Assembly: GCA_001818495.1 (NCBI GenBank) | Contig: MHKS01000005.1 | Location: forward strand, 402,584 to 466,583 | Direction: 5' to 3' | Origin: Candidatus Komeilibacteria bacterium RIFOXYD1_FULL_37_29 | GTDB taxonomy: Bacteria; Patescibacteriota; Patescibacteriia; UBA1558; GWA2-36-10 | DNA length: 64,000 nt | Shown: piece by piece, positions 1-64,000 of the stretch | How positions within the stretch are numbered: position 1 is the first letter of the stretch | Layout of the letters: every line of letters starts with the position of its first letter | Notes under the pieces: generated by a model | Database searches by the model: none | What the model was told of the DNA's origin: nothing | Seen by the model: only the letters and a program-made list of their open reading frames with translations | Made by a program: the position numbers and the translations under genes

Positions 1-2
1 CT

Positions 3-827
3 ATTTTAGATGATTTAGCAGTAAAAAATATTCGTATTCCTATTTATTGGGATCAAATAGAGTCGGTTGAGGGGGAATATGATTTTTCTCAATATGATTA
101 TATTTTTGATCAGGGTAAAACTAGAAATGTAAAATTTATTGCTAACATCGGTTTACGCTTGCCACGTTGGCCGGAGTGTCATGCTCCTAGTTGGCTAGAT
201 AAATCTGATCGGAATTTATCTAAAAGAAAAACCATCACTATGCTTAATAAAGCCGTGGAACATTTTAAGGGCCGAGAGGAAATAGTTGCTTGGCAAGTAG
301 AAAATGAACCGCTTTTTGATTGGTTTGGGCAATGTCCTAAAGGCGATAAAGAATTTTTGAAAAAGGAAATAGATTTTGTTAAAAGTCTAGATGACAGTCG
401 TCCGATTATTATTTCCGCTTCCGGCGAACTGGCTTCTTGGGAAGAAGAAGGAAAAATAGCGGATATTTTTGGTACGACAGTTTATCGGGTCGTTTGGAAT
501 AAATGGTTTAAGTATATTCATTATCCTATACCAGCTTGGTATTATCGATTAAAAGCTAGATTTTACGGCATTGATACTAATCGAGCTATTATCGCCGAAC
601 TACAAACAGAACCATGGGTGCCAGAAGGAACTTTGGAAAATTTGGATTTTACCGAATATGATAAATCTTTTTCTCTAGCACAATTTAAAGCTAATTTACA
701 ATTTGCCATTAATGTTGATTTTAAACAAACTTATTTGTGGGGTGTGGAGTGGTGGTATGTCCAAAAAAATAAAGGTAATCCACAATATTGGGATTTGGCT
801 AGAAGCGTTTTTAAAAATAATCAATGA
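3..827 (+). CDS. Glycoside hydrolase, GH5-like (cellulase/mannanase family), 5'-partial at the window edge
   Basis: The reading frame is open from position 3 and continues upstream of the listed ORF (159..827). Its translation contains 'RIPIYWDQIE..GEYDF' and 'WQVENEP', which matches the conserved catalytic NEP acid/base region and N-terminal strand pattern of GH5-type (beta/alpha)8 glycosidases. Confidence 0.55.
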   Translation: MLDDLAVKNIRIPIYWDQIESVEGEYDFSQYDYIFDQGKTRNVKFIANIGLRLPRWPECHAPSWLDKSDRNLSKRKTITMLNKAVEHFKGREEIVAWQVENEPLFDWFGQCPKGDKEFLKKEIDFVKSLDDSRPIIISASGELASWEEEGKIADIFGTTVYRVVWNKWFKYIHYPIPAWYYRLKARFYGIDTNRAIIAELQTEPWVPEGTLENLDFTEYDKSFSLAQFKANLQFAINVDFKQTYLWGVEWWYVQKNKGNPQYWDLARSVFKNNQ

Positions 828-885
828 TCATAGAGTTTGTTTTTTTCTAAAATTTGATATTTTCTTATAAAAATTAATTTATTAA

Positions 886-915
886 AACATCGTTGAGAAA
901 CGATGTTTTTTTCTT
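886..915 (+). terminator. Rho-independent terminator after the GH5-like gene
   Basis: Perfect 9-bp stem aacatcgtt/aacgatgtt with a gaga loop, followed by tttttttcttgtttt. Confidence 0.6.
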
Positions 916-945
916 GTTTTTAATGGGCAATTCTGTTATAATTTA

Positions 946-2832
946 ATGACTATTATTAATATAAAACTAGTGAAGAACAATACAAAGATTGCTATTTTTA
1001 GCCTTTTTGTCTTATTTTGGGCTACCAATGTCAAAGCTTTTACTCAAACTTATACTCCGACCGATCCAAATTTGGTTTATCAAAAGTATTTAGATATGAT
1101 AAATATTGGTCCTAGCTGGTCCAGTGAGCTTAAGTTAAACAAAGAAGTGGTAGTGGCGGTGCTTGATTCTGGAGTGGATTTGGATCATCCAGATTTGGTC
1201 AATAATATTTGGGTAAATGCAGGTGAAATAGCCGGCGATGGTGTGGACAATGATAAAAATTCTTATATTGATGATGTACACGGTTGGGATTTTATTTATT
1301 CTGATGGTGATCCGCAGCCAGATATTGATGGTGAATATGATTTTACAGCGGTTAATCACGGCACCGTAGTGGCCGGAGTGATTGCTGCTACTATTAATCA
1401 AAACGGTATTGTGGGTATTGCTCCTCAAGCAAAGATAATGCCGATTAAAATTTTAGACACCGATGGAACCGGTAATGTCATGGTATTAACGCAAGCGATT
1501 GATTATGCTGTAGAAAACGGAGCGGATGTTATAAATCTGAGTTTAGTGGGGGATACTTATAATGATAATTTAAAAGAGGCAATAATTAATGCTTATAATA
1601 AAGGAGTGATGATTGTCGCTGCTTCTGGAAACGAAGAAAATATCGGTTTGAGTTTGGATATTGATCCGCGCTATCCGATTTGTGAATTGGATAATGTCAA
1701 TCGAGTTTTAGGGGTAGCCGCGGTGGATAGCCACAAAGTTTTAGCTGATTTTTCCAACCATGGTGAAGCTTGTATTGATATTTCTGCTCCTGGTACTGAA
1801 TTTTATTCTACAGTTTTTCAAGACAATTCTAATGAGGTATTTAAAAAATATTATTTAGGTGGTTGGAACGGCACGTCAGTAGCTGCTCCAGTAGTAGCCG
1901 CTACAGCCGCTCTTATCAAAGGGGCATTCCCAGAGTTAAGGCCCTATGATATCTACAATATAATAATCTCCAATGCTACAGATATTAGTGTCCAAAATCC
2001 TATTCACAGTGTTGATTTGGGGGCAGGACTTATCAATGTCGGTCAGGCTCTTAATGCGGCTCAGGACTATTATAATAATTCTCTGAATATAGTTTTGGCT
2101 CCGCAAAAAGGCCTAAAGCCAGAAATACTTTTGCTTGATACGGAAGCCAAATTATTAGAGGTCTTTTTGGCTTATAATGTCGGTTTCACAGGTGGTGTCA
2201 ATGTAGCAGTTGGTGATGTTGATGGTAATGGTCAGGACGAAATTGTGACTGCTCCAATGGCTGGTGGCGGTCCGCATATCAGAGTGTTTGATAAAGACGG
2301 TAATGTTTTGTCCGAATTTTTTGCTTATGACGCCAGCTTTGATGGTGGTGTCAATGTAGCCTTGGGGGATGTTAACAATGATGGTTTAGAAGAAATAGTT
2401 TTATCACCAATGGGCAAACATGTTTCCGAAATAAAAGTATTCAATTATCAGAATAGTCAAAAGGCCAGTTGGTTGGCTTATGACAGCAAAATGACAGCGG
2501 GCGTAAATATATCAGTCGCTGATGTCAACCTTGATGGCTGGCCAGAAATAGTGACTGTACCAGCTAAAAATTATGCTCCCACTGTTAAGGCCTTTAGTAT
2601 GAATGGTCGTCTCAAATCTGAATTTTTAGCCTTTAGCAATGCTTTAACCACTGGCGTAAAAATTTTGGCCAAAGATATATCGGGCGATGGTTTACCAGAA
2701 ATTTTAGTTTGGCCCACCAAAGGAGCAGCCGCCTTACTGCGAGTTTATGATCACAATGGATTAGAGAAAGACAATTTTTATTTAAGAGACGCCCAGGATA
2801 GAAATGGTTATAATCTGGAATTAATAAAATAG
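946..2832 (+). CDS. Secreted subtilisin-like serine protease (peptidase S8) with C-terminal FG-GAP/VCBS-like repeats
   Basis: There is an N-terminal hydrophobic signal/anchor segment. The S8 catalytic triad contexts are present: VAVLDSGVDLDHPDL (Asp), NHGTVVAGVIAA (His), GTSVAAPVVAATAALIKG (Ser). Four C-terminal repeats follow the FG-GAP pattern: DVDGNGQDEIVTAP, DVNNDGLEEIVLSP, DVNLDGWPEIVTVP, DISGDGLPEILVWP. Confidence 0.8.
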   Translation: MTIINIKLVKNNTKIAIFSLFVLFWATNVKAFTQTYTPTDPNLVYQKYLDMINIGPSWSSELKLNKEVVVAVLDSGVDLDHPDLVNNIWVNAGEIAGDGVDNDKNSYIDDVHGWDFIYSDGDPQPDIDGEYDFTAVNHGTVVAGVIAATINQNGIVGIAPQAKIMPIKILDTDGTGNVMVLTQAIDYAVENGADVINLSLVGDTYNDNLKEAIINAYNKGVMIVAASGNEENIGLSLDIDPRYPICELDNVNRVLGVAAVDSHKVLADFSNHGEACIDISAPGTEFYSTVFQDNSNEVFKKYYLGGWNGTSVAAPVVAATAALIKGAFPELRPYDIYNIIISNATDISVQNPIHSVDLGAGLINVGQALNAAQDYYNNSLNIVLAPQKGLKPEILLLDTEAKLLEVFLAYNVGFTGGVNVAVGDVDGNGQDEIVTAPMAGGGPHIRVFDKDGNVLSEFFAYDASFDGGVNVALGDVNNDGLEEIVLSPMGKHVSEIKVFNYQNSQKASWLAYDSKMTAGVNISVADVNLDGWPEIVTVPAKNYAPTVKAFSMNGRLKSEFLAFSNALTTGVKILAKDISGDGLPEILVWPTKGAAALLRVYDHNGLEKDNFYLRDAQDRNGYNLELIK

Positions 2833-2835
2833 TTT

Positions 2836-3534
2836 ATGGAGATTAGTGTAGTTATTCCGGCTTTTAATGAGGTCAAAGACATAGCCAAAACCATTGCCGA
2901 TGTCGGTAGTTATTTAAAGAATCATTTTAGTAGTTTTGAAATAATAGTAGTAGATGACAAATCTAATGATCGTACTTTACAAATAATACAGAGTATTGAT
3001 GGTATTAGAGTTTTAAAAAACTTAAAGAATCATGGCAAGGGCTATGCCGTTGCTAAGGGAATGAAAGCCGCCACTGGTGATTTGTTACTTTTTATGGATG
3101 CTGACAACTCCACCAAAATAAGCGAATTGGACAATTTTTTGTCGGAGCTTAAAAATTATGATGTGGTGATTGCCTCACGGGGACTGAAAGATTCTAAAGT
3201 TACGGTTAGTCAAAATTTTTTAAAAACTAATTTAGGCAGAATGGGTAATTTTTTTAGTCGAATCTTGATTGATGAAAATATTCGAGATACTCAGTGTGGT
3301 TTTAAGCTTTTTAAAAAATCAGCCAAGCATTTATTTGATAAATTGACCATTGAAGGATTTGCTTTTGATTTCGAGTTGATTTTTTTGGCTAGAAAGTATA
3401 AGTTCAAGGTAAAAGAAATGCCGGTTGTCTGGGTAAACAATTTTAACTCGGCTGTTAGATGGTATGATTATCCCAAAACAATGCTCAATTTGATTGGTAT
3501 TAGAATTAATAATTTATTAGGAAAATATAATTAA
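2836..3534 (+). CDS. GT2 glycosyltransferase (dolichyl-/polyprenyl-phosphate sugar transferase-like)
   Basis: VVIPAFNE start, DAD (DxD) motif, about 230 aa; this is the DPM1/GtrB-like architecture. Confidence 0.7.
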   Translation: MEISVVIPAFNEVKDIAKTIADVGSYLKNHFSSFEIIVVDDKSNDRTLQIIQSIDGIRVLKNLKNHGKGYAVAKGMKAATGDLLLFMDADNSTKISELDNFLSELKNYDVVIASRGLKDSKVTVSQNFLKTNLGRMGNFFSRILIDENIRDTQCGFKLFKKSAKHLFDKLTIEGFAFDFELIFLARKYKFKVKEMPVVWVNNFNSAVRWYDYPKTMLNLIGIRINNLLGKYN

Positions 3535-3543
3535 AATAAAAAT

Positions 3544-4566
3544 ATGAAACCATTTATTGAAAATAAAAATGTTTTAGTATTAGGTGGAGCTGGTTTTATT
3601 GGTTCGCATCTTTGTGAAGAATTGGTCAAAAGAGGTGACAATGTAGTTTGTGTAGATAATTTTATTTCTTCCGATGTAGAAAATATCCGGTCACTTTTGG
3701 AATATCCAAATTTTGAATTTATCCGACACAATATTATAGAAAATCTAGAATGGGCCGATGTGCCGGGTCTGCAAAAATTTAAAGTAGAAGTACAGGGTTT
3801 TCAAGAAATATATAATTTAGCTTGTCCGACCTCTCCTAAAGATTATTCCAAGTTTCCCGTTGAAACAGCCACAGCTAATTCAGTGGGAGTAGTCAATAGT
3901 TTAGAGTGGGCCAGAAAATATAAATCTAGATATTTACTTACCTCTACTTCGGCTGTGTATGGTAAACCGCCAGCCGATGGTCGGCCAGTTAAGGAAGATT
4001 ATTATGGTTTAGTAGATTTTTTAGGGCCCCGGGCTGGTTACAATGAAGGTAAGCGTTTTGCTGAAACATTGGTCATGACTTACCAAGATGTTTATCAGCT
4101 CAATACCAGTATCGCTAGAATTTTTAATACTTATGGTCCGCGCATGTTACAACATAGCGGTCGGCAGGTACCTGATTTTATTAGAAATGCCACGGACAAT
4201 AAAGGTATAGAAATAGCTGGCGATGAGAAATCTATTTTGAGTTTTTGCTATGTCAAAGATGTAGTGGAGGGGTTGATTGCTCTGATGGCTTCCGAAATTA
4301 CGGCCCCAGTCAATATTGGCAGTGAGCAGGCACTAACACTGACGGAGGTAGCCCAAAAGATCATTGAAATCACTCGATCTAGCTCAGCTATTAGTTATAC
4401 TAATAAGTATGCGTATGCTATGCAGCCAGCTATACCAGATATTTCCAAAGCTAAAGAAGAATTAAATTGGTTCCCTTTGATTTCTATAGACGAAGGTCTT
4501 AAAGAGGCAGTGGAATATTATAAAGCTACAGCCTTTTTGCACAAACCACGGGTTAATACCATCTAG
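3544..4566 (+). CDS. NAD-dependent sugar-nucleotide epimerase/dehydratase, UDP-glucuronate decarboxylase (UXS)-like
   Basis: Rossmann motif VLVLGGAGFIGSHLCEEL followed by VVCVDNF; SDR-family YxxxK context (SAVYGK); length 340 aa. Confidence 0.7.
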   Translation: MKPFIENKNVLVLGGAGFIGSHLCEELVKRGDNVVCVDNFISSDVENIRSLLEYPNFEFIRHNIIENLEWADVPGLQKFKVEVQGFQEIYNLACPTSPKDYSKFPVETATANSVGVVNSLEWARKYKSRYLLTSTSAVYGKPPADGRPVKEDYYGLVDFLGPRAGYNEGKRFAETLVMTYQDVYQLNTSIARIFNTYGPRMLQHSGRQVPDFIRNATDNKGIEIAGDEKSILSFCYVKDVVEGLIALMASEITAPVNIGSEQALTLTEVAQKIIEITRSSSAISYTNKYAYAMQPAIPDISKAKEELNWFPLISIDEGLKEAVEYYKATAFLHKPRVNTI

Positions 4567-4577
4567 CTATATTTATT

Positions 4578-5489
4578 ATGAAAATATTAGTAACAGGCGG
4601 CGCAGGATTTATTGGCTCTCATTTGGTAGATACATTGGTCAAAGATGGTCACGATGTTTTGGTTATTGATGATTTAAGCACTGGTAAAAAAGAATATGTT
4701 AACAAAAAAGCCAAATTAGAAGTACTAGATATTAGTAGTCCCAGTTTGTCCAAGGTAGTGGCTGATTTTTCTCCAGTCGTGGTTTATCATTTGGCTGCTC
4801 AAAAAAATGTTCGGACATCTTTGGAAAATCCCATGCTTGACGCCAAGATAAATATTTTGGGCTCACTGAATTTATTGACCCAAGCCATAAAAAATAAAGT
4901 TGATAAATTTATTTTTGTCTCGACTGGTGGTATTTATGGTGATACCGATATTTTGCCAACCACTGAAGTGGGAGAGGAGAAACCAATGTCGCCTTATATT
5001 TTAAATAAACTGACTTTTGAAAAATATTTGGCTATCTTATCTCAGGGAAAAATGAAATGGGCAGTGCTGCGACTAGCCAATGTTTACGGACAAAGACAGG
5101 ATCCTTATGGTGAAGCCGGGGTTATTTCTATATTTTTGGATAATGTTATAAAAAATAAAAAGTTATATATCAATGGTGATGGTCAGCAAACCAGAGACTA
5201 TGTTTATATTGCTGATGTGATAAGTGCTCTGACCAAATTTTTATCCTCAGCTGAAGGTCTTTATAATGTTGGTACGGGACGAGAAATATCCTTGTTAGAT
5301 TTGCTAGCTGCTATCAAAAAAATTTCTGGCAGGGAACCGGAGATTCAGTATCGGCCAGCTATTTTAGGAGAGGTCATAAGATCATGTTTGGATTTTAGTA
5401 AAGTTAAACATGATTTGTCATGGCAACCGCAATATGATTTAAAACAGGGTTTAGAACTCACTTATCGTTGGTTTAAAGAAAAAAGGTGA
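4578..5489 (+). CDS. NAD-dependent sugar-nucleotide epimerase (UDP-glucose 4-epimerase-like)
   Basis: ILVTGGAGFIGSHLVDTL, VLVIDDLSTG, 303 aa extended-SDR fold pattern. Confidence 0.65.
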   Translation: MKILVTGGAGFIGSHLVDTLVKDGHDVLVIDDLSTGKKEYVNKKAKLEVLDISSPSLSKVVADFSPVVVYHLAAQKNVRTSLENPMLDAKINILGSLNLLTQAIKNKVDKFIFVSTGGIYGDTDILPTTEVGEEKPMSPYILNKLTFEKYLAILSQGKMKWAVLRLANVYGQRQDPYGEAGVISIFLDNVIKNKKLYINGDGQQTRDYVYIADVISALTKFLSSAEGLYNVGTGREISLLDLLAAIKKISGREPEIQYRPAILGEVIRSCLDFSKVKHDLSWQPQYDLKQGLELTYRWFKEKR

Positions 5490-6154
5490 TGAATATTTTT
5501 GTAATTATACCAGCTTATAATGAAGAAAAAAGAATCGGCCAAGTTTTGGACGATTTGTCTGTTTTTTCCTATCGATTAGTAGTTGTTGATGATGGATCAA
5601 CTGATAATACAGCGGGGGTAGTAGCGGCTTATCCCAAGGTAACTTTATTAAGGCACAAGATAAATCGTGATCAAGGAGCGTCTCTTCAAACTGGCAATCA
5701 ATATGCTCTTGGCGAGCAAGCTGATGTTATTGTTCATTTTGACGCTGATGGCCAATTTTTAGCTTCCGAAATAGAGGATATGGTCAAACCAATTTTAGAA
5801 GAAGGCTATGATATAGTCTTTGGTTCTAGATTTTTGAGCAAAAAATCCAAGCTGCCATTTTTAAAAAGACACATTATTTTTCCCTTAGCTCGCTTGGTTA
5901 ATAGATTGTTTTTGGGAGTTAAAACCAGTGATCCACAAAGTGGTTTTCGAGCTATGACCGCTCAGACAGCCAAAAGTATAAACATTGAGCAAGATGGTAA
6001 AGCCCATTGCTCGGAAATAATGGCCAAAGCTTTTGAACAAAAATTAAAAATAAAAGAAGTGCCGATTACGGTTATCTATAATAGATTTGGTCAGGGGATG
6101 GGACACGGTTTCAAAATTTTAAAGGATATTTTATTTTCTAAAATAAATAAATGA
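5486..6154 (+). CDS. GT2 glycosyltransferase (polyprenyl-phosphate sugar synthase-like)
   Basis: VIIPAYNEE, VVDDGSTDNT, DAD motif; its start overlaps the upstream gene by 4 nt (operon). Confidence 0.7.
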   Translation: MMNIFVIIPAYNEEKRIGQVLDDLSVFSYRLVVVDDGSTDNTAGVVAAYPKVTLLRHKINRDQGASLQTGNQYALGEQADVIVHFDADGQFLASEIEDMVKPILEEGYDIVFGSRFLSKKSKLPFLKRHIIFPLARLVNRLFLGVKTSDPQSGFRAMTAQTAKSINIEQDGKAHCSEIMAKAFEQKLKIKEVPITVIYNRFGQGMGHGFKILKDILFSKINK

Positions 6155-6483
6155 TTTATTTGCAAATTTTACTAACTATCTTTATAGTCTTTATACTTTT
6201 TAAACTGTTTTTACAAAAGCAGAAGAGCCAAATATCTCTGATGTCTTTTTTAATTTGGGTTTTGCTATGGCTAGTGGTACTAGTGGTTTTTTGGTTGCCA
6301 GACTCTACTAGTTATTTGGCCGCTTGGTTGGGTATTGGCCGCGGCGCAGATCTAGCAGTTTATATTTCTATTGTAGTTATTTTTTATATGATTTTTAGAA
6401 TTTTTGTGCGCTTAAATAAGATCGATGAAAATATTACTAAATTGGTAAGAGATGAGGCTATAAAAAATGTTAAAGAAAAGTAA
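6151..6483 (+). CDS. Small polytopic membrane protein (DUF2304/GtrA-like partner of GT2)
   Basis: 110 aa with 3-4 hydrophobic helices; sits directly downstream of, and overlapping, a GT2 gene. Confidence 0.4.
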   Translation: MIYLQILLTIFIVFILFKLFLQKQKSQISLMSFLIWVLLWLVVLVVFWLPDSTSYLAAWLGIGRGADLAVYISIVVIFYMIFRIFVRLNKIDENITKLVRDEAIKNVKEK

Positions 6484-7519
6484 AATATTTATTATCATTC
6501 TTTCCTATAACGGCCGGCAGTATTTTGATGAATTGTTTCCCAATTTGTTGGGAGAAAAATATCAGGATTTGGATGTGCAAATTTTGGTGATAGACAATAA
6601 TTCTACTGATGGATCAGCGGACTATATTAATAGAAATTATCCGGAGGCCAAGGTAATCAGGCAAAAAGAAAATATTGGTTTTGCTGGAGCCAATAATCTT
6701 GGCTATCAGTACGCCAAGGAAAATCAGGCGGATTATATCTATCTACTCAATCAGGATACGGTAGTCACCAGCGGTTTTTTGCGTCCCCTTTATGATTTTG
6801 CCAAGAAAAATAAATTTGGCTCTTTACAATCCAAGCTTCTTTTATGGCCCGATAAAAATAAAATAAATACTATCGGTAATGCTATACATTTTTTGGGTTT
6901 TGGCTATGGACAAGGGGCTAGTCAGATAGATAATCAGCCGCTAGAAATCGTCAAGATAAATTATGCTTCCGGAGCCGGAGTCTTTATATCAATGCACGCT
7001 TTAGATGATTTGGGTTATCTTTTTGACGAAACTATGTTTATGTATTTGGAAGATTTAGATTTGGGTTGGTCCTTAAATATGCTCGGTTATGACAATTATT
7101 TGATACCCAATAGCGTGGTTTACCACAAATATGAATTCAAGCGCAGTATGAAATTATTTTATTGGTTTGAAAGAAATCGTCTGTGGGTGATGCTAAAAAA
7201 TTATAAAATTGGCAGCCTGCTATTGATTTTTCCAGCTTGGCTGATTATGGAGCTTGGCCAATTGGGCTTTACTGTAACTAACGGTAGATTTTGGTCAAAA
7301 ATTAAAGCTTATGGTTTTTTATTTTCTCCTGAACAAATGAAAATACTAATGAAAAAAAGAAAATATATCCAATCTAAACGTCAGCGGAATGACCGGCAAG
7401 TAGTCGGTAAATTTACTGGGATGATTTTATTTCAGCCATTGGATTTGCGGTTGTTAAAAGTAGCCAATGTATTTTTCTTTATTTATTGGCGCTTAGTTAA
7501 ATTATTTATTTTTTGGTAA
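6467..7519 (+). CDS. GT2 glycosyltransferase (rhamnosyltransferase-like)
   Basis: IIILSYNGRQYF, VIDNNSTDGS, DxD-type YLED motif. Confidence 0.65.
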   Translation: MLKKSKIFIIILSYNGRQYFDELFPNLLGEKYQDLDVQILVIDNNSTDGSADYINRNYPEAKVIRQKENIGFAGANNLGYQYAKENQADYIYLLNQDTVVTSGFLRPLYDFAKKNKFGSLQSKLLLWPDKNKINTIGNAIHFLGFGYGQGASQIDNQPLEIVKINYASGAGVFISMHALDDLGYLFDETMFMYLEDLDLGWSLNMLGYDNYLIPNSVVYHKYEFKRSMKLFYWFERNRLWVMLKNYKIGSLLLIFPAWLIMELGQLGFTVTNGRFWSKIKAYGFLFSPEQMKILMKKRKYIQSKRQRNDRQVVGKFTGMILFQPLDLRLLKVANVFFFIYWRLVKLFIFW

Positions 7520-7546
7520 TATTTTGGTCAGTAGCATAATCAATTT

Positions 7547-8692
7547 ATGAAAATAGCAGAAGTAACATCTACTTTTCCACCTTATAAAGCTGGTATGGGC
7601 AATGTGGCTTATTATAATGCCTGGTCTTTGACTACTTTGGGTCATGACGTTACAGTTTTTACTACCAAGTATAAACAAAATGCTTTTTATAGTGACGAAT
7701 ATCCTTTTAAAGTCCAAAGATTGGGTGCTTGGTTTAAATACGGTAATGCCGGGATTTTACCGCAGTTATTTTATAAACTGCACAATTTTGATGTTATTCA
7801 TTTGCATTATCCTTTTTTTGGTGGCGCGGAAATTATTTATTTTTTGGATAAGATAAAGGATTTAAATTTGGTGGTGACTTATCATATGGATGTAGTGGGT
7901 CGGGGGCTGGCTTCCAAATTTTTTAAGTGGCATCAAAATTATGTTACGCCAAAAATTTTGGATCGAGCTGATAAGATTATTGTTACTTCTTATGACTATG
8001 CTCGAAATTCCAATTTGAAGAATCGTTTGGAAGCTGAGCCAGAAAAATTTGTAGAAATTCCCATTGGTGTCAATCAACTACTATTTAAACCCCGCTATCG
8101 TGATAGTAAAATTATTGACCAATATGACTTATATAATAAAAAAGTGATTCTCTTTGTTGGCGCTTTAGATAAAGCGCATTATTTTAAAGGCGTTAATGTC
8201 TTGATACAGGCTATAAAAAAATTAAATGCGCGAGATGATTTTAAGGTGATAATTGTCGGCGAGGGCGATTTGCGCCAAAGTTATCAGAGTGTGGTGGATA
8301 GTTTGGGGCTCAGTCGAAAGATTGTTTTTACCGGATTTGTCAGTGATGATCTGTTACCAAAATTTTATAGCGTGGCCAATATGTTGATTTTACCATCGAC
8401 TGACAAATCAGAAGCTTTTGGTACGGTTTCTTTGGAGGCCATGGCTTCAGCTGTGCCGGTAATTACTAGTGATTTACCAGGTGTGCGTTCAGTAGTAGAA
8501 AAGAAAAAAACTGGTCTTTTAGTAAAACCAGGCAATGTGGATAATCTAGCGGACATGATTGAATATTTGTTGAAAAATCCAGCGGTGGCCAAAGAGTATG
8601 GTCGAGCCGGTCGAGAAAAAATATTAGAAAAGTATACCTGGGATAAAATTACTACCAAACTGGATGACCTCATAAAATCTATTACCAAATGA
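7547..8692 (+). CDS. GT4 (GT-B fold) glycosyltransferase
   Basis: C-terminal EAFGTVSLEAMASAVPVITSD, the E-x7-E / GT4 nucleotide-sugar-binding signature. Confidence 0.7.
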   Translation: MKIAEVTSTFPPYKAGMGNVAYYNAWSLTTLGHDVTVFTTKYKQNAFYSDEYPFKVQRLGAWFKYGNAGILPQLFYKLHNFDVIHLHYPFFGGAEIIYFLDKIKDLNLVVTYHMDVVGRGLASKFFKWHQNYVTPKILDRADKIIVTSYDYARNSNLKNRLEAEPEKFVEIPIGVNQLLFKPRYRDSKIIDQYDLYNKKVILFVGALDKAHYFKGVNVLIQAIKKLNARDDFKVIIVGEGDLRQSYQSVVDSLGLSRKIVFTGFVSDDLLPKFYSVANMLILPSTDKSEAFGTVSLEAMASAVPVITSDLPGVRSVVEKKKTGLLVKPGNVDNLADMIEYLLKNPAVAKEYGRAGREKILEKYTWDKITTKLDDLIKSITK

Positions 8693-9930
8693 AAATCGGG
8701 ATAATTTCCAATGTCTATCCGCCTTTTATCAGGGGTGGAGCAGAAATAATAGCGGCTATGCAAGCGCAGGGCTTAAAGAGTAACTGGCAACATGTTTTTG
8801 TAATATCTAGCCGACCAGCCAAAGTTAAAGTGATTGGCGCTTCTATATTTACTAGTGGCGTTTGGTCTACCACCATTGATACGGTTGATGATATTGATGT
8901 TTATCGTTTTAATCCCAATAATATTTATTATTATTTGGATGATTTTAAGTATCCTTCTTTTGTTCGTCTATTTTGGCATCTCCTGGACACTTTTAATATT
9001 TTTTCTTATTTTAAAGTTAAAAATATTTTATTCAAGGAAAAGCCGGATGTAATCATTACCCATAATCTGATGGGCATTGGATTTTTGATACCAAAATTGA
9101 TCAAGAAATTAAAAATAAAACATGTGCACATCTTACATGATGTGCAACTGATTACTCCTTCGGGGTTGATATTAAAAGATAAAGAAGAGGCTACTAGTCA
9201 CAAGTTTTTTAAAATGATTGCTTATCCCAAGTTGATGAATTATCTAATGGCTACTCCGGATATTGTGATTTCTCCTTCCAAGTTTTTATTTGATTTTTAT
9301 AAAAAGAATAATTTTTTTGTAAAATCCAAAAAATTTGTGTTGCCCAATCCGATTAAAGCTTTGGTTAAATTGAATAAGCAAAATAATCCGAATTTGCACT
9401 TGGTTTATCTAGGACAGATCAATAAAGCTAAAGGAGTCTTAGATCTAATAGAGAGTTTTGCTAAAATAAAATTACCGCATATTAGATTGGGTATTGTGGG
9501 AGTGGGAGAGGATTTGAGTAAAGCCAAACGGCTTAGTCAAGGTGATAATAGGATAAAATTTTACGGCTGGCTAAATCACGAGAAACTAGGACCGCTTTTG
9601 TCCAAAGCCGATATAGTAGTAGTCCCATCTTTGTGTTATGAAAATTCTCCAACCGTTATTTATGAAGCCTTGAGTATGGGACTACCAGTTTTAGCCGCCG
9701 ATATTGGGGGAAACAGTGAGCTGATTAAAGAGGGTTTTAATGGCTGGGTTTTTCCAGCGGGGCAGTTTGAAGTGTTAAATAAAAAGATAATTAGTCTTTA
9801 TCAGCAAAGAGAAAAAATAAGCTCTATGGCCGATAATTGCCGGCGGAGCGTTAGTAATTGTGTTTTGGATAACTATACTATTAATTTACTCAAAATTATA
9901 AATGATGAATATCAGACTGACGCACAATAA
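8689..9930 (+). CDS. GT4 (GT-B fold) glycosyltransferase
   Basis: ENSPTVIYEALSMGLPVLAAD signature; overlaps the upstream stop. Confidence 0.65.
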   Translation: MKIGIISNVYPPFIRGGAEIIAAMQAQGLKSNWQHVFVISSRPAKVKVIGASIFTSGVWSTTIDTVDDIDVYRFNPNNIYYYLDDFKYPSFVRLFWHLLDTFNIFSYFKVKNILFKEKPDVIITHNLMGIGFLIPKLIKKLKIKHVHILHDVQLITPSGLILKDKEEATSHKFFKMIAYPKLMNYLMATPDIVISPSKFLFDFYKKNNFFVKSKKFVLPNPIKALVKLNKQNNPNLHLVYLGQINKAKGVLDLIESFAKIKLPHIRLGIVGVGEDLSKAKRLSQGDNRIKFYGWLNHEKLGPLLSKADIVVVPSLCYENSPTVIYEALSMGLPVLAADIGGNSELIKEGFNGWVFPAGQFEVLNKKIISLYQQREKISSMADNCRRSVSNCVLDNYTINLLKIINDEYQTDAQ

Positions 9931-11524
9931 AATACTGATTATTTCATTTTTGGTTTTTTTATTTATCTATAATTTTACCAATATTTTTGTTTGGTGGCCG
10001 ATGCTTAAAGATACCGAACATTTGATTTTTAATTGGCCGGATAGCACTGCCAATTACTTTTTTTCCAGCTTATTTGCCAATGGTGGAAACCTTTGGTTTA
10101 GTGAGATGCTCAATCTTTACACCGATAATCTTTTACATGCCCGCAGCATCAATGTAGTGGGAGGAAATTTAGTACCCATGACATTTTTGCCGGCTATCGT
10201 TATTTTTGGAGCTTTTGGGCGTATTTTAGGGGAATTTGGTATATTAGCTCTGACACCATTTTTAGCTGCTTTATCCGGACTCTTGGTTTATAGATTGGTT
10301 TATTATATTTTCAAAGATTTAGATATTGCTTTGGCATCTTCTTTACTTTTCTGGTCTTTGGCCCCTTGGGTATTTTTTGCCAATGAAGTGATGCTACCGA
10401 GCATACTATTTATTTTTTTGGTTTTAGCCGGCTTTTGGGCGTTAGCTAAAAGTATAATTTTAGAAAAGAGTTTGTATTGGATACTAGCTTCGTTATTTTT
10501 ATCTTTGGCTATCTTTGTTCGGCCGACTGAGGTAGTCTGGTTGTCTTTGATTTTTATTTTTATAGTCTATCTCAATCGCCAGAAAATATATCTGAAGCAT
10601 TATGTTTACGGGTTCGTAATTTTTTTGGCTGTCTTGTTTTTATTTTTAATTTTAAATAAAAATACTTACGGTTCTTACTTTAGTATCGGTTACTTAAATT
10701 TTCAATCAAATAGTTTATCCACGGAGTTTTCCGGACAAAAAACTAGTGGATTGTTAAATTATCTAAAATTATTGATAGCTCCATTTGGTCTAGATTTTAT
10801 TTTACTTACCAAGAATTTTTATAAATATTTTATAGAAATTTTTGCACCGTATTTGGTATTGGCTTTTTTAGGAGTGAGTATTATATTTTATAAAAAACAA
10901 GTTACCAGTCCTTGGAAAAAATATTTTTTGCTTAGTCCTTTTGTTTTTATAATTATTTTGCTTTATTATGGATCTTGGGATTTGGCTGATCCACTGGTTA
11001 AAGAATTAAATAAAATATCTATTTCTTATGTCAGATATTTTTTGCCGCTATATATTTGGGTTTTACCGCTCGCCGCCTGGGCAATTAAAAAAATGTTTTA
11101 TGGGCCAACCAAAATAAATAAGGTAGCTTATTATATAGTGATTGTGGCACTGATGCTCACATCGGTTAAGTTGGCTTTTTATTCTAAAAATGATGGACTC
11201 TGGAGTAATATGGATAATTTACAAAATTATAATGAGCAGTATAAGGCCGTTAGCCAAGTAGTGGAAAAGGAGGCGGTGATTATTAGTGAGAGAAGTGACA
11301 AAGTTTTCTTCCCAAAATATCGGGTGATTGTTCCACAGGGTGATTTGCCGCTCTGGTCTAGAGTAAAAAATATTATTAATTTAGTACCGATTTATTATTA
11401 TACTGATAAAAATAGCGAGCTTTTGAGTGTTGACCAAGGTGAGCTGGATAAGCTAAACTTAAAACTAGAAGATCAGGGCAAAATATGGCATAATTTTAGC
11501 TTATATAAAGTATCCAATAAGTAA
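9902..11524 (+). CDS. Large polytopic membrane protein, probable GT-C-type glycosyltransferase/oligosaccharyl-polymerase (ArnT/PMT-like)
   Basis: 540 aa with at least 10 predicted TM helices, embedded in a glycosyltransferase operon. Confidence 0.4.
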   Translation: MMNIRLTHNKILIISFLVFLFIYNFTNIFVWWPMLKDTEHLIFNWPDSTANYFFSSLFANGGNLWFSEMLNLYTDNLLHARSINVVGGNLVPMTFLPAIVIFGAFGRILGEFGILALTPFLAALSGLLVYRLVYYIFKDLDIALASSLLFWSLAPWVFFANEVMLPSILFIFLVLAGFWALAKSIILEKSLYWILASLFLSLAIFVRPTEVVWLSLIFIFIVYLNRQKIYLKHYVYGFVIFLAVLFLFLILNKNTYGSYFSIGYLNFQSNSLSTEFSGQKTSGLLNYLKLLIAPFGLDFILLTKNFYKYFIEIFAPYLVLAFLGVSIIFYKKQVTSPWKKYFLLSPFVFIIILLYYGSWDLADPLVKELNKISISYVRYFLPLYIWVLPLAAWAIKKMFYGPTKINKVAYYIVIVALMLTSVKLAFYSKNDGLWSNMDNLQNYNEQYKAVSQVVEKEAVIISERSDKVFFPKYRVIVPQGDLPLWSRVKNIINLVPIYYYTDKNSELLSVDQGELDKLNLKLEDQGKIWHNFSLYKVSNK

Positions 11525-11530
11525 AAATAT

Positions 11531-11935
11531 ATGGCAGATTGTATTTTTTGTAAAATAGTCAGTGGTGAATTACCAAGCTATAAAGTCTACGAAGATGAAG
11601 ATACCATGGCTTTTTTAGACATTAATCCAACGGCTTTTGGCCATACTTTGGTAATACCCAAAAAACATTTTTCTAATCTTGAAGAAATTCCAGCAGATTT
11701 ATTACAGCAGACTATTTTGATTGTCAAAAAAGTTGGTCAGTCTATCAAAGATAATCTCGATGTGGCCGGTTATAATGTCTGTGAAAATAATGATCCGGGA
11801 GCTAATCAGATTATTCCCCATATTCATTTTCATCTGATTCCTAGATACAAAAATGATCATTTGGATCCCTGGCCGCAAACTAAATATCCCGAGGGCAAAG
11901 CAATACAAATTTTAGAAAAAATTAAGATAAATTAA
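11531..11935 (+). CDS. HIT-family (histidine triad) nucleotide hydrolase/transferase
   Basis: Histidine triad HIHFHLIPR; 134 aa. Confidence 0.75.
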   Translation: MADCIFCKIVSGELPSYKVYEDEDTMAFLDINPTAFGHTLVIPKKHFSNLEEIPADLLQQTILIVKKVGQSIKDNLDVAGYNVCENNDPGANQIIPHIHFHLIPRYKNDHLDPWPQTKYPEGKAIQILEKIKIN

Positions 11936-12949
11936 ATGAAATTATTAGTTACAGGCGGAGCCGGTTTTATTGGCTCAAATTTTATCCATTATATATTAAA
12001 AAAATATCCGGATTATCAAGTGGTAAATTTGGACATTTTGACTTATGCCGGTAATTTGGAAAATCTTAAAGCAGTGGAGCTAAATCCCCAATATACTTTT
12101 GTTAAAGGTGACATCGGTGATTATGATTTAGTGGATAAAATTGTCAAAGATCATAAGGTAGATATGATTGTTAATTTTGCCGCTGAGTCACATAACAGCT
12201 GGGCTATTATTGATCCGGGAAAATTTTTTAAAACCAATGTTTTAGGCACACAGAATTTACTGGAGGTAGCGAGAAAAAATGGTGGTATTAGGTTTCATCA
12301 TATTTCTACTTGTGAGGTCTATGGTGATTTGCCTCTGGACAGTGATAAAAAATTTACGGAAAATTCTCCTTATTTACCGCGCACACCGTACAATGCTTCC
12401 AAAGCCGCTTCTGATTTGGCGGTGAGGGTTTATTTTGATACTTTTAAATTGCCAGTGACAATTTCCAATTGTTCCAATAATTATGGACCATATCAATTTC
12501 CGGAAAAATTAATACCGCTCTTTGTCACTAATTTACTTAAAAATAAAAAAGTACCGGTTTATAAAAATAGTCAAAATCGTCGGGAGTGGTTGCATGTTTT
12601 AGACCATTGTCAGGCCGTTGATTTGATTCTTCATCAAGGTAAAATTGGCGAAACCTATAATGTCGGTAGCGGAGTGGAACAAAGTGTTGAACAAATTACC
12701 GATTTTATACTAAAAGAATTGGGCCAGCCACAATCCATGAAAGAATATGTCCAGGATAGACCGGGCCATGATCGTCGTTATCTTTTGGATGCTTCTAAAA
12801 TTAAAAAAGAGCTGGGTTGGCAACCAAAAATTGCTTTTGAGCAGGGGCTCAAAGACACTATCAAGTGGTATATCGATAATCCTCGTTGGTGGCAGCCGCT
12901 TAAGGAAAAGAATATTTTAGTGGAGGGAGATTGGAGTAAGAAAAAATAA
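11936..12949 (+). CDS. rfbB: dTDP-glucose 4,6-dehydratase
   Basis: LLVTGGAGFIGSNFIHYIL, YNASKAASD (YxxxK), 337 aa; this is the typical RmlB pattern. Confidence 0.8.
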   Translation: MKLLVTGGAGFIGSNFIHYILKKYPDYQVVNLDILTYAGNLENLKAVELNPQYTFVKGDIGDYDLVDKIVKDHKVDMIVNFAAESHNSWAIIDPGKFFKTNVLGTQNLLEVARKNGGIRFHHISTCEVYGDLPLDSDKKFTENSPYLPRTPYNASKAASDLAVRVYFDTFKLPVTISNCSNNYGPYQFPEKLIPLFVTNLLKNKKVPVYKNSQNRREWLHVLDHCQAVDLILHQGKIGETYNVGSGVEQSVEQITDFILKELGQPQSMKEYVQDRPGHDRRYLLDASKIKKELGWQPKIAFEQGLKDTIKWYIDNPRWWQPLKEKNILVEGDWSKKK

Positions 12950-12976
12950 TAGCCTTTAAAAAGCTGTTTAGCCGTT

Positions 12977-13987
12977 TTGATTATGGAGCAGCAAATATTT
13001 AAAAAAGAATATACTCGTGATAATGCTTTGATTATCCAAGAGGTTTGGGGTAGAGCACATATGATAGATGTTGATGCTAATTCTAATCCTTACTTACCAA
13101 CGCAAGTAATTTATATTAACGATGGAGTAGCGGAAATTTGGAATAATGAGCGCTCCATCGAGTGGCTGGAAAGAAAATTACTGGAAAAAAATCAAACTGC
13201 TCCAGATTTTTTTTGGCAAAAAATGGAGGAATATGATAGACAGCTGGTTAATTTAAAAAAATATTGGCGAAAGCATCATTTAGATTCAGTGGCCGAACTA
13301 AGAGATTTTATTGGCTTGATGCGAGCCGCTACCAGAAATTTTTTAGTTTTTTATTATTCAGCTATCAGTCAAAAAACACCAGACAAGATAAAATCTCGGG
13401 CTTTAGAAATTCGGGAGCAAGATACTTTTTACGATGATTCCAATCGGCTGATCTTTAATACTTTAGAATACGTATATCCGGAAATAAAAGGTTTGGGCAT
13501 CACTGTATTAGAAAGAGATTTGAATCAATTTCCTAGTCCCCAGGAACTAAAAGAAAGATTTCAAAATTTTGTCTATATTACGGATGAAACGGCTGAGGCT
13601 ATAAATCTTAAAAAATTTTTAAGTAAGAACAAGCAATACAAATTTATTTTTAATCAAATAGAGGACCAGACTCAGGTTTTTGGTCAAGTAGCGCATCGGG
13701 GCAAAGTAAACGGGCGAGTGAGGATTTTAAAAAGAAAAAATCAAGTAGTTGAGTTTAAACCAGGTGAAATATTAGTTTCTCCTATGACTACTCCTGATTT
13801 TGTGCCAGCTATGAAGTTGGCGGCTGCTTTTGTCACTGACGAAGGAGGAATTGGTTGTCATGCCGCTATTTTAGCTAGAGAATTAAAAGTTCCTTGTGTG
13901 ATTGGTACTAGATTCGCTACCCAAGTTTTTAAAGACGGAGATATGGTGGAGGTGGATGCTGAGAAGGGCATCGTTAAAAAGATATAA
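12977..13987 (+). CDS. Paralog P1: novel N-terminal domain fused to a PEP-utilizing enzyme mobile (phospho-His swivel) domain
   Basis: C-terminal G.V.GRVRIL...PGEILVSPMTTPDFVPAMKLAAAFVTDEGGIGCHAAILARELKVPCVIGT, the PF00391-type phosphohistidine domain; the N-terminal roughly 230 aa have no recognisable family. Confidence 0.7.
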   Translation: MIMEQQIFKKEYTRDNALIIQEVWGRAHMIDVDANSNPYLPTQVIYINDGVAEIWNNERSIEWLERKLLEKNQTAPDFFWQKMEEYDRQLVNLKKYWRKHHLDSVAELRDFIGLMRAATRNFLVFYYSAISQKTPDKIKSRALEIREQDTFYDDSNRLIFNTLEYVYPEIKGLGITVLERDLNQFPSPQELKERFQNFVYITDETAEAINLKKFLSKNKQYKFIFNQIEDQTQVFGQVAHRGKVNGRVRILKRKNQVVEFKPGEILVSPMTTPDFVPAMKLAAAFVTDEGGIGCHAAILARELKVPCVIGTRFATQVFKDGDMVEVDAEKGIVKKI

Positions 13988-13991
13988 AACC

Positions 13992-15065
13992 ATGATTGAA
14001 GAAATAAAAAAATATAAATTAACAGCTTATGGTGGAGTAAAACGTAACCTTTCTTTATTTACTTATAGTTGCATAGGGCGGGCCTATGTGCACAGTATGA
14101 TAAAATTTGCCAAGGTAAGTTATGGTCCTATAGCTGCTTACGGTAATAAAGATTATTGGTATTCTTTGTTCAATATGAAATATTTGACTGATACGGTGGC
14201 TCAAAGCATGGAACGGGATAGTAGATGGTTGGACAAAGTAAGGAAAAAATCAATAGATAATTTTAATAAGTTTAAGATAAATTTTAATAGACAAATAAAA
14301 TTTGTTGAATCAAAGCCAATGGATTTTTTGGCTTGGATCATAAAAAATTATCCTGGTTATTTTGTCATTTTAGGATTGTATAATGGACTGTGGCGTTATA
14401 AGGAATATAGTAAGGATAGTCAGCCCGCCATAGATGATGGTAGTGTTGAAGAAATAGCCAAAGAAAGAAGTCAAGTAGCAATACTTTATCCTTTGGTGGA
14501 GAAGTACTTAAAAGAGGCTATTAAATCAATGTCTTTAAATATTGGTTTGGCAGAAATAGACTATCTATTATTGACCAGAGGAGAATTGCAACGTGTAGTG
14601 GAAAAAAAACTTATAAATAAAGAATTGCAAAGCTTAATAAAGAAAAGGGGCCAGGGGTATGTGTATTTATATAATGGTAATAGAGAAACGATTGTCTCTG
14701 ACCAAGAAATTTTAAAAAAAGTTAGAGACTACGCTATCCCTAAAATAAAAAATGTAAGTATTTTGCAAGGCACAGTAGCTTATAGTGGTTTTGTTGATGG
14801 TACAGTAGTTTTTGATTTAAAAAAGATGCTAGATTATCGAAAGGCAGTTTATATTACAAACATGACTCATCCAGATGAAATACCGTGGCTTAAAAAAGTT
14901 TCAGCTATAGTAACAGATGAGGGGGGAGTATTGTCTCACGTGGCGATTATTGCAAGAGAACTTAAAATTCCTACACTTATGGGCACAAAAATTGCTACCC
15001 AAGTTTTTAAAGACGGTGATATGGTAGAGGTTGACGCTATTAAAGGAATAGTAAAGAAAATATAA
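13992..15065 (+). CDS. Paralog P2: divergent N-terminal domain plus PEP-utilizing mobile domain
   Basis: TDEGGVLSHVAIIARELKIPTLMGT. The track ORF starts at 13902 and would overlap P1; the in-frame ATG at 13992, just after the P1 stop, is the more likely start. Confidence 0.65.
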   Translation: MIEEIKKYKLTAYGGVKRNLSLFTYSCIGRAYVHSMIKFAKVSYGPIAAYGNKDYWYSLFNMKYLTDTVAQSMERDSRWLDKVRKKSIDNFNKFKINFNRQIKFVESKPMDFLAWIIKNYPGYFVILGLYNGLWRYKEYSKDSQPAIDDGSVEEIAKERSQVAILYPLVEKYLKEAIKSMSLNIGLAEIDYLLLTRGELQRVVEKKLINKELQSLIKKRGQGYVYLYNGNRETIVSDQEILKKVRDYAIPKIKNVSILQGTVAYSGFVDGTVVFDLKKMLDYRKAVYITNMTHPDEIPWLKKVSAIVTDEGGVLSHVAIIARELKIPTLMGTKIATQVFKDGDMVEVDAIKGIVKKI

Positions 15066-15075
15066 ATAAAATAAT

Positions 15076-16128
15076 ATGGCGGATACATTAGATAGTTTAA
15101 AAAAATACCACTGGAAGTCAATTTGGGCTGGGGATTGGACAATAATGCCGTGCTCTGATTGGGGTGAACATTATATTACCACGTTGAGGGTCAATGGGGA
15201 GCCATTTGTTAGGCGAGTAGTATTTATATTTGAAAATGGAAAAAGCTCATGCTGGGTGACAGAAGAGGATATTTCGGTATTTCATGACAGAATGATAAAG
15301 ATGGTGGATGATAAAATGTCCAATGTTAACATCTTGGCTAATAATCTGGTACAAGCGGCCAAAGCAGCTTTAGAATACATGGATGAGAATAAAAATTTTA
15401 TAGATTACGAAACGTATAATAGGTATCGGGAGATCATACGTACTTATTATAATGCTCATATGCCGGTAAAGTATTTTGCTGATGCTTTGACTGGTCAGCA
15501 ACTGGAAGAGTTTTTACCAATTTTACAAAAAGCCAGAGTAGAGGCTGAGTCAGTATTCACAAATACTATTTTATTTGACAAGATGATTGTCAAAAATATT
15601 GGGGAAAAAACTGGGATAGCAGAAGGGCTATTATTAAATACCACTAGAGATGAGTTATTGCATATATGGAGGAATAAAGCGCCTTTGCCAAAAGACATAA
15701 AACAACGGCATTCATTTTCAGCTTTAGTATTTGAAAATAAAGATCCAAAATTATTTGTTGGTAATAAAGCTAAAGAAATATTAGCTACTTTAGCCAGAGT
15801 AGACACTAAAGAAAATATTGTAGGTAGCACAGCTTATCCGGGTAAGATTGTGGGTAGAGTAAAAATTGTTTTAGACCCAACTAATGTTAGAGATTTTCGT
15901 CAGGGCGATGTTTTAGTTACACGTATGACTAGACCAGAATTTTTACCTTTAATGAAAATGGCTTCTGGTTTTGTGACCGATGCCGGTGGTATTTTAAGTC
16001 ATGCCGCTATCACAGCCAGAGAATTAAAAAAACCATGTATAATTGGAACTAAAGTAGCTACCCAAGTTTTTAAAGACGGTGATATGGTAGAGGTTGACGC
16101 TATTAAAGGAATAGTAAAGAAAATATAA
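15076..16128 (+). CDS. Paralog P3: divergent N-terminal domain plus PEP-utilizing mobile domain
   Basis: [25 protein letters not shown]; the last 73 nt are identical to the P2 3' end. Confidence 0.7.
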
Positions 16129-16129
16129 A

Positions 16130-17149
16130 ATGGATATAGATTTTGACTACAGTTTAGAATATGAAAGACATCAAAGGGACTATTCTATTTTAGGGACCAC
16201 TATTGTTTTTCGAGGATTATTTAAACAAAATGCTAGATTTTTTGGTGTTATCCCTAATCCTGTTTATTTTTTGGTTAAGGACGATATTTTATATCATTAT
16301 ATGGCGAAAAAAGATGGCGTCAGCCGAATGGAAAATTGGCTTAAGAAAAATGATCTGAATTCATTTAAAAAAATAGAAAAGTTTTATTCTGCTCGCTTGA
16401 AAGAATTTAATAAATTTATATTAAAACAGCCAGAAAATTTAGAACTGGCTATTAAGCAAGCCGAGGAGTTTTTTGTTGATTTTACGGAAATAATCCTTTT
16501 GGGGTATGAATTACCTCTTTATATGAAAGATAAAGCATCTTCAGAGATTATAGATTTTGCTTTAGCTAGTAGGGAAAAATATGAAAATGTCCATAAGATA
16601 AACTTTTCCATTATAGAAAAACTATTGAATCAGCTGGAAAAAAACAGAGACATACCCAAGGACACTTTAAAATATTTAACCATTGAGGAATTGGAAGATT
16701 TTTTACGGAACAATAAATTAGCAGATATTGGATATAGAAAAAAGTATATTGTAGTTAAATATGATGGTAATTATTCCTTTTTTTATGATCCTAATCTTTG
16801 GAATATTTTAAATCCTAAAGTAGCTAGAGATTTTGTCAAAGGAAATACTGCTTATAAAGGGATAGTCAGGGGGACTGTTAAGATTATTAAAAAAATTACA
16901 GAAGCAGCCGAGTTAAAAAAGGGACAAATTTTAATAACTAGTATGACTGATCCGCGCTATGTACCAGCTATGAAAAAAGCCGCAGCGATTGTCACTGACG
17001 AGGGTGGTATAACTTGTCATGCTGCTATAGTGTCTCGGGAATTAAAAATACCTTGTGTAATAGGGACAAAAGAAGCTACTCAAGTATTTAAAGACGGAGA
17101 TATGGTGGAAGTTGATGCTAATCAGGGAATAGTGAGAAAAATAAAGTAA
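16130..17149 (+). CDS. Paralog P4: divergent N-terminal domain plus PEP-utilizing mobile domain
   Basis: [25 protein letters not shown]. Confidence 0.7.
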
Positions 17150-17299
17150 ATATAAATATCTTATCCCGCTTCGCCCAGAGGCTTCGCGGGATGCTCAATT
17201 TTGCAACTAATCGCTACGCTCTTAGGCAAAATTGGCAGTAGACAATTACTAGATTATTAGGTAGAATTTTAGTATAATTTTAAATTAGTCATTAAATAA

Positions 17300-18133
17300 A
17301 TGAAGATTTTAATCATTGGAAAAGGGTATTTAGGCACTCGTTGCGCTGTGGCCTGGAAAAATGCCGTAATTAGCGACAAGATAATAGCCACAGTTAAAGA
17401 CGTGGAAGAACTGATAGACCAGCATCATCCGGACGGTATTTTAAATGCGGCTGGTGTAGTCGGCAAACCAAATGTAGATTGGTGTGAAACTCATCAAATA
17501 GAAACCCTTAAGGGTAATACTATTTTGCCGTTGATTATAGCCGAAGCTTGTCAAAATAAGGGTATTTATCTTTTGCATATGGCTACGGGTTGTGTTTTTT
17601 ATGGACAGTCTCCTCACGGTGGTCCTTGGACAGAAGAGGACTATGGTAATCCAGCAGCCGTTTATACTAAGTCAAAATTTGCGGCTGATTTAGTTTTGTC
17701 TACTTTACCCAATGTTGGTATTGCTCGTATTCGGATGCCGTTTGATAGCCAGTCACATCCCGCCAATCTCATTGATAAGCTATCTAAATATGAAAAGATA
17801 GTTGATGTAGAAAATTCCATGACTGTGGTTGATGATATGGTTGATGTTTTTTATAAACTTTTAGAAAAGAAAGCCGAAGGCATATTTCACGTGACCAACC
17901 CTGGATCAATCAAACACAAAGAAATAATGGAGCTGTATAAAAAATATGTTGATCCCAGTCATAGCAATAAGTGGATTACTGAAGAAGATTTGGTAAAGCT
18001 TGGTCTGGCTAATAAAAAAAGATCAAATAATATCATGACCTCTATAAATCTTAAAAAATACGGCATTACAATGCGGCCGATTAAAGAAGCCGTTACAGAG
18101 GCTCTTAAAAAATATGCTAAAGGTAAAAAATAA
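17300..18133 (+). CDS. dTDP-4-dehydrorhamnose reductase-like (RmlD family, extended SDR)
   Basis: N-terminal MKILIIGKGYLG Rossmann motif, NAAG, YTKSK (YxxxK); 277 aa; sits immediately upstream of rmlA. Confidence 0.5.
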   Translation: MKILIIGKGYLGTRCAVAWKNAVISDKIIATVKDVEELIDQHHPDGILNAAGVVGKPNVDWCETHQIETLKGNTILPLIIAEACQNKGIYLLHMATGCVFYGQSPHGGPWTEEDYGNPAAVYTKSKFAADLVLSTLPNVGIARIRMPFDSQSHPANLIDKLSKYEKIVDVENSMTVVDDMVDVFYKLLEKKAEGIFHVTNPGSIKHKEIMELYKKYVDPSHSNKWITEEDLVKLGLANKKRSNNIMTSINLKKYGITMRPIKEAVTEALKKYAKGKK

Positions 18134-18135
18134 TT

Positions 18136-18864
18136 ATGAGAGGAATAATTTTAGCCGGTGGAGCCGGTAATAGGTTAAAACCATTAACAAAAGTAACTTC
18201 TAAACAGTTGTTACCGATTTATGATCAGCCGATGATCTATTATCCACTTCAGACCTTAATCAATGGTGGCATCCAAGATATCTTAGTTATTTCCGATCCC
18301 AATAATATCGGCAATATTGTTAGACTACTGGGCAGTGGTAAAGATTTTGGTGTCAGAATTCGTTATGAAGTCCAAGATAGTCCCGATGGATTAGCTCAAG
18401 CGTTTTTACTGGGGGAGATTTTTATTGGTGATGACGATGTCACTTTGATATTGGGTGATAATTTATTTGTCGGTGACGGTAAATTTTTAGAAGAAGCTAT
18501 CAGAAGTTTTAAAGGTGGCGGTCGGGTTTTTGCTAAGGAAGTGCCAGATCCAGAAAGATATGGTGTGGTAGATTTTGACAAAAAAGGTCAAGCCATTAGT
18601 ATTGAAGAAAAACCAAAAAATCCCAAGAGTAATTATGCGGTCACGGGTTTATATATTTATGATAATGGGGTGATTGCTAAAGCTAAAAGTCTAAAACCTT
18701 CTGCTCGTGGAGAGCTGGAGATTACTGATGTTAATAATCTTTACCTTAAAGAAGGTCGCTTAGATGTCAGAATTTATAAAGACTATTGGTTGGATACCGG
18801 TACTTTTGACGCCTTACTTGAAGCCGGTAATACTATTGCTAAACTGAGAAAAGCCGGCAAATAA
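18136..18864 (+). CDS. rmlA: Glucose-1-phosphate thymidylyltransferase (short form)
   Basis: MRGIILAGGAGNRLKPLTKVTSKQLLPIYDQPMIYYPL, a near-canonical RmlA N-terminus. Confidence 0.8.
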   Translation: MRGIILAGGAGNRLKPLTKVTSKQLLPIYDQPMIYYPLQTLINGGIQDILVISDPNNIGNIVRLLGSGKDFGVRIRYEVQDSPDGLAQAFLLGEIFIGDDDVTLILGDNLFVGDGKFLEEAIRSFKGGGRVFAKEVPDPERYGVVDFDKKGQAISIEEKPKNPKSNYAVTGLYIYDNGVIAKAKSLKPSARGELEITDVNNLYLKEGRLDVRIYKDYWLDTGTFDALLEAGNTIAKLRKAGK

Positions 18865-18866
18865 GT

Positions 18867-19709
18867 ATGAATTTTGAAAGTCTTAATGTAGAAAAAGAAG
18901 CTAAGGGTGAAAATGTAACTGTTCATTCTGTTTTTATTCGTCATGGAGAAAAATTTCACGATATAAATAATCCAGAGACAGATCTGACCCCTAAGGGAGA
19001 AGAGGCTAGCCGTGAAATTGGAAAAAATAGGCCGGAAGTTGATGCTATTAAAGGGTATAGTAGTGATACTCAGAGAACAAAATATACTACCAGGTCCATA
19101 GTTGAGCAGTCTCCTACAGAAAACAAGTTAACTCAACGCATCAGAAATGGCTTGGGTATTAGGTATGATTCAGGTAATGAATTTACCAAGAAATTGCAAG
19201 GGATAAAAGAAGAGTTGCTGGGAAAAGGGTATGATGATTTATCAGAGGAGCAAAAAGTAGCCAGGTTAGATGAATACAACTCTGTTATAACTGATTGTTA
19301 TTTAGCTTTGGGCGATAAGCGGCCGGACCCAAATACCTATTCTCCAGTAGAAACAGCCGCTACTATGGCCAAGATATTGAATAATAATATCAGGATGGCC
19401 GATAGATTAAAAGCTAATTCAAAAGTTGATTTGGTCAATGCCACACATGATTTTAATATAGTGGCTTTCTTGAAGGAAGTTTTGGTAAGAAACATAGATG
19501 ATAAAAGAGTAGTTGGTTTTGATTCTGTTAAGGAAATAGGGGGGAGCATGGAATTTAATGGTGGTTTTGAAGTTTTAATAAAAACAGATGATGGTGGCCA
19601 TAAAACTCTAAAAATATTATTTAGGGGAGAAGAATACGAAATAGACGAGACTAGATTAACCGAGCTAGTAGAAATTGCCAAAGGTTTAAAAAAGCAGGAT
19701 AAAAAATAA
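18867..19709 (+). CDS. Histidine phosphatase superfamily protein (SixA/PGAM branch)
   Basis: FIRHGEK (RHG catalytic motif), DLTPKGEEASREIG, SSDTQRTKYTTRSI (the S..QRA..T motif). Confidence 0.6.
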   Translation: MNFESLNVEKEAKGENVTVHSVFIRHGEKFHDINNPETDLTPKGEEASREIGKNRPEVDAIKGYSSDTQRTKYTTRSIVEQSPTENKLTQRIRNGLGIRYDSGNEFTKKLQGIKEELLGKGYDDLSEEQKVARLDEYNSVITDCYLALGDKRPDPNTYSPVETAATMAKILNNNIRMADRLKANSKVDLVNATHDFNIVAFLKEVLVRNIDDKRVVGFDSVKEIGGSMEFNGGFEVLIKTDDGGHKTLKILFRGEEYEIDETRLTELVEIAKGLKKQDKK

Positions 19710-19724
19710 TATAGTAATTTATAT

Positions 19725-20015
19725 ATGTCGAAATTAAATATAAAACCATCAGCCGAAGGTAAGGTTAATAAAAAAATTGACCAAGAATCTAAATTAGATA
19801 AATTAAATAAGATCTTAGACCATATTAGACCAGCCTTAGAAAGAGATGGCGGTAATTTAGCTCTAATCAGTTATGATGCTAAAAAGGGGATAGTGGAAGT
19901 CAGCTTTCAAGGTGCTTGTGCTCATTGTTCCTTGGCCAATGTCACTTTAAAGCATTTGATTGAGGCAGAAATTAGAGATCAGATGCCAGAAGTCAAAGAA
20001 GTAAGAGCAGTTTAA
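19725..20015 (+). CDS. NifU-like (Nfu C-terminal domain) Fe-S cluster scaffold/carrier protein
   Basis: GGNLALISYD..GIVEVSFQGACAHCSLANVTLKHLIEAEI; the CxxC Nfu signature. Confidence 0.7.
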   Translation: MSKLNIKPSAEGKVNKKIDQESKLDKLNKILDHIRPALERDGGNLALISYDAKKGIVEVSFQGACAHCSLANVTLKHLIEAEIRDQMPEVKEVRAV

Positions 20016-20040
20016 TTTTCAAAATTTTAGACAAAAGGAA

Positions 20041-20078
20041 AAGCGGCGACATATTGTGTGTGTCGCCGCTTTGTTTTT
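20041..20078. terminator. Bidirectional rho-independent terminator between the convergent nifU-like gene (+) and the GC-rich phosphatase-like gene (-)
   Basis: 11-bp stem aagcggcgaca/tgtcgccgctt, loop tattgtgtg; T-runs on both strands. Confidence 0.6.
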
Positions 20079-20092
20079 AGTCCGTTGGGGGA

Positions 20093-20671
20093 CTACTCTT
20101 CGATCCAGACGGCTTTGATCGAGCCGTCGTCGTATAGGTTGAAGCGAATCGCTTCCATGGAGTTGAGGCTGCGGGCCTCGGTCATGCCGATGGACTTTGC
20201 CAACATCGGAATGGTGGGATCGTGGAAGATCCCGACACCGATCTGGCCGTCGTTCATCAGGTCGAACATCTTTCGTAGAGCACTCTGAGCGTCGCTCTTA
20301 AACTGATCGAAAACTGACGGATCCATGTGTTTGAGCACAGCCTCCATATTAGAGAGGCCGTCTTTGATGTCGGCGCGCATGGCGTCAGTGATAGTCTTCT
20401 GGAAGAATTCGGCGGAGCCGAGGCCGTCAACGGCATCGTGGATTTCCATCTCCTGGAAGGGGTCGGACATCATCCGCATGGCGGCGAGAGTCTCACTGGT
20501 GCGGATCAGCGGTCCGTGGAAACCGTGGGAGATCTTGGTGTCGGATGTGTTGTACAGTCTGTCACCGGTGTTGTAGGCCAATTCGGCCCCGGCATGAGAA
20601 ATGTGGTTTCCGCTTTTATCCTTATCGGAGTGGCGGAACAAGTCCAGAGTTTTTACAACAAACTTGGCCAT
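20093..20671 (-). CDS. Histidine-phosphatase-superfamily-like protein encoded in a GC-rich islet
   Basis: LFRHSDKD (an RHG-like RHS variant), HGPLIRTSETLAAM, C-terminal IFHDPT. Local GC is far above the flanks, and several overlapping stop-free frames on both strands are typical of high-GC DNA. Confidence 0.5.
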   Translation of the reverse strand: MAKFVVKTLDLFRHSDKDKSGNHISHAGAELAYNTGDRLYNTSDTKISHGFHGPLIRTSETLAAMRMMSDPFQEMEIHDAVDGLGSAEFFQKTITDAMRADIKDGLSNMEAVLKHMDPSVFDQFKSDAQSALRKMFDLMNDGQIGVGIFHDPTIPMLAKSIGMTEARSLNSMEAIRFNLYDDGSIKAVWIEE

Positions 20672-20722
20672 TTGTGGGCCTCCTTTGTAAAATTATGAGT
20701 GTACACACCATAAATATAGGTG

Positions 20723-20743
20723 ATCCTTGAGTTATTCAAGGAT
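20723..20743. promoter_or_regulatory. Perfect inverted repeat ATCCTTGA-N5-TCAAGGAT in the divergent promoter region
   Basis: Seen directly. It lies about 50 nt upstream of the (-) phosphatase-like gene start and about 130 nt upstream of the wHTH-containing P5 gene; candidate operator. Confidence 0.35.
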
Positions 20744-20820
20744 ATATTAGTATAGCACATTATCCTATTTTAGTCAATATTAGTTATTAGTCTATAATAT
20801 AGTTAAAAATACTATAAATA

Positions 20821-20849
20821 TTGACATTTTTACTATATAATGCTAGACT
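20821..20849 (+). promoter_or_regulatory. Candidate sigma70-type promoter of P5 (TTGACA-N17-TAGACT)
   Basis: Consensus -35 TTGACA at 20821..20826; 17-nt spacer; weak -10 TAGACT. Confidence 0.3.
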
Positions 20850-20872
20850 GCCTTATTAAATCATAAAATAAT

Positions 20873-22681
20873 ATGTTGGAAAAAATTATCAATTCTAAAA
20901 CTCGTTTGGCTATATTGGCTATGTTTTTTCAAGGCAAAGAAACAGAATTATCGGCTAGTCAGATAGTCAAAAAAAGCAAACTTGATCCAGCCAATGTCCA
21001 TAAGGAAATTAGTAATCTATTGGCTGGTAAATTTATTTTGCAAAAAGAGGCCATGGGGCGTAAATATTTTTGTGTGAATACAGGTACTGTATTTTATGAT
21101 GGTTTGGTAAAGATATTTAAAAATTATAAAATTAATCAATTTGGTGAAGAATGGTTTTCGCTAGAATCAGTACCAAATTATTATCCAATGATGGTGGCTT
21201 TTGCTTGGAATGTAAAGCGAGCTAATGATTTTTTAAAAAGTCGTGGTTTTAAAAATAAGTTTACCAAATTGTTGACTACTTATGACAACAATATTAATGA
21301 TTTGTTAATCATTAAAAAAGAATTTGATGCTTTATCCCAAGAAACTTTGGAAAAAGTTAGTTTTGATCCCAGTTGGGGACAGCAATATATTGATGATTTA
21401 TCAGCCGAGGTTGATAATTTAATTAAAGCTACTAATGATTTAGAGAAAGTAAATTTAGGAAAATTATCCAATAAAGAATTGTATGATTTATATCAGGAGT
21501 ATTATGCTGTCTATGGCCAACTTCATATTTTTCACTGGATTCAAACCGTAGCGGATTTTGGTGATAATCTTTTTTCCAAATATTTAATGAATTATTTGCG
21601 TCAGAAGATCAAAGACAGCCAATATTCTTTGGGGGAAGTATTTTCTACTTTGACGACTCCTACTAAAGATGGTGAAACGACTAAAGAATATAAAAATTTA
21701 TTAAATATTTTAGAGGACATAATTTCGGATCAAGATTTAAAAAAATATTTTAAAGATACAGAAACTCGTATTATTGTTCGCGATTTAAAAAATGTCAATA
21801 AGGTTATGGATGAAAAAATTTTAAATCACGTTACGAGGTATGGTTATCTTGGCTATGGTACAGTCGGACCTAACTGGGGTAAAGATTATTTTATTGATAT
21901 TTTAGGCTCTTTAGTCAGACAAAATACCAAGCCAGCTGAGTTGCTTGATAATTTGCAGAAAGATAAGTTAAATATTGAAGTCAAGCAACAAAAATTTATT
22001 AAACAACTGGAGATAGAGGAGAAATATCAGCAATTATTTGAAGTAGCCAGAGGTTTAGTTTTCACCAAGGGTAGCCGTAAAGAGTCCATGTTTCATAGCT
22101 ATAGTATTATAGACCATTTATTTAGAGAAATCGGTCGTCGTTATTATTTATCGGTTAATCAAGTCAGATATTTCTATCCTCATGAATTTGAAGATTTATT
22201 GCTTCATAATAAATTTAGTGCCGCTAAATTAAATGAGCGTTATAAATTTAGTTTGCAGTATTCCCTAGGTGATTATAGTCAGGATAAATTATTAGAAGAT
22301 GAGGAAGCTAGAAAATTTTTAGAAAATTTTAATATTGTCAAAGAGGAAATTGCTGATATTAAAGTAATGGAAGGAGACTGTGCTTCTCCTGGTCGGGCTC
22401 GTGGTAGCGCCAAAATTATCAATATACCCAAAGATATGAGTAAAATGGAGCAAGGTGATGTTCTGGTATCTATTGCTACTAACCCCGATTTAGTGCCAGC
22501 TATTAAGAAAGCTAGTGCTATTGTCACCGATGTCGGGGGCATTACCTGTCATGCCGCTATAGTGTCTCGAGAATTGGGTATTCCTTGTGTTATTGGTACC
22601 AAAATAGCCACTAAAGTCTTAAAAGACGGTGATGTGGTAGATGTGGACGCTACCCATGGTAAAGTTACGATTGTCCGGTAG
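20873..22681 (+). CDS. Paralog P5: N-terminal winged-helix (MarR/ArsR-like) DNA-binding domain, long central region, C-terminal PEP-utilizing mobile domain
   Basis: N-terminus TRLAILAMFFQGKETELSASQIVKKSKLDPANVHKEISNLLAGKFI (wHTH pattern); C-terminus GDCASPGRARGSAKII...[49 protein letters not shown]. Confidence 0.65.
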   Translation: MLEKIINSKTRLAILAMFFQGKETELSASQIVKKSKLDPANVHKEISNLLAGKFILQKEAMGRKYFCVNTGTVFYDGLVKIFKNYKINQFGEEWFSLESVPNYYPMMVAFAWNVKRANDFLKSRGFKNKFTKLLTTYDNNINDLLIIKKEFDALSQETLEKVSFDPSWGQQYIDDLSAEVDNLIKATNDLEKVNLGKLSNKELYDLYQEYYAVYGQLHIFHWIQTVADFGDNLFSKYLMNYLRQKIKDSQYSLGEVFSTLTTPTKDGETTKEYKNLLNILEDIISDQDLKKYFKDTETRIIVRDLKNVNKVMDEKILNHVTRYGYLGYGTVGPNWGKDYFIDILGSLVRQNTKPAELLDNLQKDKLNIEVKQQKFIKQLEIEEKYQQLFEVARGLVFTKGSRKESMFHSYSIIDHLFREIGRRYYLSVNQVRYFYPHEFEDLLLHNKFSAAKLNERYKFSLQYSLGDYSQDKLLEDEEARKFLENFNIVKEEIADIKVMEGDCASPGRARGSAKIINIPKDMSKMEQGDVLVSIATNPDLVPAIKKASAIVTDVGGITCHAAIVSRELGIPCVIGTKIATKVLKDGDVVDVDATHGKVTIVR

Positions 22682-22747
22682 ACAAGCAGTCTATTGGACT
22701 TTTTGTTTTAGGCATACTAAAATTAAGATAAATATTACTTAATTACT

Positions 22748-23686
22748 ATGGAATTAATTAGAGATTTTAAAAAATTGGACAAACACGCTGTTGCTTTGGC
22801 TGGCGGAAAAGGGGCCTCTCTGGGCGAGATGACCAAAGCCGGTATTCCGGTGCCACCGGGATTTGTAGTGTTATCAGCTGCTTTTGAAAAATTTTTAGAG
22901 GAAACTGATCTAAATGTTGAAATTGATGCTGTTATAAAAACAGTCAAACACGAAGATATAAATCTAGTAGAGCAGGCCTCGGTTAAAATCAGGGATTTAA
23001 TCAGTGACGCCCAGATGCCGGACGATATAGCCAAAGAAATAAAAGCAGAGTTTAAAAAAATGGATGCTAAATATGTAGCGGTGCGTTCTTCAGCCACTGC
23101 TGAGGACTCTTCAGTAGCTTCTTGGGCCGGAGAATTAGAATCATATCTTAATACCACTGAAAAAGATTTATTAGATAAAGTCAAAAAATGTTGGTCTTCA
23201 CTTTTTACACCGCGGGCTATTTTTTATCGTTTTGAAAAAAAACTTCAAGATGCCAAAGTTTCTGTAGCCGTAGTAGTGCAGAAAATGGTGCAATCAGAAG
23301 TATCGGGGATTACTTTTACAGTTCATCCGGTCACCGAAGACAGAGACCAGATGGTGATTGAGGCAGGTTGGGGACTAGGAGAGGCTATTGTTTCCGGCAT
23401 GGTGACACCTGATGCTTATGTGATTGATAAAAAAGATTTCTCTATTATGGATATAAATATTGCTGATCAAGCTAAAAAAATTATAAAAACTCCCAAGGGT
23501 AATCAATTTGTAGAAGTAGAGCATAATAAAAGAGAAGAACAAAAATTGGGCGGTGTTCAGATTATAGAGCTGGCCAAAATTTGTGCTGGCATTGAAAAAC
23601 ATTATGGCTTTCCCTGTGATATTGAGTGGGCTTATGAAAAGGGTGATTTTTATATAGTCCAGTCTCGGCCGATTACTACTTTATAA
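22748..23686 (+). CDS. Stand-alone PEP synthase/pyruvate phosphate dikinase N-terminal ATP-binding (ATP-grasp) domain protein
   Basis: VALAGGKGASLGEMTKAGIPVPPGFVV and VAVRSSATAEDSSVASWAGELESYLN, the hallmark PPDK_N (PF01326) motifs. 312 aa with no His or TIM-barrel domain. Confidence 0.75.
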   Translation: MELIRDFKKLDKHAVALAGGKGASLGEMTKAGIPVPPGFVVLSAAFEKFLEETDLNVEIDAVIKTVKHEDINLVEQASVKIRDLISDAQMPDDIAKEIKAEFKKMDAKYVAVRSSATAEDSSVASWAGELESYLNTTEKDLLDKVKKCWSSLFTPRAIFYRFEKKLQDAKVSVAVVVQKMVQSEVSGITFTVHPVTEDRDQMVIEAGWGLGEAIVSGMVTPDAYVIDKKDFSIMDINIADQAKKIIKTPKGNQFVEVEHNKREEQKLGGVQIIELAKICAGIEKHYGFPCDIEWAYEKGDFYIVQSRPITTL

Positions 23687-23704
23687 ATTTTATACAAAAG
23701 AAAA

Positions 23705-23735
23705 AAGCCCTGTGTTTAGACAGGACTTTTTTTAT
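23705..23735. terminator. Bidirectional terminator between convergent genes
   Basis: aaaaaagccctgtgtttagacaggacttttttt; hairpin flanked by A-run and T-run. Confidence 0.55.
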
Positions 23736-23754
23736 TCGCGGTGTTGGCGAATTT

Positions 23755-24246
23755 TTAGGCTTCAGTTTCGCCAAGTTGTTCGAGAATCGAACAACCGAGT
23801 TCATCGTTGTCATCGATGGTAATCTCTACGACCGAGCCACTTTTGGCAACTTCGATACCCAGAGATTTGGCGAAAGGTCGGCCGGTGCAGAGCACGGCCT
23901 GATCAGGCAGAGAGCGGAGAAAGTTGTGGATGGCCGGAGCCATGTCCTGGATGCCGGTGTATTGCTCGTACCAGCAGGCGGTGCCGTCGGCAAATATGAT
24001 GGTCGGATTGCCGTCGATGGTATCCATCGATGTGGCGTCTCCTAAGAGGAGAGTAGAGCGGGTCATTTCCAGACCTAATGTGGCGGCAACGTGCCGATGT
24101 CGGCGACCAGTACCACATATGATGGCAGAAGGGTTGTCAGGGAGTAAGTCCTTTAGAGACTCAATTTGATTTACTCCGGAAGGAGTCATAGTTGGGTCAG
24201 CACCTTCGTGCTTGTCGCCGTGTAAAACCGCATAAATCGTCTTCAT
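23755..24246 (-). CDS. SixA-like phosphohistidine phosphatase-family protein in a GC-rich islet, with the catalytic Arg replaced (LHG instead of RHG)
   Basis: IYAVLHGDKHEG...MTPSGVNQIESL...GTGRRHRHVAATL aligns to the SixA N-terminal pattern (RHG...LT..G..Q...S...RA..TA). High local GC with overlapping stop-free frames. Confidence 0.45.
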   Translation of the reverse strand: MKTIYAVLHGDKHEGADPTMTPSGVNQIESLKDLLPDNPSAIICGTGRRHRHVAATLGLEMTRSTLLLGDATSMDTIDGNPTIIFADGTACWYEQYTGIQDMAPAIHNFLRSLPDQAVLCTGRPFAKSLGIEVAKSGSVVEITIDDNDELGCSILEQLGETEA

Positions 24247-24450
24247 TTTGTGGCCTCTTCCTTATTTTTAGAATTGTAGTGTACTTGATTGTAATATTCT
24301 ATTATAACATGCTTTAGCTATTTTGTCAATGTGCGAACCGATTTATCTATTTAGGTCGGGGGCGGTCTTTTTTTATTGACATTTTTGTGTAAAACTGATG
24401 AAATATTGGGTAGATTTTTTGTAAATAATATGCTAAAATAAAGACACAAT

Positions 24451-24810
24451 ATGTCTATTATCCGCACCAGCCGAGTATTATATCAAGATAAATTGGCCTT
24501 TTGGTTGATTAATTTTTCAATTTTATCCATAGTATCCACCTGGGCGCTTTTTTTATTTAAAAGAGTAGAGCGTGATCCATTGGCCGTACTGCACTATAAT
24601 ATCTACGCTGGCATAGACGCTTTGGGGTCGTGGCAATGGCTTTATCTATTACCAGCCATTTTTTTGTTGATAGCGGCTTTAGATTTTTGGTTGGCTGTTT
24701 TATTGTGGACTAAGGCTAGAGTACTGAGCTATTTTTTATTAGCCACCATTTTGATTATGAATTTTTTTATGTCTTTATTTATCTATAATATATTAAATTA
24801 TAATTCCTAA
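24451..24810 (+). CDS. Hypothetical small membrane protein
   Basis: 119 aa with three hydrophobic segments; immediately upstream of mraY. Confidence 0.35.
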   Translation: MSIIRTSRVLYQDKLAFWLINFSILSIVSTWALFLFKRVERDPLAVLHYNIYAGIDALGSWQWLYLLPAIFLLIAALDFWLAVLLWTKARVLSYFLLATILIMNFFMSLFIYNILNYNS

Positions 24811-25862
24811 TGCCAGCCTTTGAAATAATTAAAGTTTTGACCTTAGCCACCATTGGTTTTTCTTTGTCCATGCTTTTAACGCCAGCTTGGACCCATTTTC
24901 TTTATAAGTACAAATTGGTCAAAAATGTCAGAAATGATAATAGTACGCCAATTTTTTCCAAACTACACAAAGAAAAATCTGGTACGCCGACGATGGGTGG
25001 AGTTTTGATTTGGATGACCGTTTTAATATTGGCGGTAGTTTTTTGGTTGATTCATATTATTTGGCCAGACAGTCTTTTGGCTGACTTTGATTTTTTGACT
25101 AGAGAAGAAACTTATTTGCCACTCGGTGCTTTGGTAGCTTCAGCCATAGTTGGTTTGGTGGATGACTGGTTCAATATCAACCGCCAAGGTGGCGGTAAAG
25201 GTGGCGGTTTGACTGTGAAGCATCGTTTGTTTATTTATACACTGATTGCTTTATTTGGTGCTGGTTGGTTTTATTTTAAATTGGATTGGGATGTTATTCG
25301 TATACCGTTTTTGGGAGTTTTTCAATTGGGCTGGTGGTTTATTCCATTTTTTGTTTTTGTCTTGGTAGCCACTGCTTTTTCCGTTAATGAAGCCGATGGT
25401 TTAGATGGTTTGGCTGGTGGTATAGTCTTGGCGGCTTTTGCATCTTATGGCACCATTGCTTTTATTCAAGGCAATTATAATATGGCGGCTTTTTGTGGAG
25501 TGATAGCTGGAGCACTACTATCATTTTTGTGGTTCAATATCAACCCGGCTCGTTTTTTTATGGGAGATACCGGAGCCATGTCTTTGGGTATTTCTTTGGG
25601 TATAGTGGCGATGTTGACCGGCTATCCTTTTCTTTTGCCGATTATTGGATTTTTATTAATGTTGGAATCTTTGTCAGTGATTATTCAGATTCTTTCTAAA
25701 AAGATTCGTCACAAAAAAGTATTTTTATCAGCGCCGATTCATCATCATTTTGAAGCCAAGGGCTGGCCGGAGACCAAAATAGTTATGCGTTTTTGGGTGA
25801 TTGCCGGAGTTTTTGCCGTTTTAGGATTGATTATGGCTATTATTGATTTGTCTTTATGGTAA
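24810..25862 (+). CDS. mraY: Phospho-N-acetylmuramoyl-pentapeptide transferase
   Basis: GTPTMGGVLIW, NEADGLDGLAGG, polytopic membrane protein, 350 aa. Confidence 0.85.
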   Translation: MPAFEIIKVLTLATIGFSLSMLLTPAWTHFLYKYKLVKNVRNDNSTPIFSKLHKEKSGTPTMGGVLIWMTVLILAVVFWLIHIIWPDSLLADFDFLTREETYLPLGALVASAIVGLVDDWFNINRQGGGKGGGLTVKHRLFIYTLIALFGAGWFYFKLDWDVIRIPFLGVFQLGWWFIPFFVFVLVATAFSVNEADGLDGLAGGIVLAAFASYGTIAFIQGNYNMAAFCGVIAGALLSFLWFNINPARFFMGDTGAMSLGISLGIVAMLTGYPFLLPIIGFLLMLESLSVIIQILSKKIRHKKVFLSAPIHHHFEAKGWPETKIVMRFWVIAGVFAVLGLIMAIIDLSLW

Positions 25863-27268
25863 TTAATTTTTCTGGAAAAAAAGTCTTGATTATGGGTTTG
25901 GGACTGCACGGCGGTGCTTTAGCCGTAGTCCGTTGGCTTTTAAAGCACGGTGCTACTATTACTATTACCGATACCAAAACTAAAGCGCAGCTTACAGCCA
26001 GTTTGGATAAGATAAATAAGTTGTCCAAGGCTAAACAAATAAAATATACTCTCGGCCGACATAAAGCAGTAGATTTTTCTGATCAGGATTTGATTATTCA
26101 AAATCCGGCTGTACCCAGTGGAAATAAATTTTTACATTTGGCTAAAAAAAATAATATTCCCATTGTCAATGAAGCGGTCTTATTTTTTTGGCTTTATCAA
26201 GGGCAGTCTATCGGTGTGACTGGTACAAGAGGAAAGTCCACTACCGCTACTTTGATTCATCAAATACTAAAAACTAAGATCAAAACCAATGTCGTAGCCG
26301 GAAATATTGCTACTAATCCGCTGTTTGAGGTTTTAGAAAAATTGAAAAAAGATGCTCTACCGGTTTTAGAGCTATCTTCCTGGCATTTAGAAGTAATGGA
26401 TAATTATCATATTTCTCCGCATATTGCTGTAGTGACCAATGTGCTGGTCGATCATCTCAATCGTTACAAAAATTTTAATAGTTACAAAGAAGCCAAAAGA
26501 GTAATTTTAAAATACCAGAGTAAACAAGATAAAGTAATTTTAAATGCCGACAATCTATTTACTCGATCTTTTGCTAAGCGAGCTAAAGCAACTGTTTATT
26601 TTTATTCTCTCAACAAAAAAGTCAAAGGCACCTATTTAAAAAATAATAAAATGTATTTTAGTAGCGGATCAAAAGAGTCGCTGGTCATGGATACTAAGGG
26701 TATAAAAATTTTGGGCCAGCACAATTTATCAAATATTTTAGCTGCGGTTTGTGTGGCCAAGTTGGTCGGTATACCAAATAAAAAAATTGCCCAAGCGGTG
26801 AATAATTTTTCTGGTGTACCATACCGTTTGGAGTATAAAGGAAAGATAGCTCAATTAGATGTTTACAATGATTCCACCTCTACCACACCAGATGCTACGA
26901 TAGCGGCTATTTATGCTATGGGCCAAAAGAATATTTTATTATTGGCCGGTGGGCAGGATAAAAATTTGGATTATAAAAAATTGGCCAAAACAATCAAAGC
27001 CAAAGTTTCTAAAGTAATTTTATTTTCCGGAACTGGCAGTTTGAAACTAGTCAAAGAATTAAAAAAAATAAAGTTTGCTCCAGATAAAATGTTTACTGAT
27101 ATAAATAGTTTAAAACAGGCTTTTAAAATTGCTGGTCAGGATAAAAATAAATCAGGAGTGCTATTATTTTCTCCAGCGGCTGCTAGTTTTAATATGTTTA
27201 AAAACGAATTTGATCGAGCTAGGCAATTTGATACTTTAGTCTATGATGCTCAGAAGAAGAAAAAATAG
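25856..27268 (+). CDS. murD: UDP-N-acetylmuramoylalanine--D-glutamate ligase
   Basis: VLIMGLGLHGG, GVTGTRGKSTT P-loop, Mur ligase layout, position between mraY and ftsW. Confidence 0.8.
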   Translation: MVINFSGKKVLIMGLGLHGGALAVVRWLLKHGATITITDTKTKAQLTASLDKINKLSKAKQIKYTLGRHKAVDFSDQDLIIQNPAVPSGNKFLHLAKKNNIPIVNEAVLFFWLYQGQSIGVTGTRGKSTTATLIHQILKTKIKTNVVAGNIATNPLFEVLEKLKKDALPVLELSSWHLEVMDNYHISPHIAVVTNVLVDHLNRYKNFNSYKEAKRVILKYQSKQDKVILNADNLFTRSFAKRAKATVYFYSLNKKVKGTYLKNNKMYFSSGSKESLVMDTKGIKILGQHNLSNILAAVCVAKLVGIPNKKIAQAVNNFSGVPYRLEYKGKIAQLDVYNDSTSTTPDATIAAIYAMGQKNILLLAGGQDKNLDYKKLAKTIKAKVSKVILFSGTGSLKLVKELKKIKFAPDKMFTDINSLKQAFKIAGQDKNKSGVLLFSPAAASFNMFKNEFDRARQFDTLVYDAQKKKK

Positions 27269-28406
27269 TCTTGTGGAGTGGATCTTGGAGCCCTTTGTGG
27301 TTAATCGGCGAGGTTTTGGCCATCAGCCAGATTTTGTTTTATTAGCTACAGTGGGCTTACTATTATTTTTTGGTTTAGTTTTTCTTTCTTCTGCTTCGGC
27401 CAATTTGGGATTTTATAGATATGAGGATACTTATCGTTTTCTAAAACAGCAGATTATTCATGGTGTTTTACCGGGCCTATTATTTTTTTATTTGGCCGTT
27501 CGTATCAATTATCAGCATTATAGAAATTTAGCCTGGCTGGGGCTGATTGTATCTTTTATTTTATTGATTTTGGTATTTTTGACCAGTCTAAGCGGTGATT
27601 TCAGTGCGCAATCTTGGATTATTTTGGGTGGAGTTTCTTTTCAGCCAGCGGAGCTAGTAAAGTTATTTTTAATTATATTTTTGGCTTTTTGGTTTGAGAA
27701 AAAAGGAGCAGAAGTCAAAGATTTTAAAAAAACTACTATTCCTTTCCTCATTATTGTTGGCTTAATTAGTTTTTTAATTATTAAACAGCCTGATATTGGT
27801 ACTTTGGCTATTATCAGTGTTACCAGTTTGGTCATGTATTATATCGCTGGAGCTAAGCTGAATCATTTAGCAGTTATTATAGCCGCCGGACTTTTAGGAC
27901 TGGTAGTGATGATTAAGGCCGCGCCGTATCGGATGAATAGAATTATTGCCTGGCTAAATACCGATATTGATCCGCAGGGCATTGGTTGGCAAATAAAGCA
28001 GTCTTTGATTGCTGTTGGCTCAGGTGGTTGGTTTGGTCTAGGTATTGGTTCATCACGACAAAAATCATATTTACCTCAGCCGGCCAATGATTCTATTTTT
28101 GCAGTGATTGCCGAAGAAATTGGATTTTTATTTTCTGTAGCGCTGATTATTTTATTTATCGTATTGATTCACCGCGGTTTTCAGATAGCTAGACAATCCG
28201 ATGATGATTTTGCCAAACTTTTAGCCATTGGTATTATTACTTGGTTGTCTTTGCAGATTTTTATAAATATTGGTGGTATGATCAAGCTGATGCCAATGAC
28301 TGGTGTACCTCTGCCTTTTATATCTTTGGGCGGAAGTAATTTGGCCGTGACACTCTTGGCTATTGGTATTTTGACGAATATTTCAAAATTTACTCACAAC
28401 AGATAA
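27243..28406 (+). CDS. ftsW: SEDS-family peptidoglycan glycosyltransferase FtsW/RodA
   Basis: 10-TM protein, conserved IAEEIGF / GGSN-type motifs, dcw context. Confidence 0.75.
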   Translation: MMLRRRKNSLVEWILEPFVVNRRGFGHQPDFVLLATVGLLLFFGLVFLSSASANLGFYRYEDTYRFLKQQIIHGVLPGLLFFYLAVRINYQHYRNLAWLGLIVSFILLILVFLTSLSGDFSAQSWIILGGVSFQPAELVKLFLIIFLAFWFEKKGAEVKDFKKTTIPFLIIVGLISFLIIKQPDIGTLAIISVTSLVMYYIAGAKLNHLAVIIAAGLLGLVVMIKAAPYRMNRIIAWLNTDIDPQGIGWQIKQSLIAVGSGGWFGLGIGSSRQKSYLPQPANDSIFAVIAEEIGFLFSVALIILFIVLIHRGFQIARQSDDDFAKLLAIGIITWLSLQIFINIGGMIKLMPMTGVPLPFISLGGSNLAVTLLAIGILTNISKFTHNR

Positions 28407-29438
28407 ATGAGTAGTGGAAAGAGAAAAATTTTATTAGTCGGTGGTGGGACATTGGGATCAGTATCACCACTTCTGGCTATTTCGGCCAATTATCCGGCGG
28501 AGTATTTATTTATTGGAACTATAGATGGTCCAGAAAAAGATTTTGTTTTGTCCCAAGGTATAGCCAATTTTCAGGCCATCAAGAGTGGCAAATTGCGTCG
28601 TTATTTTGATGTAAAAAATTTTTCTGATATTTTTCAAACTGTCGCTGGGTTTTTTCAAAGTCTTAAAATTATTTGGAACTTTAAGCCGGACATAGTTTTA
28701 ACCGCCGGTAGTTTTGTAGCTGTGCCAGTAGTCTTCGCAGCTTGGCTACTGAGAAAACCAGTTATTGTCCATCAGCAGGATATAGCTGTGGGTTTGGCCA
28801 ATAAACTGATGGCGCCGTTTGCTAAAAAAATAACTGTATTATTTCCCGAACAGGTTAAAGATTTTGATAGTCGCAAAACAGTGATAACGGGCAATCCCGT
28901 ACGTAGTGTTAAAATTGATTTGGAAAAAAATGAGCCGTTGGTACTGATTACCGGTGGAGGATTGGGTGCGCGAACTATGAATGAATTTGTCAAGCAGTTT
29001 GTGCCCAAAATCCTAGCAGCTGGTTTTAAGGTTTATCATCTGCTGGGCGCCAAAAATGCCGATCAGAGCTTATCCCTAGATGGTTATTATAGTGACAAGT
29101 TTATCAATAAGAATATGATGGATATTTTGGCTCGAGCCGATATTGTCATTTCTCGGGCGGGCATGTCTTCAATTTCGGAGGCAGCCGCGCTCAAAAAAGC
29201 TTTAGTTTTGATTCCAATGACTGGTACTCATCAGGAGAGAAATGCGGCTTTTTTAGCCAAAAAAAACGCTGCCTTGATGATTCGCCAATATAATTATAAG
29301 ATTATGGATAGATATCTTGATAAGCTGTTAAACAAGGAAGATTTGCGAAAAGCTCTAGGTGATAATTTGAATAACCTTTTCCCTCAAAACGCTGTTAATG
29401 ACTATGTTATTCTGATCAATCAAATTTTAAATGAATAA
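28407..29438 (+). CDS. murG: Undecaprenyl-PP-MurNAc-pentapeptide GlcNAc transferase
   Basis: GGGTLGSVSPLLAI N-terminus, GT28 fold, dcw context. Confidence 0.75.
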   Translation: MSSGKRKILLVGGGTLGSVSPLLAISANYPAEYLFIGTIDGPEKDFVLSQGIANFQAIKSGKLRRYFDVKNFSDIFQTVAGFFQSLKIIWNFKPDIVLTAGSFVAVPVVFAAWLLRKPVIVHQQDIAVGLANKLMAPFAKKITVLFPEQVKDFDSRKTVITGNPVRSVKIDLEKNEPLVLITGGGLGARTMNEFVKQFVPKILAAGFKVYHLLGAKNADQSLSLDGYYSDKFINKNMMDILARADIVISRAGMSSISEAAALKKALVLIPMTGTHQERNAAFLAKKNAALMIRQYNYKIMDRYLDKLLNKEDLRKALGDNLNNLFPQNAVNDYVILINQILNE

Positions 29439-30801
29439 AATAAATTTGGAAAAAATAAATAAAGTTTATTTATCTGGTATTGGCGGTATTGGTCTATCGG
29501 CGATTGCTTATTATTTTAAAAATTTAGGCAAGGAGGTAGTTGGTTCTGATCTGGCAGAATCAGAAGTTATCAAAAGATTAAAAGAGGCAGATATAGAAAT
29601 AAATTTTAAACAAGTTGCCAAAAATATTTCTGCTGACATTGATTTGTTTATTTATTCTTCAGCCTTGCCACTAGACCATGAGGAACTAGTCAGAGCCAAA
29701 GAGCTGAAAATACCTAGTCTTACTTATTTTCAATTTTTGGGGCTACTCTCTAAAAAGTATAAAACTATTGCTGTAGCCGGCACCAACGGTAAAACTACGA
29801 CGACCGCTATGCTGGGACTGATGCTAGAAAAAGCCGGCCTTGATCCAACAGTCATTGTCGGATCGCTAGTGCCACAGTGGGGTAAAAATTTTCGCCTGGG
29901 GCAGTCAGATATTTTGGTGGTCGAAGCTTGTGAGTGGCAAGCCCATATGTTGGAGATTAAGCCACAGATTATAGTACTCACCAATATAGCCGAGGATCAC
30001 TTGGATTTTTACAAAGATTTAAATGATATCAAGAAGCATTTTCAAAAGTTTGTTAATAAATTACCGGCCGATGGTTTGCTGATTAAAAATTGTGATGATC
30101 AAAATAGCAGTCAGATAAAATTTCGTCAGATAATCGGTATTGGTAAAGAGGAGGGGGCTGATTGTTATTTTAAAAATTTGACGGTGGTGGATAATAAACA
30201 AAAATTTGAAACCAATTTTGGCCGTGACGATAAGTTGTCGGAAATAGAATTGCCAGTGCCGGGTTTGTATAATATCTACAATGCTCTGTCTGCTATAGCG
30301 GTGGCCAATCATTTGGGAGTCAATCGTCATCAGATTTGGAATGCTTTAGCCGAATTTAAAGGCACTTGGCGGCGTTTTGAAATAATTGGTCAGATGAAAT
30401 CAAATATTGTTATTTCTGATTATGCGCATCATCCTGATTCTATTACCATGCTTCTGCGGGCTACTAAAGATTTTTATCCGGACAAAAAAATTATTGCTGT
30501 TTTTCAGCCTCATCATCATAATCGGACCAAAACACTGCTCGATCAATTTGCCAAGGCTTTTTATTTGGCTGATCAGGCCATTATTTTGGAAATTTATAAA
30601 GTGAGTGGTCGGGAAAGTCAAGCAGTAGATAAAGTCAGTTCCGTAGATCTACTGGAAAAGATGAATCACAAGCGCAAGCATTATGCCGCTGATTTTAAAA
30701 AAGCCAAAGAAATACTCAAAGATATAAGTCCAGTTAATGCAGTCATTCTTTTTATCGGCGCAGGGGACATAGATAATTTAGCTAGAGAAATTATTGATTA
30801 A
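29431..30801 (+). CDS. murC: UDP-N-acetylmuramate--L-alanine ligase
   Basis: GIGGIGLSAIA, AVAGTNGKTTTTAM. Confidence 0.8.
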   Translation: MNKINLEKINKVYLSGIGGIGLSAIAYYFKNLGKEVVGSDLAESEVIKRLKEADIEINFKQVAKNISADIDLFIYSSALPLDHEELVRAKELKIPSLTYFQFLGLLSKKYKTIAVAGTNGKTTTTAMLGLMLEKAGLDPTVIVGSLVPQWGKNFRLGQSDILVVEACEWQAHMLEIKPQIIVLTNIAEDHLDFYKDLNDIKKHFQKFVNKLPADGLLIKNCDDQNSSQIKFRQIIGIGKEEGADCYFKNLTVVDNKQKFETNFGRDDKLSEIELPVPGLYNIYNALSAIAVANHLGVNRHQIWNALAEFKGTWRRFEIIGQMKSNIVISDYAHHPDSITMLLRATKDFYPDKKIIAVFQPHHHNRTKTLLDQFAKAFYLADQAIILEIYKVSGRESQAVDKVSSVDLLEKMNHKRKHYAADFKKAKEILKDISPVNAVILFIGAGDIDNLAREIID

Positions 30802-31585
30802 TATGGAAAAATTATTTATAAAAAATAGAAATAATAAAAATATAGCTGTTTTAGTTGATATAGTAGATAATCAAAAAGGTTTAGTTTTTATAATGCACGG
30901 ATTGGGAGGTTTCAAAGAGCAACGCCATATTCAAACTTTTGCTAAAGCATTCAAAAATCAAGGTTTTACGACAGTTCTTTTTGATGCTACAAATACTTTA
31001 GGTAAAGGAGAAAGTGAAGGTAGTTATGAAGATGCAACAGTCACTAACTATTACGCCGATTTAGAAGATGTGATCAATTGGGCCAAAAAACAAAAATGGT
31101 ATCAACAACCTTTTTGTTTGGTGGGGCATAGTCTTGGTGGTATATGTATAGCATTGTATGCTGAAAATTATCCTAAACAAGTTAAAGGTTTGGCTCCTAT
31201 TTCAACTGTAGTTTCTGGTAAACTTAGTATGGAAACTGAGAAGCATAAAAATATTGCCAAAGAGTGGGAACGAACAGGTTGGTATATTACAGAAAGTTCT
31301 TCTCAGCCAGGAATCATAAAAAGATTAAAGTGGTCTCATATGATTGATCGATTAAAATATGATTTATTATTAAAGGTGGACAAACTCGCGATGCCTGTAT
31401 TGCTTATTGTTGGTGATCAAGATGACAGTACTCTTCCAAAACATCAAAAAATACTTTATGAAAAATTACCTGCTCAAAAAGAATTACATATTATCAAAGG
31501 AGCACAGCATACATTTAAGGAAGAAAAACATCTAAAAGAAATAAAGAAGATTTTTGGTAATTGGATAAAAAAATTAAACACATGA
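30794..31585 (+). CDS. Alpha/beta-hydrolase-fold protein inserted between murC and murB
   Basis: Nucleophile elbow GHSLGG; 263 aa. Confidence 0.6.
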   Translation: MINMEKLFIKNRNNKNIAVLVDIVDNQKGLVFIMHGLGGFKEQRHIQTFAKAFKNQGFTTVLFDATNTLGKGESEGSYEDATVTNYYADLEDVINWAKKQKWYQQPFCLVGHSLGGICIALYAENYPKQVKGLAPISTVVSGKLSMETEKHKNIAKEWERTGWYITESSSQPGIIKRLKWSHMIDRLKYDLLLKVDKLAMPVLLIVGDQDDSTLPKHQKILYEKLPAQKELHIIKGAQHTFKEEKHLKEIKKIFGNWIKKLNT

Positions 31586-32502
31586 CCATAGAAAAAAATA
31601 AAAGTTTAAAAGAATATACTACTTTTAAAATTGGCGGACCGGCTGAGTATTTTGCTGAGGTAAAAACTGCTCAAGAAGTGCAGGAAGCTTTACAGTGGGC
31701 CAAGGATAATCAACAATCGGTAAAAATATTGGGTGGTGGTAGTAATATGTTGATTGCTGACGCTGGTCTAAAAGGATTGGTTATAAAACTTAGTTTGGAT
31801 AAATTGGAGTTTGATGATTTGAAAGTAACAGTCGGACCAGGAATAAGATTGGCTTATTTATTAAATAAAGCACTAGAGAGCAATTTAACTGGTTTGGAAT
31901 TTGTCGCTGGAATTCCCGGCACAGTCGGCGGGGCAATTCGCGGTAATGCCGGCACCTATGGCCTAGCTATGGATAGTGTAGTAAAAAAAATAAAATATGC
32001 TGATGAAAATGGTCAACTTAAAGAAATAACAGCCACCGAAGCAAAATTTGCCTATCGTCATAGTATTTTTAAAGAAAATTTTTGGATTATAGTAGAAGCA
32101 GAATTGGAACTAGCCAAAGGAGATATCAAAGTTGCTCGGGTTCTGGTTAATGAGAGATTAAAGTATCGACAAGATACCCAACCAAATTTGCCATCAGCTG
32201 GCTGTATTTTTAAAAACATTCTTTTTGAAGAAGTGGATCTCAAAAAATTGGCCGAAAAAAACATTGATATTGATAAATTTTCTAAGTTTAAAAAGATTCC
32301 GGCGGCTCATTTGATTGAAAGAGCTGGTCTCAAGGGGCACGCTATTGGTGGCGCACAGGTTTCTGATGTGCATGCCAATTATATAGTCAACAATGGTAGA
32401 GCTACAGCCGAGCAGGTTATTATGCTAATTAGCTTTATTAAACAACAAGTTAGGGATAAGTATGGAGTACAATTGCAGGAAGAAGTACAATTATTTGTCT
32501 AA
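31561..32502 (+). CDS. murB: UDP-N-acetylenolpyruvoylglucosamine reductase
   Basis: FAD-binding KIGGPAEYF..GGGSN; C-terminal MurB domain. Confidence 0.75.
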   Translation: MDKKIKHMTIEKNKSLKEYTTFKIGGPAEYFAEVKTAQEVQEALQWAKDNQQSVKILGGGSNMLIADAGLKGLVIKLSLDKLEFDDLKVTVGPGIRLAYLLNKALESNLTGLEFVAGIPGTVGGAIRGNAGTYGLAMDSVVKKIKYADENGQLKEITATEAKFAYRHSIFKENFWIIVEAELELAKGDIKVARVLVNERLKYRQDTQPNLPSAGCIFKNILFEEVDLKKLAEKNIDIDKFSKFKKIPAAHLIERAGLKGHAIGGAQVSDVHANYIVNNGRATAEQVIMLISFIKQQVRDKYGVQLQEEVQLFV

Positions 32503-32546
32503 TATTAGCCAAAAAGAGTATTTTTTTACTTTTTACCCCATAGTTA

Positions 32547-32574
32547 TTGACTTTTTGAAAAAAATCTGTATAAT
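32547..32574 (+). promoter_or_regulatory. Sigma70-type promoter of the infA-rpmJ-rpsM operon (TTGACT-N16-TATAAT)
   Basis: Seen directly in sequence. Confidence 0.5.
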
Positions 32575-32682
32575 ATAGGGGCATTGATTATTTGTAAAAT
32601 TTTTAAGAAATTACGCTTATCTAAGGAAAATTCTTATGGTCAATTTAGGATCAGAGAGGAATTCCTTTTTTTATAGAGATAA

Positions 32683-32919
32683 ATGACAGACCAGGAGCCA
32701 AAAATAAATAAAAAAGGGTTTCTAGAGATGGACGGAGAAGTGTCAGAGCTTCTTCCTAATGCAAACTTTAAGGTGGTTTTAGAAAACGGCCATGAGGTTT
32801 TGGCTCATCTAGCTGGAAAAATGCGTATGTTTAAAATCAGAATACTGCCAGGCGACAAAGTCACTTTAGAGCTGAGTCCCTATGATATGAGTAAAGGCAG
32901 GATTATTTATAGAAAATAA
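32683..32919 (+). CDS. infA: Translation initiation factor IF-1
   Basis: S1-like [43 protein letters not shown]. Confidence 0.85.
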
Positions 32920-32921
32920 TT

Positions 32922-33035
32922 ATGAAAGTTAGATCATCAGTCAAAAAAATGTGTAAAGATTGTACGATTACCCGCCGTAAGAAGAGGGTAGTTTGTATTT
33001 GTAAAAATCCCAAGCACAAACAAAGACAAGGATAA
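32922..33035 (+). CDS. rpmJ: 50S ribosomal protein L36 (absent from the ORF track because it is short)
   Basis: Translation [37 protein letters not shown]. Confidence 0.85.
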
Positions 33036-33068
33036 TTTTAATAATAAGAATTTTAGATATTTAAAAGT

Positions 33069-33455
33069 ATGGCCAGAATATCAGGCGTAAACATTCCCAA
33101 AGAAAAAAGAGCTGAAGTAGCCCTTACTTATATTTATGGTATTGGTATAGCTACGGCTCGTAAAATATTGAAAGAATTAAAATTTGACGTTAATACTAAA
33201 ATAAAAGATTTTAGTGACGAACAAATAAACCAACTTCGACAAAAAGTAGAATCTATTAAAGTAGAAGGTGAGCTTCGTCGCGAAAGAATATCCAACGTTA
33301 AAAGATTGAAAGAAATTAAATCATATCGCGGCACCAGACATTCTAAAGGTTTGCCAGCCAGAGGACAAAGAACCAAAACAAATTCTCGAACTGTCCGCGG
33401 TAACAAACGTATTACTATGGGTAGCGGTCGCGCTCCATCAGCCCAAAAGACCTAA
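33069..33455 (+). CDS. rpsM: 30S ribosomal protein S13
   Basis: [26 protein letters not shown]. Confidence 0.9.
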
Positions 33456-33477
33456 TTTTAAATGATTTTTATATAAT

Positions 33478-33864
33478 ATGGCAAATAAAATAAGTTCAAA
33501 AAAGAAAGCTAAAAAGAGCATCAAGAAAGGTCAGGTCTATATTCAGGCCACCTATAACAATACTTTAGTCACTATTGCTGATGAACAGGGCAATACTTTG
33601 GCTTGGTCATCAGCTGGTGTTAATGGTTTTAAAGGTCCTAAAAAAGCCACTCCCTATGCGGCTGGCATTATCGTTAGAAATGCTTGTGATAAAGTAAAGG
33701 ATATGGGACTGATAACCGTTGATGTTTTTGTGACTGGAGTGGGCGCTGGACGAGAAGCCGCCGTTAGAGCTTTGCACGCCAATGGTTTGACCATAAATTC
33801 TATTAAGGATTTGACTCCTATACCACACAATGGTTGCCGTCCCAAGAAAACAAGAAGAGTATAA
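33478..33864 (+). CDS. rpsK: 30S ribosomal protein S11
   Basis: [12 protein letters not shown]...GFKG..K.TP.AA. Confidence 0.9.
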
Positions 33865-33883
33865 TTTGAATATAATTTAAGAT

Positions 33884-34492
33884 ATGGCTAGAAATTTAAA
33901 ACCCAGATATAAAGCAAGTCGTAGATTCGGTGAAAATGTTGCCGATACTTTAAAGCAGTCAAAGAAAAATTATCCTGCCGGCATGCACGGTCCCAAGAAA
34001 GCTTTTACCAAAACCTCTGAATACGGTAGACAACTTCAGGAAAAACAAAAAGCTAAGGCCATTTATGGTATGTTGGAAAAACAATTCAAATTGACTTTTG
34101 AAAAATCTACCAAATTACCAGGTGACCTCGGACAGAATTTTCTAACAATGCTCGAAACTCGTTTGGACAATGTAGTTTATCGAGCTGGGCTAGCTCAAAC
34201 TAGACGTTTGGCTCGTCAATTGGTCAATCATGGCCATTTCATTGTTGATGGTGTATCTACCGATATTCCTTCTTTTAGAGTACAACCCGGACAAGTAATC
34301 AAAGTTAAAGATAATAAAATTAAAAAAGGCTATTGGTCAGCTTTAGCAGAAAAATTGGGCAAAGCAGAAACAGCCGGTTGGTTGTCCTTAGATGTCAAAA
34401 ATTTTACTATTACCGTCAATTCTTTGCCAAACAAGGAAGATTTGCCGGCCAATATAGACATGCCTTTGATAGTTGATTTTTATTCTAGATAA
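33884..34492 (+). CDS. rpsD: 30S ribosomal protein S4
   Basis: MARNLKPRYKASRRFGENV; S4 domain. Confidence 0.9.
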   Translation: MARNLKPRYKASRRFGENVADTLKQSKKNYPAGMHGPKKAFTKTSEYGRQLQEKQKAKAIYGMLEKQFKLTFEKSTKLPGDLGQNFLTMLETRLDNVVYRAGLAQTRRLARQLVNHGHFIVDGVSTDIPSFRVQPGQVIKVKDNKIKKGYWSALAEKLGKAETAGWLSLDVKNFTITVNSLPNKEDLPANIDMPLIVDFYSR

Positions 34493-34519
34493 TAATAAAT
34501 AAAAACTAAAAATAGACTT

Positions 34520-35290
34520 ATGATTCAAATTACATTACCAGACAAAATAGACATCAAGGATTTAAAGGATAACCATTATCAAGTGGTGATTGAGCCTTTT
34601 TTTCCAGGTTTTGGCGTCACGGTAGCCAACTCTCTTCGCAGAGTATTATTATCATCTCTTGAGGGATCGGCCGTAACTTCTTTTAAAGTAGAGGGTGCGC
34701 AACATGAATTTGATTCTGTCGAGGGAGTCAAAGAAGATTTGGTAGAAATTATGCTAAATCTTAAACAACTAAGACTAAAGTCTTTTTCTGATGAGCCCGT
34801 AAAACTGATTATTGAAGTGAAGGGTGAAAAAGTAGTGACAGCTTCAGACATCAAAAAAAATGCTGATGTTGAAATAATGAATTCAGATTTGGTCATTGCT
34901 ACCATCACTGATAAAAGCACCAAGCTGGGCATGGAAATTACTGTGGAAAATGGCAGAGGCTATGTGACTGTGGAACAACGCGATGAAAGTAAAAAATTGG
35001 AAATTAGTAATGTAGCCATTGATTCTAGCTTTTCTCCGGTATTAAACGTCGGCTACAAGATAGACAATGTCCGCGTGGGGGAAATGACTAATTATGAGAG
35101 AGTTACTATGGATTTGGTCACTGATGGTACTATTGATGCTACTGAGGCAATTTCTAAGGCCGCTAAAATTTTGGAAGATCATTTCGGATTATTTATTAAA
35201 AATAAATCTGAAGAAGTAGAAGCTGAACCAGAAGAAAAACCCAAAAAAGCTTCTAAAAAAGCTAGTAAGGATAAAAAAGAAGATAAATAA
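34520..35290 (+). CDS. rpoA: DNA-directed RNA polymerase alpha subunit, N-terminal domain only; no alpha-CTD, ends in an acidic/lysine-rich tail
   Basis: alphaNTD pattern; 256 aa versus about 330 aa typical; C-terminus EEVEAEPEEKPKKASKKASKDKKEDK. Confidence 0.75.
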   Translation: MIQITLPDKIDIKDLKDNHYQVVIEPFFPGFGVTVANSLRRVLLSSLEGSAVTSFKVEGAQHEFDSVEGVKEDLVEIMLNLKQLRLKSFSDEPVKLIIEVKGEKVVTASDIKKNADVEIMNSDLVIATITDKSTKLGMEITVENGRGYVTVEQRDESKKLEISNVAIDSSFSPVLNVGYKIDNVRVGEMTNYERVTMDLVTDGTIDATEAISKAAKILEDHFGLFIKNKSEEVEAEPEEKPKKASKKASKDKKEDK

Positions 35291-35308
35291 TATTGAGTTA
35301 ATCGAAAT

Positions 35309-35659
35309 ATGAGACACAGAAAAGTAGGCAGAAAATTGGGGAGAAAAACCGGTCCACGCAAGGCTTTGAAAGACAGCTTGGCCACTTCATTGGTTTTGTA
35401 TGAAAAAATTGTTACTACTGAAACCAAGGCCAAAACTATCCGTCCAATTGTAGAAAAACTGGTTACTCGCGCTAAGATCAAATCAGTCCACAATAAACAG
35501 CAATTAAGTAGAGTATTGGAAGATAAAAAAGCTGTTCAAAAATTATTGGATGTTTTGGGACCACGTTATAAAGATAGAAAGGGCGGTTATACTCGTATTA
35601 TCAAGATGTCTCGTCGTCAGGGTGACGGTGCAGCCATGGCTCAAATTGAATTTGTATAA
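35309..35659 (+). CDS. rplQ: 50S ribosomal protein L17
   Basis: MRHRKVGRKLGRKTGPRKAL. Confidence 0.9.
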   Translation: MRHRKVGRKLGRKTGPRKALKDSLATSLVLYEKIVTTETKAKTIRPIVEKLVTRAKIKSVHNKQQLSRVLEDKKAVQKLLDVLGPRYKDRKGGYTRIIKMSRRQGDGAAMAQIEFV

Positions 35660-35663
35660 ACAT

Positions 35664-36011
35664 ATGGAAAGAAATACACATAAAATTGACGCAACTGGGA
35701 AAATAGCTGGCCGATTGTCCAGTAAGATTGCTATGCTTTTGCAAGGTAAAAATAAAGCCGATTATCAACCACAAATTGATGGTGGTGATACTGTTGAAGT
35801 TTCCAATGTGGCGGCTATGAAATTTTCTGGCAAGAAATTGGAGACCAAAGTTTATTATAGAACCACTGGCTATCCAGGCGGTATCCGCAATAAAAGTTTA
35901 AAAGACATGATGGCTAAAACTCCTGATCAGGTCTTGCGCCAGATGGTTCGTTTGATGCTCCCAGATAATAAACTAAGAGCTAATAGAATTAAGAGATTAA
36001 AAATAAGTTAA
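35664..36011 (+). CDS. rplM: 50S ribosomal protein L13
   Basis: MERNTHKIDATGKIAGRLSSKIAMLLQGKNKADYQP. The track ORF start at 35550 overlaps rplQ, so the start is placed at the internal ATG at 35664. Confidence 0.85.
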   Translation: MERNTHKIDATGKIAGRLSSKIAMLLQGKNKADYQPQIDGGDTVEVSNVAAMKFSGKKLETKVYYRTTGYPGGIRNKSLKDMMAKTPDQVLRQMVRLMLPDNKLRANRIKRLKIS

Positions 36012-36012
36012 T

Positions 36013-36426
36013 ATGGCCGTAAAGAAAGAACATAAAGACTATATTTCAGCTGTTGGCAAGAGAAAAAGAGCTGTCGCCAGAGTTAGAATTATTAAAGGTA
36101 ATGTCAAAGGCATAAAAATTACTGTCAACGACAAAGATTATAAAGAATATTTGCCTTATACTCAGTGGCAAGAATTGATCTTAAAACCATTAAATTTAAC
36201 TGGTCGTGATAATATTGCTATTTCTATCAAGGTTCAGGGTGGTGGTGTCAGAGGTCAGGTTGGCGCTATTAGCCATGGTATTTCCAGAGCTTTGCTTAAG
36301 ACCGATGAAGAACTGCGTGCTACTCTTAGAAAAGAAGGCCTATTAACCAGAGATGATCGTCGCAAAGAACGAAAGAAACCCGGACTTAGAAAAGCTCGTC
36401 GTGCGCCACAATGGAGTAAGCGTTAA
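36013..36426 (+). CDS. rpsI: 30S ribosomal protein S9
   Basis: C-terminal RKERKKPGLRKARRAPQWSKR. Confidence 0.9.
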   Translation: MAVKKEHKDYISAVGKRKRAVARVRIIKGNVKGIKITVNDKDYKEYLPYTQWQELILKPLNLTGRDNIAISIKVQGGGVRGQVGAISHGISRALLKTDEELRATLRKEGLLTRDDRRKERKKPGLRKARRAPQWSKR

Positions 36427-36454
36427 AGAACTAAAATCATATAAAGCTAAATAT

Positions 36455-36485
36455 AAAAAAGCCCCCGATCGGGGCTTTTTATTAT
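36455..36485 (+). terminator. Rho-independent terminator after rpsI
   Basis: aaaaaagcccccgatcggggctttttatt. Confidence 0.65.
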
Positions 36486-36590
36486 CGTCAGTCAAGGCCC
36501 TTAAATCGTGGGTATTTTTTGTTATATTAGCCAATATTTTTACTAACTACAGACATTTATTTTTATTGCTCTTTATGTTAGAATTAGCCC

Positions 36591-38021
36591 ATGGTTACTA
36601 GTCAAAGAATCACTGCTAATACTAGTTTTTTTATGGCTGCTCTGATAATTCAGAAGGTTTTTTCTTTTGTTTATTTTACTCTTTTAGCTCGAAATTTGGG
36701 GGCGGAGGGTATTGGACAGTATTTTTTCGCAGTTTCTTTTGCTAGTATGTTTTCTGTTTTAGTTGACCTGGGTTTATCACCACTTTTGATCAGAGAAGTA
36801 GCCAAGGAAAAAGAAGAGCTGGAAAAATGGTTTCAGCAAGTTTTTACTTTAAAAATTATATTTTCTCTGATCACGGTTGTTATTATTTTGGCTTTGGATT
36901 TTATATTGTTTTATAACGATGCAGTCAGAAATTTAATATTTATTTCCACAGCTATTATTTTGATTGATAGTTTCACTTTAATTTTTTATGCTTTTATCAG
37001 AGGCAAACAAAATCTAAAATTTGAATCTTGGGGGACTATTATTTTTCAGATCGTTGTGATGATAAGTGGTTTGAGTTTATTGAAGGTGACTGATAAGGTT
37101 TGGCCATTTTTAATTGTTTTATTTTCCGCCAGCTTATTTAACCTGATTTATTCAGCTTTTATTTTAAATAGAAAGTTTTTTGTTAAGTTTAAATTGTATT
37201 TTTCCAAGGACTTAGTCAAACAGATCATGTTGATTGCTTTACCTTTTGCTTTAGCAGCTATTTTTGCCAAAGTTTATGCTTATATTGATACTGTTTTTAT
37301 AAAGATTTTTCTCGGTGATCAAGAAGTCGGATTTTACAGTGTGGCTTATAAGATTACTTTCTCTCTGCAGTTTATTCCCTTGGCTTTTGTGGCAGCGCTT
37401 TATCCGGCTTTTTCCAATTATTTTAAATACGATGTGGAAAAGCTAAAAAGTACTTTTGCTAAAGCTTTTAATTATTTGGCTTTTATAGCTTTGCCGGTCA
37501 GTTTTGGGATCATTGCTGTGTCCGGTGAAATAGTCCATAAATTATATACTGAAGATTTTGATTCTATTTGGCCATTGCGGGTGTTGATTGCTTCCATACC
37601 ATTTTTGTTTATTAATTTCTCATTATCTAGTTTTTTAAATGCTACTGAGCGTCAAAAAATAAATACCAGAAATTTAGGTATAGTGATGATGTTTAATATT
37701 GTTTTAAATTTGATATTTATACCAAAATTTGGAGTTTGGGGGGCTAGCTTGGCTTCTACTCTTTCCACTTTATTTTTATTTGGCTTGAATCTTTCTGAAG
37801 TAATGAAAGTGATTCATATGCCTATTAGATTTTTTAAGCCACTTTTAGGCTCTTTATTTTCAGCTGTTTTGATGTATGGGGCAGTAATTTATAGTAAAGA
37901 TATAATCGGTTGGTTTTTCTCTATCTTAGTGGGGGGCGTAGTCTATTTGATTTTGATGCTTTTGACCAAAACAATTAGAAAACAAGATTTTCTTTTTATC
38001 AAAAATTCTTTTAGATCATGA
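36591..38021 (+). CDS. MOP-superfamily polysaccharide flippase (Wzx/'polysaccharide biosynthesis protein' family)
   Basis: 476 aa, about 12-14 TM helices, N-terminal pattern typical of PF01943-type O-unit flippases. Confidence 0.6.
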   Translation: MVTSQRITANTSFFMAALIIQKVFSFVYFTLLARNLGAEGIGQYFFAVSFASMFSVLVDLGLSPLLIREVAKEKEELEKWFQQVFTLKIIFSLITVVIILALDFILFYNDAVRNLIFISTAIILIDSFTLIFYAFIRGKQNLKFESWGTIIFQIVVMISGLSLLKVTDKVWPFLIVLFSASLFNLIYSAFILNRKFFVKFKLYFSKDLVKQIMLIALPFALAAIFAKVYAYIDTVFIKIFLGDQEVGFYSVAYKITFSLQFIPLAFVAALYPAFSNYFKYDVEKLKSTFAKAFNYLAFIALPVSFGIIAVSGEIVHKLYTEDFDSIWPLRVLIASIPFLFINFSLSSFLNATERQKINTRNLGIVMMFNIVLNLIFIPKFGVWGASLASTLSTLFLFGLNLSEVMKVIHMPIRFFKPLLGSLFSAVLMYGAVIYSKDIIGWFFSILVGGVVYLILMLLTKTIRKQDFLFIKNSFRS

Positions 38022-39106
38022 AAAAGACCTTAGTTTTAACACACGAATATTATCCGTTTAAAGGGGGAGTAGCCAGATATTGTCATAATCTTTTTAAATT
38101 TTTTAAAAATGAAGAGTACTTGGTTGTGACTGACAATCTAGAGGTCAGCTCTCAGAAAAACATCATCAACACTCGTTTGACCTGGCCTTATCTAAAGCCT
38201 AGTTGGCTCTTGGCTTATTTTAAGTTAAAAAAAATTATAAAGAATAATCAGTTGGAGCAGATTTTTACCCCCAATATTTTGCCTTTGGGTAGCTTGGCTT
38301 ATTTTCTTAAAGTACCATATATTATTTCTTTACACGGTCTAGACATTAATTTAGCTATGGCTAATAAGCCTAAGTTAACTAGAAAGATTTTGACCGGTGC
38401 CAAAGCAGTGATAGCCAATACGGAAAATACTGCTAAAATTACTAGAGATTTTTTAGGTCAGGCTGATTTTAAAATAAAAGTTTTATATCCCAGTGTTGAT
38501 TTTGATACCAGCTATGATCCTATCAAACTAGAAGCGTTTCGTAAAAAATTGGGTATTGGCGAGGAAAAGATAATTATGACGCTCGGTCGTTTGAATAAAC
38601 GAAAAGGACAGGATTTGGTGATTGAGGCTTTGGCCCAACTTCAGAACGATTATAATTTTAAATACTTTATTATCGGTCGTGGCTCGGAAAATAAAAATTT
38701 GGAACTTTTGATTGATAAGCACAAATTATCCAAGCAGGTTTTTATCTTTGATAATATTGACGACGAAGATTTAATTTACTTTTTTAAATTGGCTGATTAC
38801 TTTGTCCTGCCACATCGGCAAAGTGGCCACGATATAGAGGGTTTTGGTACAGTTTTTTTGGAAGCCGCCCTTTGTAATTTACCGATTATTTCTGGTGATA
38901 GTGGCGGAGTTAAAGAGATATTTAATAAGCCAGATCAGGCTCTACTAATACCAAGTGATGATTTAAAAGCTTTGATCAAGGCGATAAAATTTTTATTGAA
39001 TAATCCATTAGAAGCTGATAAACTAGCCCAAGCTGCGCAACAGCGGGCTAAGCAATTTAAAGGCAGTAAAGCACAGTCATTAATTTTAAAAGAAATATTA
39101 AAATAA
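38018..39106 (+). CDS. GT4 glycosyltransferase
   Basis: GT-B fold; C-terminal EGFGTVFLEAALCNLPIISGD signature. Confidence 0.65.
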   Translation: MKKTLVLTHEYYPFKGGVARYCHNLFKFFKNEEYLVVTDNLEVSSQKNIINTRLTWPYLKPSWLLAYFKLKKIIKNNQLEQIFTPNILPLGSLAYFLKVPYIISLHGLDINLAMANKPKLTRKILTGAKAVIANTENTAKITRDFLGQADFKIKVLYPSVDFDTSYDPIKLEAFRKKLGIGEEKIIMTLGRLNKRKGQDLVIEALAQLQNDYNFKYFIIGRGSENKNLELLIDKHKLSKQVFIFDNIDDEDLIYFFKLADYFVLPHRQSGHDIEGFGTVFLEAALCNLPIISGDSGGVKEIFNKPDQALLIPSDDLKALIKAIKFLLNNPLEADKLAQAAQQRAKQFKGSKAQSLILKEILK

Positions 39107-39107
39107 T

Positions 39108-40277
39108 ATGAAAAAATTTGATGTTGTCATGCTTAATATGTCCAATTATTCCGAATGGGATGAGGGTGTTTCTAATCGTAATTACCATATTTTGCGGGAA
39201 TTACAAAACAGGGAAGAAGTCGGTAAGATTTTAGCCGTTGATTATTTGCCATTGAATTTTAAAAGAGCTTTAAGAAATTATAAGGAGGGCATAGTTTTAA
39301 ATATTAATAATTCTAAAACAGTCAAGCGAGGTCTGACTTATAAAGTATCTAAAATTTCCGATAAGCTTTATGTCTACACTGACGCAGATTTTTGGTTGAG
39401 ACCAAAAAGTAGTTTGAAACGTATTAAAAAAATAGCCATTGATTTAAATTTTGGCGATTTTGTCTTATGGTCTTATTATCCTTTTGCGGCGTCTTATTGG
39501 GGTAAAATGGGCCAAAAAATGACTATTTTTGAGGCCGTGGATAACTGGCTTTTGCATTCATCCTATAGTAAATATACAGACAAGCTTAAAATCGCTTATG
39601 AAAAGATTAAAAACGAAACGGATTTGATTTTTGTGGTTTCTAAAAATTTGACCAACTTTTTTGATGATCAACCCAATGTTTACTGGATACCAAACGGTGT
39701 CGATAATAAACATTATAATAAAAAGTTTTCTTTAATCAATCGGGACATTTCGGATATTCCCAAGCCAATTATTGGTTATATTGGGGTAGTGCAGGAAAAA
39801 GTTGATTTTAAACTCCTGGAATATATAGCTGACAACAATTTGGATAAGTCACTGGTCATTATTGGTCCGGTTTGGACTGAACAGGAGAAAGCCAAAGAGG
39901 AATTGTCTCAAAAGAAAAATGTTTTTTTTCTGGGTTATAAAAAATACAATGAGGCGCCACAGTATATCCAACAATTCAATGTTGGTATTATACCCCATAA
40001 AACAGCGGGGTTTAGTGCTACTACCAATCCGATGAAGATGTATGAGTATTTATCTTGTGGTAAGCCTGTGGTAGCTACTAGTAACATTGGTACGGAAAAT
40101 GTAGCAGATATGATTTCTGTGGCCAAAGATTATGAAAGTTTTAATAAGGCTATTAATGAGGCTTTAGAGAAAGACAATACTGATGCACAAGAAAAAAGAA
40201 AAGAGTTTGTCAAGAAATTTTCTTGGTTTAATACGGTTTCTAAAATGTTGGATTTAATTAGCAATAAGTTTAATTAG
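39108..40277 (+). CDS. GT-B-fold glycosyltransferase (GT4-like)
   Basis: Operon context; C-terminal YEYLSCGKPVVATSNIG nucleotide-sugar-binding-like segment. Confidence 0.5.
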   Translation: MKKFDVVMLNMSNYSEWDEGVSNRNYHILRELQNREEVGKILAVDYLPLNFKRALRNYKEGIVLNINNSKTVKRGLTYKVSKISDKLYVYTDADFWLRPKSSLKRIKKIAIDLNFGDFVLWSYYPFAASYWGKMGQKMTIFEAVDNWLLHSSYSKYTDKLKIAYEKIKNETDLIFVVSKNLTNFFDDQPNVYWIPNGVDNKHYNKKFSLINRDISDIPKPIIGYIGVVQEKVDFKLLEYIADNNLDKSLVIIGPVWTEQEKAKEELSQKKNVFFLGYKKYNEAPQYIQQFNVGIIPHKTAGFSATTNPMKMYEYLSCGKPVVATSNIGTENVADMISVAKDYESFNKAINEALEKDNTDAQEKRKEFVKKFSWFNTVSKMLDLISNKFN

Positions 40278-40285
40278 TTTATAAA

Positions 40286-41230
40286 ATGGCCAAAGCTGAC
40301 CTGTCAGTCATTATTGTAAATTGGAAAGTAAAAGACTTACTAAAAAAATGTTTGGACTCTATTTTGGCTTATCAAAAAAATTACCAACTAGAGATATTTA
40401 TAGTAGATAACCATAGTCAAGATGGTAGCGTGGAGATGATCAAAAAAGATTATCCGATGGTCAGTTTGATAGCTTTAGAAAAAAATATTGGTTTTGGCGC
40501 AGCCAATAATCTAGCCATAAAAAAAGCTACAGCGGATTATATTTTTTTACTTAATCCCGATACAGAGCTAACGGCTGATTTTTTTGATCAGGCATTTTCT
40601 TATATGCAAAATAATCCAGCCGTAGGAATTTTGGGTCCGAAAATTATAAATAGCGATGGTAGCCAACAGGCTTCTATTAGAAATTTGCCAAATTTATTAT
40701 CACAAAGTCTAACGTTGTTTAAATTACAAAATATTTTAGGTAGCGATAAACCATTGGAGCCTTATATCAATAAATCTCTGATAGCTCCGGTTTCGAAAAT
40801 TAGAAAGTTATTTTCTGCCAGTAAAGCTTTGACTCATTATTTGGCGGAAGATTTTGATTATAGTAGGGAGCAGTCAGTCGAGCAGATTATGGGGGCAGCC
40901 ATGTTTATTAGACGTTCTGTTTTGGATAAAATTGGGGTTTTTGATACTAAATTTTTTGTTTGGTTTGAAGAAGTTGATTTGTGTCAGCGCGCTAAAAAAG
41001 CCGGTTTGGAAATAAAATATTTTCCCCAAGCGGTTATTATCCATCATGGAGGACAAAGCTTTTCGCAAAGTCAGACCTTAAAAAAACAAAAGCTTTTTAA
41101 TAAAAGCCTGTGGTATTATTTTTTCAAACACAAACCATTTATTCAGACTTTAATAATTTTTTTATTAATTCCTATTAATATAGGGCTGACATTAATTTAT
41201 GTCACTTTTTTCAAAAATAAAGGAAAGTAG
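40286..41230 (+). CDS. GT2 glycosyltransferase
   Basis: LSVIIVNWK, VDNHSQDGS, DxD. Confidence 0.65.
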   Translation: MAKADLSVIIVNWKVKDLLKKCLDSILAYQKNYQLEIFIVDNHSQDGSVEMIKKDYPMVSLIALEKNIGFGAANNLAIKKATADYIFLLNPDTELTADFFDQAFSYMQNNPAVGILGPKIINSDGSQQASIRNLPNLLSQSLTLFKLQNILGSDKPLEPYINKSLIAPVSKIRKLFSASKALTHYLAEDFDYSREQSVEQIMGAAMFIRRSVLDKIGVFDTKFFVWFEEVDLCQRAKKAGLEIKYFPQAVIIHHGGQSFSQSQTLKKQKLFNKSLWYYFFKHKPFIQTLIIFLLIPINIGLTLIYVTFFKNKGK

Positions 41231-42647
41231 CTTATTTTCTAGATGGCTGATGGTTTTTATCACGCTGGAAGCTTTGTCGGCCTTGGCTTGGTTTTACCCC
41301 TATATTAGCGGGGCAGTCTTGTTATTTGTGGCTGTTTTGACGGTTTTTTTGCTTTTTAAACAGCCCATATTTTCTTTGTATCTTCCGGTTGCTGAAATTT
41401 TTTGGGGCTCTTTGGGGCACAGCTTTGATTATTATTTTATTAACACCAGGCTACTGATATTTATGCTGGTGGTTTTTGTTTTTATAATTAAACATATCAA
41501 GCAATTTAAAAATATTAAATTGTTTAAAAATCGAAATTTGTTTTTGATATTTTTTAGTTTAGTATTTTTAATTTTATTGGGTGTAGTTTTGGGCTATGTT
41601 CGGAGCAAAGATCTGGGCCGAGTATTTCTTGATGCCAATGCTTATTTTTATATTTTCTATTTACCTATTTGGTATCAGGTTTATGAAGAGAGGTATTTAC
41701 AAAATATTTTAACTATCTTAAAAACGGCTACTTTGATAGTTGCTATAAAAACTATTTTATTATTAAATATTTTTTCTCAAAATTATTCTTTTTTAAATAT
41801 AGATAATATTTATAAATGGGTTAGAGACACCAGGACAGGGGAGATAACTCCTTTTCGTGATTCATTTTTTAGGATATTTATGCAGTCGCAGTTTTATTTG
41901 ATTGTGGCTTGGCTGGTAATTTTTATAGAACAGATCAACAATTTTAAAAATAAAAATAGTTTTTGGCTAAGTATAGTTTTGTCGTCGGCTATTTTTATAT
42001 CTTTGTCGCGTAGCTTTTGGCTGGGACTAACAGTCGGATTATTATTTACTTTAGGGCATTTTATTTATCAGACCAAAAGAATTTCTTTAAATATTTTTAT
42101 TAGTTTGGCAGTGATGTTTTTAGCCAGTATACTATTGGTAGAGTTGGCTTATAATTTGCCAGCGTATAAAAGTTTTAATATTTTTACCCAGCGTAGTACC
42201 GATGTCAGTGAGTCAGCGGCTTCTACTCGCGCTCAATTGTGGGGACCGCTGTGGCAAAATATTGCTGAGCGGCCGATTTTTGGTCACGGTTTTGGTCAGG
42301 AAATCAGTTTTTATTCCAATGACCCGCGTATTAAAACTGTAGACAATCCTTCTGGCTGGCATACTACCTATGCTTTTGAATGGGGTTGGATGGATCAGCT
42401 GGTCAAAGGTGGCTTAGTCCTGTTCTTATTTTTTGTAGCTTGGATTGTTTATCTTTATCGACGGACTTATCGCTTTTTATCAAATGAACCAGTTATTAGC
42501 TTGGCTCTGATGGCTACATTGACTAGTTTGATAATTATTCATATATTTACCCCATACCTTAATCATCCGCTGGGTTTGTCAGTACTTATGTTAGCTAGTA
42601 TAATTTTTATTCCTTATGCACAAAAAACAACCAACAGTGACCATTAG
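41199..42647 (+). CDS. O-antigen ligase/polymerase-like (Wzy/WaaL family) membrane protein
   Basis: 482 aa polytopic protein with a large periplasmic-type loop; glycan-cluster context. Confidence 0.5.
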   Translation: MSLFSKIKESSLFSRWLMVFITLEALSALAWFYPYISGAVLLFVAVLTVFLLFKQPIFSLYLPVAEIFWGSLGHSFDYYFINTRLLIFMLVVFVFIIKHIKQFKNIKLFKNRNLFLIFFSLVFLILLGVVLGYVRSKDLGRVFLDANAYFYIFYLPIWYQVYEERYLQNILTILKTATLIVAIKTILLLNIFSQNYSFLNIDNIYKWVRDTRTGEITPFRDSFFRIFMQSQFYLIVAWLVIFIEQINNFKNKNSFWLSIVLSSAIFISLSRSFWLGLTVGLLFTLGHFIYQTKRISLNIFISLAVMFLASILLVELAYNLPAYKSFNIFTQRSTDVSESAASTRAQLWGPLWQNIAERPIFGHGFGQEISFYSNDPRIKTVDNPSGWHTTYAFEWGWMDQLVKGGLVLFLFFVAWIVYLYRRTYRFLSNEPVISLALMATLTSLIIIHIFTPYLNHPLGLSVLMLASIIFIPYAQKTTNSDH

Positions 42648-43617
42648 TTTACTTACTTGGAATGGTCAAAGATACCTTCCTTGGCTGATGAAAAGCTTGT
42701 CAGAACAGTCTTTTGTCGACTTCGAGCTTTTGGTCTTGGACAATGCTTCTAGCGACAATTCCATAGAAATTATTAGAGAACATTATCCTAAGGCCAGAAT
42801 TGTTGGTCAAAAACAAAATATTGGTTTTGCCAAAGGACACAATTTACTGATCAATTGGTCAAATTCTGATTATATTTTAGTTTTAAACCAAGATGTGATA
42901 TTGGGCGCTAATTATTTGAGAGAATTGGTGGATTTTATGGAAAAACATCCCCAAGCGGCTTCTTGTGCTGGTAAATTGATGTATTGGGATTTTTCCAGCG
43001 GACAAAAAACCAACATTGTTGATTCTTATGGTTTAAAAATCAGCCGTAAAAGAGAAATTATTGATAATCAGCAGGGTCAAACTGATAGTAGTTTGTCTAA
43101 TCAGGAAGTTTTTGGTCTTTCGGCTACGGCTACTTTATATAGACGAAAAGCACTCGATATTGTAGCGGGGGCGCCCAAAGATAACCATTTGGAATATTTT
43201 GACGAAGATTTTTTTGCTTATAAAGAGGATGTTGATTTAGCTTGGCGTCTTAGACTTTTCGGCTGGGAAAATTGGTTAGTCACCACTTGCAAGGCTTATC
43301 ATCATCGCAGTATAGCCAAAGGAGAAGACCTTATTACTTCACGCAAACACCGGGGCTTTGCCAATAAAATTTCTTATCGCAATCATTTTATGTTACTTTA
43401 TAAAAATTCTTTCTATAAGAATTTATTTAAGGATTGTTTGTATATAAAATGGTATGAATTTAAGAAATTTGTTTATTTGCTTATTTTTGAAAGATCAACT
43501 TTGGTTGGACTGAAAGAATTTTTTATGAGTATTCCCCGACTGAGAAAAAAAAGAAAATATATTATGGAGCATAAAAAAATTACAGCTGATGATATATATA
43601 AATGGTTTGAAAAATAA
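42616..43617 (+). CDS. GT2 glycosyltransferase
   Basis: TISLLTWNG, LDNASSDNS, DED. Confidence 0.65.
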   Translation: MHKKQPTVTISLLTWNGQRYLPWLMKSLSEQSFVDFELLVLDNASSDNSIEIIREHYPKARIVGQKQNIGFAKGHNLLINWSNSDYILVLNQDVILGANYLRELVDFMEKHPQAASCAGKLMYWDFSSGQKTNIVDSYGLKISRKREIIDNQQGQTDSSLSNQEVFGLSATATLYRRKALDIVAGAPKDNHLEYFDEDFFAYKEDVDLAWRLRLFGWENWLVTTCKAYHHRSIAKGEDLITSRKHRGFANKISYRNHFMLLYKNSFYKNLFKDCLYIKWYEFKKFVYLLIFERSTLVGLKEFFMSIPRLRKKRKYIMEHKKITADDIYKWFEK

Positions 43618-43620
43618 TTT

Positions 43621-44427
43621 ATGGATTTATCAATTGTGGTCTTAAATTATCGCGGTAAAAATTTAGTAAAAGAATTACTAAAAAATTTAGCGGAATTAGA
43701 TTTGCCGTATCAGTATGAAATCATTGTGGTAGACAATGCTTCTGGCGATGGTTTGAAAGAAGCCTTGGCTGAAAATTTTCCGCAGGTTAAGTTTGTGGCC
43801 AATTCAAAAAATTTGGGTTTTGCTGGTGGTAATAATCGGGGTATTATAGAAGCCCAGGGTCAATATATAATGATTATGAATCCTGATTTGGCTATTTTAT
43901 CTAAGGCGATAGAAAAATTGTATCAGTATATGGAAAAAAATCCGCAAGTAGGTTTAGCTGGTCCGCGACTGATAAATGCCGATCGCACTATTCAATATTC
44001 TTGTACTGATTGGCCAGATTGGAAATTGCCTTTTTTCAGGCGGACAGCCTTGGGCAATACCAAAGCGGGTCAAAAATGGCAGGATAAATATATTATGAAA
44101 GATCTGGATCATTATCAAAACAGTTATGTACCATCTTTGTTTGGTGCTTGTCTTATTTTTCGTCGGGATGTTTTGAAAAAGGTGGGTCTTTTGGATGAGC
44201 GTTATTTTATGTATTTTGAGGACTTAGATTGGTCTAGACGTTTTTGGGAAAATGGCTATAAAGTCACTTATGTGGGGGAGGCTGAGATTATCCATTTGCA
44301 CCGTCGCGAGTCAGCCGCTGAAAGCCTGCTTAAATCTTTGTTTTCCAAAACAGCTCGTTTTCACATTATTAGCTTTGTCAAATATTTATTGAAATTTAGA
44401 GGTAAAAAATTACCAGTCATTGGCTAG
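43621..44427 (+). CDS. GT2 glycosyltransferase
   Basis: LSIVVLNYRG, VDNASGDG, YFEDLDW. Confidence 0.65.
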   Translation: MDLSIVVLNYRGKNLVKELLKNLAELDLPYQYEIIVVDNASGDGLKEALAENFPQVKFVANSKNLGFAGGNNRGIIEAQGQYIMIMNPDLAILSKAIEKLYQYMEKNPQVGLAGPRLINADRTIQYSCTDWPDWKLPFFRRTALGNTKAGQKWQDKYIMKDLDHYQNSYVPSLFGACLIFRRDVLKKVGLLDERYFMYFEDLDWSRRFWENGYKVTYVGEAEIIHLHRRESAAESLLKSLFSKTARFHIISFVKYLLKFRGKKLPVIG

Positions 44428-44489
44428 TCTTTTTCTTGATTTTTAGCCTATTTTCTTGTATTATTATTCTATAAGAAAATTTTAAATTT

Positions 44490-45986
44490 ATGGCAAAAAA
44501 TCAAGAAAAAAGCCTTGATATTAACGATGAATATCAGCAAAGACTAGCCAAATTGGCCAGGCTCAAAAAACAAGCCATCGACCCTTATCCAGCCCGAAGC
44601 AAAAAAGACACTAGCGTGGCGGATTTTTTAAATAATTTTAAAAAACTATTGAGTAGTCAACAAAAGATCACTAGCGCCGGTCGGATTGTTAGTTTGCGTC
44701 TGCAAGGGGGATCTTGTTTTCTAAATTTTGAAGATTATTCTGGTCGCGTGCAAGTTTTTATAAGGAAAGAAAATATTGGAGAAGGGGAGTATCAAAGTTT
44801 TAAAGACAATGTTGATACTGGTGATTTTGTAGAATTTAGCGGTCAGGCTTTTGAGACCAAAACCAAAGAGCCGACTATTTTGGTTGACGGTTTTAAATTT
44901 TTAGCTAAGACTCTTTTGCCACTACCCGATCAATATTATGGTCTTAAAGATCCCGATCTTAGATTTAGAAAAAGATATTTAGATTTGATTTTAAATCCCA
45001 AAGTAAAAGAGACTTTTAAGTTGCGCAGTGAAGTGATCAAGCTGACGCGTCAGTATTTTGATAAAAATGGTTTTATGGAAGTAGACACGCCGGTCTTGCA
45101 GTCAGTGGCCGGTGGAGCAACGGCTCAGCCTTTTGTCACCCATCACAACGCTCTAGATATTGATATGTATTTGCGTGTAGCGCCAGAATTATATCTAAAA
45201 CGTTTGATAGTTGGTGGTTATGACAAGGTCTATGAAATTGCTCGTTGTTTTAGAAACGAAGGCATTGATCATCAGCATAATCCGGAATTTACCCAAATTG
45301 AAGCTTATTGGGCTTATAAGGATTATACTTTTTTGATGGATTGGATGGAAAAATATTTTGAATTTTTAGTTACCAGTGTCAATAATGGCAGTACCAAAAT
45401 AAAAAATAGCGCGGATGTTATTGATTTTAAAGCTCCTTATCCCAGACTGGATTTTAAAGATACTCTAGAAAAAGCTTTAAAAATTGATCTAGATAAGACC
45501 AATGATCAGGAGCTAGCCAAAATCGCTAAAAATGCCAAATTGGAAGTTGATAAAAGCTGGGGTCGTGGTAAATTGCTCGACGAACTGTATAAAAAATTTG
45601 TGCGATCAAAATTGATTCAGCCAACCTTTATTGTCAATCATCCCTTGGAGGTTTCACCTTTGGCTAAAAAGATTGTCGATCGGCCAAATTATGTCGAAAG
45701 ATTTCAATTGGTAGTTAAAACAGCAGAAATTTGTAATGCTTTTTCAGAGTTAAATGACCCTCTAGATCAGGAAAAAAGATTTGATGAGCAGAGAAAATTG
45801 AGGGAAGCGGGAGATCAGGAAGCTCAGGGGGCTGACAGTGATTTTGTCGAAGCCTTAAAACACGGCATGCCACCAACAGTCGGATTGGGTGTGGGCATTG
45901 ATCGATTGGTCATGCTTTTGGGTGATATAGAAAATATCAAAGAGGTTATATTATTTCCAACCATGAGACCAAAAAATGATGACTAA
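44490..45986 (+). CDS. lysS: Lysine--tRNA ligase (class II)
   Basis: OB-fold N-domain; class II motif 2 ARCFRNEG; motif 3 GVGIDRLVMLL. Confidence 0.85.
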   Translation: MAKNQEKSLDINDEYQQRLAKLARLKKQAIDPYPARSKKDTSVADFLNNFKKLLSSQQKITSAGRIVSLRLQGGSCFLNFEDYSGRVQVFIRKENIGEGEYQSFKDNVDTGDFVEFSGQAFETKTKEPTILVDGFKFLAKTLLPLPDQYYGLKDPDLRFRKRYLDLILNPKVKETFKLRSEVIKLTRQYFDKNGFMEVDTPVLQSVAGGATAQPFVTHHNALDIDMYLRVAPELYLKRLIVGGYDKVYEIARCFRNEGIDHQHNPEFTQIEAYWAYKDYTFLMDWMEKYFEFLVTSVNNGSTKIKNSADVIDFKAPYPRLDFKDTLEKALKIDLDKTNDQELAKIAKNAKLEVDKSWGRGKLLDELYKKFVRSKLIQPTFIVNHPLEVSPLAKKIVDRPNYVERFQLVVKTAEICNAFSELNDPLDQEKRFDEQRKLREAGDQEAQGADSDFVEALKHGMPPTVGLGVGIDRLVMLLGDIENIKEVILFPTMRPKNDD

Positions 45987-46608
45987 GGAGATAAGGAAGT
46001 TAAATAAATTATTAGTGGCTACTCATAATCCGGGAAAGTTTAAAATTATTAAAGATAAATTAAGTTCATTAAATATTGAGATTTTATCTTTAGATGATTT
46101 GGGCATCAAAGAAGATTTTGAAGAAACTGGTCAAACTTATCAGGAAAACGCTTCGGGTAAGGCCAAATTTTATTATAAGCTGGCTCAGATGCCGACATTA
46201 GGAGATGATTCTGGATTGTCGGTTGATGCTTTAGACGGTGCACCGGGTCTTTATTCGCGTTTTTGGCCAGGATATAAAGGGACTGATGAGGAGCTCCTGA
46301 AAATGCTTTTAGACAAGCTAAAGGATGTTCCCGATGCTCAAAGAACAGCCAAATTTGTCACGGTCTTAGCTTTGTTTGACGGACAGCAAATATATTTTGG
46401 TCAAGGAGAAGTCAAAGGAGTAATAACTCAAGAAGCTTTGTGTGATTTAGAGCCAGGTCTGCCCTATAGCGCAGTTTTTCGTCCCGATGGGTATGACAAA
46501 GTTTTTTCCCAGCTGACTTTGGAAGAAAAGCGTGGTGTCAGTCATCGGGCCAAGGCAGTTGATGAAATAATTAAACAATTATCCGCCAGAGGTGGAGTAA
46601 ATAAATAA
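45976..46608 (+). CDS. rdgB: Non-canonical purine NTP pyrophosphatase (Ham1/RdgB)
   Basis: [16 protein letters not shown]...[19 protein letters not shown]. Confidence 0.75.
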
Positions 46609-46613
46609 TTAAT

Positions 46614-47183
46614 ATGGACAAAAGAAATCTTTTAATCATGGTCGCAATAATGGTTATAGCAGTGGCCCTGATGCTGATTTTTCCAGCCAAAAAAATCACT
46701 ATGGAAGAAGCAATTATTAAAACAAATAAAGGAGATATAAAAGTCGCTTTGTATCCTGATAAAGTTCCCACTACTGTGGAAAATTTTGCCAAACTAGCCC
46801 AAGAAAGATTTTATGAAGACATAAAATTTCATAGAGTAGTGGAAAATTTTATGATTCAAACAGGTGATCCCCAAACTAGAGGTGAGGAAGGTAAAGATTT
46901 TGTTTATACACCCAACGGCAGTGGTTTACCCATCGCTGGTACTGGTGGGCCAGGCTATACTTTTAAAGACGAATTTCATCCCAATTTAAAGCATAATATT
47001 GCTGGTATTTTGTCTATGGCCAACTCTGGTCCCAATACCAATGGCTCACAATTTTTCATTACGCATTTGCCCACACCATGGCTTGACGGAAAACACACTA
47101 TTTTTGGTCGCGTATTAGAAGGTCAGGCTGTAGTGGATTCTATTGTTCAAGGTGATTATATAAAGAAAATTATCATAAAATAA
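46614..47183 (+). CDS. Peptidyl-prolyl cis-trans isomerase (cyclophilin type) with N-terminal membrane anchor/signal
   Basis: [34 protein letters not shown]. Confidence 0.8.
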
Positions 47184-48418
47184 TGTTAGACATAAAAAAA
47201 ATAAGAGAGGAAACAGTGGCTGTCAAAGATTCTTTAATGAAACGTGGCATCAAAGTTGATTTTAAAAAAATAATTAAACTAGACGATCAGCGCAAAAAAT
47301 TGATTGTCCAAAATGAAGATTTAAAAGCCGAGCGAAACAAATTTTCCAAATCAAAACCTGATGCTGCTATTATTAAACAAATGAAATCTCTGGGCGAAAA
47401 AATAAAAGATTTGGAAACAGACTTAGATCAGGTACAGTCAGAGCTAGACAATGAAATAGCCGCTTTGCCAAATATTGTAGCTGACGATGTAGTAGCTGGT
47501 GGCAAGGAAAATAATAAAATTATCGGCACTTTTAAAACTCAGCCAAAGCTGGCTTTTAAATTTAAAAATCATGTGGATTTAGCTACTGAGCTAGGGCTGA
47601 TAGACTATCCTCGGGCTGTTAAGATGTCTGGTTCGGGTTTTTGGGCCTATACCGGAGACGGAGCTTTGCTAGAATGGGCTCTACTTAATTATTTTGTAGA
47701 TTATCATCGGCAAAATAATTATCAGTTCATCATTCCACCGTTTTTGCTGACAGAAAAATCTGCCTATACTTCTGGGCATTTGCCAAAATTTAGGGAAGAC
47801 CTTTTTTGGACACAAAACAAGCTTTGTTTAAACGCCACTTCTGAAATGATGTTAGGTAACTATCATCGTGATGAAATTTTGCCAGCCGAAAAATTACCTT
47901 TGAAATATTTTGCCTATTCAACCTGCTTTCGTCGGGAAGCTGGTTCTTACAGAGCGGAGGAGAGGGGAATGGTCAGGGGACATCAGTTCAATAAAATTGA
48001 GATGTTTCAATTTACTAAACCAGAAAATTCTTGGCAGGCCTTTTCTGAATTATTGAAACACGCTCAAAAATTGGTAGAGGGCTTGGAGCTACACTATAAC
48101 ACAGTTCAATTGGCCGCTGGTGATTGTAGCGCTGCTATGGCCAAAACAATTGATCTAGAAGTTTGGATACCATCTATGAATAATTATAAAGAAGTTTCCA
48201 GTGTTTCCAACGCTTTGGATTATCAGGCCAGACGCGGGCAAATACGCTTTAAAGATAGTGATGGAAAAAATAAGTTTGTTCACACTTTAAACGCTTCTGG
48301 TTTGGCCACCAGCCGAATTTTGCCAGCCATTTTAGAGCAAAACCAACAGGCTGATGGTTCCGTAGTAGTGCCCAAGGTATTGCAAAAATATCTCGGCAAG
48401 AAAGCATTGAAAAAATAA
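47183..48418 (+). CDS. serS: Serine--tRNA ligase
   Basis: N-terminal coiled-coil arm MLDIKKIRE; class II core. Confidence 0.8.
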   Translation: MLDIKKIREETVAVKDSLMKRGIKVDFKKIIKLDDQRKKLIVQNEDLKAERNKFSKSKPDAAIIKQMKSLGEKIKDLETDLDQVQSELDNEIAALPNIVADDVVAGGKENNKIIGTFKTQPKLAFKFKNHVDLATELGLIDYPRAVKMSGSGFWAYTGDGALLEWALLNYFVDYHRQNNYQFIIPPFLLTEKSAYTSGHLPKFREDLFWTQNKLCLNATSEMMLGNYHRDEILPAEKLPLKYFAYSTCFRREAGSYRAEERGMVRGHQFNKIEMFQFTKPENSWQAFSELLKHAQKLVEGLELHYNTVQLAAGDCSAAMAKTIDLEVWIPSMNNYKEVSSVSNALDYQARRGQIRFKDSDGKNKFVHTLNASGLATSRILPAILEQNQQADGSVVVPKVLQKYLGKKALKK

Positions 48419-49519
48419 ATGTTTTTGACTTGGTTAGAAATCAACAAAACTAATATATTGCACAATATTGGGCAGTTTAAAAAGTTGGCTCCCCATTCGC
48501 AAATTTGGCCAGTGGTAAAGAGTAATGCTTATGGCCATGGTCTTAAGGAAATTGTGGCTTATTTGTCGGATCATGATGATGTCGGGGGGTTTATGGTGGC
48601 CAATTTAGAAGAAGCTCTGACTATTAAAAATTTGACCAAAAAGCCGATAATGGTGCTTAGCTATTTTGATTTAAGCGATCATTTTTCCTTAGAAAAAGTA
48701 GACTCCCAAATTTCTTTACCGGTTTATGATATTGATACCATCAATCAGTTGGCTAGTTTAAATAGAGATTTTTTGCTTAATGTAAAAATTGATACCGGGA
48801 CAGCTCGCTTGGGATTTAGCCAAGACCAAGTAAGATCAGCCATTGATCAAGTGGAAAAAAGCAAACATCTGAAAATTTTTAGCTTGTTTACTCATTATGC
48901 TGAATCGGAGGCCGAGGATCAAACTTTTAGCAAAAAACAGTTAGCCGATTTTCAAAAGATCACCAAAAATTATAAAAAATATAAAATACATTCAGCTTGT
49001 ACGGCCGCTAGTATTTCCTTGCCTTTAGCTCAGTCAAACATTATTCGAGCCGGTTTGGGTTTTTATGGTTTGTGGCCTAGTCAGGTTACCAAAAAAAGAG
49101 CTGATCAGTTGGCGATAGACTTACGACCATTGTTAAGCTGGAAAACAAAAATTGTTCATATTAAACAACTGAAAAAAGGTGACAGCATTGGTTACAACCG
49201 TACTTATCGCTGCAAGGATGATTGCCAGTTGGCTGTTTTACCGATTGGTTATAACGAAGGTTATGATCGGTCATTATCTAATAATAGTGCAGTATTAATT
49301 TCCGGTCAGCGCTACCCAGTTCGAGGAAATATTTGTATGAATTTGACCATGGTGGAAATACCAAAGTCCCTAGAGGTCAAAGTAGGGGAGGTAGTGACTC
49401 TAATTGGGCAAGATGGAGGAGAAAAAATTACCGTTGAAGAGCTAGCTGATTATTGTCAGACTATTAATTATGAAATAGTCACTAGGATAAACCCTAATTT
49501 AAAAAGAGCAATTATTTAA
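48419..49519 (+). CDS. alr: Alanine racemase
   Basis: PLP-lysine motif VVKSNAYGHG. Confidence 0.75.
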   Translation: MFLTWLEINKTNILHNIGQFKKLAPHSQIWPVVKSNAYGHGLKEIVAYLSDHDDVGGFMVANLEEALTIKNLTKKPIMVLSYFDLSDHFSLEKVDSQISLPVYDIDTINQLASLNRDFLLNVKIDTGTARLGFSQDQVRSAIDQVEKSKHLKIFSLFTHYAESEAEDQTFSKKQLADFQKITKNYKKYKIHSACTAASISLPLAQSNIIRAGLGFYGLWPSQVTKKRADQLAIDLRPLLSWKTKIVHIKQLKKGDSIGYNRTYRCKDDCQLAVLPIGYNEGYDRSLSNNSAVLISGQRYPVRGNICMNLTMVEIPKSLEVKVGEVVTLIGQDGGEKITVEELADYCQTINYEIVTRINPNLKRAII

Positions 49520-49569
49520 TTAAACGTTTTACGACACATAATATTATAGCCATAATTCTAAGATAGAGT

Positions 49570-50394
49570 ATGCGTGGTATGATTAAAACCAATAAATCTT
49601 GGCAACGACACCTGCCAAAAAGACCGCAACCAGTAAAGCGGGATTATTATAATACCACTAGAGTTAGTTATCAAAAGACTGTCGTTAGGATTATTTTGGT
49701 TATTTTAGGGTTATTGCTAGTTCAAAGTATCTTTCAAATAAAATATTTTAAGATAGAAAAAATAAATTTGGCCGGTCAAAAGGATTTAAGTGTCGAAGAG
49801 GCACAACAGTTTATTATCAGTGAGCTAGCCAAGACCAAATTTTTCTTTTTTGAAGAAAATAATTACTGGCTAGCGCCAATAGATGAGCTAAGCTATCAAC
49901 TCAAGGAAAAATACAATTTAGAAGAAGCTAAAATAGAAAAAAAATGGCCGGACAGCTTGCTAGTTACGGTCAAAGAGAAAGTTTCACATTTTATTTGGCA
50001 AAAAGATAACTCATTATACCTCTTAGATGCTCACGGCCTCTTAAATCGCCAAATCAGCTTTTTGGACGATAAATACTTGGTTTTAGAAGACAAAAGAGAC
50101 TACAGACCGCAGGGTGAGCAAATTTTTACCCCTGAAGAGATAGAGGTTATCAATCAGATCTATTTGAACTGGAATGACCTAATAGCACCAAAGGTTAAAA
50201 TGTCTAAAATAACCATTTATAATGATTGGAATATAGATTTGCATACTGAGACTGGTTTTTATGTTAAAATAGACAAGGATCAAGATATTAAGGAACAGTT
50301 AAATAATCTCCGGGCAGTCTTAGAGGAGAACATTACGGGCGTTGATATAGACTATATAGATATCCGTTTCGGGGATAAGGTGTATTTTAAGTAG
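49570..50394 (+). CDS. FtsQ/DivIB-like cell-division protein (single TM plus POTRA)
   Basis: N-terminal basic region, one TM helix (ILVILGLLLV), about 270 aa; weak family signal. Confidence 0.4.
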   Translation: MRGMIKTNKSWQRHLPKRPQPVKRDYYNTTRVSYQKTVVRIILVILGLLLVQSIFQIKYFKIEKINLAGQKDLSVEEAQQFIISELAKTKFFFFEENNYWLAPIDELSYQLKEKYNLEEAKIEKKWPDSLLVTVKEKVSHFIWQKDNSLYLLDAHGLLNRQISFLDDKYLVLEDKRDYRPQGEQIFTPEEIEVINQIYLNWNDLIAPKVKMSKITIYNDWNIDLHTETGFYVKIDKDQDIKEQLNNLRAVLEENITGVDIDYIDIRFGDKVYFK

Positions 50395-50471
50395 TATCTA
50401 TTAATAGTAGGCTTTTCTGGCCTATTTATTATATAGCATACTAATTGAGTATAATAACTCTTACACTCAGT

Positions 50472-50500
50472 TTGACAAGTATAAACCTAGCCTTTATAAT
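50472..50500 (+). promoter_or_regulatory. Consensus sigma70 promoter TTGACA-N17-TATAAT directly abutting the xerC/D start codon (leaderless transcript likely)
   Basis: -10 ends at 50500; ATG at 50507. Confidence 0.5.
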
Positions 50501-50506
50501 ATAAAT

Positions 50507-51463
50507 ATGGCTAAAAGCAAGACAAAATATAATCTCCCCCTCTTAGATGAGTTTCTCGAAAATATCCAGTCCAACAACTACTCTACAGAGACGGTCTATA
50601 ACTATGAAAGAGATTTAAATACTTTTGAAAATTTTTTAGAGGAAGATATTAAAATAGAATTTGATCAGTTGAATAAAAGATATATTATCAAATTCAAGGC
50701 GTATCTCTCCTCTACTTCCAGACAGACAGCTGCTCATGAGCATGGCGAAAAAAAATTATCCAGCTACAGCATCAATCGCATACTTTCTACGCTGCGGTCT
50801 TATGTTAAATTTTTAATAGATGTAGATTATAAATCTCCGATTAGTGCTGACTCTATCAAGTTACTCAAAACTGAAAAAAAGTACGGACAGGTGCCGGAAA
50901 TGCCTGACTTGATCAAGCTGATTGAGTGTCCAACCAAATTTGAAACAGACCCAACCATCAAATTAAGAAACAGAGCTATGTTGGAAACACTTTTTGCTAC
51001 TGGCATGCGTATATCGGAGTTATTATCTTTAAAGCGCCAGCAATTGGATAATACTGGGCGTATTTATATCATGGGTAAAGGCAAAAAACAGCGCTTTGTT
51101 TATTTGACACCGCGAGCCATCAAACACATTAAAGATTATCTAGATGCTCGCCACGATGAAGCTCCTTATCTTTTTATACCCTATCGTGGTAGAAATAATG
51201 CCGATAAGTACAAAAAAATTTCTACCAATTATTTGCAGTATAAAATAAAAAGATATCGCGAACTTCTATCTATCAATATGCCAATATCGGCTCACTCTAT
51301 TCGTCATGCCTTTGCTACTTACCTAGCTGAAAATGGCGCCAACCCAGCCGCTATTCAAATACTTTTGGGTCATGAGTCACTAGACACCACTACTAGATAT
51401 GTTCATGCTAGTGATCGTTATGCTGAAAAAATGCATACGGATTTTCATCCTCTTAAAAAGTAA
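50507..51463 (+). CDS. Tyrosine site-specific recombinase XerC/XerD family
   Basis: R..HSIRHAFATYLAENGANPAAIQILLGHESLDTTTRYVHA (RHRH...Y catalytic region). Confidence 0.8.
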   Translation: MAKSKTKYNLPLLDEFLENIQSNNYSTETVYNYERDLNTFENFLEEDIKIEFDQLNKRYIIKFKAYLSSTSRQTAAHEHGEKKLSSYSINRILSTLRSYVKFLIDVDYKSPISADSIKLLKTEKKYGQVPEMPDLIKLIECPTKFETDPTIKLRNRAMLETLFATGMRISELLSLKRQQLDNTGRIYIMGKGKKQRFVYLTPRAIKHIKDYLDARHDEAPYLFIPYRGRNNADKYKKISTNYLQYKIKRYRELLSINMPISAHSIRHAFATYLAENGANPAAIQILLGHESLDTTTRYVHASDRYAEKMHTDFHPLKK

Positions 51464-51491
51464 TAAAAATATTGCGTTTGTATTATTAATT

Positions 51492-51507
51492 TAGCTAATA
51501 TTAGCTA
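51492..51507. promoter_or_regulatory. Perfect 16-bp palindrome TAGCTAATATTAGCTA upstream of a consensus promoter (copy 1 of 2)
   Basis: An identical 16-mer recurs at 63659..63674, with the same spacing to a TTGACA -35 box. Confidence 0.45.
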
Positions 51508-51535
51508 TTTTTGTTTAATCTTGGGTAATCTATTA

Positions 51536-51564
51536 TTGACACATTAGGTTAAATATGTTATTAT
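51536..51564 (+). promoter_or_regulatory. Near-consensus sigma70 promoter TTGACA-N17-TATTAT
   Basis: Seen directly; no CDS follows it. Confidence 0.5.
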
Positions 51565-51570
51565 TTAGAA

Positions 51571-51690
51571 TCGTAGCAACAGCCTCATCGTTGTTTACTA
51601 CGATAATCTGCTGGATTGCTAGCAAAGGAAGGTAATTTATGTAGATTTTTTAGGAGGGCTGACAAGCATACGGTCAGCTCTCTTTCTTTT
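51571..51690 (+). ncRNA. Candidate small RNA (about 120 nt, or about 170 nt if read through to the second terminator at 51740)
   Basis: Bracketed by the consensus promoter and two consecutive intrinsic terminators (51655..51690 and 51705..51740). Contains an internal stem atcgtag...ctacgat. No convincing ORF. Confidence 0.3.
51655..51690 (+). terminator. Intrinsic terminator (9-bp stem with one G.U, then tttcttttt)
   Basis: agggctgac/gtcagctct. Confidence 0.5.
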
Positions 51691-51704
51691 TATCCAAAAA
51701 TAAT

Positions 51705-51740
51705 AGAGACCCCCGGAGGTGACCAAGGGTCTCTTTTTCC
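51705..51740 (+). terminator. Intrinsic terminator (agagaccc/gggtctct plus ttttt)
   Basis: Seen directly. Confidence 0.45.
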
Positions 51741-51944
51741 AGTCGATAGTGACTGGTTGCCGTGACCTGTTTTGCAGGTTGAGATAGTAATATTTTTGCC
51801 CAAAATTAGAGCCGAATACTCGCCATCGGGAGCAACAGAAGTCCAATGGTTTGCACCATAGGCGTTAAAATCAGGTACTACTTCTCAAGAACAGGTCTGG
51901 TTTCTTGAGAAGATTAACATTGATTATACAATTTGTCAATTATA

Positions 51945-51975
51945 AAAGCCCTCAAACTGGAGGGCTTTTAGTAAA
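51945..51975 (-). terminator. Terminator of the M23 peptidase gene (gccctc-aaactg-gagggc; T-runs on both strands)
   Basis: Seen directly. Confidence 0.55.
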
Positions 51976-51982
51976 TATTTTT

Positions 51983-53287
51983 TTAAGGAAGATAATTTAA
52001 GGGATCAACTGGTACACCATTTAGACGTATTTCTAAATGTAAATGTGGTCCGGTAGATAGTGGCCCAGAACCTCTAGTACCCGGCATACCGCCACTGTAA
52101 CCAATAATATCTCCTTTGGAGACAAATTGATCTTCCGATACACTGATTTCATTGACATGTCCATAGACACTGGAAAGACTATCGGCATGAACTAGCATGA
52201 TATAGCTATAACCAGTATTTCCTCCATCTCTAGCTTTAGCTACATAGCCAGATTCTACCGCTCTAATGGCTGTTCCTTGTGGAGTAGCAATATCTACAGC
52301 CGGATGTTCGAAAATATAGCGATAAGGATAATCTGGATCATGGAAATAAGCGGTAATTCTTTGGGAAATAACTGGCCACATTAGACCATCGCTTTTTATA
52401 TTATCCAACTCTAATTGGCGGTTGACTTTTTCTCGAGCTACTTTTTCTAAATAAACGATGTCGCTGTTGATTTGTTCTTGTTCTTCTTTGGCTTGATTCA
52501 GTAATTCTTGATATTTAGCTTCTTGTCCGCGAGTATTGGACATCAGAGAAAATTTGACGGTTTTTTGTCCATCCAAAGTCCCCCTTTTACCTTCTAAAAT
52601 GTTATTTAAAGCATCTAATTCCCCTTTTTCATTTTCTAGGGCACCTTTATCGCTATCAAGAGCTAGTTTTATTTCTTGTAGTTCTTCTACTCCCTCAAAT
52701 AAATTATCTTGGACATCCTCTAAACGTTCTAAGTCAGCTATAAAATCACTAAAGTTGTCGTTTAGTATGAGTATTTCCAAGAGGCTATTTTTTTGCTGTT
52801 GTCTATGCAAAGATCTGAGTACTTCGGCTAAAATTTCTTTTTGCTTATTTATTTCTTCTTCTTTGGCATTGATTTTTAGTTGGGTATTTTCTATTTTTAA
52901 GTTTATTGTTTCTATTTCTAATTCAGCTGCTTCTATTTCCAAGTTTATTTTGGCGATACTTTCATTTAAGGTGCTGATTTGAGATGATAAATTACCCAAC
53001 TCTTTTTGCTTGGCAGAAATATTTTTTTGGTAGATATCAATTTGTCGTCTCAGTTCTTGTATTTCTGATCTTTTATCATTGATATCTTGGTTTATTTGCC
53101 AGGTTTCGACATTGTTTAGATCTCCCATCTTATACTCTACTGCTTCGGAGTTTTTAGCCAAAAAAATAAAACCAAAAAGTAGCATGGTCAAGATAGTGAG
53201 CGATATTTTAGGGCTGATTTTTATTTTTATTTGTAGCATGGGATGAAATATATAGTATATTATAGCATATTTTGGTAATGTTGGCAA
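51983..53287 (-). CDS. Murein DD-endopeptidase / M23 (LytM) peptidase with long N-terminal coiled coil (EnvC-like)
   Basis: Signal/TM, then an extended heptad-rich region. C-terminal M23 motifs HADSLSSVYGH and GPHLHLEIRLNG. Confidence 0.75.
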   Translation of the reverse strand: MPTLPKYAIIYYIFHPMLQIKIKISPKISLTILTMLLFGFIFLAKNSEAVEYKMGDLNNVETWQINQDINDKRSEIQELRRQIDIYQKNISAKQKELGNLSSQISTLNESIAKINLEIEAAELEIETINLKIENTQLKINAKEEEINKQKEILAEVLRSLHRQQQKNSLLEILILNDNFSDFIADLERLEDVQDNLFEGVEELQEIKLALDSDKGALENEKGELDALNNILEGKRGTLDGQKTVKFSLMSNTRGQEAKYQELLNQAKEEQEQINSDIVYLEKVAREKVNRQLELDNIKSDGLMWPVISQRITAYFHDPDYPYRYIFEHPAVDIATPQGTAIRAVESGYVAKARDGGNTGYSYIMLVHADSLSSVYGHVNEISVSEDQFVSKGDIIGYSGGMPGTRGSGPLSTGPHLHLEIRLNGVPVDPLNYLP

Positions 53288-53290
53288 GAA

Positions 53291-54718
53291 TTATTTCAAT
53301 TTATTGATAGCTTGTTTTATTCTAAGCAAAGCTTCGTCTTTACCCAAAAACTCCAATAATTCTATGGGAGAGGGACTTTTCTCCAAGCCAGAACAGGCTA
53401 CTCTTAGTGGCCAAAAAATATCTCCGGGGTTGAGTTTTCTTTTGCTCATAATATCTTCAATAGTAGTATTTATTTTGTCTTGAGACCATTCACTGTGATG
53501 TATTTTTCCCAAGACTCCCAAAGCCAAATTTAAGCCCTCGGTAGTTTTAGTTAAATCGGATTTTTTAAACACTAGCATTTCTTTGGGATAATCCGGTAGT
53601 TTAAATAAAAATTCACTATTTTGAGCCAATTGGGATAGGCTGTCTATTCTAGAACCAAATAATAGTAAAACTTTTTTGGCTTGATGAGCATTTTTACCCA
53701 AGAATTTTTCTGCACTGTCTACTAGTTGGTTAAATCTTTTATCACTCTGTTGGATTATTTTTTTAATATACTCAGCATTGAACCAATTCAATTTTTTAAT
53801 ATCAAAGACTGCTCCGGCTTTATTTATTTTATCCAGAGAAAATTCTTTTATTAAATCGTCTACTAAGAAAAACTCTTTGTCGTTGCCGGGATTCCAGCCC
53901 AATAGCGCTACATAGTTTATCAGCGCCTCTATAATATAACCTTTATTTAAGTAATCTTCTACCGCTACATCACCCTGTCTTTTGGATAGTTTAGATTTAT
54001 CGGGATTTAATAAAAGCGGCAGATGAACAAAAATCGGTTGAGCGTAGTCTAGAGCATTATATAGCAAAATATGTTTAGGTAAAGATGGCATCCATTCTTC
54101 ACCGCGGATGACATGGGTGATGCGCATATCATGATCATCAACCACACTAGCCAGATGATAGGTTGGAAATTTATTTGATTTTAAAATTACAAAATCATCC
54201 AAATTTTTGCTGTGGACTGATATTTTTCCATAAACTTTATCTTCAGCAGTAATGATTTCATTGGTTGGTATTTTAAAACGGACTACAAATTTTTCTCCAG
54301 CTTTTATTTTTTGGTCCGTTTCCTCTGGACTGAGATCAAGGCAATGACGATCGTATTTGGGCACTTGTTTATTTTTTTGTTGTTCTTGGCGCACTTGATC
54401 TAGTCTTTCGGGAGAGCAAAAACAGCGATAGGCAAAATGATGGTCTATTAATTTATCCGTAGCTTTTTGGTAGAGTTTTAGTCTGTTAGACTGATGCTTT
54501 ATTTCTTCATTAGATTTTATACCCAGCTGGTTCAAGGTTTCAATCAATTGTTTATCAGCGCCCGGCACTAATCTTTCTTGATCAGTATCCTCTATTCTGA
54601 TTAGAAATTCACCCTGATTTTTTTTGGCCCATAAATAGGAAAAAAGGGCCGTGCGTAAACCGCCGATATGTAAATATCCAGTGGGGCTGGGAGCAAATCT
54701 AGTTCTTACTTTATGCAT
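53291..54718 (-). CDS. gltX: Glutamate--tRNA ligase
   Basis: RFAPSPTGYLHIGG (HIGH), KLSKRQG (KMSKS). Confidence 0.85.
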   Translation of the reverse strand: MHKVRTRFAPSPTGYLHIGGLRTALFSYLWAKKNQGEFLIRIEDTDQERLVPGADKQLIETLNQLGIKSNEEIKHQSNRLKLYQKATDKLIDHHFAYRCFCSPERLDQVRQEQQKNKQVPKYDRHCLDLSPEETDQKIKAGEKFVVRFKIPTNEIITAEDKVYGKISVHSKNLDDFVILKSNKFPTYHLASVVDDHDMRITHVIRGEEWMPSLPKHILLYNALDYAQPIFVHLPLLLNPDKSKLSKRQGDVAVEDYLNKGYIIEALINYVALLGWNPGNDKEFFLVDDLIKEFSLDKINKAGAVFDIKKLNWFNAEYIKKIIQQSDKRFNQLVDSAEKFLGKNAHQAKKVLLLFGSRIDSLSQLAQNSEFLFKLPDYPKEMLVFKKSDLTKTTEGLNLALGVLGKIHHSEWSQDKINTTIEDIMSKRKLNPGDIFWPLRVACSGLEKSPSPIELLEFLGKDEALLRIKQAINKLK

Positions 54719-54722
54719 ATAG

Positions 54723-55445
54723 TTATTTTTTTCCTTTGTTTTTATAGATTAAATAGGGAAAGACAATGACTGCTCGAACAATACGAGATAATCTACCTGG
54801 CTGAAGTGATAATCTCCATAACCATTCCAAACCCAGACTTTGCATTAGTTTGGGAGCCCTTTTTATAGTACCAGAGATAAAGTCAAAAGTTCCCCCTACT
54901 CCAGCCGCTATTTTGGTACTGGGTATTTTTTCTATATTTTCAGCAATCCAAAAATTTTGCCAAGGTGCGCCAAAGCCCACTAAAACAATATCGGGAGAAA
55001 ATTTTTGACCAAGTTCTAAAGCATTATTTTCGTCAGCAATTTGCCAGTTTAAAGCAGGATATTGTTTTTCGATAACGTCGCTTAATTTTTGATTACTGGT
55101 CAACCCTTGGCTATACAAACAAAACATTATTTTTAGCTTTTTATTCACCGCTAGATCAATCAGTATTTCATTTAGTCTCACGCCGGTAATGCGGTGAGCT
55201 AATGATACATCGTGACCCAAATATTGTAGAGCTTTGATAATACCGGCGCCGTCAATCAGCGAAACGCTAGCTTGATTTAATATTTCCAAAAATTTTTTGT
55301 TTTTTTGAGCTGTCACTATAAATTCTGGGTTGACAGTAACAATTTGATGTTGCTTTTTTGAATTTAAAAAATCAACTAATGTATTTTTTAAAAGATGCTC
55401 GGCTATGATATTTATTTTTACTCCTAATAAATTATATTGGGTCAT
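54723..55445 (-). CDS. WecB/TagA/CpsF-family (GT26) glycosyltransferase
   Basis: 240 aa; GT26 length and pattern (LIDGAGIIKALQYLG, GFGAPWQNFWI). Confidence 0.55.
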   Translation of the reverse strand: MTQYNLLGVKINIIAEHLLKNTLVDFLNSKKQHQIVTVNPEFIVTAQKNKKFLEILNQASVSLIDGAGIIKALQYLGHDVSLAHRITGVRLNEILIDLAVNKKLKIMFCLYSQGLTSNQKLSDVIEKQYPALNWQIADENNALELGQKFSPDIVLVGFGAPWQNFWIAENIEKIPSTKIAAGVGGTFDFISGTIKRAPKLMQSLGLEWLWRLSLQPGRLSRIVRAVIVFPYLIYKNKGKK

Positions 55446-55993
55446 AAGTCAAAGGTTTGTAAGCTAGTATATTCTGGACCATTTTTGGTCAGATTGCTTT
55501 CTTGTAGTTCAAAATATGATGTATAGAAAGATTTATTAATGGTCCAAGTATTAAAGGGCGTCAGTTCATCAAGCTGTAGACTTTTTTTGATACGCGCTAA
55601 AGTAAGATGAGCGGAAAAGCGGCGACCTTCTTTGTGAGCCAAGCCATCGTCAAAAAGAGCATCTTCTATTTGGTCGTATAATTTTTGTAAATTTTGATTA
55701 TTTTTAATGCCTAGATTTAAAATTTTTGGCCGATCCGGAGAAAATATTTGGGTTTGGTCTATGGATAATTCTAGATCCTTTAGGCCCAATTTTACTTTAT
55801 TTAAGCTGTCTATGAGATCTGGTATATTTTCAATCTTAAACTCCCCTAAAAATTTTAACGTTAGATGGATTTGTTCGCTACGAACAGGTTTGATTTTTTC
55901 CCAGGGTAAATCCAAACTAGAGAATTTTTTCATGATATCTCTGCTGATAATCGGATCAACCGGTAGGGCTATAAATAATCTTTTTGTCTCCAT
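55442..55993 (-). CDS. 2H-phosphoesterase (RNA 2',3'-cyclic phosphodiesterase / LigT-ThpR family)
   Basis: Two H-x-T-x motifs: HLTLKFLGE and HLTLARIK. Confidence 0.7.
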   Translation of the reverse strand: METKRLFIALPVDPIISRDIMKKFSSLDLPWEKIKPVRSEQIHLTLKFLGEFKIENIPDLIDSLNKVKLGLKDLELSIDQTQIFSPDRPKILNLGIKNNQNLQKLYDQIEDALFDDGLAHKEGRRFSAHLTLARIKKSLQLDELTPFNTWTINKSFYTSYFELQESNLTKNGPEYTSLQTFDL

Positions 55994-56120
55994 TTTTTTA
56001 GGAAATAATAAGTTACTCTAGCTTGATTTTATCTTAAATAGGCTCAAAAATCAATGGCTATAATATTAAATTTTTGCTATAATACATAAACTAAAATAAA
56101 TAATAGAAGGAATTAGCCAT

Positions 56121-57632
56121 ATGACCAATTTTTACAAGAAAAACATAGCTATTTTTGTTATGTTTACTCTATTTATCCCCAATTTAGTTTGGGGGGCAGA
56201 AGTAGATTTAAATAATTATAACTACATTATCTCTGATGCGGAAGCATTGAATTATCAATCTATGGATAAAAAAGATATCCAAGAATTTTTAGATTCTAAA
56301 GGTGGCTATATAGCTAATAAGTCCTATATGGGCAATAATCCATCTCCAGAACAATTAGCTTTAGATCCAAATAAGGAATATCCAAAAACTAGAACCACAG
56401 CTGAAATAATATATAACGCCGCACAAGAAGCCAAGATTAATCCACAGTTTTTGATTACTATGCTACAGAAAGAGATGAGTTTAATCACAGACAAAGCTCC
56501 TACAGAAAATCAACAAAAGTATGCTATGGGTTATGATTGTCCAGATAGAAGTGGCTGTGCTTTTAAAACTAGTGGTTTTGCTAACCAAGTAAGAGCAACC
56601 GCTCAGCAATTTGCTTGGGATTTAGGCAAAGATGAAGAAACTGGCAAGTATAGAATCTATGGGTATAGCTGGTCTCCAGGTAAAACATCTTGTGCAGATG
56701 ATTACAATTCATTTTTACCATGTACTTCTGATGGTATTGAAGTTACCCCTGAAAATAGGATTACAGCCGCTATGTATAGATATACGCCCCATGTGGTAGG
56801 AAATATGAATTTTAAAAGAATATGGAATAAATATGGTTTTGGTGGAGAAATTGATGATGAGGAAAATGATTTACCAGTAGCAGAGCCCGGTTTTTTCCCA
56901 GAGGGAGCTCTACTTAAATCCAAAGGCAGTCAAGCGGGCACTATTTATTTGATTACTGGTGGAGAAAAAAGAGCCTTTGCTGACATGACGTCTTTGTTAT
57001 CACGTTTTGATCCAGATAAAGTATTATTAGTTGATTCTGCTGAATTGGACAAATACGATAATGGTTATATTATAGCTTATGCTAATTATTCTGTTTTAGA
57101 AAGTCCCGATGGCGATAGATACTTGATTGATGGTTTGACCAAACGGCTGATTGTTTCCGATGAAATTTTCCGTCAATTGGGCTTTAATCCTGATGAAATA
57201 GAAAAGGTCAGCCAGTCAGAGCTAGACGCTTATGTCACTGGTGATTCTTTAGATGCTTCAGCTAGTCCTTTTGCCGAGCTCTGGCAAGACATGTCTAATG
57301 AGGCCATTTATTTGGTTAAAGACGGTCAGAAACACAGAATAGTTGATCAATTTATTGTAGATGTCAATTTTCCGGCCATGAAGATAAAAGATGTTACTAC
57401 TAAAACTTTAGATGATTTGAAAACCAGTACGCCAATCAAACTGGTAGATGGAACACTAATAAAAGTTGAGACTGATGCCAGAGTTTATGTTATATCTAAT
57501 GGCCAGCGTCGTTTGATTCCCGATGGTAATACTTTTGGTAAATTGGGCTACAGTTGGGCCGGTATTTATGCAGTGCCTAGTAAAATAATGAATCTACATC
57601 AATTAGGAGAGCCTATTTTAAGCCGAGAATAA
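56121..57632 (+). CDS. Secreted hypothetical protein (signal peptide; no recognisable family)
   Basis: N-terminal IAIFVMFTLFIPNLVWGAEV signal; 503 aa. Confidence 0.4.
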   Translation: MTNFYKKNIAIFVMFTLFIPNLVWGAEVDLNNYNYIISDAEALNYQSMDKKDIQEFLDSKGGYIANKSYMGNNPSPEQLALDPNKEYPKTRTTAEIIYNAAQEAKINPQFLITMLQKEMSLITDKAPTENQQKYAMGYDCPDRSGCAFKTSGFANQVRATAQQFAWDLGKDEETGKYRIYGYSWSPGKTSCADDYNSFLPCTSDGIEVTPENRITAAMYRYTPHVVGNMNFKRIWNKYGFGGEIDDEENDLPVAEPGFFPEGALLKSKGSQAGTIYLITGGEKRAFADMTSLLSRFDPDKVLLVDSAELDKYDNGYIIAYANYSVLESPDGDRYLIDGLTKRLIVSDEIFRQLGFNPDEIEKVSQSELDAYVTGDSLDASASPFAELWQDMSNEAIYLVKDGQKHRIVDQFIVDVNFPAMKIKDVTTKTLDDLKTSTPIKLVDGTLIKVETDARVYVISNGQRRLIPDGNTFGKLGYSWAGIYAVPSKIMNLHQLGEPILSRE

Positions 57633-57638
57633 AATAAT

Positions 57639-58430
57639 ATGATAACCTTTGCTTGCTTTGTCCCCCATTCTCCCATTTTGATTCCCGAGGTGGGCAAAGA
57701 AAATCTAGACAAATTAAAAGATACAGTTAAAGCCTACAAGAATTTGGAAGAAGATTTGTATTCGGCCAAACCAGATATTATAATTATTATTTCTCCTCAT
57801 GCCAATAGTCAGGCTGGGCAGTTTTTTACCATAAATCAAAGTCCTTATTTTAATTTAAATTTTAAAAAATTTGGTGATTTGGTAACCAAAGTGCAACTAG
57901 TAAATGAAATTGGTTTTGGCTATAAAATAAAAGAATCTTGTGAAGATTTTTTTCCTATTATACTAACCGCTGATCAAGAATTGGATTATGGTAGTGGTGT
58001 GCCTTTGTTTTATTTGACCGAGCATTTGCGTCAGACCAAAATAGTTAGTATTGGTTATGCGGATTTATCTTATTCTGATCATGTAAAATTTGGACAACTT
58101 ATCCGTAAACAAATAAATTTATCTGGTCAACGAGTGGCTATTATTGCTTCGGGAGATTTGTCACACAAATTACACAAAGATTCTCCAGCCGGTTATTCAG
58201 ATCGGGCTCAGGAGTTTGATCAGACAATTATGAAATTAATTCAAGAAAAAGATATTGATAAAATTTTGGATCTTGATCAAGAGCTAATCAAAGAGTCTGG
58301 TGCTTGCGGACTGCGTTCTCTTTTGATACTACTAGGCATTATTAAGGAACTAAATTATCAGCCGGTGCAACTTAGCTATCAATCGCCTTTTGGCATCGGA
58401 TATCTAGTAGAGAACTTTGAGGTTAAATAA
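57639..58430 (+). CDS. Class III extradiol dioxygenase-fold protein (LigB / YgiD-DOPA-dioxygenase-like)
   Basis: ITFACFVPHSPILIPE, IIIIISPHAN, IIASGDLSHKL; the metal-His positions match the YgiD/LigB layout. Confidence 0.6.
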   Translation: MITFACFVPHSPILIPEVGKENLDKLKDTVKAYKNLEEDLYSAKPDIIIIISPHANSQAGQFFTINQSPYFNLNFKKFGDLVTKVQLVNEIGFGYKIKESCEDFFPIILTADQELDYGSGVPLFYLTEHLRQTKIVSIGYADLSYSDHVKFGQLIRKQINLSGQRVAIIASGDLSHKLHKDSPAGYSDRAQEFDQTIMKLIQEKDIDKILDLDQELIKESGACGLRSLLILLGIIKELNYQPVQLSYQSPFGIGYLVENFEVK

Positions 58431-58441
58431 TCCTATATTTT

Positions 58442-58470
58442 AAAAGCCCCTGTTAGGGGCTTTTTTTGTT
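58442..58470. terminator. Bidirectional terminator (agcccct-gtt-aggggct plus T-run)
   Basis: Seen directly. Confidence 0.6.
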
Positions 58471-58713
58471 TTTAGATATTAATTTAAAAAAGTAACGCCA
58501 TTGGCCCAGCCCGTGTGATAATTCTTTGGTATCATCTAGGCATTTTTCTATAACATTTCGGTCATAATCTTTACAAACTTTAAAGACGGAATTTCTTTTA
58601 GAATAAGGCACTTTTAATTCTGCTATAATATGTAAAGCTAAATCTTGCCACTTATAAGTCGGGGCCTTGGGGGCGTCTTTTTTACTTTTAAATATATCAG
58701 CTATTTGTTGCAT
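58453..58713 (-). CDS. Hypothetical small protein
   Basis: 86 aa ORF with coding-like composition between terminator and promoter; no family recognised. Confidence 0.3.
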   Translation of the reverse strand: MQQIADIFKSKKDAPKAPTYKWQDLALHIIAELKVPYSKRNSVFKVCKDYDRNVIEKCLDDTKELSHGLGQWRYFFKLISKNKKSP

Positions 58714-58851
58714 AGCTATAGTTTAACAAAAAAGACACGTTTAGTCATCAGGACAAATCATTGACAAAAGGCCTTAAATATAATAGATTTACTGGTCTAT
58801 TGATCACCATTAGTCAATAATTGTACAACCATTTCAGAGAGGAGATGTTAT

Positions 58852-59130
58852 ATGCTGGAAAGAAAGCTTCTAGTGCCGGCCAATGTTTTGCAGCTTAAGA
58901 TTAAGCTACCTAATTGCGATGGAGTGCCGGCTACTGGCCCTAAGTGGGTGGAACTCACAGAGGGTTGGGAAAAGGAATTTCCTGCTATTGCTGGCGGGCC
59001 GCTTACGGTTAAAGTAATCAAGGTTGGCCCTTATCGTAAGAAAGACGGGGCCAGAAAATGGATCATCATCCAGTTTGATGGGCCTACCACCAAAGAGGTG
59101 GCCCAAGAAGCGGTTTTAGTCTGTTCCTGA
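58852..59130 (+). CDS. Hypothetical small protein encoded in a GC-rich islet
   Basis: 92 aa; GC-richer than the flanks; RBS gagagg precedes the ATG; a promoter-like TTGACA-N17-TAGATT lies about 80 nt upstream. Confidence 0.4.
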   Translation: MLERKLLVPANVLQLKIKLPNCDGVPATGPKWVELTEGWEKEFPAIAGGPLTVKVIKVGPYRKKDGARKWIIIQFDGPTTKEVAQEAVLVCS

Positions 59131-59211
59131 GATTATCAGTAAACGGACGGTCAGTGTATAAGGGGTGTTAATCATTGTTGATTAATGCCCCTTAATTTGT
59201 ATTATTTAGTA

Positions 59212-59240
59212 TTGACAAAATAATACAAATATAGTATATT
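59212..59240 (+). promoter_or_regulatory. Sigma70-type promoter of def-fmt (TTGACA-N17-TATATT)
   Basis: Seen directly. Confidence 0.45.
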
Positions 59241-59246
59241 ATTTTT

Positions 59247-59747
59247 ATGCTTAAAATTGCTAAATATCCAGATCCAATATTAAGAAAAACCGCTAAATCA
59301 ATTAGCGATTTTAATGATTATTTGAAAAAATTAGCTGCTGATATGGCCGAGGCTATGTACCATGATGATGGCATTGGTTTGGCGGCACCGCAGATTAGCC
59401 AGAGTCTTAGACTAGTAGTATTAGGTTTGGGCAAGGGACAATATAAGAGCTATGTTAATCCGGAGATAACTTTTTTTTCCAAAGAAAAAATATCTAGCGA
59501 CGAGGGTTGTTTGTCTTTGCCTAAAATATTTGGCACAGTTACTCGAGCAAAAAAAATACATATTAAGTATCATGATGTAGATGGTCAGATCAAGAAGGAA
59601 AAAATAAAAGGCCTAGGAGCCATTGTTTTACAGCACGAGGTTGATCATTTGAATGGAATTTTGTTTATTGATCGCGCTGAAAAAATTACAGAAGGACAGG
59701 CTATTTTAGACTCTCTAAAGAAAAAACTGAATGAGCAAATTAAATAA
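59247..59747 (+). CDS. def: Peptide deformylase
   Basis: GIGLAAPQI, EGCLS, QHEVDHLNG. Confidence 0.9.
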   Translation: MLKIAKYPDPILRKTAKSISDFNDYLKKLAADMAEAMYHDDGIGLAAPQISQSLRLVVLGLGKGQYKSYVNPEITFFSKEKISSDEGCLSLPKIFGTVTRAKKIHIKYHDVDGQIKKEKIKGLGAIVLQHEVDHLNGILFIDRAEKITEGQAILDSLKKKLNEQIK

Positions 59748-60675
59748 ACAAATTATATTTTGGGGTACGCCACAATTTGCCATACCTTCTTTAGACTCTT
59801 TGTATAAATTAGGTATACTGGCAGCCGTGGTCACTCAACCCAACAGACCAGCTGGTCGAGGCAAAAAAATATTAGCTAGTCCAGTAAAATCTTATGCTTT
59901 AGAAAATGATATTACTATTTTAGAACCAGACTCATTGGATACTAATTTTGAAGTAGCTATAAAAAAATATTTACCAGCTACTTTTGTCATAGTGGCTTAT
60001 GGAAAAATTATTCCCCAAAGAATATTGGATTTATCAGAGCTTCCAGCTATAAATATTCACCCGTCTTTACTGCCAGTATTACGCGGACCATCACCAATAC
60101 AAACAGCTGTTTTAAGCAGTTTCAAGTCCACGGGGGTATCACTTATGCAATTGGACAAAAAGATGGACCACGGGCCAATTTTGAGCCAAATAAAGGCTAA
60201 AATAGGCTCTGAAGAGGATTATCTGGGGCTGTCTGAACGTTTGTCACAGCTAGGGGCTGATCTTTTGGCTCAAAACATCGGCGCTTATTTGAGTGGTCAG
60301 CTTACTCCTCTAGCCCAAGATGATAGCCAAGCTACTTATTGTCACCTGATCAAAAAAGAAGACGGACAAATTGATTTTAAAAAAACTGCTCAGCAAATTC
60401 ATAATCAAGTCAGAGCTTATAATAAATGGCCAGGCGCCCAAGCTACTTTGGACGATTTAGAATTAAAGATTTTAGAAACAAAAATAAGTAAGATAGATTT
60501 AAAACCCGGACAAAGCAGTTTTGATCAAAAAAATATTTTTGTCGGCACGTCCTTGGGTAGTATTCAGATATTAAAACTGCAACCGGCTGGTAAAAAAATT
60601 ATGTTAGCGGAAGAATTTATCAGAGGCTATCAGAAATATTTAAATAAAAACTTTATACTAAAAACACTCTCTTAA
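59731..60675 (+). CDS. fmt: Methionyl-tRNA formyltransferase
   Basis: IIFWGTPQFAIPSL..., HPSLLP; C-terminal Fmt domain; located downstream of def. Confidence 0.8.
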   Translation: MSKLNKQIIFWGTPQFAIPSLDSLYKLGILAAVVTQPNRPAGRGKKILASPVKSYALENDITILEPDSLDTNFEVAIKKYLPATFVIVAYGKIIPQRILDLSELPAINIHPSLLPVLRGPSPIQTAVLSSFKSTGVSLMQLDKKMDHGPILSQIKAKIGSEEDYLGLSERLSQLGADLLAQNIGAYLSGQLTPLAQDDSQATYCHLIKKEDGQIDFKKTAQQIHNQVRAYNKWPGAQATLDDLELKILETKISKIDLKPGQSSFDQKNIFVGTSLGSIQILKLQPAGKKIMLAEEFIRGYQKYLNKNFILKTLS

Positions 60676-60708
60676 GGAGTGTTTTTTAAATATAAATTTT
60701 AAGTTTAA

Positions 60709-62226
60709 TTAGACTTTCTTTTTTTCAGTAACCCAAAATCCCAAATATTTTCCAAGCATGAGTCTGGTTTGAGCATCAATAGCTGGGATAGAACCAAAAA
60801 GTATCATAGTAATGGGGAAAATAATCCATTGTAAGAGCATCATCAAGTATTTAAAAGGCAAAGTAAACACGGTCTTTCGGCGATTTAATGGTAATGGTGG
60901 CAATATGATGACACTCATAAAAGCAATCATGACCATACCGACCATACCCAAACGCATTAAATTTTCTAGCATCAAAGGAGTGTTTTGGGTCAGGACAGTG
61001 GTCATGTTTTGTTTTTCCGCTATCCATAGTGGCAAATAACCCATGAAAAATATAATAATTGGGGCTGTGGCCCAGGTATAGACTCCTTCGGTTTGATTCC
61101 AAACATAAATCCATTTTCTGGACAGGGGTATTTTTTTATTGCGAGAAAATCTCCAAACCATGTAAGGAAAATGTTCTACGCCATAAGCCCAGCGACGCAT
61201 TTGTTTATATTGGCTAATTAAACTGCGATGAATATTACCAACATGCACAGTATTCATAGAAACGGGAATATGCATCGGCACAACTTCATAATCTCCGTCA
61301 TAGTGTATCAAACATTGTAAAAATATTCTGGAATCTTCAGTCACAATATTATTTTGCCAAAAACCAATCTCTGTCAGTGCTTGCCAACTCATCGAGTGAG
61401 AGGAAAAAGTAAATAATCTTTCTGGACGAGCCAAATCAGTCAAGAGCCAAAAAGTAGTGGAGTTGGCTACTAGACGGGTGATAATATCTGATTCCCAGAC
61501 ATTATTGTGATAGAAAGCCATTGGCTGGAATGAGGCATGATAGGGATTTTTGTGGGATATAAATTTATGAGTTAAATAGGCAAAATAATCTGGATGAGAA
61601 ATAGTATCTATATCAAAGGTAGAGACAATTATTTTTTTATAATCAAAATTTTGAGAATCAACATATTTTTTAACCTCATAGCCAGCATGATAGAGATTTG
61701 ATCCCTTGCCTGCCAATTCCCCCTTTAGGTTGCTTGGGTGTAAGGTGACTATCACTTTGTGGAATATATTGGCGTATTTATTTTCTATTTGTTTAGCCAC
61801 GCTGTAAAATTGTTCACGAAAACGTTCTTCGCCAGCTAAGACCACAATCATTTTTTGCTTGTTGTATTTGGTTTTGTAAGCCAAATTATCAAAAGTGCCA
61901 TCTACTACTTCAAAAGGTTCTCCGGCGGTTGGTAAAAATATAATATGATAATATTCTTCCCATTTTTTGCCATAGGTATTTTGTAAAAAATTCCACCAAT
62001 CCACTCTATTAGCCTGACGATATTTAGACCAGGAAATTATTAAAAATATCATCATATAAAGAATACGCAAGACAAAATAAACATCAAAAATTATGATAAA
62101 GTATATGCCATGGAGTGGCGATATGATAGATAATAAAATGGCGAAAATAAAAGTAAACCAAATAGATAGGCCGGGTAGTATTTCTAAAAATCTATACTTA
62201 TAATAATTTTTTTGTTGTTTATTCAT
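60709..62226 (-). CDS. Processive GT2-family membrane synthase (cellulose/chitin/PNAG-synthase-like)
   Basis: TED motif (TEDSR) and Q-x-x-R-W motif (QMRRWAYG); TM helices at both ends. Confidence 0.55.
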   Translation of the reverse strand: MNKQQKNYYKYRFLEILPGLSIWFTFIFAILLSIISPLHGIYFIIIFDVYFVLRILYMMIFLIISWSKYRQANRVDWWNFLQNTYGKKWEEYYHIIFLPTAGEPFEVVDGTFDNLAYKTKYNKQKMIVVLAGEERFREQFYSVAKQIENKYANIFHKVIVTLHPSNLKGELAGKGSNLYHAGYEVKKYVDSQNFDYKKIIVSTFDIDTISHPDYFAYLTHKFISHKNPYHASFQPMAFYHNNVWESDIITRLVANSTTFWLLTDLARPERLFTFSSHSMSWQALTEIGFWQNNIVTEDSRIFLQCLIHYDGDYEVVPMHIPVSMNTVHVGNIHRSLISQYKQMRRWAYGVEHFPYMVWRFSRNKKIPLSRKWIYVWNQTEGVYTWATAPIIIFFMGYLPLWIAEKQNMTTVLTQNTPLMLENLMRLGMVGMVMIAFMSVIILPPLPLNRRKTVFTLPFKYLMMLLQWIIFPITMILFGSIPAIDAQTRLMLGKYLGFWVTEKKKV

Positions 62227-63304
62227 AAAGATGATAGTCTCCGCTTTCTAGGCCAACAGCTTCAGAAATATGTTTGAAATTGTCATTGGCCAAAAGATTT
62301 TCCAATTGTCTATTGATTATATTGATAGTCATCGGGCCATTGTAGATGAGTCCGGTGATCAGTTGGACTAAATTGGCGCCGGCTTTGATTTTTTTATAGG
62401 CATCGTAGCCGGAAAAAATTCCGCCTGTGCCAATGATTTTATATTGACCTTCGCTGTTTTGATAAAGATAAGCTATTATTTTATCTACTCTATCTCTTAT
62501 TTTCTCTCCAGAGATTCCACCGGGTTTATCTCGGTGGAGTGATTTTAAGTCTAAAGATCCCCTATCTTTAGCCAAGTTGCAGGCTATGATAGCGTCAATA
62601 TGGTATTTTTTACTTAAATAAATAATATCATCTAGCTCTGCTTTGGACAAATCTTGCCCAATTTTTAGCCAAATAGGTTTTTGTTGTTTATTGATTGATT
62701 GTACTCTTTCTAAAATTGGTTCTAATAATTTTTTTGATTGTAAACCAGTAAAATTGTCTACATTGGGACAACTGAGATTGATAGTAATTATATCAGCGTA
62801 TGGAGACACTACTTCAAAAGTAGCTTGATAATCATCGGCGGCTTGCTCGAGCGCTATGTCATTACTTTTGGCAATGCTGGCTGATATCAAACCAGTTTTT
62901 TTCTTGAGTTGTTCCACTATTTTATGAGCGCCTTGATTATATAAACCATAATAGACTACTAAGCCTTTATCTTGCGGTAATCTCCACAAGCGCGGTTTTT
63001 TATTACCACTTTGAGCTTGATAAGTAATAGACCCAATCTCTGCCCAAGCAAAGCCCATGGCTGACCAGGTATTGATAGCTTGGCCATTTTTGTCCAATCC
63101 AGCGGCTAGGCCAATCGGGTTTTTAAAATTTAAGCCACAGAGTCTTTGACGCAAACGCGGCGAAGTATAATTTAATTTGGCTTTTAATAAAACGTTTAAT
63201 AATTTATATTTGCTAAAAAAAGATAAACCCCAGATAGTAAAATTGTGAATTTTCTCTGGGTCAATAAGAAATAGAATTGGTCGGATTACTCTTTGGTAAA
63301 ACAT
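62219..63304 (-). CDS. pyrD: Dihydroorotate dehydrogenase (class 2, quinone)
   Basis: GLNFKNPIGLAAGLDKNG...MGFAWAEIGSIT...KPRLWRL. Confidence 0.75.
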   Translation of the reverse strand: MFYQRVIRPILFLIDPEKIHNFTIWGLSFFSKYKLLNVLLKAKLNYTSPRLRQRLCGLNFKNPIGLAAGLDKNGQAINTWSAMGFAWAEIGSITYQAQSGNKKPRLWRLPQDKGLVVYYGLYNQGAHKIVEQLKKKTGLISASIAKSNDIALEQAADDYQATFEVVSPYADIITINLSCPNVDNFTGLQSKKLLEPILERVQSINKQQKPIWLKIGQDLSKAELDDIIYLSKKYHIDAIIACNLAKDRGSLDLKSLHRDKPGGISGEKIRDRVDKIIAYLYQNSEGQYKIIGTGGIFSGYDAYKKIKAGANLVQLITGLIYNGPMTINIINRQLENLLANDNFKHISEAVGLESGDYHLYE

Positions 63305-63306
63305 TT

Positions 63307-63579
63307 TTATTTGAGTATATTAGTCAATTGTTTTTTTGATTCTTTTAAAATTTCTTTATATATTTTTTGGATAAATGTTTTATTTAAATTTTTTGACTGA
63401 GCAAAAGTTAAAACATTTTTAATTATTTGTTTTTCTCTTTGACGGTCGTAGATTTTATTTGGGTTTTTAAACCTAGCTATTTTTTTGCTTAGCTTAAATC
63501 TCAGTGCCAGAGCATCAATGATTTTTTGATCAGCTCTATCAATCTCTTTTCGAATTTTTTCTAGGTTATTTTTTATCAT
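63307..63579 (-). CDS. Chorismate mutase (AroQ class, about 90 aa)
   Basis: LEKIRKEIDRADQKIIDALALRFKLSKKIARFK helix-1 pattern. Confidence 0.45.
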   Translation of the reverse strand: MIKNNLEKIRKEIDRADQKIIDALALRFKLSKKIARFKNPNKIYDRQREKQIIKNVLTFAQSKNLNKTFIQKIYKEILKESKKQLTNILK

Positions 63580-63658
63580 AAATTTAGCTATACTTTAGCA
63601 AAAAAGGCCTATTTTTTCAAGTTTTAATTTATAGGTTATTATAATCTTTTTAATTAAA

Positions 63659-63674
63659 TAGCTAATATTAGCTA
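63659..63674. promoter_or_regulatory. Second copy of the 16-bp palindrome TAGCTAATATTAGCTA
   Basis: Identical to 51492..51507; followed by the same TTTTTGTT...TTGACA arrangement. Confidence 0.45.
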
Positions 63675-63701
63675 GATTTTTTGTTATAAACTTGTTTAAT
63701 A

Positions 63702-63730
63702 TTGACAAAAGACTAAATATAGTGTATAAT
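63702..63730 (+). promoter_or_regulatory. Consensus sigma70 promoter TTGACA-N17-TATAAT driving the GC-rich secreted-protein gene
   Basis: Seen directly. Confidence 0.5.
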
Positions 63731-63835
63731 AATAAATTAAATAGAATTAATCTATTTGTACCATACAACTTAAGAAAACAAGATCTAATAAACAGTTTTC
63801 TCACTTCACAACTATTTTTTCAGGAAGGGTGTACA

Positions 63836-64000
63836 ATGCGCAAAATGAAAACCTCTCTTATGGTGATGGCTCTTGTAGCTGTCCTCTGCTCTCTGTCTCT
63901 GGCTGCTCCGGTCACTGATTCGGTCCAGATCACCGGTGTCAATGGCGCCAAGGTCTATGTCTTGGTTACCCAGAATGTTATTGACAGCTTGCGACAGGCT
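63836..64000 (+). CDS. Signal-peptide protein encoded in a GC-rich islet, 3'-partial at the window edge
   Basis: MRKMKTSLMVMALVAVLCSLSLAAPV...; RBS aggaagg; abrupt rise in GC. Confidence 0.4.
   Translation, partial: MRKMKTSLMVMALVAVLCSLSLAAPVTDSVQITGVNGAKVYVLVTQNVIDSLRQA

Follow-up and report, generated by a model that had tools for sequence, protein, structure and literature searches.

Dikinases in which the ATP-grasp part and the phospho-histidine part are carried by separate polypeptides have been established in Thauera (PpsAB), Desulfatiglans (PasAB), Corynebacterium (CreHI), and Rhodococcus (HpeHI), so the statement in the original prediction that all established members are single polypeptides does not hold (PMC7500099, PMC12167813). 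Precedent for charging in trans and for a phospho-His intermediate comes from HpeHI, CreHI, and PpsAB (PMC12167813, PMC7500099), and the histidine mechanism of rifampin phosphotransferase (RPH) has also been described (PMC4844700). The PpsA and HpeH subunits share approximately 45% identity with each other.

The locus described here lies in a 64-kb window (the whole stretch of DNA analyzed) from Candidatus Komeilibacteria, a groundwater bacterium with a tiny genome. Genuine ORFs were found for five swivel-domain proteins (P1-P5), an ATP-grasp protein (G), and three phosphatase-like proteins (H1-H3), which are listed in Table 1. P1-P5 and G were the only swivel and PPDK_N genes of the window, and a Pfam/domain search of the locus ORFs detected no PEP/pyruvate TIM barrel in any of them, as predicted. 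The gene order was identical across six independent assemblies, in all of which G and P1-P5 were separate ORFs, indicating a departure from the RPH family, where all domains lie in one polypeptide. P1 probably starts at ATG 12983, and gene callers give it 334 aa. The P2 ORF had been listed from TTG 13902, an over-extension overlapping P1; the true start is almost certainly the ATG at 13992, on which gene callers and public assemblies agree.

Table 1. Features of the locus (positions counted from the first nucleotide of the window)
Feature	Coordinates	Strand	Description	Support
P1	12977..13987	+	Swivel-only module; RIF-BD-like acceptor domain (~aa 1-228) and C-terminal swivel (His295)	PF00391 87.7 bits
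P2	13992..15065	+	Swivel-only module, 357 aa, His316	PF00391 75 bits
P2 end	14994..15062	+	Candidate 3' conversion tract	Identical to P3 16057-16125; repeat families D3, D4
P3	15076..16128	+	Swivel-only module, 350 aa, His309	PF00391 84.3 bits
P4	16130..17149	+	Swivel-only module, 339 aa, His297	PF00391 75-96 bits (range for P1-P5)
H1	18867..19709	+	Predicted histidine phosphatase (branch 1) with inserted region, 280 aa	PF00300 His_Phos_1 27.2 bits (cut-off 21.7)
H2	20093..20671	-	Predicted divergent histidine-phosphatase-family protein, 192 aa (RHS, PLIRTSET, FHDP)	Via homolog
P5	20873..22681	+	Swivel module, 602 aa, His560	PF00391 84.3 bits
G	22748..23686	+	Stand-alone PPDK_N ATP-grasp subunit, 312 aa	PF01326 340 bits
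H3	23755..24246	-	SixA-sized protein of predicted histidine-phosphatase fold, 163 aa	Predicted fold only; Pfam-less family

The prediction that five genes end in a PEP-utilizing domain with an intact catalytic histidine was borne out. The PEP-utilizers domain (PF00391) was located at the C-terminal end of each of P1-P5 with 75-96 bits against a cut-off of 23, and the motif T-D-x-G-G-x-x-x-H-A-A-I, including its histidine, was invariant in a 60-sequence alignment; the T/SxxGGxxxH signature of the RPH family was thus present in all P proteins. The swivel domains were 44-65% identical among P1-P5, whereas the N-terminal domains had diverged below BLAST detection. The last 69 coding nucleotides of P2 and P3 were identical, while the swivel-domain DNA upstream was only about 60-67% identical (30-nt windows: 30/30 in each of the final two and 17-20/30 upstream). 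Swivel conservation alongside N-domain divergence, together with the shared P2/P3 tract, fits a docking constraint imposed by one shared partner.

The candidate for that partner is G, the sole PPDK_N gene of the window, in agreement with the expectation of a single, separate ATP-binding protein. The match of G to RPH-Lm covered residues 7-316. In comparison with the structure 5fbs, the equivalents of RPH Lys22, Arg117, and Glu297 were kept (K21, R113, and the E of 'DIEW'), and Thr136 was replaced by Ser. G therefore has the PPDK_N domain with ATP-site residues that characterizes the RPH family, and it is presumed to be the ATP-dependent charger of the swivel histidines. P5 is located directly upstream of G, and this pairing was kept in related genomes (the same order was found in L011, L012, L013, L015, and L035). 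A terminator-like hairpin lies between the two genes, so co-transcription of the pair is not assured.

The N-terminal domains of P1-P5 had been described as mutually unrelated and as belonging to no known family. Pairwise BLASTP among the five detected no relationship, but profile-profile comparison by hhalign linked all of them, with probabilities of 94% for P1-P3, 96% for P1-P4, 98% for P3-P4, and 96.5% for P3-P5 over about 190-230 columns (about 190 for P1 against P3 or P4), and 87% over 209 columns for P2-P4. The P5-family profile (A2) aligned to residues 523-878 of RPH (5hv2) with an E-value of 3e-29, so that K399 of P5 coincides with Arg666, the catalytic residue in the 'YREYPK' motif of RPH. 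Judged from these profiles, the five N-terminal regions have diverged from a single domain that appears homologous to the rifampin-binding domain of RPH, and the earlier description was overturned. The column equivalent to Arg666 held Arg in P1-P4 and Lys in P5, and the Arg conserved in this column favors the P proteins being enzymes rather than pure carriers. The P1-P4 acceptor domains were about half the size of the HpeH/PpsA type. In the P4 N-domain, R16, R148, and E187 were invariant (R148 in 46 orthologs). P5 consists of a winged-helix-turn-helix (wHTH)-like region (aa 1-88), an enlarged RIF-BD-like domain (aa 89-494) with conserved K399, R402, E419, and R423, and then the swivel. Glu667, the partner of the catalytic Arg in RPH, was kept in P1 and P4 only; this pattern and the Lys of P5 count against a dikinase function.

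To set the locus in context, 80 loci centered on G homologs from CPR bacteria and DPANN archaea were surveyed. G was 59-72% identical in these loci and 59-87% in comparisons spanning CPR phyla and DPANN archaea; it was stand-alone in 46 loci and fused in 34. Between two and eight swivel-only genes were present in 37 of the 80 loci (overall range 0-8), and some loci carried an ATP-grasp domain fused to one module followed by up to five modules without one. This recurrence, together with the adjacency of phosphatase genes described below, supports the predicted layout of one shared ATP-grasp protein with several interchangeable modules. From these gene sets, the idea that several His-carrier/substrate-binding proteins share one ATP-grasp protein appears as well supported as computation allows. 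No G was located within 10 kb of some arrays (L007); this distance and the hairpin between P5 and G are observations against the dikinase reading.

H1, H2, and H3 all belong to the histidine-phosphatase superfamily, H3 by predicted fold only. Of the SixA/PGAM-like phosphatases originally proposed, H1 was confirmed by its Pfam match, and the catalytic residues R25, H26, T74, and H194 were conserved in its family (alignment A5). H2 itself had no Pfam match; its assignment stood through the homolog P0246 (45% identity), which carries PF00300, and the H2 family conserved RH[S/T], PLxRTxET, and FHDP (alignment A3), with a complete catalytic set (RHS, R57, H150). The assignment was weaker for H3, which keeps His9 and Arg49 and lacks both the canonical Arg of the RHG motif (LHG in H3, THG in its family) and the second catalytic His. 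The H3 gene carries a consensus promoter-like site and a terminator-like hairpin of its own. Homologs of H1 adjoined swivel genes in L010, L034, L056, L071, and the DPANN locus L008, and those of H2 adjoined swivel or G genes in L011, L015, and L037. Phosphatase-like ORFs (His_Phos_1 types, the H3 type, and LMW-PTP) were adjacent to swivel or G genes in 23 of 26 cases compared to 169 of 1059 other ORFs (odds ratio 40, p = 2.5e-15); the 80 loci are phylogenetically non-independent, so this p-value is optimistic. Besides the phosphatases, no conserved neighbor gene family was found, the most frequent occurring in at most 8 of the 80 loci. SixA-like and LMW-PTP proteins are best known as protein phosphatases, an observation against the dikinase reading, since they suit a protein phospho-relay no less than metabolite turnover.

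Taken together, we consider the locus most probably a multi-subunit dikinase of the RPH/HpeHI type that acts in trans, with a probability of about 60%. G would bind ATP and transfer the beta-phosphate to the conserved His of a docked swivel domain, with release of AMP and Pi. The swivel domain, now carrying phospho-His, would then swing back to its own N-terminal domain, the RIF-BD homolog, where the conserved Arg (Lys in P5) may aid phosphate transfer to the bound acceptor. The single G would serve all five P proteins in trans. Each P acceptor domain is shaped differently, so each presumably has a different acceptor; these acceptors would most likely be small molecules. H1-H3 may be accessory, either hydrolyzing phosphorylated products or resetting the phospho-His carriers.

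The strongest alternative, which we regard as possible at roughly one-third of the weight of the dikinase reading, is a regulatory phospho-His network of the PTS or VadK kind, with G as the charger, the P proteins as carriers or sensors that control partners or, through the wHTH of P5, transcription, and the SixA-like and LMW-PTP proteins erasing the mark. In favor of this reading, the swivel shares its fold with the His domain of Enzyme I of the PTS, genes of the H3 family show tight linkage to swivel genes, and VadK of M. tuberculosis, PPDK-derived and without a TIM barrel, has been reported as a regulatory His kinase (PMC13400623). P5 and its relatives have a wHTH-like N-terminus, and P5 is transcribed divergently from H2. 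However, the proposed fusion of P5 to a winged helix reached only 16.6 bits for HTH_20, and 21 bits in a homolog for HTH_5 (cut-off 22), so that the region is wHTH-like but sub-threshold, and it is present in one of the five modules only. Every P protein keeps a full RPH-homologous acceptor domain in which a conserved basic residue occupies the site of the catalytic Arg; this counts against a pure carrier, which would have no need of such a domain. Moreover, the surveyed neighborhoods contained no recurrent HPr-like or receiver-like partner genes.

It is less likely that the modules form a battery of RPH-like, antibiotic- or toxin-inactivating phosphotransferases of differing specificities, which would shield an episymbiont from secondary metabolites of its host or community. 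RPH clade A acts on rifamycins, and the wider family has been described as small-molecule dikinases whose specificity is unexplored (PMC4844700). Here the acceptor domains diversify rapidly and are tandemly amplified with variable copy number, a pattern typical of defense and resistance genes. In contrast, P4 has clear orthologs (37-68% identity) in many phyla and DPANN archaea, forming an orthologous family widespread in CPR/DPANN, and G is among the most conserved proteins of the loci, which resembles housekeeping genes rather than an arms race; archaea are not targeted by most antibacterials. PADLOC matched none of the proteins save the wHTH region of P5. Against NF041857 and NF000283 (cut-offs 999 and 1700 bits), G scored 299 and 212 bits and the P proteins 32-72 (52-72 against the RPH cut-off of 999), indicating that they are not RPH proper.

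A role in the cell envelope, with the modules phosphorylating rhamnose glycans, lipid-linked precursors, or sugars, appears improbable. P1-P4 are flanked in this genome by rmlB, an rmlD-like gene, and rmlA, with glycosyltransferases upstream and the dcw cluster (mraY-murD-ftsW-murG-murC-murB) downstream (NifU and the phosphatases being further neighbors), and the plant glucan, water dikinases apply ATP-grasp and swivel chemistry to a polysaccharide (PMC13553574). The dTDP-rhamnose operon that had been proposed to contain the array was confirmed for rmlB (460 bits, cut-off 365), but rmlA and the rmlD-like gene scored under their equivalog cut-offs. Homologs of the three were present in only 2-6 of 89 loci, mostly the same-species assemblies L001-L006, and mraY homologs in 11 of 89, six of which were again L001-L006. 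No envelope gene family recurred near G homologs in the 80 loci, and a Pfam search detected no carbohydrate-binding module. The rhamnose-operon setting is a peculiarity of this lineage and not a conserved association.

Decayed PEP synthase/PPDK fragments or assembly artefacts are scarcely credible: the best NCBIfam matches by name are PEP synthase models, but scores are far below their cut-offs, the TIM barrel is absent, intact orthologs of every module type occur in many genomes, the gene order is the same in six assemblies, and it is the RPH acceptor domain, rather than PEP synthase, that the N-domains match. An ordinary ppsA broken into pieces was likewise refuted by the concordant assemblies, intact orthologs, and RPH-like N-domains.

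Among known systems, PEP synthase and PPDK gave the best-scoring sequence matches for the ATP-grasp and swivel domains, but G reached 337-348 bits against cut-offs of 598-740 and the P proteins 84-138 bits, and the TIM barrel of those enzymes is missing here. VadK (Rv1127c) shares the PPDK-derived ATP-grasp, the swivel His, and the lack of a TIM barrel, and is reported to autophosphorylate (PMC13400623); it is, however, a single-copy, single polypeptide without an RPH-like acceptor domain or arrays. The PTS, in which Enzyme I charges HPr and multiple EII modules and SixA acts on NPr, likewise has one charger for many specificity modules via phospho-His, with an Enzyme I His domain homologous to the swivel and a SixA-like phosphatase associated here. 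The PTS donor is PEP via a TIM barrel, whereas the donor here would be ATP via ATP-grasp; HPr and EII homologs were not encountered, and each P module has its own RPH-like acceptor domain.

RPH (PDB 5FBS, 5HV1) is homologous to the parts of G and the P proteins in all three domain types, G corresponding to its residues 7-316 and the P5 family to 523-878, including the Arg666 position. It differs in being one chain of 867 aa that holds one acceptor domain; Glu667 is retained in only some of the P proteins, and there is no sign of a rifamycin substrate here. The closest likeness is to HpeHI and PpsAB, where the ATP-grasp subunit (HpeI/PpsB, about 310-390 aa) is a separate protein that matches G, and HpeH/PpsA, an RPH-like acceptor with a C-terminal swivel His, matches P1-P5. 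The P5-G gene pair mirrors HpeH-HpeI, with separate subunits encoded together. The dikinase reaction of those enzymes, ATP to AMP, Pi, and X-P via phospho-His (PMC12167813, PMC7500099), would apply here by analogy. PRK08296 models matched the P proteins over the swivel only, at 40-100 bits against cut-offs of 578-730, so they are not orthologs of PpsA/HpeH. The known pairs act on phenolic aromatics beside UbiD-type carboxylase genes; genes for aromatic catabolism are absent here, and no carboxylase neighbor recurred in the 80 loci. Histidine-phosphatase-fold partners are added here, and the known ratio of 1:1 becomes 5:1, and up to 8:1 elsewhere. We found no description of this one-to-many layout, which appears undescribed although its parts are of a known kinase type, and the putative multi-part dikinase form recurs across ultra-small bacteria and archaea.

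The C-terminal parts of P1-P5, the five ORFs ending in a PEP-utilizers swivel domain with its catalytic His, each matched PF00391 (75-96 bits), and the stand-alone ATP-grasp ORF G (312 aa) matched PF01326 PPDK_N at 340 bits. These six were the only genes of either family within the 64-kb window, and no PEP/pyruvate TIM barrel domain was found in the locus by domain search; the original prediction of five swivel-domain genes, one separate ATP-grasp gene and no TIM barrel was thus borne out. All scores were far under the equivalog cut-offs for PEP synthase, PPDK and rifampin phosphotransferase (RPH). The swivel motif T-D-x-G-G-x-x-x-H-A-A-I-x-x-R-E was invariant, and the swivel domains of P1-P5 shared 44-65% mutual identity. 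The alignment of G with the RPH reference RPH-Lm spanned RPH residues 7-316. Lys22, Arg117, Thr136 and Glu297 are experimentally important ATP-site residues of RPH (PMC4844700); G kept Lys22, Arg117 and Glu297 and had Ser for Thr136.

Coordinates of the genes at the locus and of related genes in other surveyed genomic loci (L numbers)
Feature	Sequence	Position	Strand	Remark
rmlB	window	11936-12949		precedes P1
P1	window	12977-13987	+	probable start ATG 12983
P2	window	13992-15065	+	TTG 13902 start, overlapping P1, is an over-extension
P3	window	15076-16128	+
P4	window	16130-17149	+
RmlD-like SDR	window	17300-18133
rmlA	window	18136-18864
H1	window	18867-19709	+
NifU-domain protein	window	19725-20015
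H2	window	20093-20671	-
P5	window	20873-22681	+
G	window	22748-23686	+
H3	window	23755-24246	-
mraY	window	24810-25862		follows H3
H3-family member	L090	458-976
H3-family member	L092	1557-2093
H3-family member	L093	6001-6510
H3-family member	L096	790-1326
PF01451 gene	L048	3313-3744
PF01451 gene	L062	16943-17473
PF01451 gene	L063	14617-15054
PF01451 gene	L067	13604-14047
PF01451 gene	L080	13193-13672
PF01451 gene	L081	18253-18699
PF01451 gene	L082	12401-12838
Type IV secretion-like genes near G	L011	13587-15488		also in six to seven more loci
Type IV secretion-like genes near G	L073	12536-12970

The N-terminal domains of the five P proteins had been considered unrelated, an impression explained by the marginal pairwise BLASTP matches between them (E about 0.01); profile methods were needed. 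Family alignments were built from homologs in 89 loci and from a P4 search and were compared profile to profile. The hhalign probabilities were 94% for P1-P3, 96% for P1-P4, 87% for P2-P4, 98% for P3-P4 and 96.5% for P3-P5, with matches spanning about 190-230 columns, essentially the whole domain, which contradicts the earlier view. In single-linkage clustering, the central regions of 34 fused proteins containing an ATP-grasp also grouped with P1, P3 and P5. In RPH, replacement of Arg666 or Glu667 by Ala abolishes rifampin phosphorylation (PMC4844700). The RPH motif Y-R666-E667-Y-P-K670 aligned with K399-R402 of P5, and the Arg666 column held Arg in P1-P4 in both the joint alignment and hhalign. 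R148 was invariant across 46 P4 orthologs; the Glu partner of the catalytic Arg (RPH Glu667) was present in P1 and P4 only. Given the N-domain homology and the swivel His, the P proteins appear, from their sequences, to correspond to the half of an RPH-type dikinase that holds the acceptor (rifampin-binding) domain and the swivel, and G to the remaining half.

The last 69 coding nucleotides of P2 (14994-15062) were 100% identical to those of P3 (16057-16125), and the swivel-domain DNA upstream of this tract was about 60-67% identical between the two genes. This signature suggests that the 3' ends of the tandem paralogs underwent gene conversion recently. The 3' ends of P1 and P4 were also unusually alike (26-27/30). 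Conversion and the strong conservation of G would fit a constraint whereby every swivel domain docks on one common partner.

G homologs were 67-87% identical in the protein database and 59-72% identical in 80 G-centred loci, which were taken from one-genome-per-species contigs and covered many CPR lineages as well as, among DPANN archaea, Nanoarchaeia and Woesearchaeota. Identity of 59-72% across phyla and across the divide between bacteria and archaea argues for an important shared function. G was stand-alone in 46/80 loci and fused to an acceptor-plus-swivel part in 34/80, the fused proteins being about 660 aa upwards with an RPH-like layout. When swivel-only genes of at least 250 aa were counted in loci of up to about 21 kb, 27 loci had none, 16 had one, 15 had two, eight had three, seven had four, six had five and one had eight. 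Up to five modules without an ATP-grasp domain followed the fused-G genes, which implies service in trans. Arrays were also found distant from any G, such as three tandem genes in a Nomurabacteria genome, and the P4 type had thousands of homologs, with full-length orthologs 37-68% identical, one of them in a Diapherotrites archaeon. Between CPR bacteria and three loci labelled Nanoarchaeia, Woesearchaeota or 'archaeon' (L054, L060 and L070), G was 59-65% identical; this similarity suggests either inter-domain transfer or extreme constraint, and the labels could include binning errors.

Three histidine-phosphatase genes had also been proposed. The assignment stood for H1, which passed the His_Phos_1 cut-off and whose family kept the full catalytic set, and for H2 by way of a 45%-identical homolog carrying PF00300; H2 had no direct Pfam match, and its family kept the motifs RH[S/T], PLxRTxET and FHDP. 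H3 is a putative member by predicted fold only, since neither H2 nor H3, searched as a single sequence, matched anything in Pfam or PDB, and an hhalign comparison between the families of H2 and H3 gave a non-significant 2% probability. In H3 the nucleophile His9 and Arg49 were present, Leu (Thr in the family) occupied the position of the RHG arginine, and the second His was absent; H3 may be an enzyme of an atypical kind or, alternatively, a protein that binds. Its family comprised 219 cluster representatives of about 160 aa with a SixA-like predicted fold and no Pfam model, in which T/L-H-G replaced RHG and the second catalytic His was missing. Members from unrelated metagenomic contigs adjoined swivel or PPDK_N genes in 4/4 informative cases.

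In 20/80 loci there was a gene resembling H1, H2 or H3, another His_Phos_1 type of 207 aa, or a low-molecular-weight phosphotyrosine phosphatase (LMW-PTP). Such genes lay within 300 bp of a swivel or G gene in 23/26 cases compared to 169/1059 other ORFs (odds ratio 40; Fisher p = 2.5e-15, an optimistic value, as phylogeny makes the loci non-independent). We count the phosphatases as components of the system. In seven loci, genes of the LMW-PTP family (PF01451) and swivel genes were 41-64 bp apart, so a superfamily unrelated to H1-H3 fills the same array position.

The domain identities, the intact catalytic residues, the relationship of the P N-domains to the acceptor domain of RPH and the recurring one-to-many arrays with phosphatases best support a model in which G charges the P modules in trans; the trans-charging, the nature of the acceptors and the phosphatase targets are what we infer from them. 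[quoted passage not shown] The main rival is a regulatory phospho-His relay, with which the kinds of phosphatase present (SixA-like and LMW-PTP), a sub-threshold wHTH on P5 and the precedent of VadK (PMC13400623) are consistent. Antibiotic kinases are a possible but less well supported sub-case: PADLOC gave no defence-system match except in the wHTH region of P5. Phosphorylation of envelope glycans is likewise a possible sub-case with weaker support.

When conserved neighbours were searched in the 80 loci for hints to the acceptor, nothing was recurrent after the phosphatases; the next commonest, T4SS-like genes, an S41 peptidase and an aminoacyl-tRNA synthetase, each occurred in at most 8/80 loci and probably reflect lineage synteny. 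The rml and dcw context of the window is therefore lineage-specific, and a rhamnose or cell-wall link as a general feature was rejected, no envelope neighbour being recurrent across loci. A ppsA gene broken by frameshifts, already doubted in the original prediction, is ruled out by intact full-length P4-type orthologs elsewhere and by the same gene order in six independent assemblies. The window matches contig MHKQ01000005.1 of GCA_001818445.1, and the database source of the G protein gives its organism as Candidatus Komeilibacteria bacterium RIFOXYC1_FULL_37_11.

Several further observations concern gene context. Type IV secretion-like genes (TraG-like P-loop, PrgI-like) lay less than 10 kb from G in about 8 loci, probably through synteny in one lineage and not a functional link. 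At L093 (2928-5754), saccharopine-dehydrogenase-like and Orn/DAP/Arg-decarboxylase-like genes had a swivel gene on one side and H3-like and PPDK_N genes on the other; the pair resembles carboxyspermidine dehydrogenase and decarboxylase, a possible, isolated polyamine hint from one genome. In the window, the rmlD-like gene scored 81 bits against a cut-off of 224, rmlA (242 aa, C-terminally short) fell just under its cut-off (329 vs 361 bits), and rmlC, as had been noted, was absent from 11.9 to 24.2 kb; at this locus the pathway to dTDP-rhamnose may be non-canonical. A glycan-biosynthesis cluster upstream (946-11524) encoded an S8 peptidase with FG-GAP repeats, three GT2 and two GT4 proteins, two NAD-dependent epimerase/dehydratases, DUF2304 and a 540-aa protein whose only match was a weak one to the LA_3751/3752 putative glycosyltransferase family.

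A strong terminator-like hairpin at 22673-22699 (+) overlapped the stop codon of P5, a short way 5' of G. Further hairpins lay 3' of the NifU gene (20040-20072, +) and of H3 (23732-23701, -), and upstream of H3 (24329-24301, -) was a TG-extended, perfect TTGACA-17-TATAAT site. P5, G and H3 may therefore be separate transcription units rather than a single operon. The AT-rich intergenic region 20672-20872, between the divergent H2 and P5, contained imperfect inverted repeats, such as 20794-20808 paired with 20827-20841 (87% complementary), overlapping promoter-like sites; the wHTH-like N-terminus of P5 could use them as an operator, or they could have arisen by chance in AT-rich DNA. An Rfam search of the window found no RNA family.

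CPR and DPANN genomes hold roughly a thousand genes or fewer, and their metabolism is mostly unexplained; this Komeilibacteria genome devotes nine genes to the system, which is conserved and experimentally tractable in organisms of largely unexplained physiology. If one ATP-grasp protein does serve many acceptor-specific modules, this would add a new organisation to the RPH/PEP-synthase superfamily, that of a kinase assembled from modules with exchangeable specificity subunits, and would offer a testable route to the compounds phosphorylated by these symbionts. The labels "PEP synthase" and "phenylphosphate synthase" should be avoided for these genes in CPR/DPANN metabolic reconstructions. The H3 family would be one of histidine-phosphatase fold whose active site is atypical and which no Pfam model captures. 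A more sweeping reading, which we regard as rather unlikely, is that CPR and DPANN share a PTS-like, ATP-driven phosphoryl distribution in which one highly conserved ATP-grasp charger loads a variable set of 1-9 swivel-His modules, every one of them with an acceptor pocket of its own. The modules would be the main irreversible, high-affinity trapping kinases for host-scavenged metabolites, replacing conventional kinases missing from the reduced genomes; the H3 type (T-H-G motif), as a dedicated, previously unrecognised SixA-like carrier-resetting family, and other phosphatases would reset the carriers; and wHTH modules such as P5 would signal charge state to transcription.

It had been assumed that every established member is a single polypeptide; this was wrong, because two-subunit enzymes have already been characterised: phenylphosphate synthase PpsAB, phenylphosphoamidate synthase PasAB, CreHI and HpeHI have the ATP-grasp in one subunit and an RPH-like acceptor domain with a C-terminal catalytic His in the other, their activity needs both subunits, and PpsAB is a dikinase (PMC12167813, PMC7500099). 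The split enzyme as such is already known. The open-access literature yielded nothing relevant on CPR/DPANN swivel-domain arrays, absence there being no proof; multi-module arrays with one highly conserved ATP-grasp, their CPR/DPANN spread and their histidine-phosphatase-fold partners were not found described, and the finding is real and well delimited. The P proteins differ from PpsA and HpeH in that aromatic-catabolism genes are absent near P1-P5, and they are not orthologous to them, the PRK08296 models matching the swivel region of the P proteins only.

Follow-up and report, generated by a model that had tools for sequence, protein, structure and literature searches.

Two neighbouring genes in the window (the whole stretch of 64,000 nt that was analysed) end in an identical sequence of 73 nt, most probably left behind by a recent gene conversion in which one of the tandem paralogs P2 and P3 overwrote a short tract at the 3' end of the other. 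The two copies, 14994-15066 and 16057-16129, agree at 73/73 positions with a mismatch directly beyond both edges, so that the match cannot be extended by a single base. Each copy consists of the final 23 codons of its gene, the TAA stop and 1 further nt, exactly as the initial annotation had described it. The genes belong to a group of five paralogs with a separate ATP-grasp gene, set within an rml/glycosyltransferase cluster. The features are listed below; orthologs are those of the syntenic relative (locus L088).

12983..13987, plus strand: P1, 334 aa, diverged N-terminal domain and C-terminal swivel domain (PF00391, E=3.9e-25), tail at 13916-13987, L088 ortholog 77%
13992..15065, plus strand: P2, 357 aa, PF00391 (E=3.2e-21), ATG at 13992 the likely start as read from the sequence, ortholog P0121 in L088 70%
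14994..15066, plus strand: tract copy 1 at the P2 3' end, exact 73-nt match to 16057-16129
15076..16128, plus strand: P3, 350 aa, PF00391 (E=4.5e-24), RPH-like fold, L088 without ortholog at the matching position
16057..16129, plus strand: tract copy 2 at the P3 3' end, 22/22 degenerate codons the same as in P2
16130..17149, plus strand: P4, 339 aa, PF00391 (E=1.2e-27), tail at 17075-17149, L088 ortholog 68%
20873..22681, plus strand: P5, 602 aa, fifth paralog, N-terminal part longer and tail more diverged (ATKVLKDGDVVDVDATHGKVTIVR), PF00391 (E=4.6e-24), L088 ortholog 79%
22748..23686, plus strand: stand-alone ATP-grasp protein (PPDK_N), 312 aa, PF01326 (E=1.5e-101), directly after P5

The protein segment encoded by the tract closes the swivel domain with a helix and a beta-hairpin (H328-331, E337-341 and E346-349 in the AF2 model of P3, pLDDT 96.5). 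Where P2 and P3 share an amino acid with degenerate codons, the codons are identical in 22 of 22 cases inside the tract, compared with 17 of 36 across the 75 preceding codons of the same domain (Fisher p=1e-5), which bears out the claim that identity in the tract goes beyond that in the rest of the gene. Given the peptide and the codon usage of the window, 23 identical codons have a probability of 2.8e-8. P1 and P4 carry a diverged version of the same tail, as had also been noted: 20-22 of 23 residues are the same as in P2/P3, with 11/21 to 12/19 codons the same, and P1 in particular is identical at 22/23 amino acids, yet at only 11/21 codons. Codon identity in the remaining paralog pairs is 52-63%, against about 48% expected for the tail peptide (summed per-residue values at window codon usage), and thus the peptide does not force the nucleotides. 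The synonymous excess is weak in the window tails other than P2/P3, where shared runs reach just 23 nt with individual uncorrected p values of about 0.006-0.013. As protein, the P1-P4 tails are more alike (amino-acid identity 0.92) than those of random family members (0.65±0.08, p=0.0002), and outside the tail the swivel domains of P1-P4 lie at the null value.

One syntenic species was found for comparison (L071, L088 and L089 do not differ in the genes compared). In the 150 nt preceding the tail, orthologs from the window and L088 are 81-89% identical and paralogs 53-71%. Within the tail (69 nt) orthologs lose this lead, at 78-84% against 81-83% for paralogs (up to 100% with P2/P3). Ortholog-concordant sites make up 2 of 25 variable sites in the tail versus 35 of 89 upstream (p=0.003), and two sites, in the tail only, are uniform inside each genome and different between the genomes. 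With this one relative species we thus see phylogenetic incongruence, orthologs grouping in the flanks and not in the tract, and the orthologous-locus comparison suggested in the initial annotation finds orthology up to the tail and none inside it. The best reading of these sequences is that the P1, P2 and P4 tails have lost their orthology signal relative to the syntenic genome through recurrent conversion.

[quoted passage not shown] Exact matches of at least 40 nt, with physical overlaps of neighbouring ORFs excluded, were present in 8 of 1078 within-genome array paralog pairs from the 85 loci, all of them within the last ~120 nt before the stop, compared with 2 of 21335 GC-matched between-genome pairs (p=1e-9). 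The N-terminal parts of these eight pairs show weak or absent BLASTP similarity. Comparable tracts occur in L047, L020, L009, L042, L057 and L054. Family-wide, tail codon identity is 0.48 within genomes against 0.41 between genomes, a modest excess, and conversion therefore appears to be sporadic and not pervasive. The initial proposal of recent gene conversion or concerted evolution is thus borne out by three observations: synonymous identity restricted to the P2/P3 pair, loss of orthology in the tails relative to L088, and recurrence in other arrays.

Constraint on the protein was the other explanation originally put forward, with the tail as a docking segment that might contact the shared ATP-grasp protein. 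In its wider form the tail would be a docking or structural segment too constrained to diverge, with no recombination involved. The tail is indeed the most conserved stretch of the family, with many consensus columns at 80-90% or more; the tail peptide lies near the consensus of 360 members, tail peptide patterns match 350 stretches in species-representative genomes (confirmed loci mostly CPR and DPANN), and the segment forms the terminal helix and hairpin of a confidently modelled domain. Such constraint explains much of the conservation of the peptide, but does not explain the identity of the nucleotides. Protein-level selection leaves synonymous sites free to vary; in P2/P3 all 22 degenerate codons are the same (23 identical codons having P of about 3e-8), while P1 and P4 differ at about half of the codons, a background level, with nearly the same peptide. 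Of the 69 tail positions, 11-15 are different between P1, P2 and P4 and their orthologs. Purifying selection alone is therefore very unlikely to be the cause. We give just as little credence to a functional nucleotide element in the 3' end (ribosome binding or translational coupling, RNA structure, a recombination site) that would preserve the identity. The next start codon follows 1-10 nt after each tail, the V-R-K-I codons and stop in many other arrays read GTGAGGAAAATATGA, which gives a Shine-Dalgarno-like AGGA and then an overlapping ATG, and orphan tails persist ahead of downstream genes. In the window tract, however, no Shine-Dalgarno-like motif lies near the P3 or P4 start, and the P1 tail precedes the P2 start in the same manner but differs at 13 of 69 positions; a role in initiation would be plausible for the last ~15 nt only and not for 73. 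The 73-nt fold is no more stable than that of shuffled sequences (z=-0.07) and matches no Rfam family, and an RNA element was rejected on these grounds. Promoter-like sites occur at the shuffled expectation and terminator-like matches somewhat above it (6 versus 2.3±2.0 expected), and neither kind lies inside either tract; no tRNA was found in the window.

Least probable of all is an error of assembly or polishing that gave two similar tails the same sequence. The window probably comes from a metagenome-assembled genome, judging from its relatives, which are all MAGs, but both copies have unique flanks, and the repeat of 73 nt is shorter than typical reads and than the assembler k of 141 that k141 in the contig names of several related assemblies implies. 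The comparable tracts named above moreover come from independent assemblies with different contig naming styles (k141_..., NODE_..., scaffold_...). A footprint of gene gain or loss deserves more weight, although we hold it to be rather unlikely: P3 could have been inserted between P2 and P4, for example as an excised one-gene circle integrating through tail recombination, or identical tails could have deleted P3 in the relative, and the duplicated tail would then be a junction repeat. The gene order in L088 is P1o-P2o-P4o, with P2o directly followed by P4o and P3 absent, and the P2o/P4o junction resembles the P3/P4 junction of the window, where a 1063-bp unit (spacer, P3 body and tail) lies between perfect direct repeats. 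Downstream of P4 the arrays diverge as well, d468 and e308 being confined to the relative, and orphan tails without a swivel domain occur in six loci (L088, L011, L023, L076, L077 and L044). The closest homologs are 66% identical for P3 and 70% for P2, and among proteins of NCBI, JGI or ENA source no relative of P3 exceeded 52%. Against this origin, a crossover of diverged tails gives two reciprocal hybrids and not two identical copies, and conversion or mismatch repair would still be required. The GC content of P3 is that of its neighbours, the relative is distant (70-80% aa), so that P3 may have been gained or lost long ago, and the polarity of the change needs an outgroup. The earlier suggestion that the tract may drive deletion or duplication nevertheless stays plausible, as the relative has P2 followed by P4 without P3 and orphan tails exist elsewhere; judging by position only, the tails may also be points at which array genes are gained and lost. 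The description of the array as cassette-like, if it means a system with its own recombinase, found no support: no recombinase was found among the annotated neighbours (window 1-27 kb). An integron- or shufflon-like cassette system is likewise unsupported by these neighbours, and the repeats are variable coding tails and not fixed sites.

Gene conversion thus remains our preferred explanation, and the best reading of the whole is recurrent short-tract conversion confined to the conserved 3' end, with P2/P3 as its latest event. Because the last ~25-40 codons are the most conserved stretch of the family, exchange would be limited to the tail: there, and nowhere else, the paralogs would stay similar enough in nucleotides to recombine, and a conversion tract would begin where similarity begins and stop at the gene end. 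Similar tracts would also have been left in unrelated CPR and DPANN arrays. The exchange itself was presumably non-reciprocal homologous recombination or template switching, from P3 to P2 or the reverse; the tract agrees with the P2 ortholog tail at 58/69 nt and with P3-like tails at about 55/72 nt (hand count), which does not decide the direction. Classical double-strand-break repair requires homology on both sides, and since the 3' edge of the tract abuts non-homologous sequence, a template switch, or an event linked to an insertion, may be the better fit.

Textbook cases of bacterial paralogs that evolve in concert through gene conversion are the tufA/tufB genes of Salmonella and the rRNA operons. 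The tract in the window resembles them in its non-reciprocal homogenisation, in its synonymous identity and in that the orthology signal is lost nowhere but in the converted segment. In contrast to these cases, the tracts here are very short (40-75 nt), lie at the extreme 3' end of paralogs that are otherwise invisible to BLAST, and occur in CPR and DPANN arrays of as many as 13 tandem genes. Gene conversion is here an ordinary process in an undescribed gene array (no description of such arrays in CPR or DPANN was found in the searchable literature). The P2/P3 identity is a clean and small example of domain-limited concerted evolution, suggests that homologous exchange works on tracts of 40-75 nt in these reduced genomes, and implies that in these proteins the C-terminal swivel domain is a misleading basis for trees or orthology calls.

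The context of the array, with many RPH-like (rifampin phosphotransferase-like) acceptor modules and one ATP-grasp gene, may matter more than the identity itself. The swivel domain was recognised in all of P1-P5 (PF00391, 75-96 bits at a cutoff of 23.1), with the GGxxxH(A/V)A motif in 5/5 proteins, and Pfam found no domain besides PF00391 in them. Upstream of the tail the genes are strongly diverged, as the initial annotation had stated, but its view that the N-terminal domains are different was not upheld: P1 and P3 are 32% identical over their full length, and a comparison of the P2-family and P3-family profiles covers 345 columns at 100% probability, a score coming largely from the common swivel domain. 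Judged by sequence, the N-terminal parts are very diverged copies of one domain. For 98.6% of the N-terminal domains the nearest relatives are found in other genomes, and the array members are thus old paralogs and not products of local diversification. The PDB sequence search matched the swivel domain only (best 8a8e and 9dae) and left the N-terminal parts unmatched. With the P3 model, the top six Foldseek hits are all RPH (E=3e-11 to 3e-9, 269-386 columns), led by 5fbu/5fbt (E=3e-11, 327 columns), but TMq is just 0.29-0.43, and the N-terminal domain reaches only about half the size of its RIF-binding counterpart in RPH. RPH (5fbs/5fbt/5fbu, 5hv1) is the best structural match to the model over both domains, at a TM-score of only 0.42 and with differing domain orientations. 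NCBIfam gave no whole-protein assignment, scores lying far under the cutoffs (69 bits versus 999 for P3, for example).

On this view P1-P5 would form the acceptor side of a dikinase that is split in two and related to rifampin phosphotransferase; in each of them a diverged domain, presumably for substrate binding, precedes the phosphohistidine swivel domain at the C-terminus. The ATP-grasp protein, the sole phmmer match of the window, is presumed to be their shared phosphoryl donor component, and presumably charges their catalytic histidines. A PPDK_N-like ORF lies beside the array in 38 of the 85 sequences, as a single ORF in 37; L077 has two partial ORFs that overlap and probably represent one frameshifted gene. 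In RPH the His domain picks up the ATP beta-phosphate at the ATP-grasp domain and delivers it to the substrate domain (PMC4844700). All of RPH lies on one chain of ~865 aa, whereas the enzyme here is split, and the swivel domain is C-terminal in both. The phenylphosphate synthase PpsAB, HpeHI and CreHI have a separate ATP-grasp component and a second component with a RIF-binding-like substrate domain and a swivel domain with the catalytic His (PMC12167813). Like these, the array has a separate ATP-grasp (PPDK_N) gene nearby (22748-23686). They are described with one ATP-grasp component for one swivel component, whereas here one ATP-grasp gene accompanies five acceptor genes, and elsewhere up to 13; with 334-357 aa (about 40 kDa) the acceptor proteins are about half of HpeH (71 kDa), and no aromatic-catabolic genes were found among the annotated neighbours (window 1-27 kb). 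The array therefore resembles the two-component RPH-like dikinases, in a split form with one donor component for many acceptors and with a putative dikinase activity. A benefit of conversion would be to keep all swivel domains compatible with one ATP-grasp partner. We tentatively extend this to a wider picture, which seems possible but on the doubtful side: the swivel histidines of 4-13 different RPH-like substrate modules would all be charged by one ATP-grasp protein, itself highly conserved, and the tail would have a double role. Its peptide would be kept uniform within a genome, for compatibility with the partner, and its DNA would be a recombination joint for the homogenisation, gain and loss of modules. 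Consistent with this picture are the orphan tails, and also P3 and d468, each present in one genome and absent from its relative. If these are multi-substrate dikinases, such arrays could be a significant and unstudied route for these symbionts to activate, scavenge or detoxify small molecules.

PEP synthase and pyruvate phosphate dikinase have ATP-grasp and swivel domains homologous to those described here, and supply the best PDB sequence matches to the swivel domain (8a8e and 9dae); an identity as either was rejected, as P1-P5 have no PEP/pyruvate-binding domain and the NCBIfam PEP synthase scores are 91-138 bits at cutoffs of 598-740. The ATP-grasp protein scores 299 bits against the RPH model of NCBIfam, over the N-terminal 313 positions of that model.

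The 3' ends of the adjacent genes P2 and P3, members of a run of four tandem paralogs that each join a diverged N-terminal domain to a C-terminal swivel domain, are identical over exactly 73 nt, and the adjoining bases differ on both sides. The tract takes in the final 23 codons, the TAA stop codon and 1 nt past it, as the initial annotation had described. When the 3' ends are aligned as nucleotides, the match has a sharp onset just behind the GTK codons and runs up to the starts of the downstream genes.

Tandem genes of the array, all on the same strand
12983-13987, P1, member of the four-gene run
13992-15065, P2, carries tract copy 14994-15066
15076-16128, P3, carries tract copy 16057-16129
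16130-17149, P4, member of the four-gene run

Within the tract all 22 degenerate codons for the same residue are identical between P2 and P3, compared with 17 of 36 across the preceding 75 codons of the swivel domain (Fisher p=1e-5); given the peptide and the codon usage of the window, the chance of 23 identical codons is 2.8e-8. P1 and P4 do carry the diverged version of the tail (the last ~23 codons) that had been noted in them: 20-22 of 23 residues are the same, and the share of identical codons, in comparison with P2/P3 or between P1 and P4, ranges from 11/21 to 12/19. As this is near the ~48% expected for the tail peptide from window codon usage (sum of per-residue values), the nucleotides are not dictated by the peptide. 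The P2/P3 nucleotide identity thus exceeds what peptide constraint explains, and the proposal that constraint on a docking segment caused it fails on the synonymous sites and on the differing codons of P1 and P4. There was also no sign of a nucleotide-level element in the tract: its RNA fold is no more stable than that of shuffled sequences (z=-0.07), an Rfam search gave no match, and promoter-like sites were at shuffled expectation, with no promoter-like or terminator-like match inside either copy.

Searching for homologs of P2 turned up a protein of 70% identity, encoded on a Patescibacteria contig of 702 kb. This locus (L088; L089 and L071 have the same sequence over the genes compared, and the three were taken as one species) is syntenic with the window in the order glycosyltransferases, HIT, RmlB, P1o, P2o, P4o, RmlD, RmlA, NifU and P5o, where "o" denotes the ortholog; amino acid identities are 77% (P1o), 70% (P2o), 68% (P4o) and 79% (P5o). 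In the 150 nt before the tail, orthologs agree at 133 (P1), 121 (P2) and 125 (P4) positions, and paralogs at 79-107, below all orthologs. Over the 69-nt tail orthologs share 54-58 positions and paralogs within the window 56-57, but P2 and P3 all 69; the closest L088 match of the P2/P3 tail is the tail of P1o (60/69). Agreement between orthologs is seen at 35 of the 89 variable sites upstream, against 2 of the tail's 25 (p=0.003), and the two sites fixed within each genome yet different between genomes both lie in the tail. Ortholog signal that is kept upstream and lost only in the tail is the classical signature of concerted evolution, and shows that the tails of P1, P2 and P4 were exchanged after the window genome and L088 diverged. 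The P2/P3 identity is the latest of these exchanges. It is specific to the window lineage: in the closest P3 homologs (66% identity, short contigs) the tail of the upstream neighbour differs from the P3-like tail.

For a wider survey, species-representative genomes were searched with the tail peptides ATQVFKDG and DMVEVDA[IEN], yielding 350 stretches, with the confirmed loci mostly from CPR bacteria and DPANN archaea. A swivel-domain HMM found 401 genes in 85 sequences (84 related loci and the window), mostly in same-strand tandem arrays of 4-8 and at most 13 genes, with the swivel domain of array genes at the extreme C-terminus in all cases. No part of the family is better conserved than the tail, where many consensus columns reach 80-90%; this explains much, though not all, of the peptide similarity among P1-P4: their mean tail identity is 0.92 versus 0.65±0.08 for quartets drawn at random from different genomes (p=0.0002), and the other two thirds of their swivel domain are at the null value. 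Such tail-specific homogeneity was found at p<0.01 in 6 of 59 genomes, and the alignment columns at which agreement within genomes is most in excess (107, 90, 101, 108 and 95) all fall in the tail. Exact matches of at least 40 nt occur in 8 of 1078 within-genome paralog pairs and in every case end no farther than ~120 nt from the stop codon, in pairs that are otherwise highly diverged, with weak or no BLASTP matches between the N-terminal parts.

Exact paralog matches of at least 40 nt near the 3' end
L047, 75 nt and 59 nt
The window (P2/P3), 73 nt
L020, 57 nt
L009, 56 nt, through the stop codon
L042, 47 nt
L057, 44 nt
L054, 41 nt

Only 2 of 21335 between-genome control pairs with GC within 3% reached 40 nt (within versus between genomes p=1e-9); in one of them a single gene recurs in two loci, and the other is probably an ortholog pair. 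Averaged over all pairs, synonymous identity of the tail is modestly higher within genomes (0.48) than between them (0.41), and conversion is therefore sporadic.

Array content differs at gene boundaries beside tails (window 15076-16128, i.e. P3, versus L088 10001-12105; L088 12102-14443). In L088 P4o directly follows P2o without P3 between them; among proteins from NCBI, JGI or ENA sources, identity to P3 reached at most 52%, which makes its absence from the L088 genome probable. After P4o, L088 has two genes absent from the window, d468 (a 468-aa swivel gene) and e308 (13517-14443, a 308-aa histidine-phosphatase-like gene with an RHGEK motif). Just after e308 an orphan tail, IEVDATKGIVRKV*, stands without a swivel domain in front (14460-14500; L089 11991, L071 14822), followed by the conserved rmlD promoter region. 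Further orphan tails (…VEVDAxKGIVRK*) lie where the gene body is missing in L011 (13216), L023 (6515), L076 (3677), L077 (6201, fused at the end of a 289-aa ORF that is unrelated) and L044 (8898). Orphan tails may be what is left of deleted array genes, or else mark the junctions of insertions. The earlier suggestion that the tract mediates deletion or duplication fits the boundary differences and orphan tails, which fall short of proof. A less probable rival reading takes the duplicated tail as the junction of a P3 insertion, but a crossover between diverged tails alone does not give two identical copies, so conversion would still be needed. With the synonymous excess, the tail-only loss of ortholog signal and the recurrence in other arrays, gene conversion is well supported and likely the source of the P2/P3 identity, as first proposed. 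Exchange would take place through homologous recombination or template switching, starting in the sole stretch where paralogs retain enough nucleotide similarity; uniform tails might be favoured if all modules have to fit one ATP-grasp partner, the putative docking role raised in the initial annotation. The shared 3' tail of the arrays evolves in concert, and genes appear to be gained and lost beside it.

The conversion adds one more case to a well-known process and in itself has low novelty; its setting, an array with one ATP-grasp protein and many acceptor modules resembling rifampin phosphotransferase (RPH), is of more interest.

Further components in the window
20873-22681, P5, fifth swivel-domain gene, PF00391 match
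22748-23686, stand-alone PPDK_N ATP-grasp protein after P5, E=1.5e-101, the only one within the window

P1-P5 all end in the phosphohistidine swivel domain, PF00391 (PEP-utilising enzyme, mobile domain; 75-96 bits, cutoff 23.1), and the Pfam search found nothing else in them. In a sequence search against solved structures the swivel domain alone matched (PEP synthases 8a8e/9dae; RPH 5fbs/5hv1), and NCBIfam gave no whole-protein assignment. An AlphaFold2 model of P3 built from 119 homologs is very confident (pLDDT 96.5), and its best PDB matches are RPH structures (5fbu, E=3.2e-11, 327 aligned columns, TMq 0.42), spanning the N-terminal and swivel domains; in the latter, the tail makes up the last helix and the beta-hairpin. 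P1 and P3 align over their full length at 32% identity, and P2- and P3-family profiles over 345 columns (probability 100%), much of the score coming from the swivel domain. Judged by these alignments, the N-terminal parts are extremely diverged yet homologous: the initial annotation was right about strong divergence of P2 and P3, but not about different domains. The closest described systems to the array are the two-component dikinases HpeHI, CreHI and PpsAB, in which the ATP-grasp part is a protein of its own, acting together with one that joins RPH-like substrate-binding and swivel domains (PMC12167813). In RPH the His domain ferries the ATP beta-phosphate from the ATP-grasp to the substrate domain (PMC4844700). 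Our inference is that each array protein acts as an acceptor module in a split dikinase whose charging component is the single ATP-grasp protein.

Of the 85 sequences, 38 have a PPDK_N-like ORF adjoining the array, a single one in 37; the two overlapping partial ORFs of L077 are probably one frameshifted gene, and some loci show a fusion between the PPDK_N part and a swivel gene. The nearest relative of an N-terminal domain lies in another genome in 98.6% of cases, so array members are old paralogs with orthologs across genomes rather than locally diversifying cassettes. Descriptions of tandem swivel arrays with an ATP-grasp gene in CPR/DPANN were not found in the searchable literature; such arrays are widespread there and apparently undescribed. 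Arrays of 4-13 same-strand swivel genes occur in L002 (1-16454), L079 (1-16269), L031, L084 and most of L006-L084. Giant ORFs with several substrate-domain and swivel units in frame (L061 1961-9089, L080 7888-15076, L049 8977-14605, L056 4416-8667), all but that of L056 including a PPDK_N domain, resemble an array turned into a single polypeptide. In many arrays the final V-R-K-I codons and stop often read GTGAGGAAAATATGA (for example L041 ~9361-9404, L020 ~13141-13184, L088 11085-11095), a Shine-Dalgarno-like AGGA and then an ATG overlapping the preceding stop codon, which suggests translational coupling along arrays; the motif is not evident in the window. A gene with a PycTM domain, whose Pfam family takes its name from the transmembrane effector in Pycsar anti-phage systems, directly follows the PPDK_N gene of a 12-gene array (L002 19413-19973).

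The array sits within a sugar-nucleotide/glycosyltransferase cluster.

Neighbours of the array in the window
Upstream of the array, several GT2/GT4 genes
11936, RmlB
17300, RmlD
18136, RmlA
20093-20671, minus strand, ORF of 192 aa with an RHS motif near the N-terminus
23755-24246, minus strand, ORF of 163 aa

The two minus-strand ORFs flank the pair of P5 and ATP-grasp genes, have 54-56% GC (genome ~33-35%) and gave no Pfam match; the RHS motif recalls histidine phosphatases. Histidine-phosphatase-superfamily genes (His_Phos_1, RHGEK motif) stand beside the arrays in the window (18867-19709) and L088 (13517-14443, 16134-16903), and by tblastn also in L039, L015 and L043; they might act on products of the putative dikinases. 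RmlA (18136-18864) shares 99% amino acid identity with L088 15403-16131, compared with 68-91% for neighbouring genes, which could reflect very strong constraint or recent exchange of the gene.

Follow-up and report, generated by a model that had tools for sequence, protein, structure and literature searches.

Branch 1 of the histidine phosphatase superfamily (PF00300) includes cofactor-dependent phosphoglycerate mutase, PhoE, CobC/TTHB049, Rv3214, RosC, fructose-2,6-bisphosphatase, and SixA, the E. coli phosphohistidine phosphatase of the ArcB HPt domain and NPr, which has a minimal core of about 160 aa. Members with lost or weak catalysis are also known, namely the HPD domain of TFIIIC tau55 and the weakly active Sts-2. 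Two-component dikinases, with proteins of about 40 kDa and 71 kDa, have been described, and their phosphorylated products are later dephosphorylated (PMC12167813). Phenylphosphate synthase PpsAB, HpeHI, and CreHI are split relatives of rifampin phosphotransferase, and the Hpe pathway includes a later removal of this phosphate (PMC12167813).

Here we describe a locus of Candidatus Komeilibacteria bacterium RIFOXYD1_FULL_37_29, a CPR bacterium with a tiny genome. In the analyzed window (the whole stretch of 64,000 nucleotides), three very divergent genes of the histidine phosphatase type, denoted A, B, and C, lie amid genes of a split ATP-dependent "dikinase" (Table 1). The explanation we consider best, with a probability of about one half, is that A, B, and C are divergent branch 1 members of the superfamily working with a multi-paralogue two-component dikinase system.

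The window encodes a single PPDK_N (PF01326) ATP-grasp protein, which is presumed to be the ATP-binding component of a two-component dikinase, together with five swivel-domain proteins (PF00391). The likeness to PpsAB, HpeHI, and CreHI lies in the division between two proteins: the ATP-grasp protein, of about 35-40 kDa, stands alone (here 312 aa), and its partner, of about 70 kDa, has N-terminal and swivel His domains (here 602 aa). The 602-aa protein is composed of a wHTH-like N-terminal segment, an unknown domain of about 490 aa, and a C-terminal swivel phospho-His domain with the catalytic His kept in TDxGGxxCHAAI; its residues 3-83 match PDC-M05A. The four tandem paralogues combine a variable N-terminal domain with a C-terminal swivel phospho-His domain; they keep the catalytic His motif and have near-identical C-terminal tails, and the motif TDxGGxx[CS]H[AV]AI is common to all five swivel proteins. 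In a phmmer search of the 602-aa protein against the PDB, only residues 491-598 matched, to PEP synthase or RPH chains. By sequence, none of the solved substrate-binding domains in the PDB, including the RIF-binding domain, is matched by the N-terminal domains of the swivel proteins, and thus the analogy to the described dikinases is one of domain architecture alone. In contrast to PpsAB, HpeHI, and CreHI, there is one ATP-grasp gene for five swivel paralogues, four of which have only 336-387 aa; the companion phosphatases are of the PGAM fold; and the genes lie, in a CPR bacterium, among those of the cell envelope (rml, glycosyltransferases, mur/dcw) rather than of aromatic catabolism.

Table 1. 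Positions of the genes and regulatory features in the window
Feature	Position	Strand	Description
Four tandem swivel paralogues	12977..13987, 13902..15065, 15076..16128, 16130..17149	+	336-387 aa; PF00391 1e-21 to 1e-27 each
Gene A	18867..19709	+	280 aa, His_Phos_1, ...VFIRHGEK...
GC-rich island 1	19977..20716		B coding sequence and terminator; peak 60% GC (200-nt windows)
GC-rich hairpin between convergent nifU and B	20040..20072		15-bp stem, then T-run; A-run/T-run flank the stem; probably a bidirectional terminator
Gene B	20093..20671	-	192 aa PGAM-fold protein, ...LFRHSDKD...
Promoter-like site upstream of B	20749..20777	-	TTGACT, 17 nt, TATACT, with TG; 10/12 match
602-aa swivel protein	20873..22681	+	PF00391 4.6e-24; gene adjacent to the PPDK_N gene
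Stand-alone PPDK_N ATP-grasp protein	22748..23686	+	312 aa; PF01326 1.5e-101
GC-rich island 2	23697..24275		C coding sequence and terminator; peak 59.5% GC
Hairpin between convergent PPDK_N and C	23701..23732		Bidirectional terminator; terminator-like sites called on both strands
Gene C	23755..24246	-	163 aa minimal-core PGAM-fold protein, ...AVLHGDKHEG...
Gene C promoter	24301..24329	-	TTGACA, 17 nt, TATAAT, extended -10 TG; 12/12 consensus match

The original prediction assigned the three genes to a SixA/PGAM branch. The coordinates, strands, and motifs of the three open reading frames (RHG, RHS, and LHG in A, B, and C, respectively) are exactly as it gave them, and profiles for A and predicted folds for B and C place the three products in branch 1 of the histidine phosphatase superfamily (PGAM-like fold) as very divergent members; SixA-specific signal is without support. 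A three-letter motif by itself is at the level of chance, and it is the fold and family evidence that makes these motifs more than accidental. In all three proteins the nucleophile His stands at the end of strand 1, and the second Arg, that of S/G-x-x-x-R (R70 in A, R57 in B, R49 in C), opens the helix after strand 2. The longer downstream pattern claimed for all three, S/G-x-x-x-R-x-x-x-T, is complete in A (S66-D-T-Q-R70-T-K-Y-T74) and B (G53-P-L-I-R57-T-S-E-T61), whereas in C (G45-T-G-R-R49-H-R-H-V53) its last position is V. The C-terminal His ascribed to B is H150, and A also has one (H194). Of the proposed checks, comparison with PF00300 recovered A (27.2 bits against the cut-off of 21.7) but neither B nor C at E<=1, whereas structure prediction bore out the assignment of both: the best 50 PDB matches of each model in Foldseek are all histidine phosphatases (E from 1e-5 to 2.5e-8), although with a TM of only about 0.55-0.68.

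Gene A shares an operon with rmlD, rmlA, and nifU and is native in composition (GC 0.36, GC3 0.28). Its PF00300 match spans residues 22-93 only, that is, the N-terminal half, and it differs from canonical members by a large insertion of roughly 90 aa (residues ~94-185) and a C-terminal extension. The catalytic set R25-H26-G27, R70, and H194 is invariant among 22 sequences of a family of 47 clusters. All 32 PDB chains matched by the family profile belong to the superfamily (best 3r7a, 3.2e-7), and, as judged from these profiles, A has its PGAM-like fold. Gene B carries R13-H14-S15, R57, E88, and H150; the cap inserted at about residues 87-137 is helical. Neither Pfam nor NCBIfam gave a match at E<=1, and one of its eight relatives matches PF00300 (2.9e-5); the AlphaFold model (pLDDT 89, pTM 0.87) has 3r7a as its top Foldseek match (2.5e-8). 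The homologues of B form 8 clusters, all in Patescibacteria-type contexts, with H14, R57, E88, and H150 invariant, and B was detected in just 2 of the 185,579 species genomes. Thus A and B keep the RHG Arg and the C-terminal His of the superfamily, whereas B departs from its canonical members in having RH[S/T/A] for RHG and in falling below Pfam detection.

The third protein is the most unusual of the three. Gene C has no Pfam match at E<=1 and no significant NCBIfam match, and its relatives match PF00300 weakly, in 2 of 11 and 7 of 80 cases (best 3.5e-4). Its AlphaFold model is confident (pLDDT 93, pTM 0.88), and the histidine phosphatases found with it by Foldseek include TTHB049 (3e-7) and Rv3214; the matches of the family sequence profile to solved histidine phosphatases are marginal (2a6p, 0.02; 4hbz, 0.062). 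The C family, when clustered at 50% identity, comprises 349 clusters or more (HMMER, 1.84 billion representatives, E<=1e-3), is unnamed, and is captured neither by Pfam-A nor by NCBIfam. Its signature, [T/L]-H-G ... G-T-G-[R/K]-R-H ... G-R-P, is represented in C by L8-H9-G10, G45-T-G-R48-R49-H50, and C120-T-G122-R123-P124. The predicted replacement of the catalytic Arg in C is real and family-wide: in a profile of 155 sequences, position 8 is T in 117 and L in 11, and never R. Alignment of this profile to the A family by hhalign (probability 70%, E 4e-5) places L/T8 on R25 and H9 on H26, and in the HMMER alignment to Rv3214, R49 falls on the canonical SPxxR Arg. The second catalytic His is missing as well, the equivalent place being taken by G122, which follows strand 118-121 just as H150 of B follows strand 144-149 in the secondary-structure register of the models. 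Conversely, R/K48, H50, and R123 are conserved outside the canonical motif set.

Do these changes mean that C is dead? According to this explanation, also raised in the original prediction, C would be a pseudo-phosphatase serving only as a binder or regulator of dikinase components, which is in line with the loss of two of the four canonical phosphate-pocket residues (RHG Arg to Leu/Thr, second His to Gly) and with the replacement of the nucleophile His by Cys in 6 representatives and its absence from a few more. However, at a mean column identity of 26%, the remaining and substituted polar residues of the family are very strongly conserved: H9 (123 of 143 sequences), R49 (151 of 155), R123 (123 sequences), G45, G47, and H50 stand out, G122 is found in 127 of 155, and position 48 is R or K. 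Such conservation fits a working site, whereas a degenerate one would be expected to drift, and the strictly conserved replacement Arg/His residues make a degenerate pseudo-phosphatase unlikely. Similarly to tau55 and Sts-2, C keeps the PGAM fold but has lost canonical catalytic residues; in contrast to them, its substitutions are fixed throughout the family and accompanied by new strictly conserved basic residues, which argues for a rewired rather than a decayed site. From the sequences, the phosphate pocket of C is best read as rebuilt from other positions, with R/K48, H50, and R123 probably flanking the retained nucleophile His9 and Arg49.

The genomic context of all three families is conserved. 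Relatives of A, B, and C adjoin genes of the PF00391/PF01326 type at every informative locus examined, so that the originally noticed placement of three such genes around five phospho-His carriers holds beyond this genome. In the window and at loci L001, L002, L004-L007, and L014-L019, relatives of B or C have PF00391 or PF01326 genes next to them, whereas relatives of A either adjoin a PF00391 gene or are located inside arrays of 5 and 8 of them. For B and C, the position and orientation are identical in at least six related genomes, and the PF00391 neighborhood persists down to 32-40% identity. From this neighborhood, a phosphatase of the product cannot be distinguished from one acting on phospho-His or from a phospho-acceptor.

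The conserved association with swivel phospho-His proteins is also what could be expected if all three were SixA-type phosphohistidine-protein phosphatases discharging the phospho-His carrier domains. In addition, the cap-less core of C (163 aa) is about the size of SixA, and 4hbz, one of the weak matches of the C profile, is a putative SixA. Nevertheless, we regard this possibility as rather doubtful. No SixA-named family was found among the NCBIfam matches of A, B, or C at E<=1, and hhalign gave a probability of 0.2% for the C family against E. coli SixA. The nearest structures (TTHB049/CobC, Rv3214, PhoE, RosC-type, and 3r7a) belong to phosphatases and mutases that act on small molecules. 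A and B exceed SixA in size and contain cap insertions typical of small-molecule enzymes, whereas C is without both the RHG and the second His (SHxP) that SixA has. For C itself, a protein phospho-His target is plausible, given the neighboring swivel-His proteins.

The division of labor that would follow from cooperation with the dikinase system can be outlined as follows. The PPDK_N protein, by analogy with the described dikinases, would transfer phosphate from ATP to the swivel His, and the swivel domain would then hand it to a substrate presumably bound by the variable N-terminal domain of the same protein. A and B retain every element of the catalytic set (Arg-His, Arg, acid, and His) and have cap insertions; most likely they are active phosphomonoesterases taking off the phosphate that the dikinases install. 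C has no cap, which leaves its site exposed, and we infer that it most likely acts on the swivel-domain phospho-His, whether in the role of phosphatase or in that of phospho-acceptor.

The original prediction passed over the GC-richness of B and C. In a genome of 35% GC, B has a GC content of 0.54 and C of 0.53, with GC3 of 0.74 (z = +12.9) and 0.55 (z = +7.4), respectively; both form islands with sharp boundaries, the mean over the window being 35.4% (sd 5.3, 200-nt windows), and codons rarely used in this genome make up 25-33% of their coding sequences. Both genes are monocistronic and opposite in orientation to their neighbors. These features might suggest recent horizontal gains from a GC-rich donor, functionally unrelated to the neighboring genes, with the GC content as an un-ameliorated donor signature. 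However, orthologues of B and C that are 45-78% identical, with four-fold sites near saturation, still have GC3 of 0.55-0.90, and the promoter regions are AT-rich like the host (27-29% GC in the spacer upstream of B; the C promoter sits in the AT-rich spacer that separates C from the divergent hyp119-mraY operon). Moreover, no relatives from GC-rich organisms, plasmids, or viruses were detected among 5.8 billion proteins, 185,579 genomes, PLSDB, and IMG/VR. Together with the shared position in related genomes and the neighborhood kept among distant relatives, this makes a recent transfer very improbable.

The mRNAs of B and C are far more stably folded than synonymous-codon-shuffled controls. 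The strongly negative folding z-scores, as well as reading frames open on both strands of the islands, could also be produced by non-coding structured RNA genes, the B and C frames being artefacts of stop-codon-poor GC-rich sequence. Against this, RNAalifold found no covariation support for a conserved structure, and an Rfam search gave nothing beyond noise at the gathering or E<=1 thresholds and no tRNA. At the same time, B and C have a strong SD (AAGGAGG, GGAAGAGG) properly spaced from an ATG and end in hairpin terminators, C also has the promoter with the 12/12 consensus match, substitutions between orthologues are ranked pos3 > pos1 > pos2 in the proposed frame, and the products belong to protein families with conserved catalytic-type residues and have confident AlphaFold models of a known fold. 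B and C are real coding genes, and an RNA origin of the islands has hardly any chance of being correct.

A wider and more tentative possibility is that C-type proteins constitute an unnamed branch of the superfamily with displaced basic catalytic residues ([T/L]HG, GTG[R/K]RH, GRP), which would be dedicated to the arrays of swivel-His split dikinases in CPR bacteria as their phospho-His phosphatase or phospho-acceptor, and that the opposite-strand genes B and C, along with a third family, 'D', are held GC-rich, with hyper-structured mRNA, by long-term gene-specific selection in AT-rich genomes. We know of no description of such a regime of composition and RNA structure for bacterial protein-coding genes.

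Overall, the window shows an unnamed subfamily, with a probably rewired active site, of a well-known superfamily, together with a conserved gene partnership involving arrays of split dikinases. The three ORFs with histidine-phosphatase-like motifs in the window (A, B and C in the table) were confirmed, motifs included, at precisely the positions of the original prediction; B and C carry the annotation "hypothetical protein" in this CPR/Patescibacteria genome. The five phospho-His carriers proposed alongside them are equally real: the PF00391 swivel domain forms the C-terminal end of five proteins, all of which keep the catalytic His motif TDxGGxx[C/S]H[A/V]AI and none of which has a PEP/pyruvate-binding domain, and a stand-alone ATP-grasp protein (PPDK_N) is the single PF01326 protein in the window. 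The genes around A, B and C include glycosyltransferases, rmlB/rmlD/rmlA, a HIT protein and nifU, with a mraY-murD-ftsW-murG-murC-murB cluster, identified via the Pfam tags of genes in the syntenic locus L001, downstream.

Features of the window and of loci (L numbers) with relatives of A, B or C in related genomes and metagenomes; a single number is the position noted for the gene
Feature	Sequence	Position	Strand	Remarks
A	window	18867..19709	+	280 aa, VFIRHGEK
B	window	20093..20671	-	192 aa, LFRHSDKD
C	window	23755..24246	-	163 aa, AVLHGDKHEG
Swivel protein	window	12977..13987		
Swivel protein	window	13902..15065		
Swivel protein	window	15076		
Swivel protein	window	16130		
Swivel protein	window	20873		602 aa
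Four tandem swivel paralogues	window	12977-17149		near-identical C-terminal tails
N-terminus of 602-aa swivel protein	window	20873-21120		winged-helix-like
PPDK_N ATP-grasp protein	window	22748		312 aa
GC island of B	window	19977-20716		coding sequence and terminator only
GC island of C	window	23697-24275		coding sequence and terminator only
Membrane protein	window	24451-24810	+	119 aa
Smaller GC-rich patch	window	58852-59130	+	92-aa ORF
A homologue	L001	15887-16656		two ORFs, 88 aa and 171 aa
D copy	L002	11286-11771	opposite	
D copy	L004	12289-12951	opposite	
D copy	L005	3351-3896	opposite	
D copy	L007	963-1637	opposite	
Creatininase-family gene	L006	3394-4185	opposite	
AbiEii-type toxin gene	L014	935-2345		

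Judged by its sequence, A is a histidine phosphatase. It scores 27.2 bits against PF00300 (cut-off 21.7) over residues 22-93 only, most of the 47 clusters of its family have a precomputed PF00300 match, and R25, H26, G27, R70 and H194 are invariant; the single sequence has no match in PDB by phmmer, and the family profile finds 32 chains there, all PGAM-like (best 3r7a, 3.2e-7). B and C have no Pfam or NCBIfam match at E<=1, and PDB searches with their single sequences or small profiles were marginal (3eoz 0.018, 2a6p 0.93). Their fold is settled by structure prediction (pLDDT 89 and pTM 0.87 for B, 93 and 0.88 for C), as the best 50 Foldseek matches of each model in PDB are branch-1 histidine phosphatases (50/50), headed for B by 3r7a (2.5e-8), followed by RosC, CobC, PhoE, TIGAR and PGAM5, and for C by TTHB049 (3e-7), followed by Rv3214, fructose-2,6-bisphosphatase and Rv2419c. 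Since the TM-scores are modest (0.55-0.68), B and C are remote members of the superfamily. The predicted superfamily assignment thus holds for A by PF00300, and for B and C at the level of the fold only. B and C were also considered as mutual paralogues and rejected as such (BLASTP E 0.1; a 29-column C-terminal hhalign match with 26% probability), and no recent duplication links their sequences. Nothing singles out SixA, and the original label of a SixA branch is unsupported: no SixA-named family is found among the NCBIfam matches at E<=1, hhalign of the C family with E. coli SixA gives a probability of 0.2%, and the putative SixA 4hbz is only a weak match among others of the C family profile (E 0.062).

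The altered motif ascribed to B, RHS, is present and is a mild, rather trivial variant. H14, R57, E88 and H150 are invariant in the B family, R13 occurs in 7/8 sequences (the exception has an aberrant N-terminus), and the third residue of the motif varies between S, T and A, so that B keeps the full catalytic inventory. The B model also has a helical insertion, residues 87-137, where small-molecule enzymes have their cap.

The altered motif of C is real as well, and goes deeper than predicted; the second His is also lost, and the alteration is a trait of the family. When 1.84 billion representatives were scanned in full by HMMER with a profile of C, 349 clusters at 50% identity were obtained, 211 of them at E<=1e-10; the C family is thus sizeable, and it is unnamed by Pfam-A and NCBIfam. 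Among 155 aligned members, 117 have T at position 8, 11 have L, 4 have I and none has R; H9 is found in 123/143 sequences (Cys in 6). Nearly all have G45, G47 and R49 (151/155 for R49), and most have R or K at position 48; H50 occurs in 115 sequences, and G122, R123 and P124 in 127, 123 and 93, respectively. Three mappings indicate what has been kept: hhalign of the large C profile with the A family places T/L8 on R25 and H9 on H26 (probability 70%, E 4e-5); the HMMER alignment to Rv3214 equates the canonical SPxxR arginine with R49; and in the models G122 of C directly follows strand 118-121, as H150 of B follows strand 144-149. C has therefore kept the nucleophile His and the second Arg, and both the Arg of RHG and the second His are missing. 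Besides these changes, it carries three extra conserved basic residues, R/K48, H50 and R123, and the conserved basic residues of C probably cluster in space. Such conservation in a family with a mean column identity of 26% argues for a functioning, rewired active site rather than a decayed one.

In related Patescibacteria contigs the recurring gene order is mraY - hyp119 - C (opposite strand) - PPDK_N - the 602-aa swivel protein - B (opposite strand) - ... - nifU - A - rmlA - rmlD. Distant relatives of C from unrelated metagenomes (32-47% identity; L006, L007 and L014-L019) adjoin PF00391/PF01326 genes in all loci with readable neighbours. Homologues of A (42-46% identity) lie within operons of five (L021) and eight (L023) PF00391 paralogues, and in L022 one adjoins a single PF00391 gene. 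Conserved across these loci, the neighbourhood strongly supports the originally suggested functional link with phospho-His carriers. In some genomes the same opposite-strand slot is filled by a third, GC-rich family, D (161-224 aa), which adjoins B or C, is absent from the window, and has the histidine-phosphatase-like motifs QRH[WF]...SPEPRA...SHGG, degenerate in some copies (QRSF, CQEG). The A homologue of L001 is called as two ORFs, which may reflect a frameshift, a pseudogene or an assembly error, and in L014 the C-family gene and the swivel gene are separated by an AbiEii-type toxin gene.

Several further observations concern the window itself. The four tandem swivel paralogues have near-identical 23-aa C-terminal tails and divergent N-terminal domains, as expected if swivel paralogues dock on shared partners; the tail identity suggests gene conversion or a common docking partner. 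The first two of their ORFs overlap by 86 nt, so that the true start of the second is probably further downstream. Residues 3-83 of the 602-aa swivel protein match the winged-helix-like PADLOC model PDC-M05A (8.6e-7), with an additional weak match to Pfam HTH_20, and a DNA-binding-type domain joined to a swivel phospho-His protein is unusual; A, B and C themselves match none of the PADLOC defence-system models, and a defence role for them was rejected. The conserved 119-aa membrane protein, which has no Pfam match and whose stop overlaps the mraY start, occupies the same place in L001-L004 and L012.

The ATP-grasp protein and the adjacent 602-aa swivel-ended protein have the architecture of the two-component dikinases HpeHI, CreHI and PpsAB, split homologues of rifampin phosphotransferase (PMC12167813); in the Hpe pathway the phosphate is taken off again downstream (PMC12167813). 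In contrast to these pairs, the window has one ATP-grasp gene with five swivel paralogues. Literature searches returned nothing relevant on an association of the PGAM fold with split dikinases. As for the chemistry, we infer that the dikinase modules would phosphorylate substrates that may be envelope-related, given the gene context; A and B, with their complete sites and cap insertions, would hydrolyse the phosphomonoester products, and the cap-less C would act on the swivel phospho-His or take over its phosphate.

The 64-kb window has no large GC islands other than B and C, where GC in 200-nt windows reaches 60%, compared with a mean of 35.4% (sd 5.3). Their GC content is 0.54 and 0.53 and their GC3 0.74 and 0.55, respectively, versus a mean GC3 of 0.302 (sd 0.034, maximum 0.383) for the other 61 ORFs (z +12.9 and +7.4); codons rare in this genome make up 25-33% of B and C versus 9-13% of native genes, including other minus-strand genes, and the composition of A is native. 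Where genomes of 33-37% GC have syntenic loci, the orthologues behave likewise (0.55-0.64 for B, with GC3 up to 0.90 in L003; 0.52-0.56 for C), the GC of more distant C genes is 8-25 points above that of their flanks in 9/9 metagenomic loci, and B, C and their orthologues (L001-L007, L012-L020) lie 15-30 points above their genomes. Fresh horizontal transfer was rejected as the cause, as the orthologues are GC-rich despite strongly diverged synonymous sites; no GC-rich donors, plasmids or phages with relatives were found, IMG/VR and PLSDB included. Between the window and related genomes, four-fold sites of the flanking genes are near saturation (0.37-0.59 identical versus 0.27-0.37 expected from composition), and those of B and C are strongly diverged (0.29-0.64, fully saturated for C versus L004). 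A GC excess kept amid such divergence indicates a directional force that holds B and C GC-rich.

In a meta-profile of 23 genes, GC is 24-32% upstream of the start, 50-59% over most of the coding sequence (lower in the first 30 nt) and on to about 60 nt after the stop, and 24-37% further downstream; the anomaly thus coincides with the transcribed unit. The promoters of B, C and their orthologues are AT-rich. Each gene of the meta-profile is oriented against its neighbours and has a promoter and a terminator of its own. In L006 a creatininase-family gene adjoining PPDK_N reaches 51% GC between flanks of about 33-37%, with a synonymous-shuffle z of -2.1, so the effect may extend beyond histidine-phosphatase-fold genes. 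The smaller patch in the window, of about 50% GC (peak 53%), holds an ORF (MLERKLLVPANVLQLKIKLPNCDGVP...) that is preceded by its own SD and a promoter-like TTGACA...TATAAT and followed by a hairpin.

The B, C and D mRNAs are more folded than expected when synonymous codons are shuffled with protein sequence and codon usage held fixed. The z is -3.0 for B (1/150 shuffles as stable) and -4.2 for C (0/150); it averages -3.0 over 23 B, C and D genes, with 13/23 at or below -3, versus -0.47 and 0/17 for 17 control genes, five of them with 45-56% GC (Mann-Whitney p = 7e-5). The sense z is more negative than the antisense z in 10/12 genes, which leans towards an RNA-level effect. RNAalifold of the C orthologues (-30.6 kcal/mol, covariation term +1.18) gave no support for a common structure, its single long-range helix pairing the codons of C's two conserved protein motifs, and the coding sequences contain no long perfect inverted repeats or hairpins; the signal therefore looks like an overall tendency to fold rather than one discrete conserved element. 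The idea that the islands hide RNA genes was rejected: only noise came from ARAGORN and from Rfam, run at the gathering threshold for the whole window and at E<=1 for 19.7-24.5 kb. Substitutions among the B and C orthologues fall in the order pos3 > pos1 > pos2, and this pattern, the SD and ATG, the confident folds and the negative Rfam and tRNA scans mark both ORFs as genuine genes. Their signature of high GC and structured mRNA has been long maintained; candidate causes are selection for stable or slowly translated mRNAs, protection against antisense read-through of the flanking co-directional operons, and GC-biased conversion at a recombination hot spot. Literature searches on GC-rich genes in Patescibacteria found nothing relevant.

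If the rewiring of C is true, with two canonical residues lost and new conserved Arg and His residues gained, its family would amount to a natural experiment in how an active site can be rewired on the PGAM fold. The lasting GC excess of B and C and the surplus structure of their mRNAs, if they hold, would make it directly testable whether selection acts on the nucleotide composition of particular genes in bacteria. The arrays of variable-plus-swivel proteins, with one shared ATP-grasp and PGAM-fold partners, look like an undescribed modular phosphorylation/dephosphorylation system, located among cell-envelope genes in organisms with a little-understood metabolism; if this is so, many unannotated CPR proteins would gain a function-linked context.
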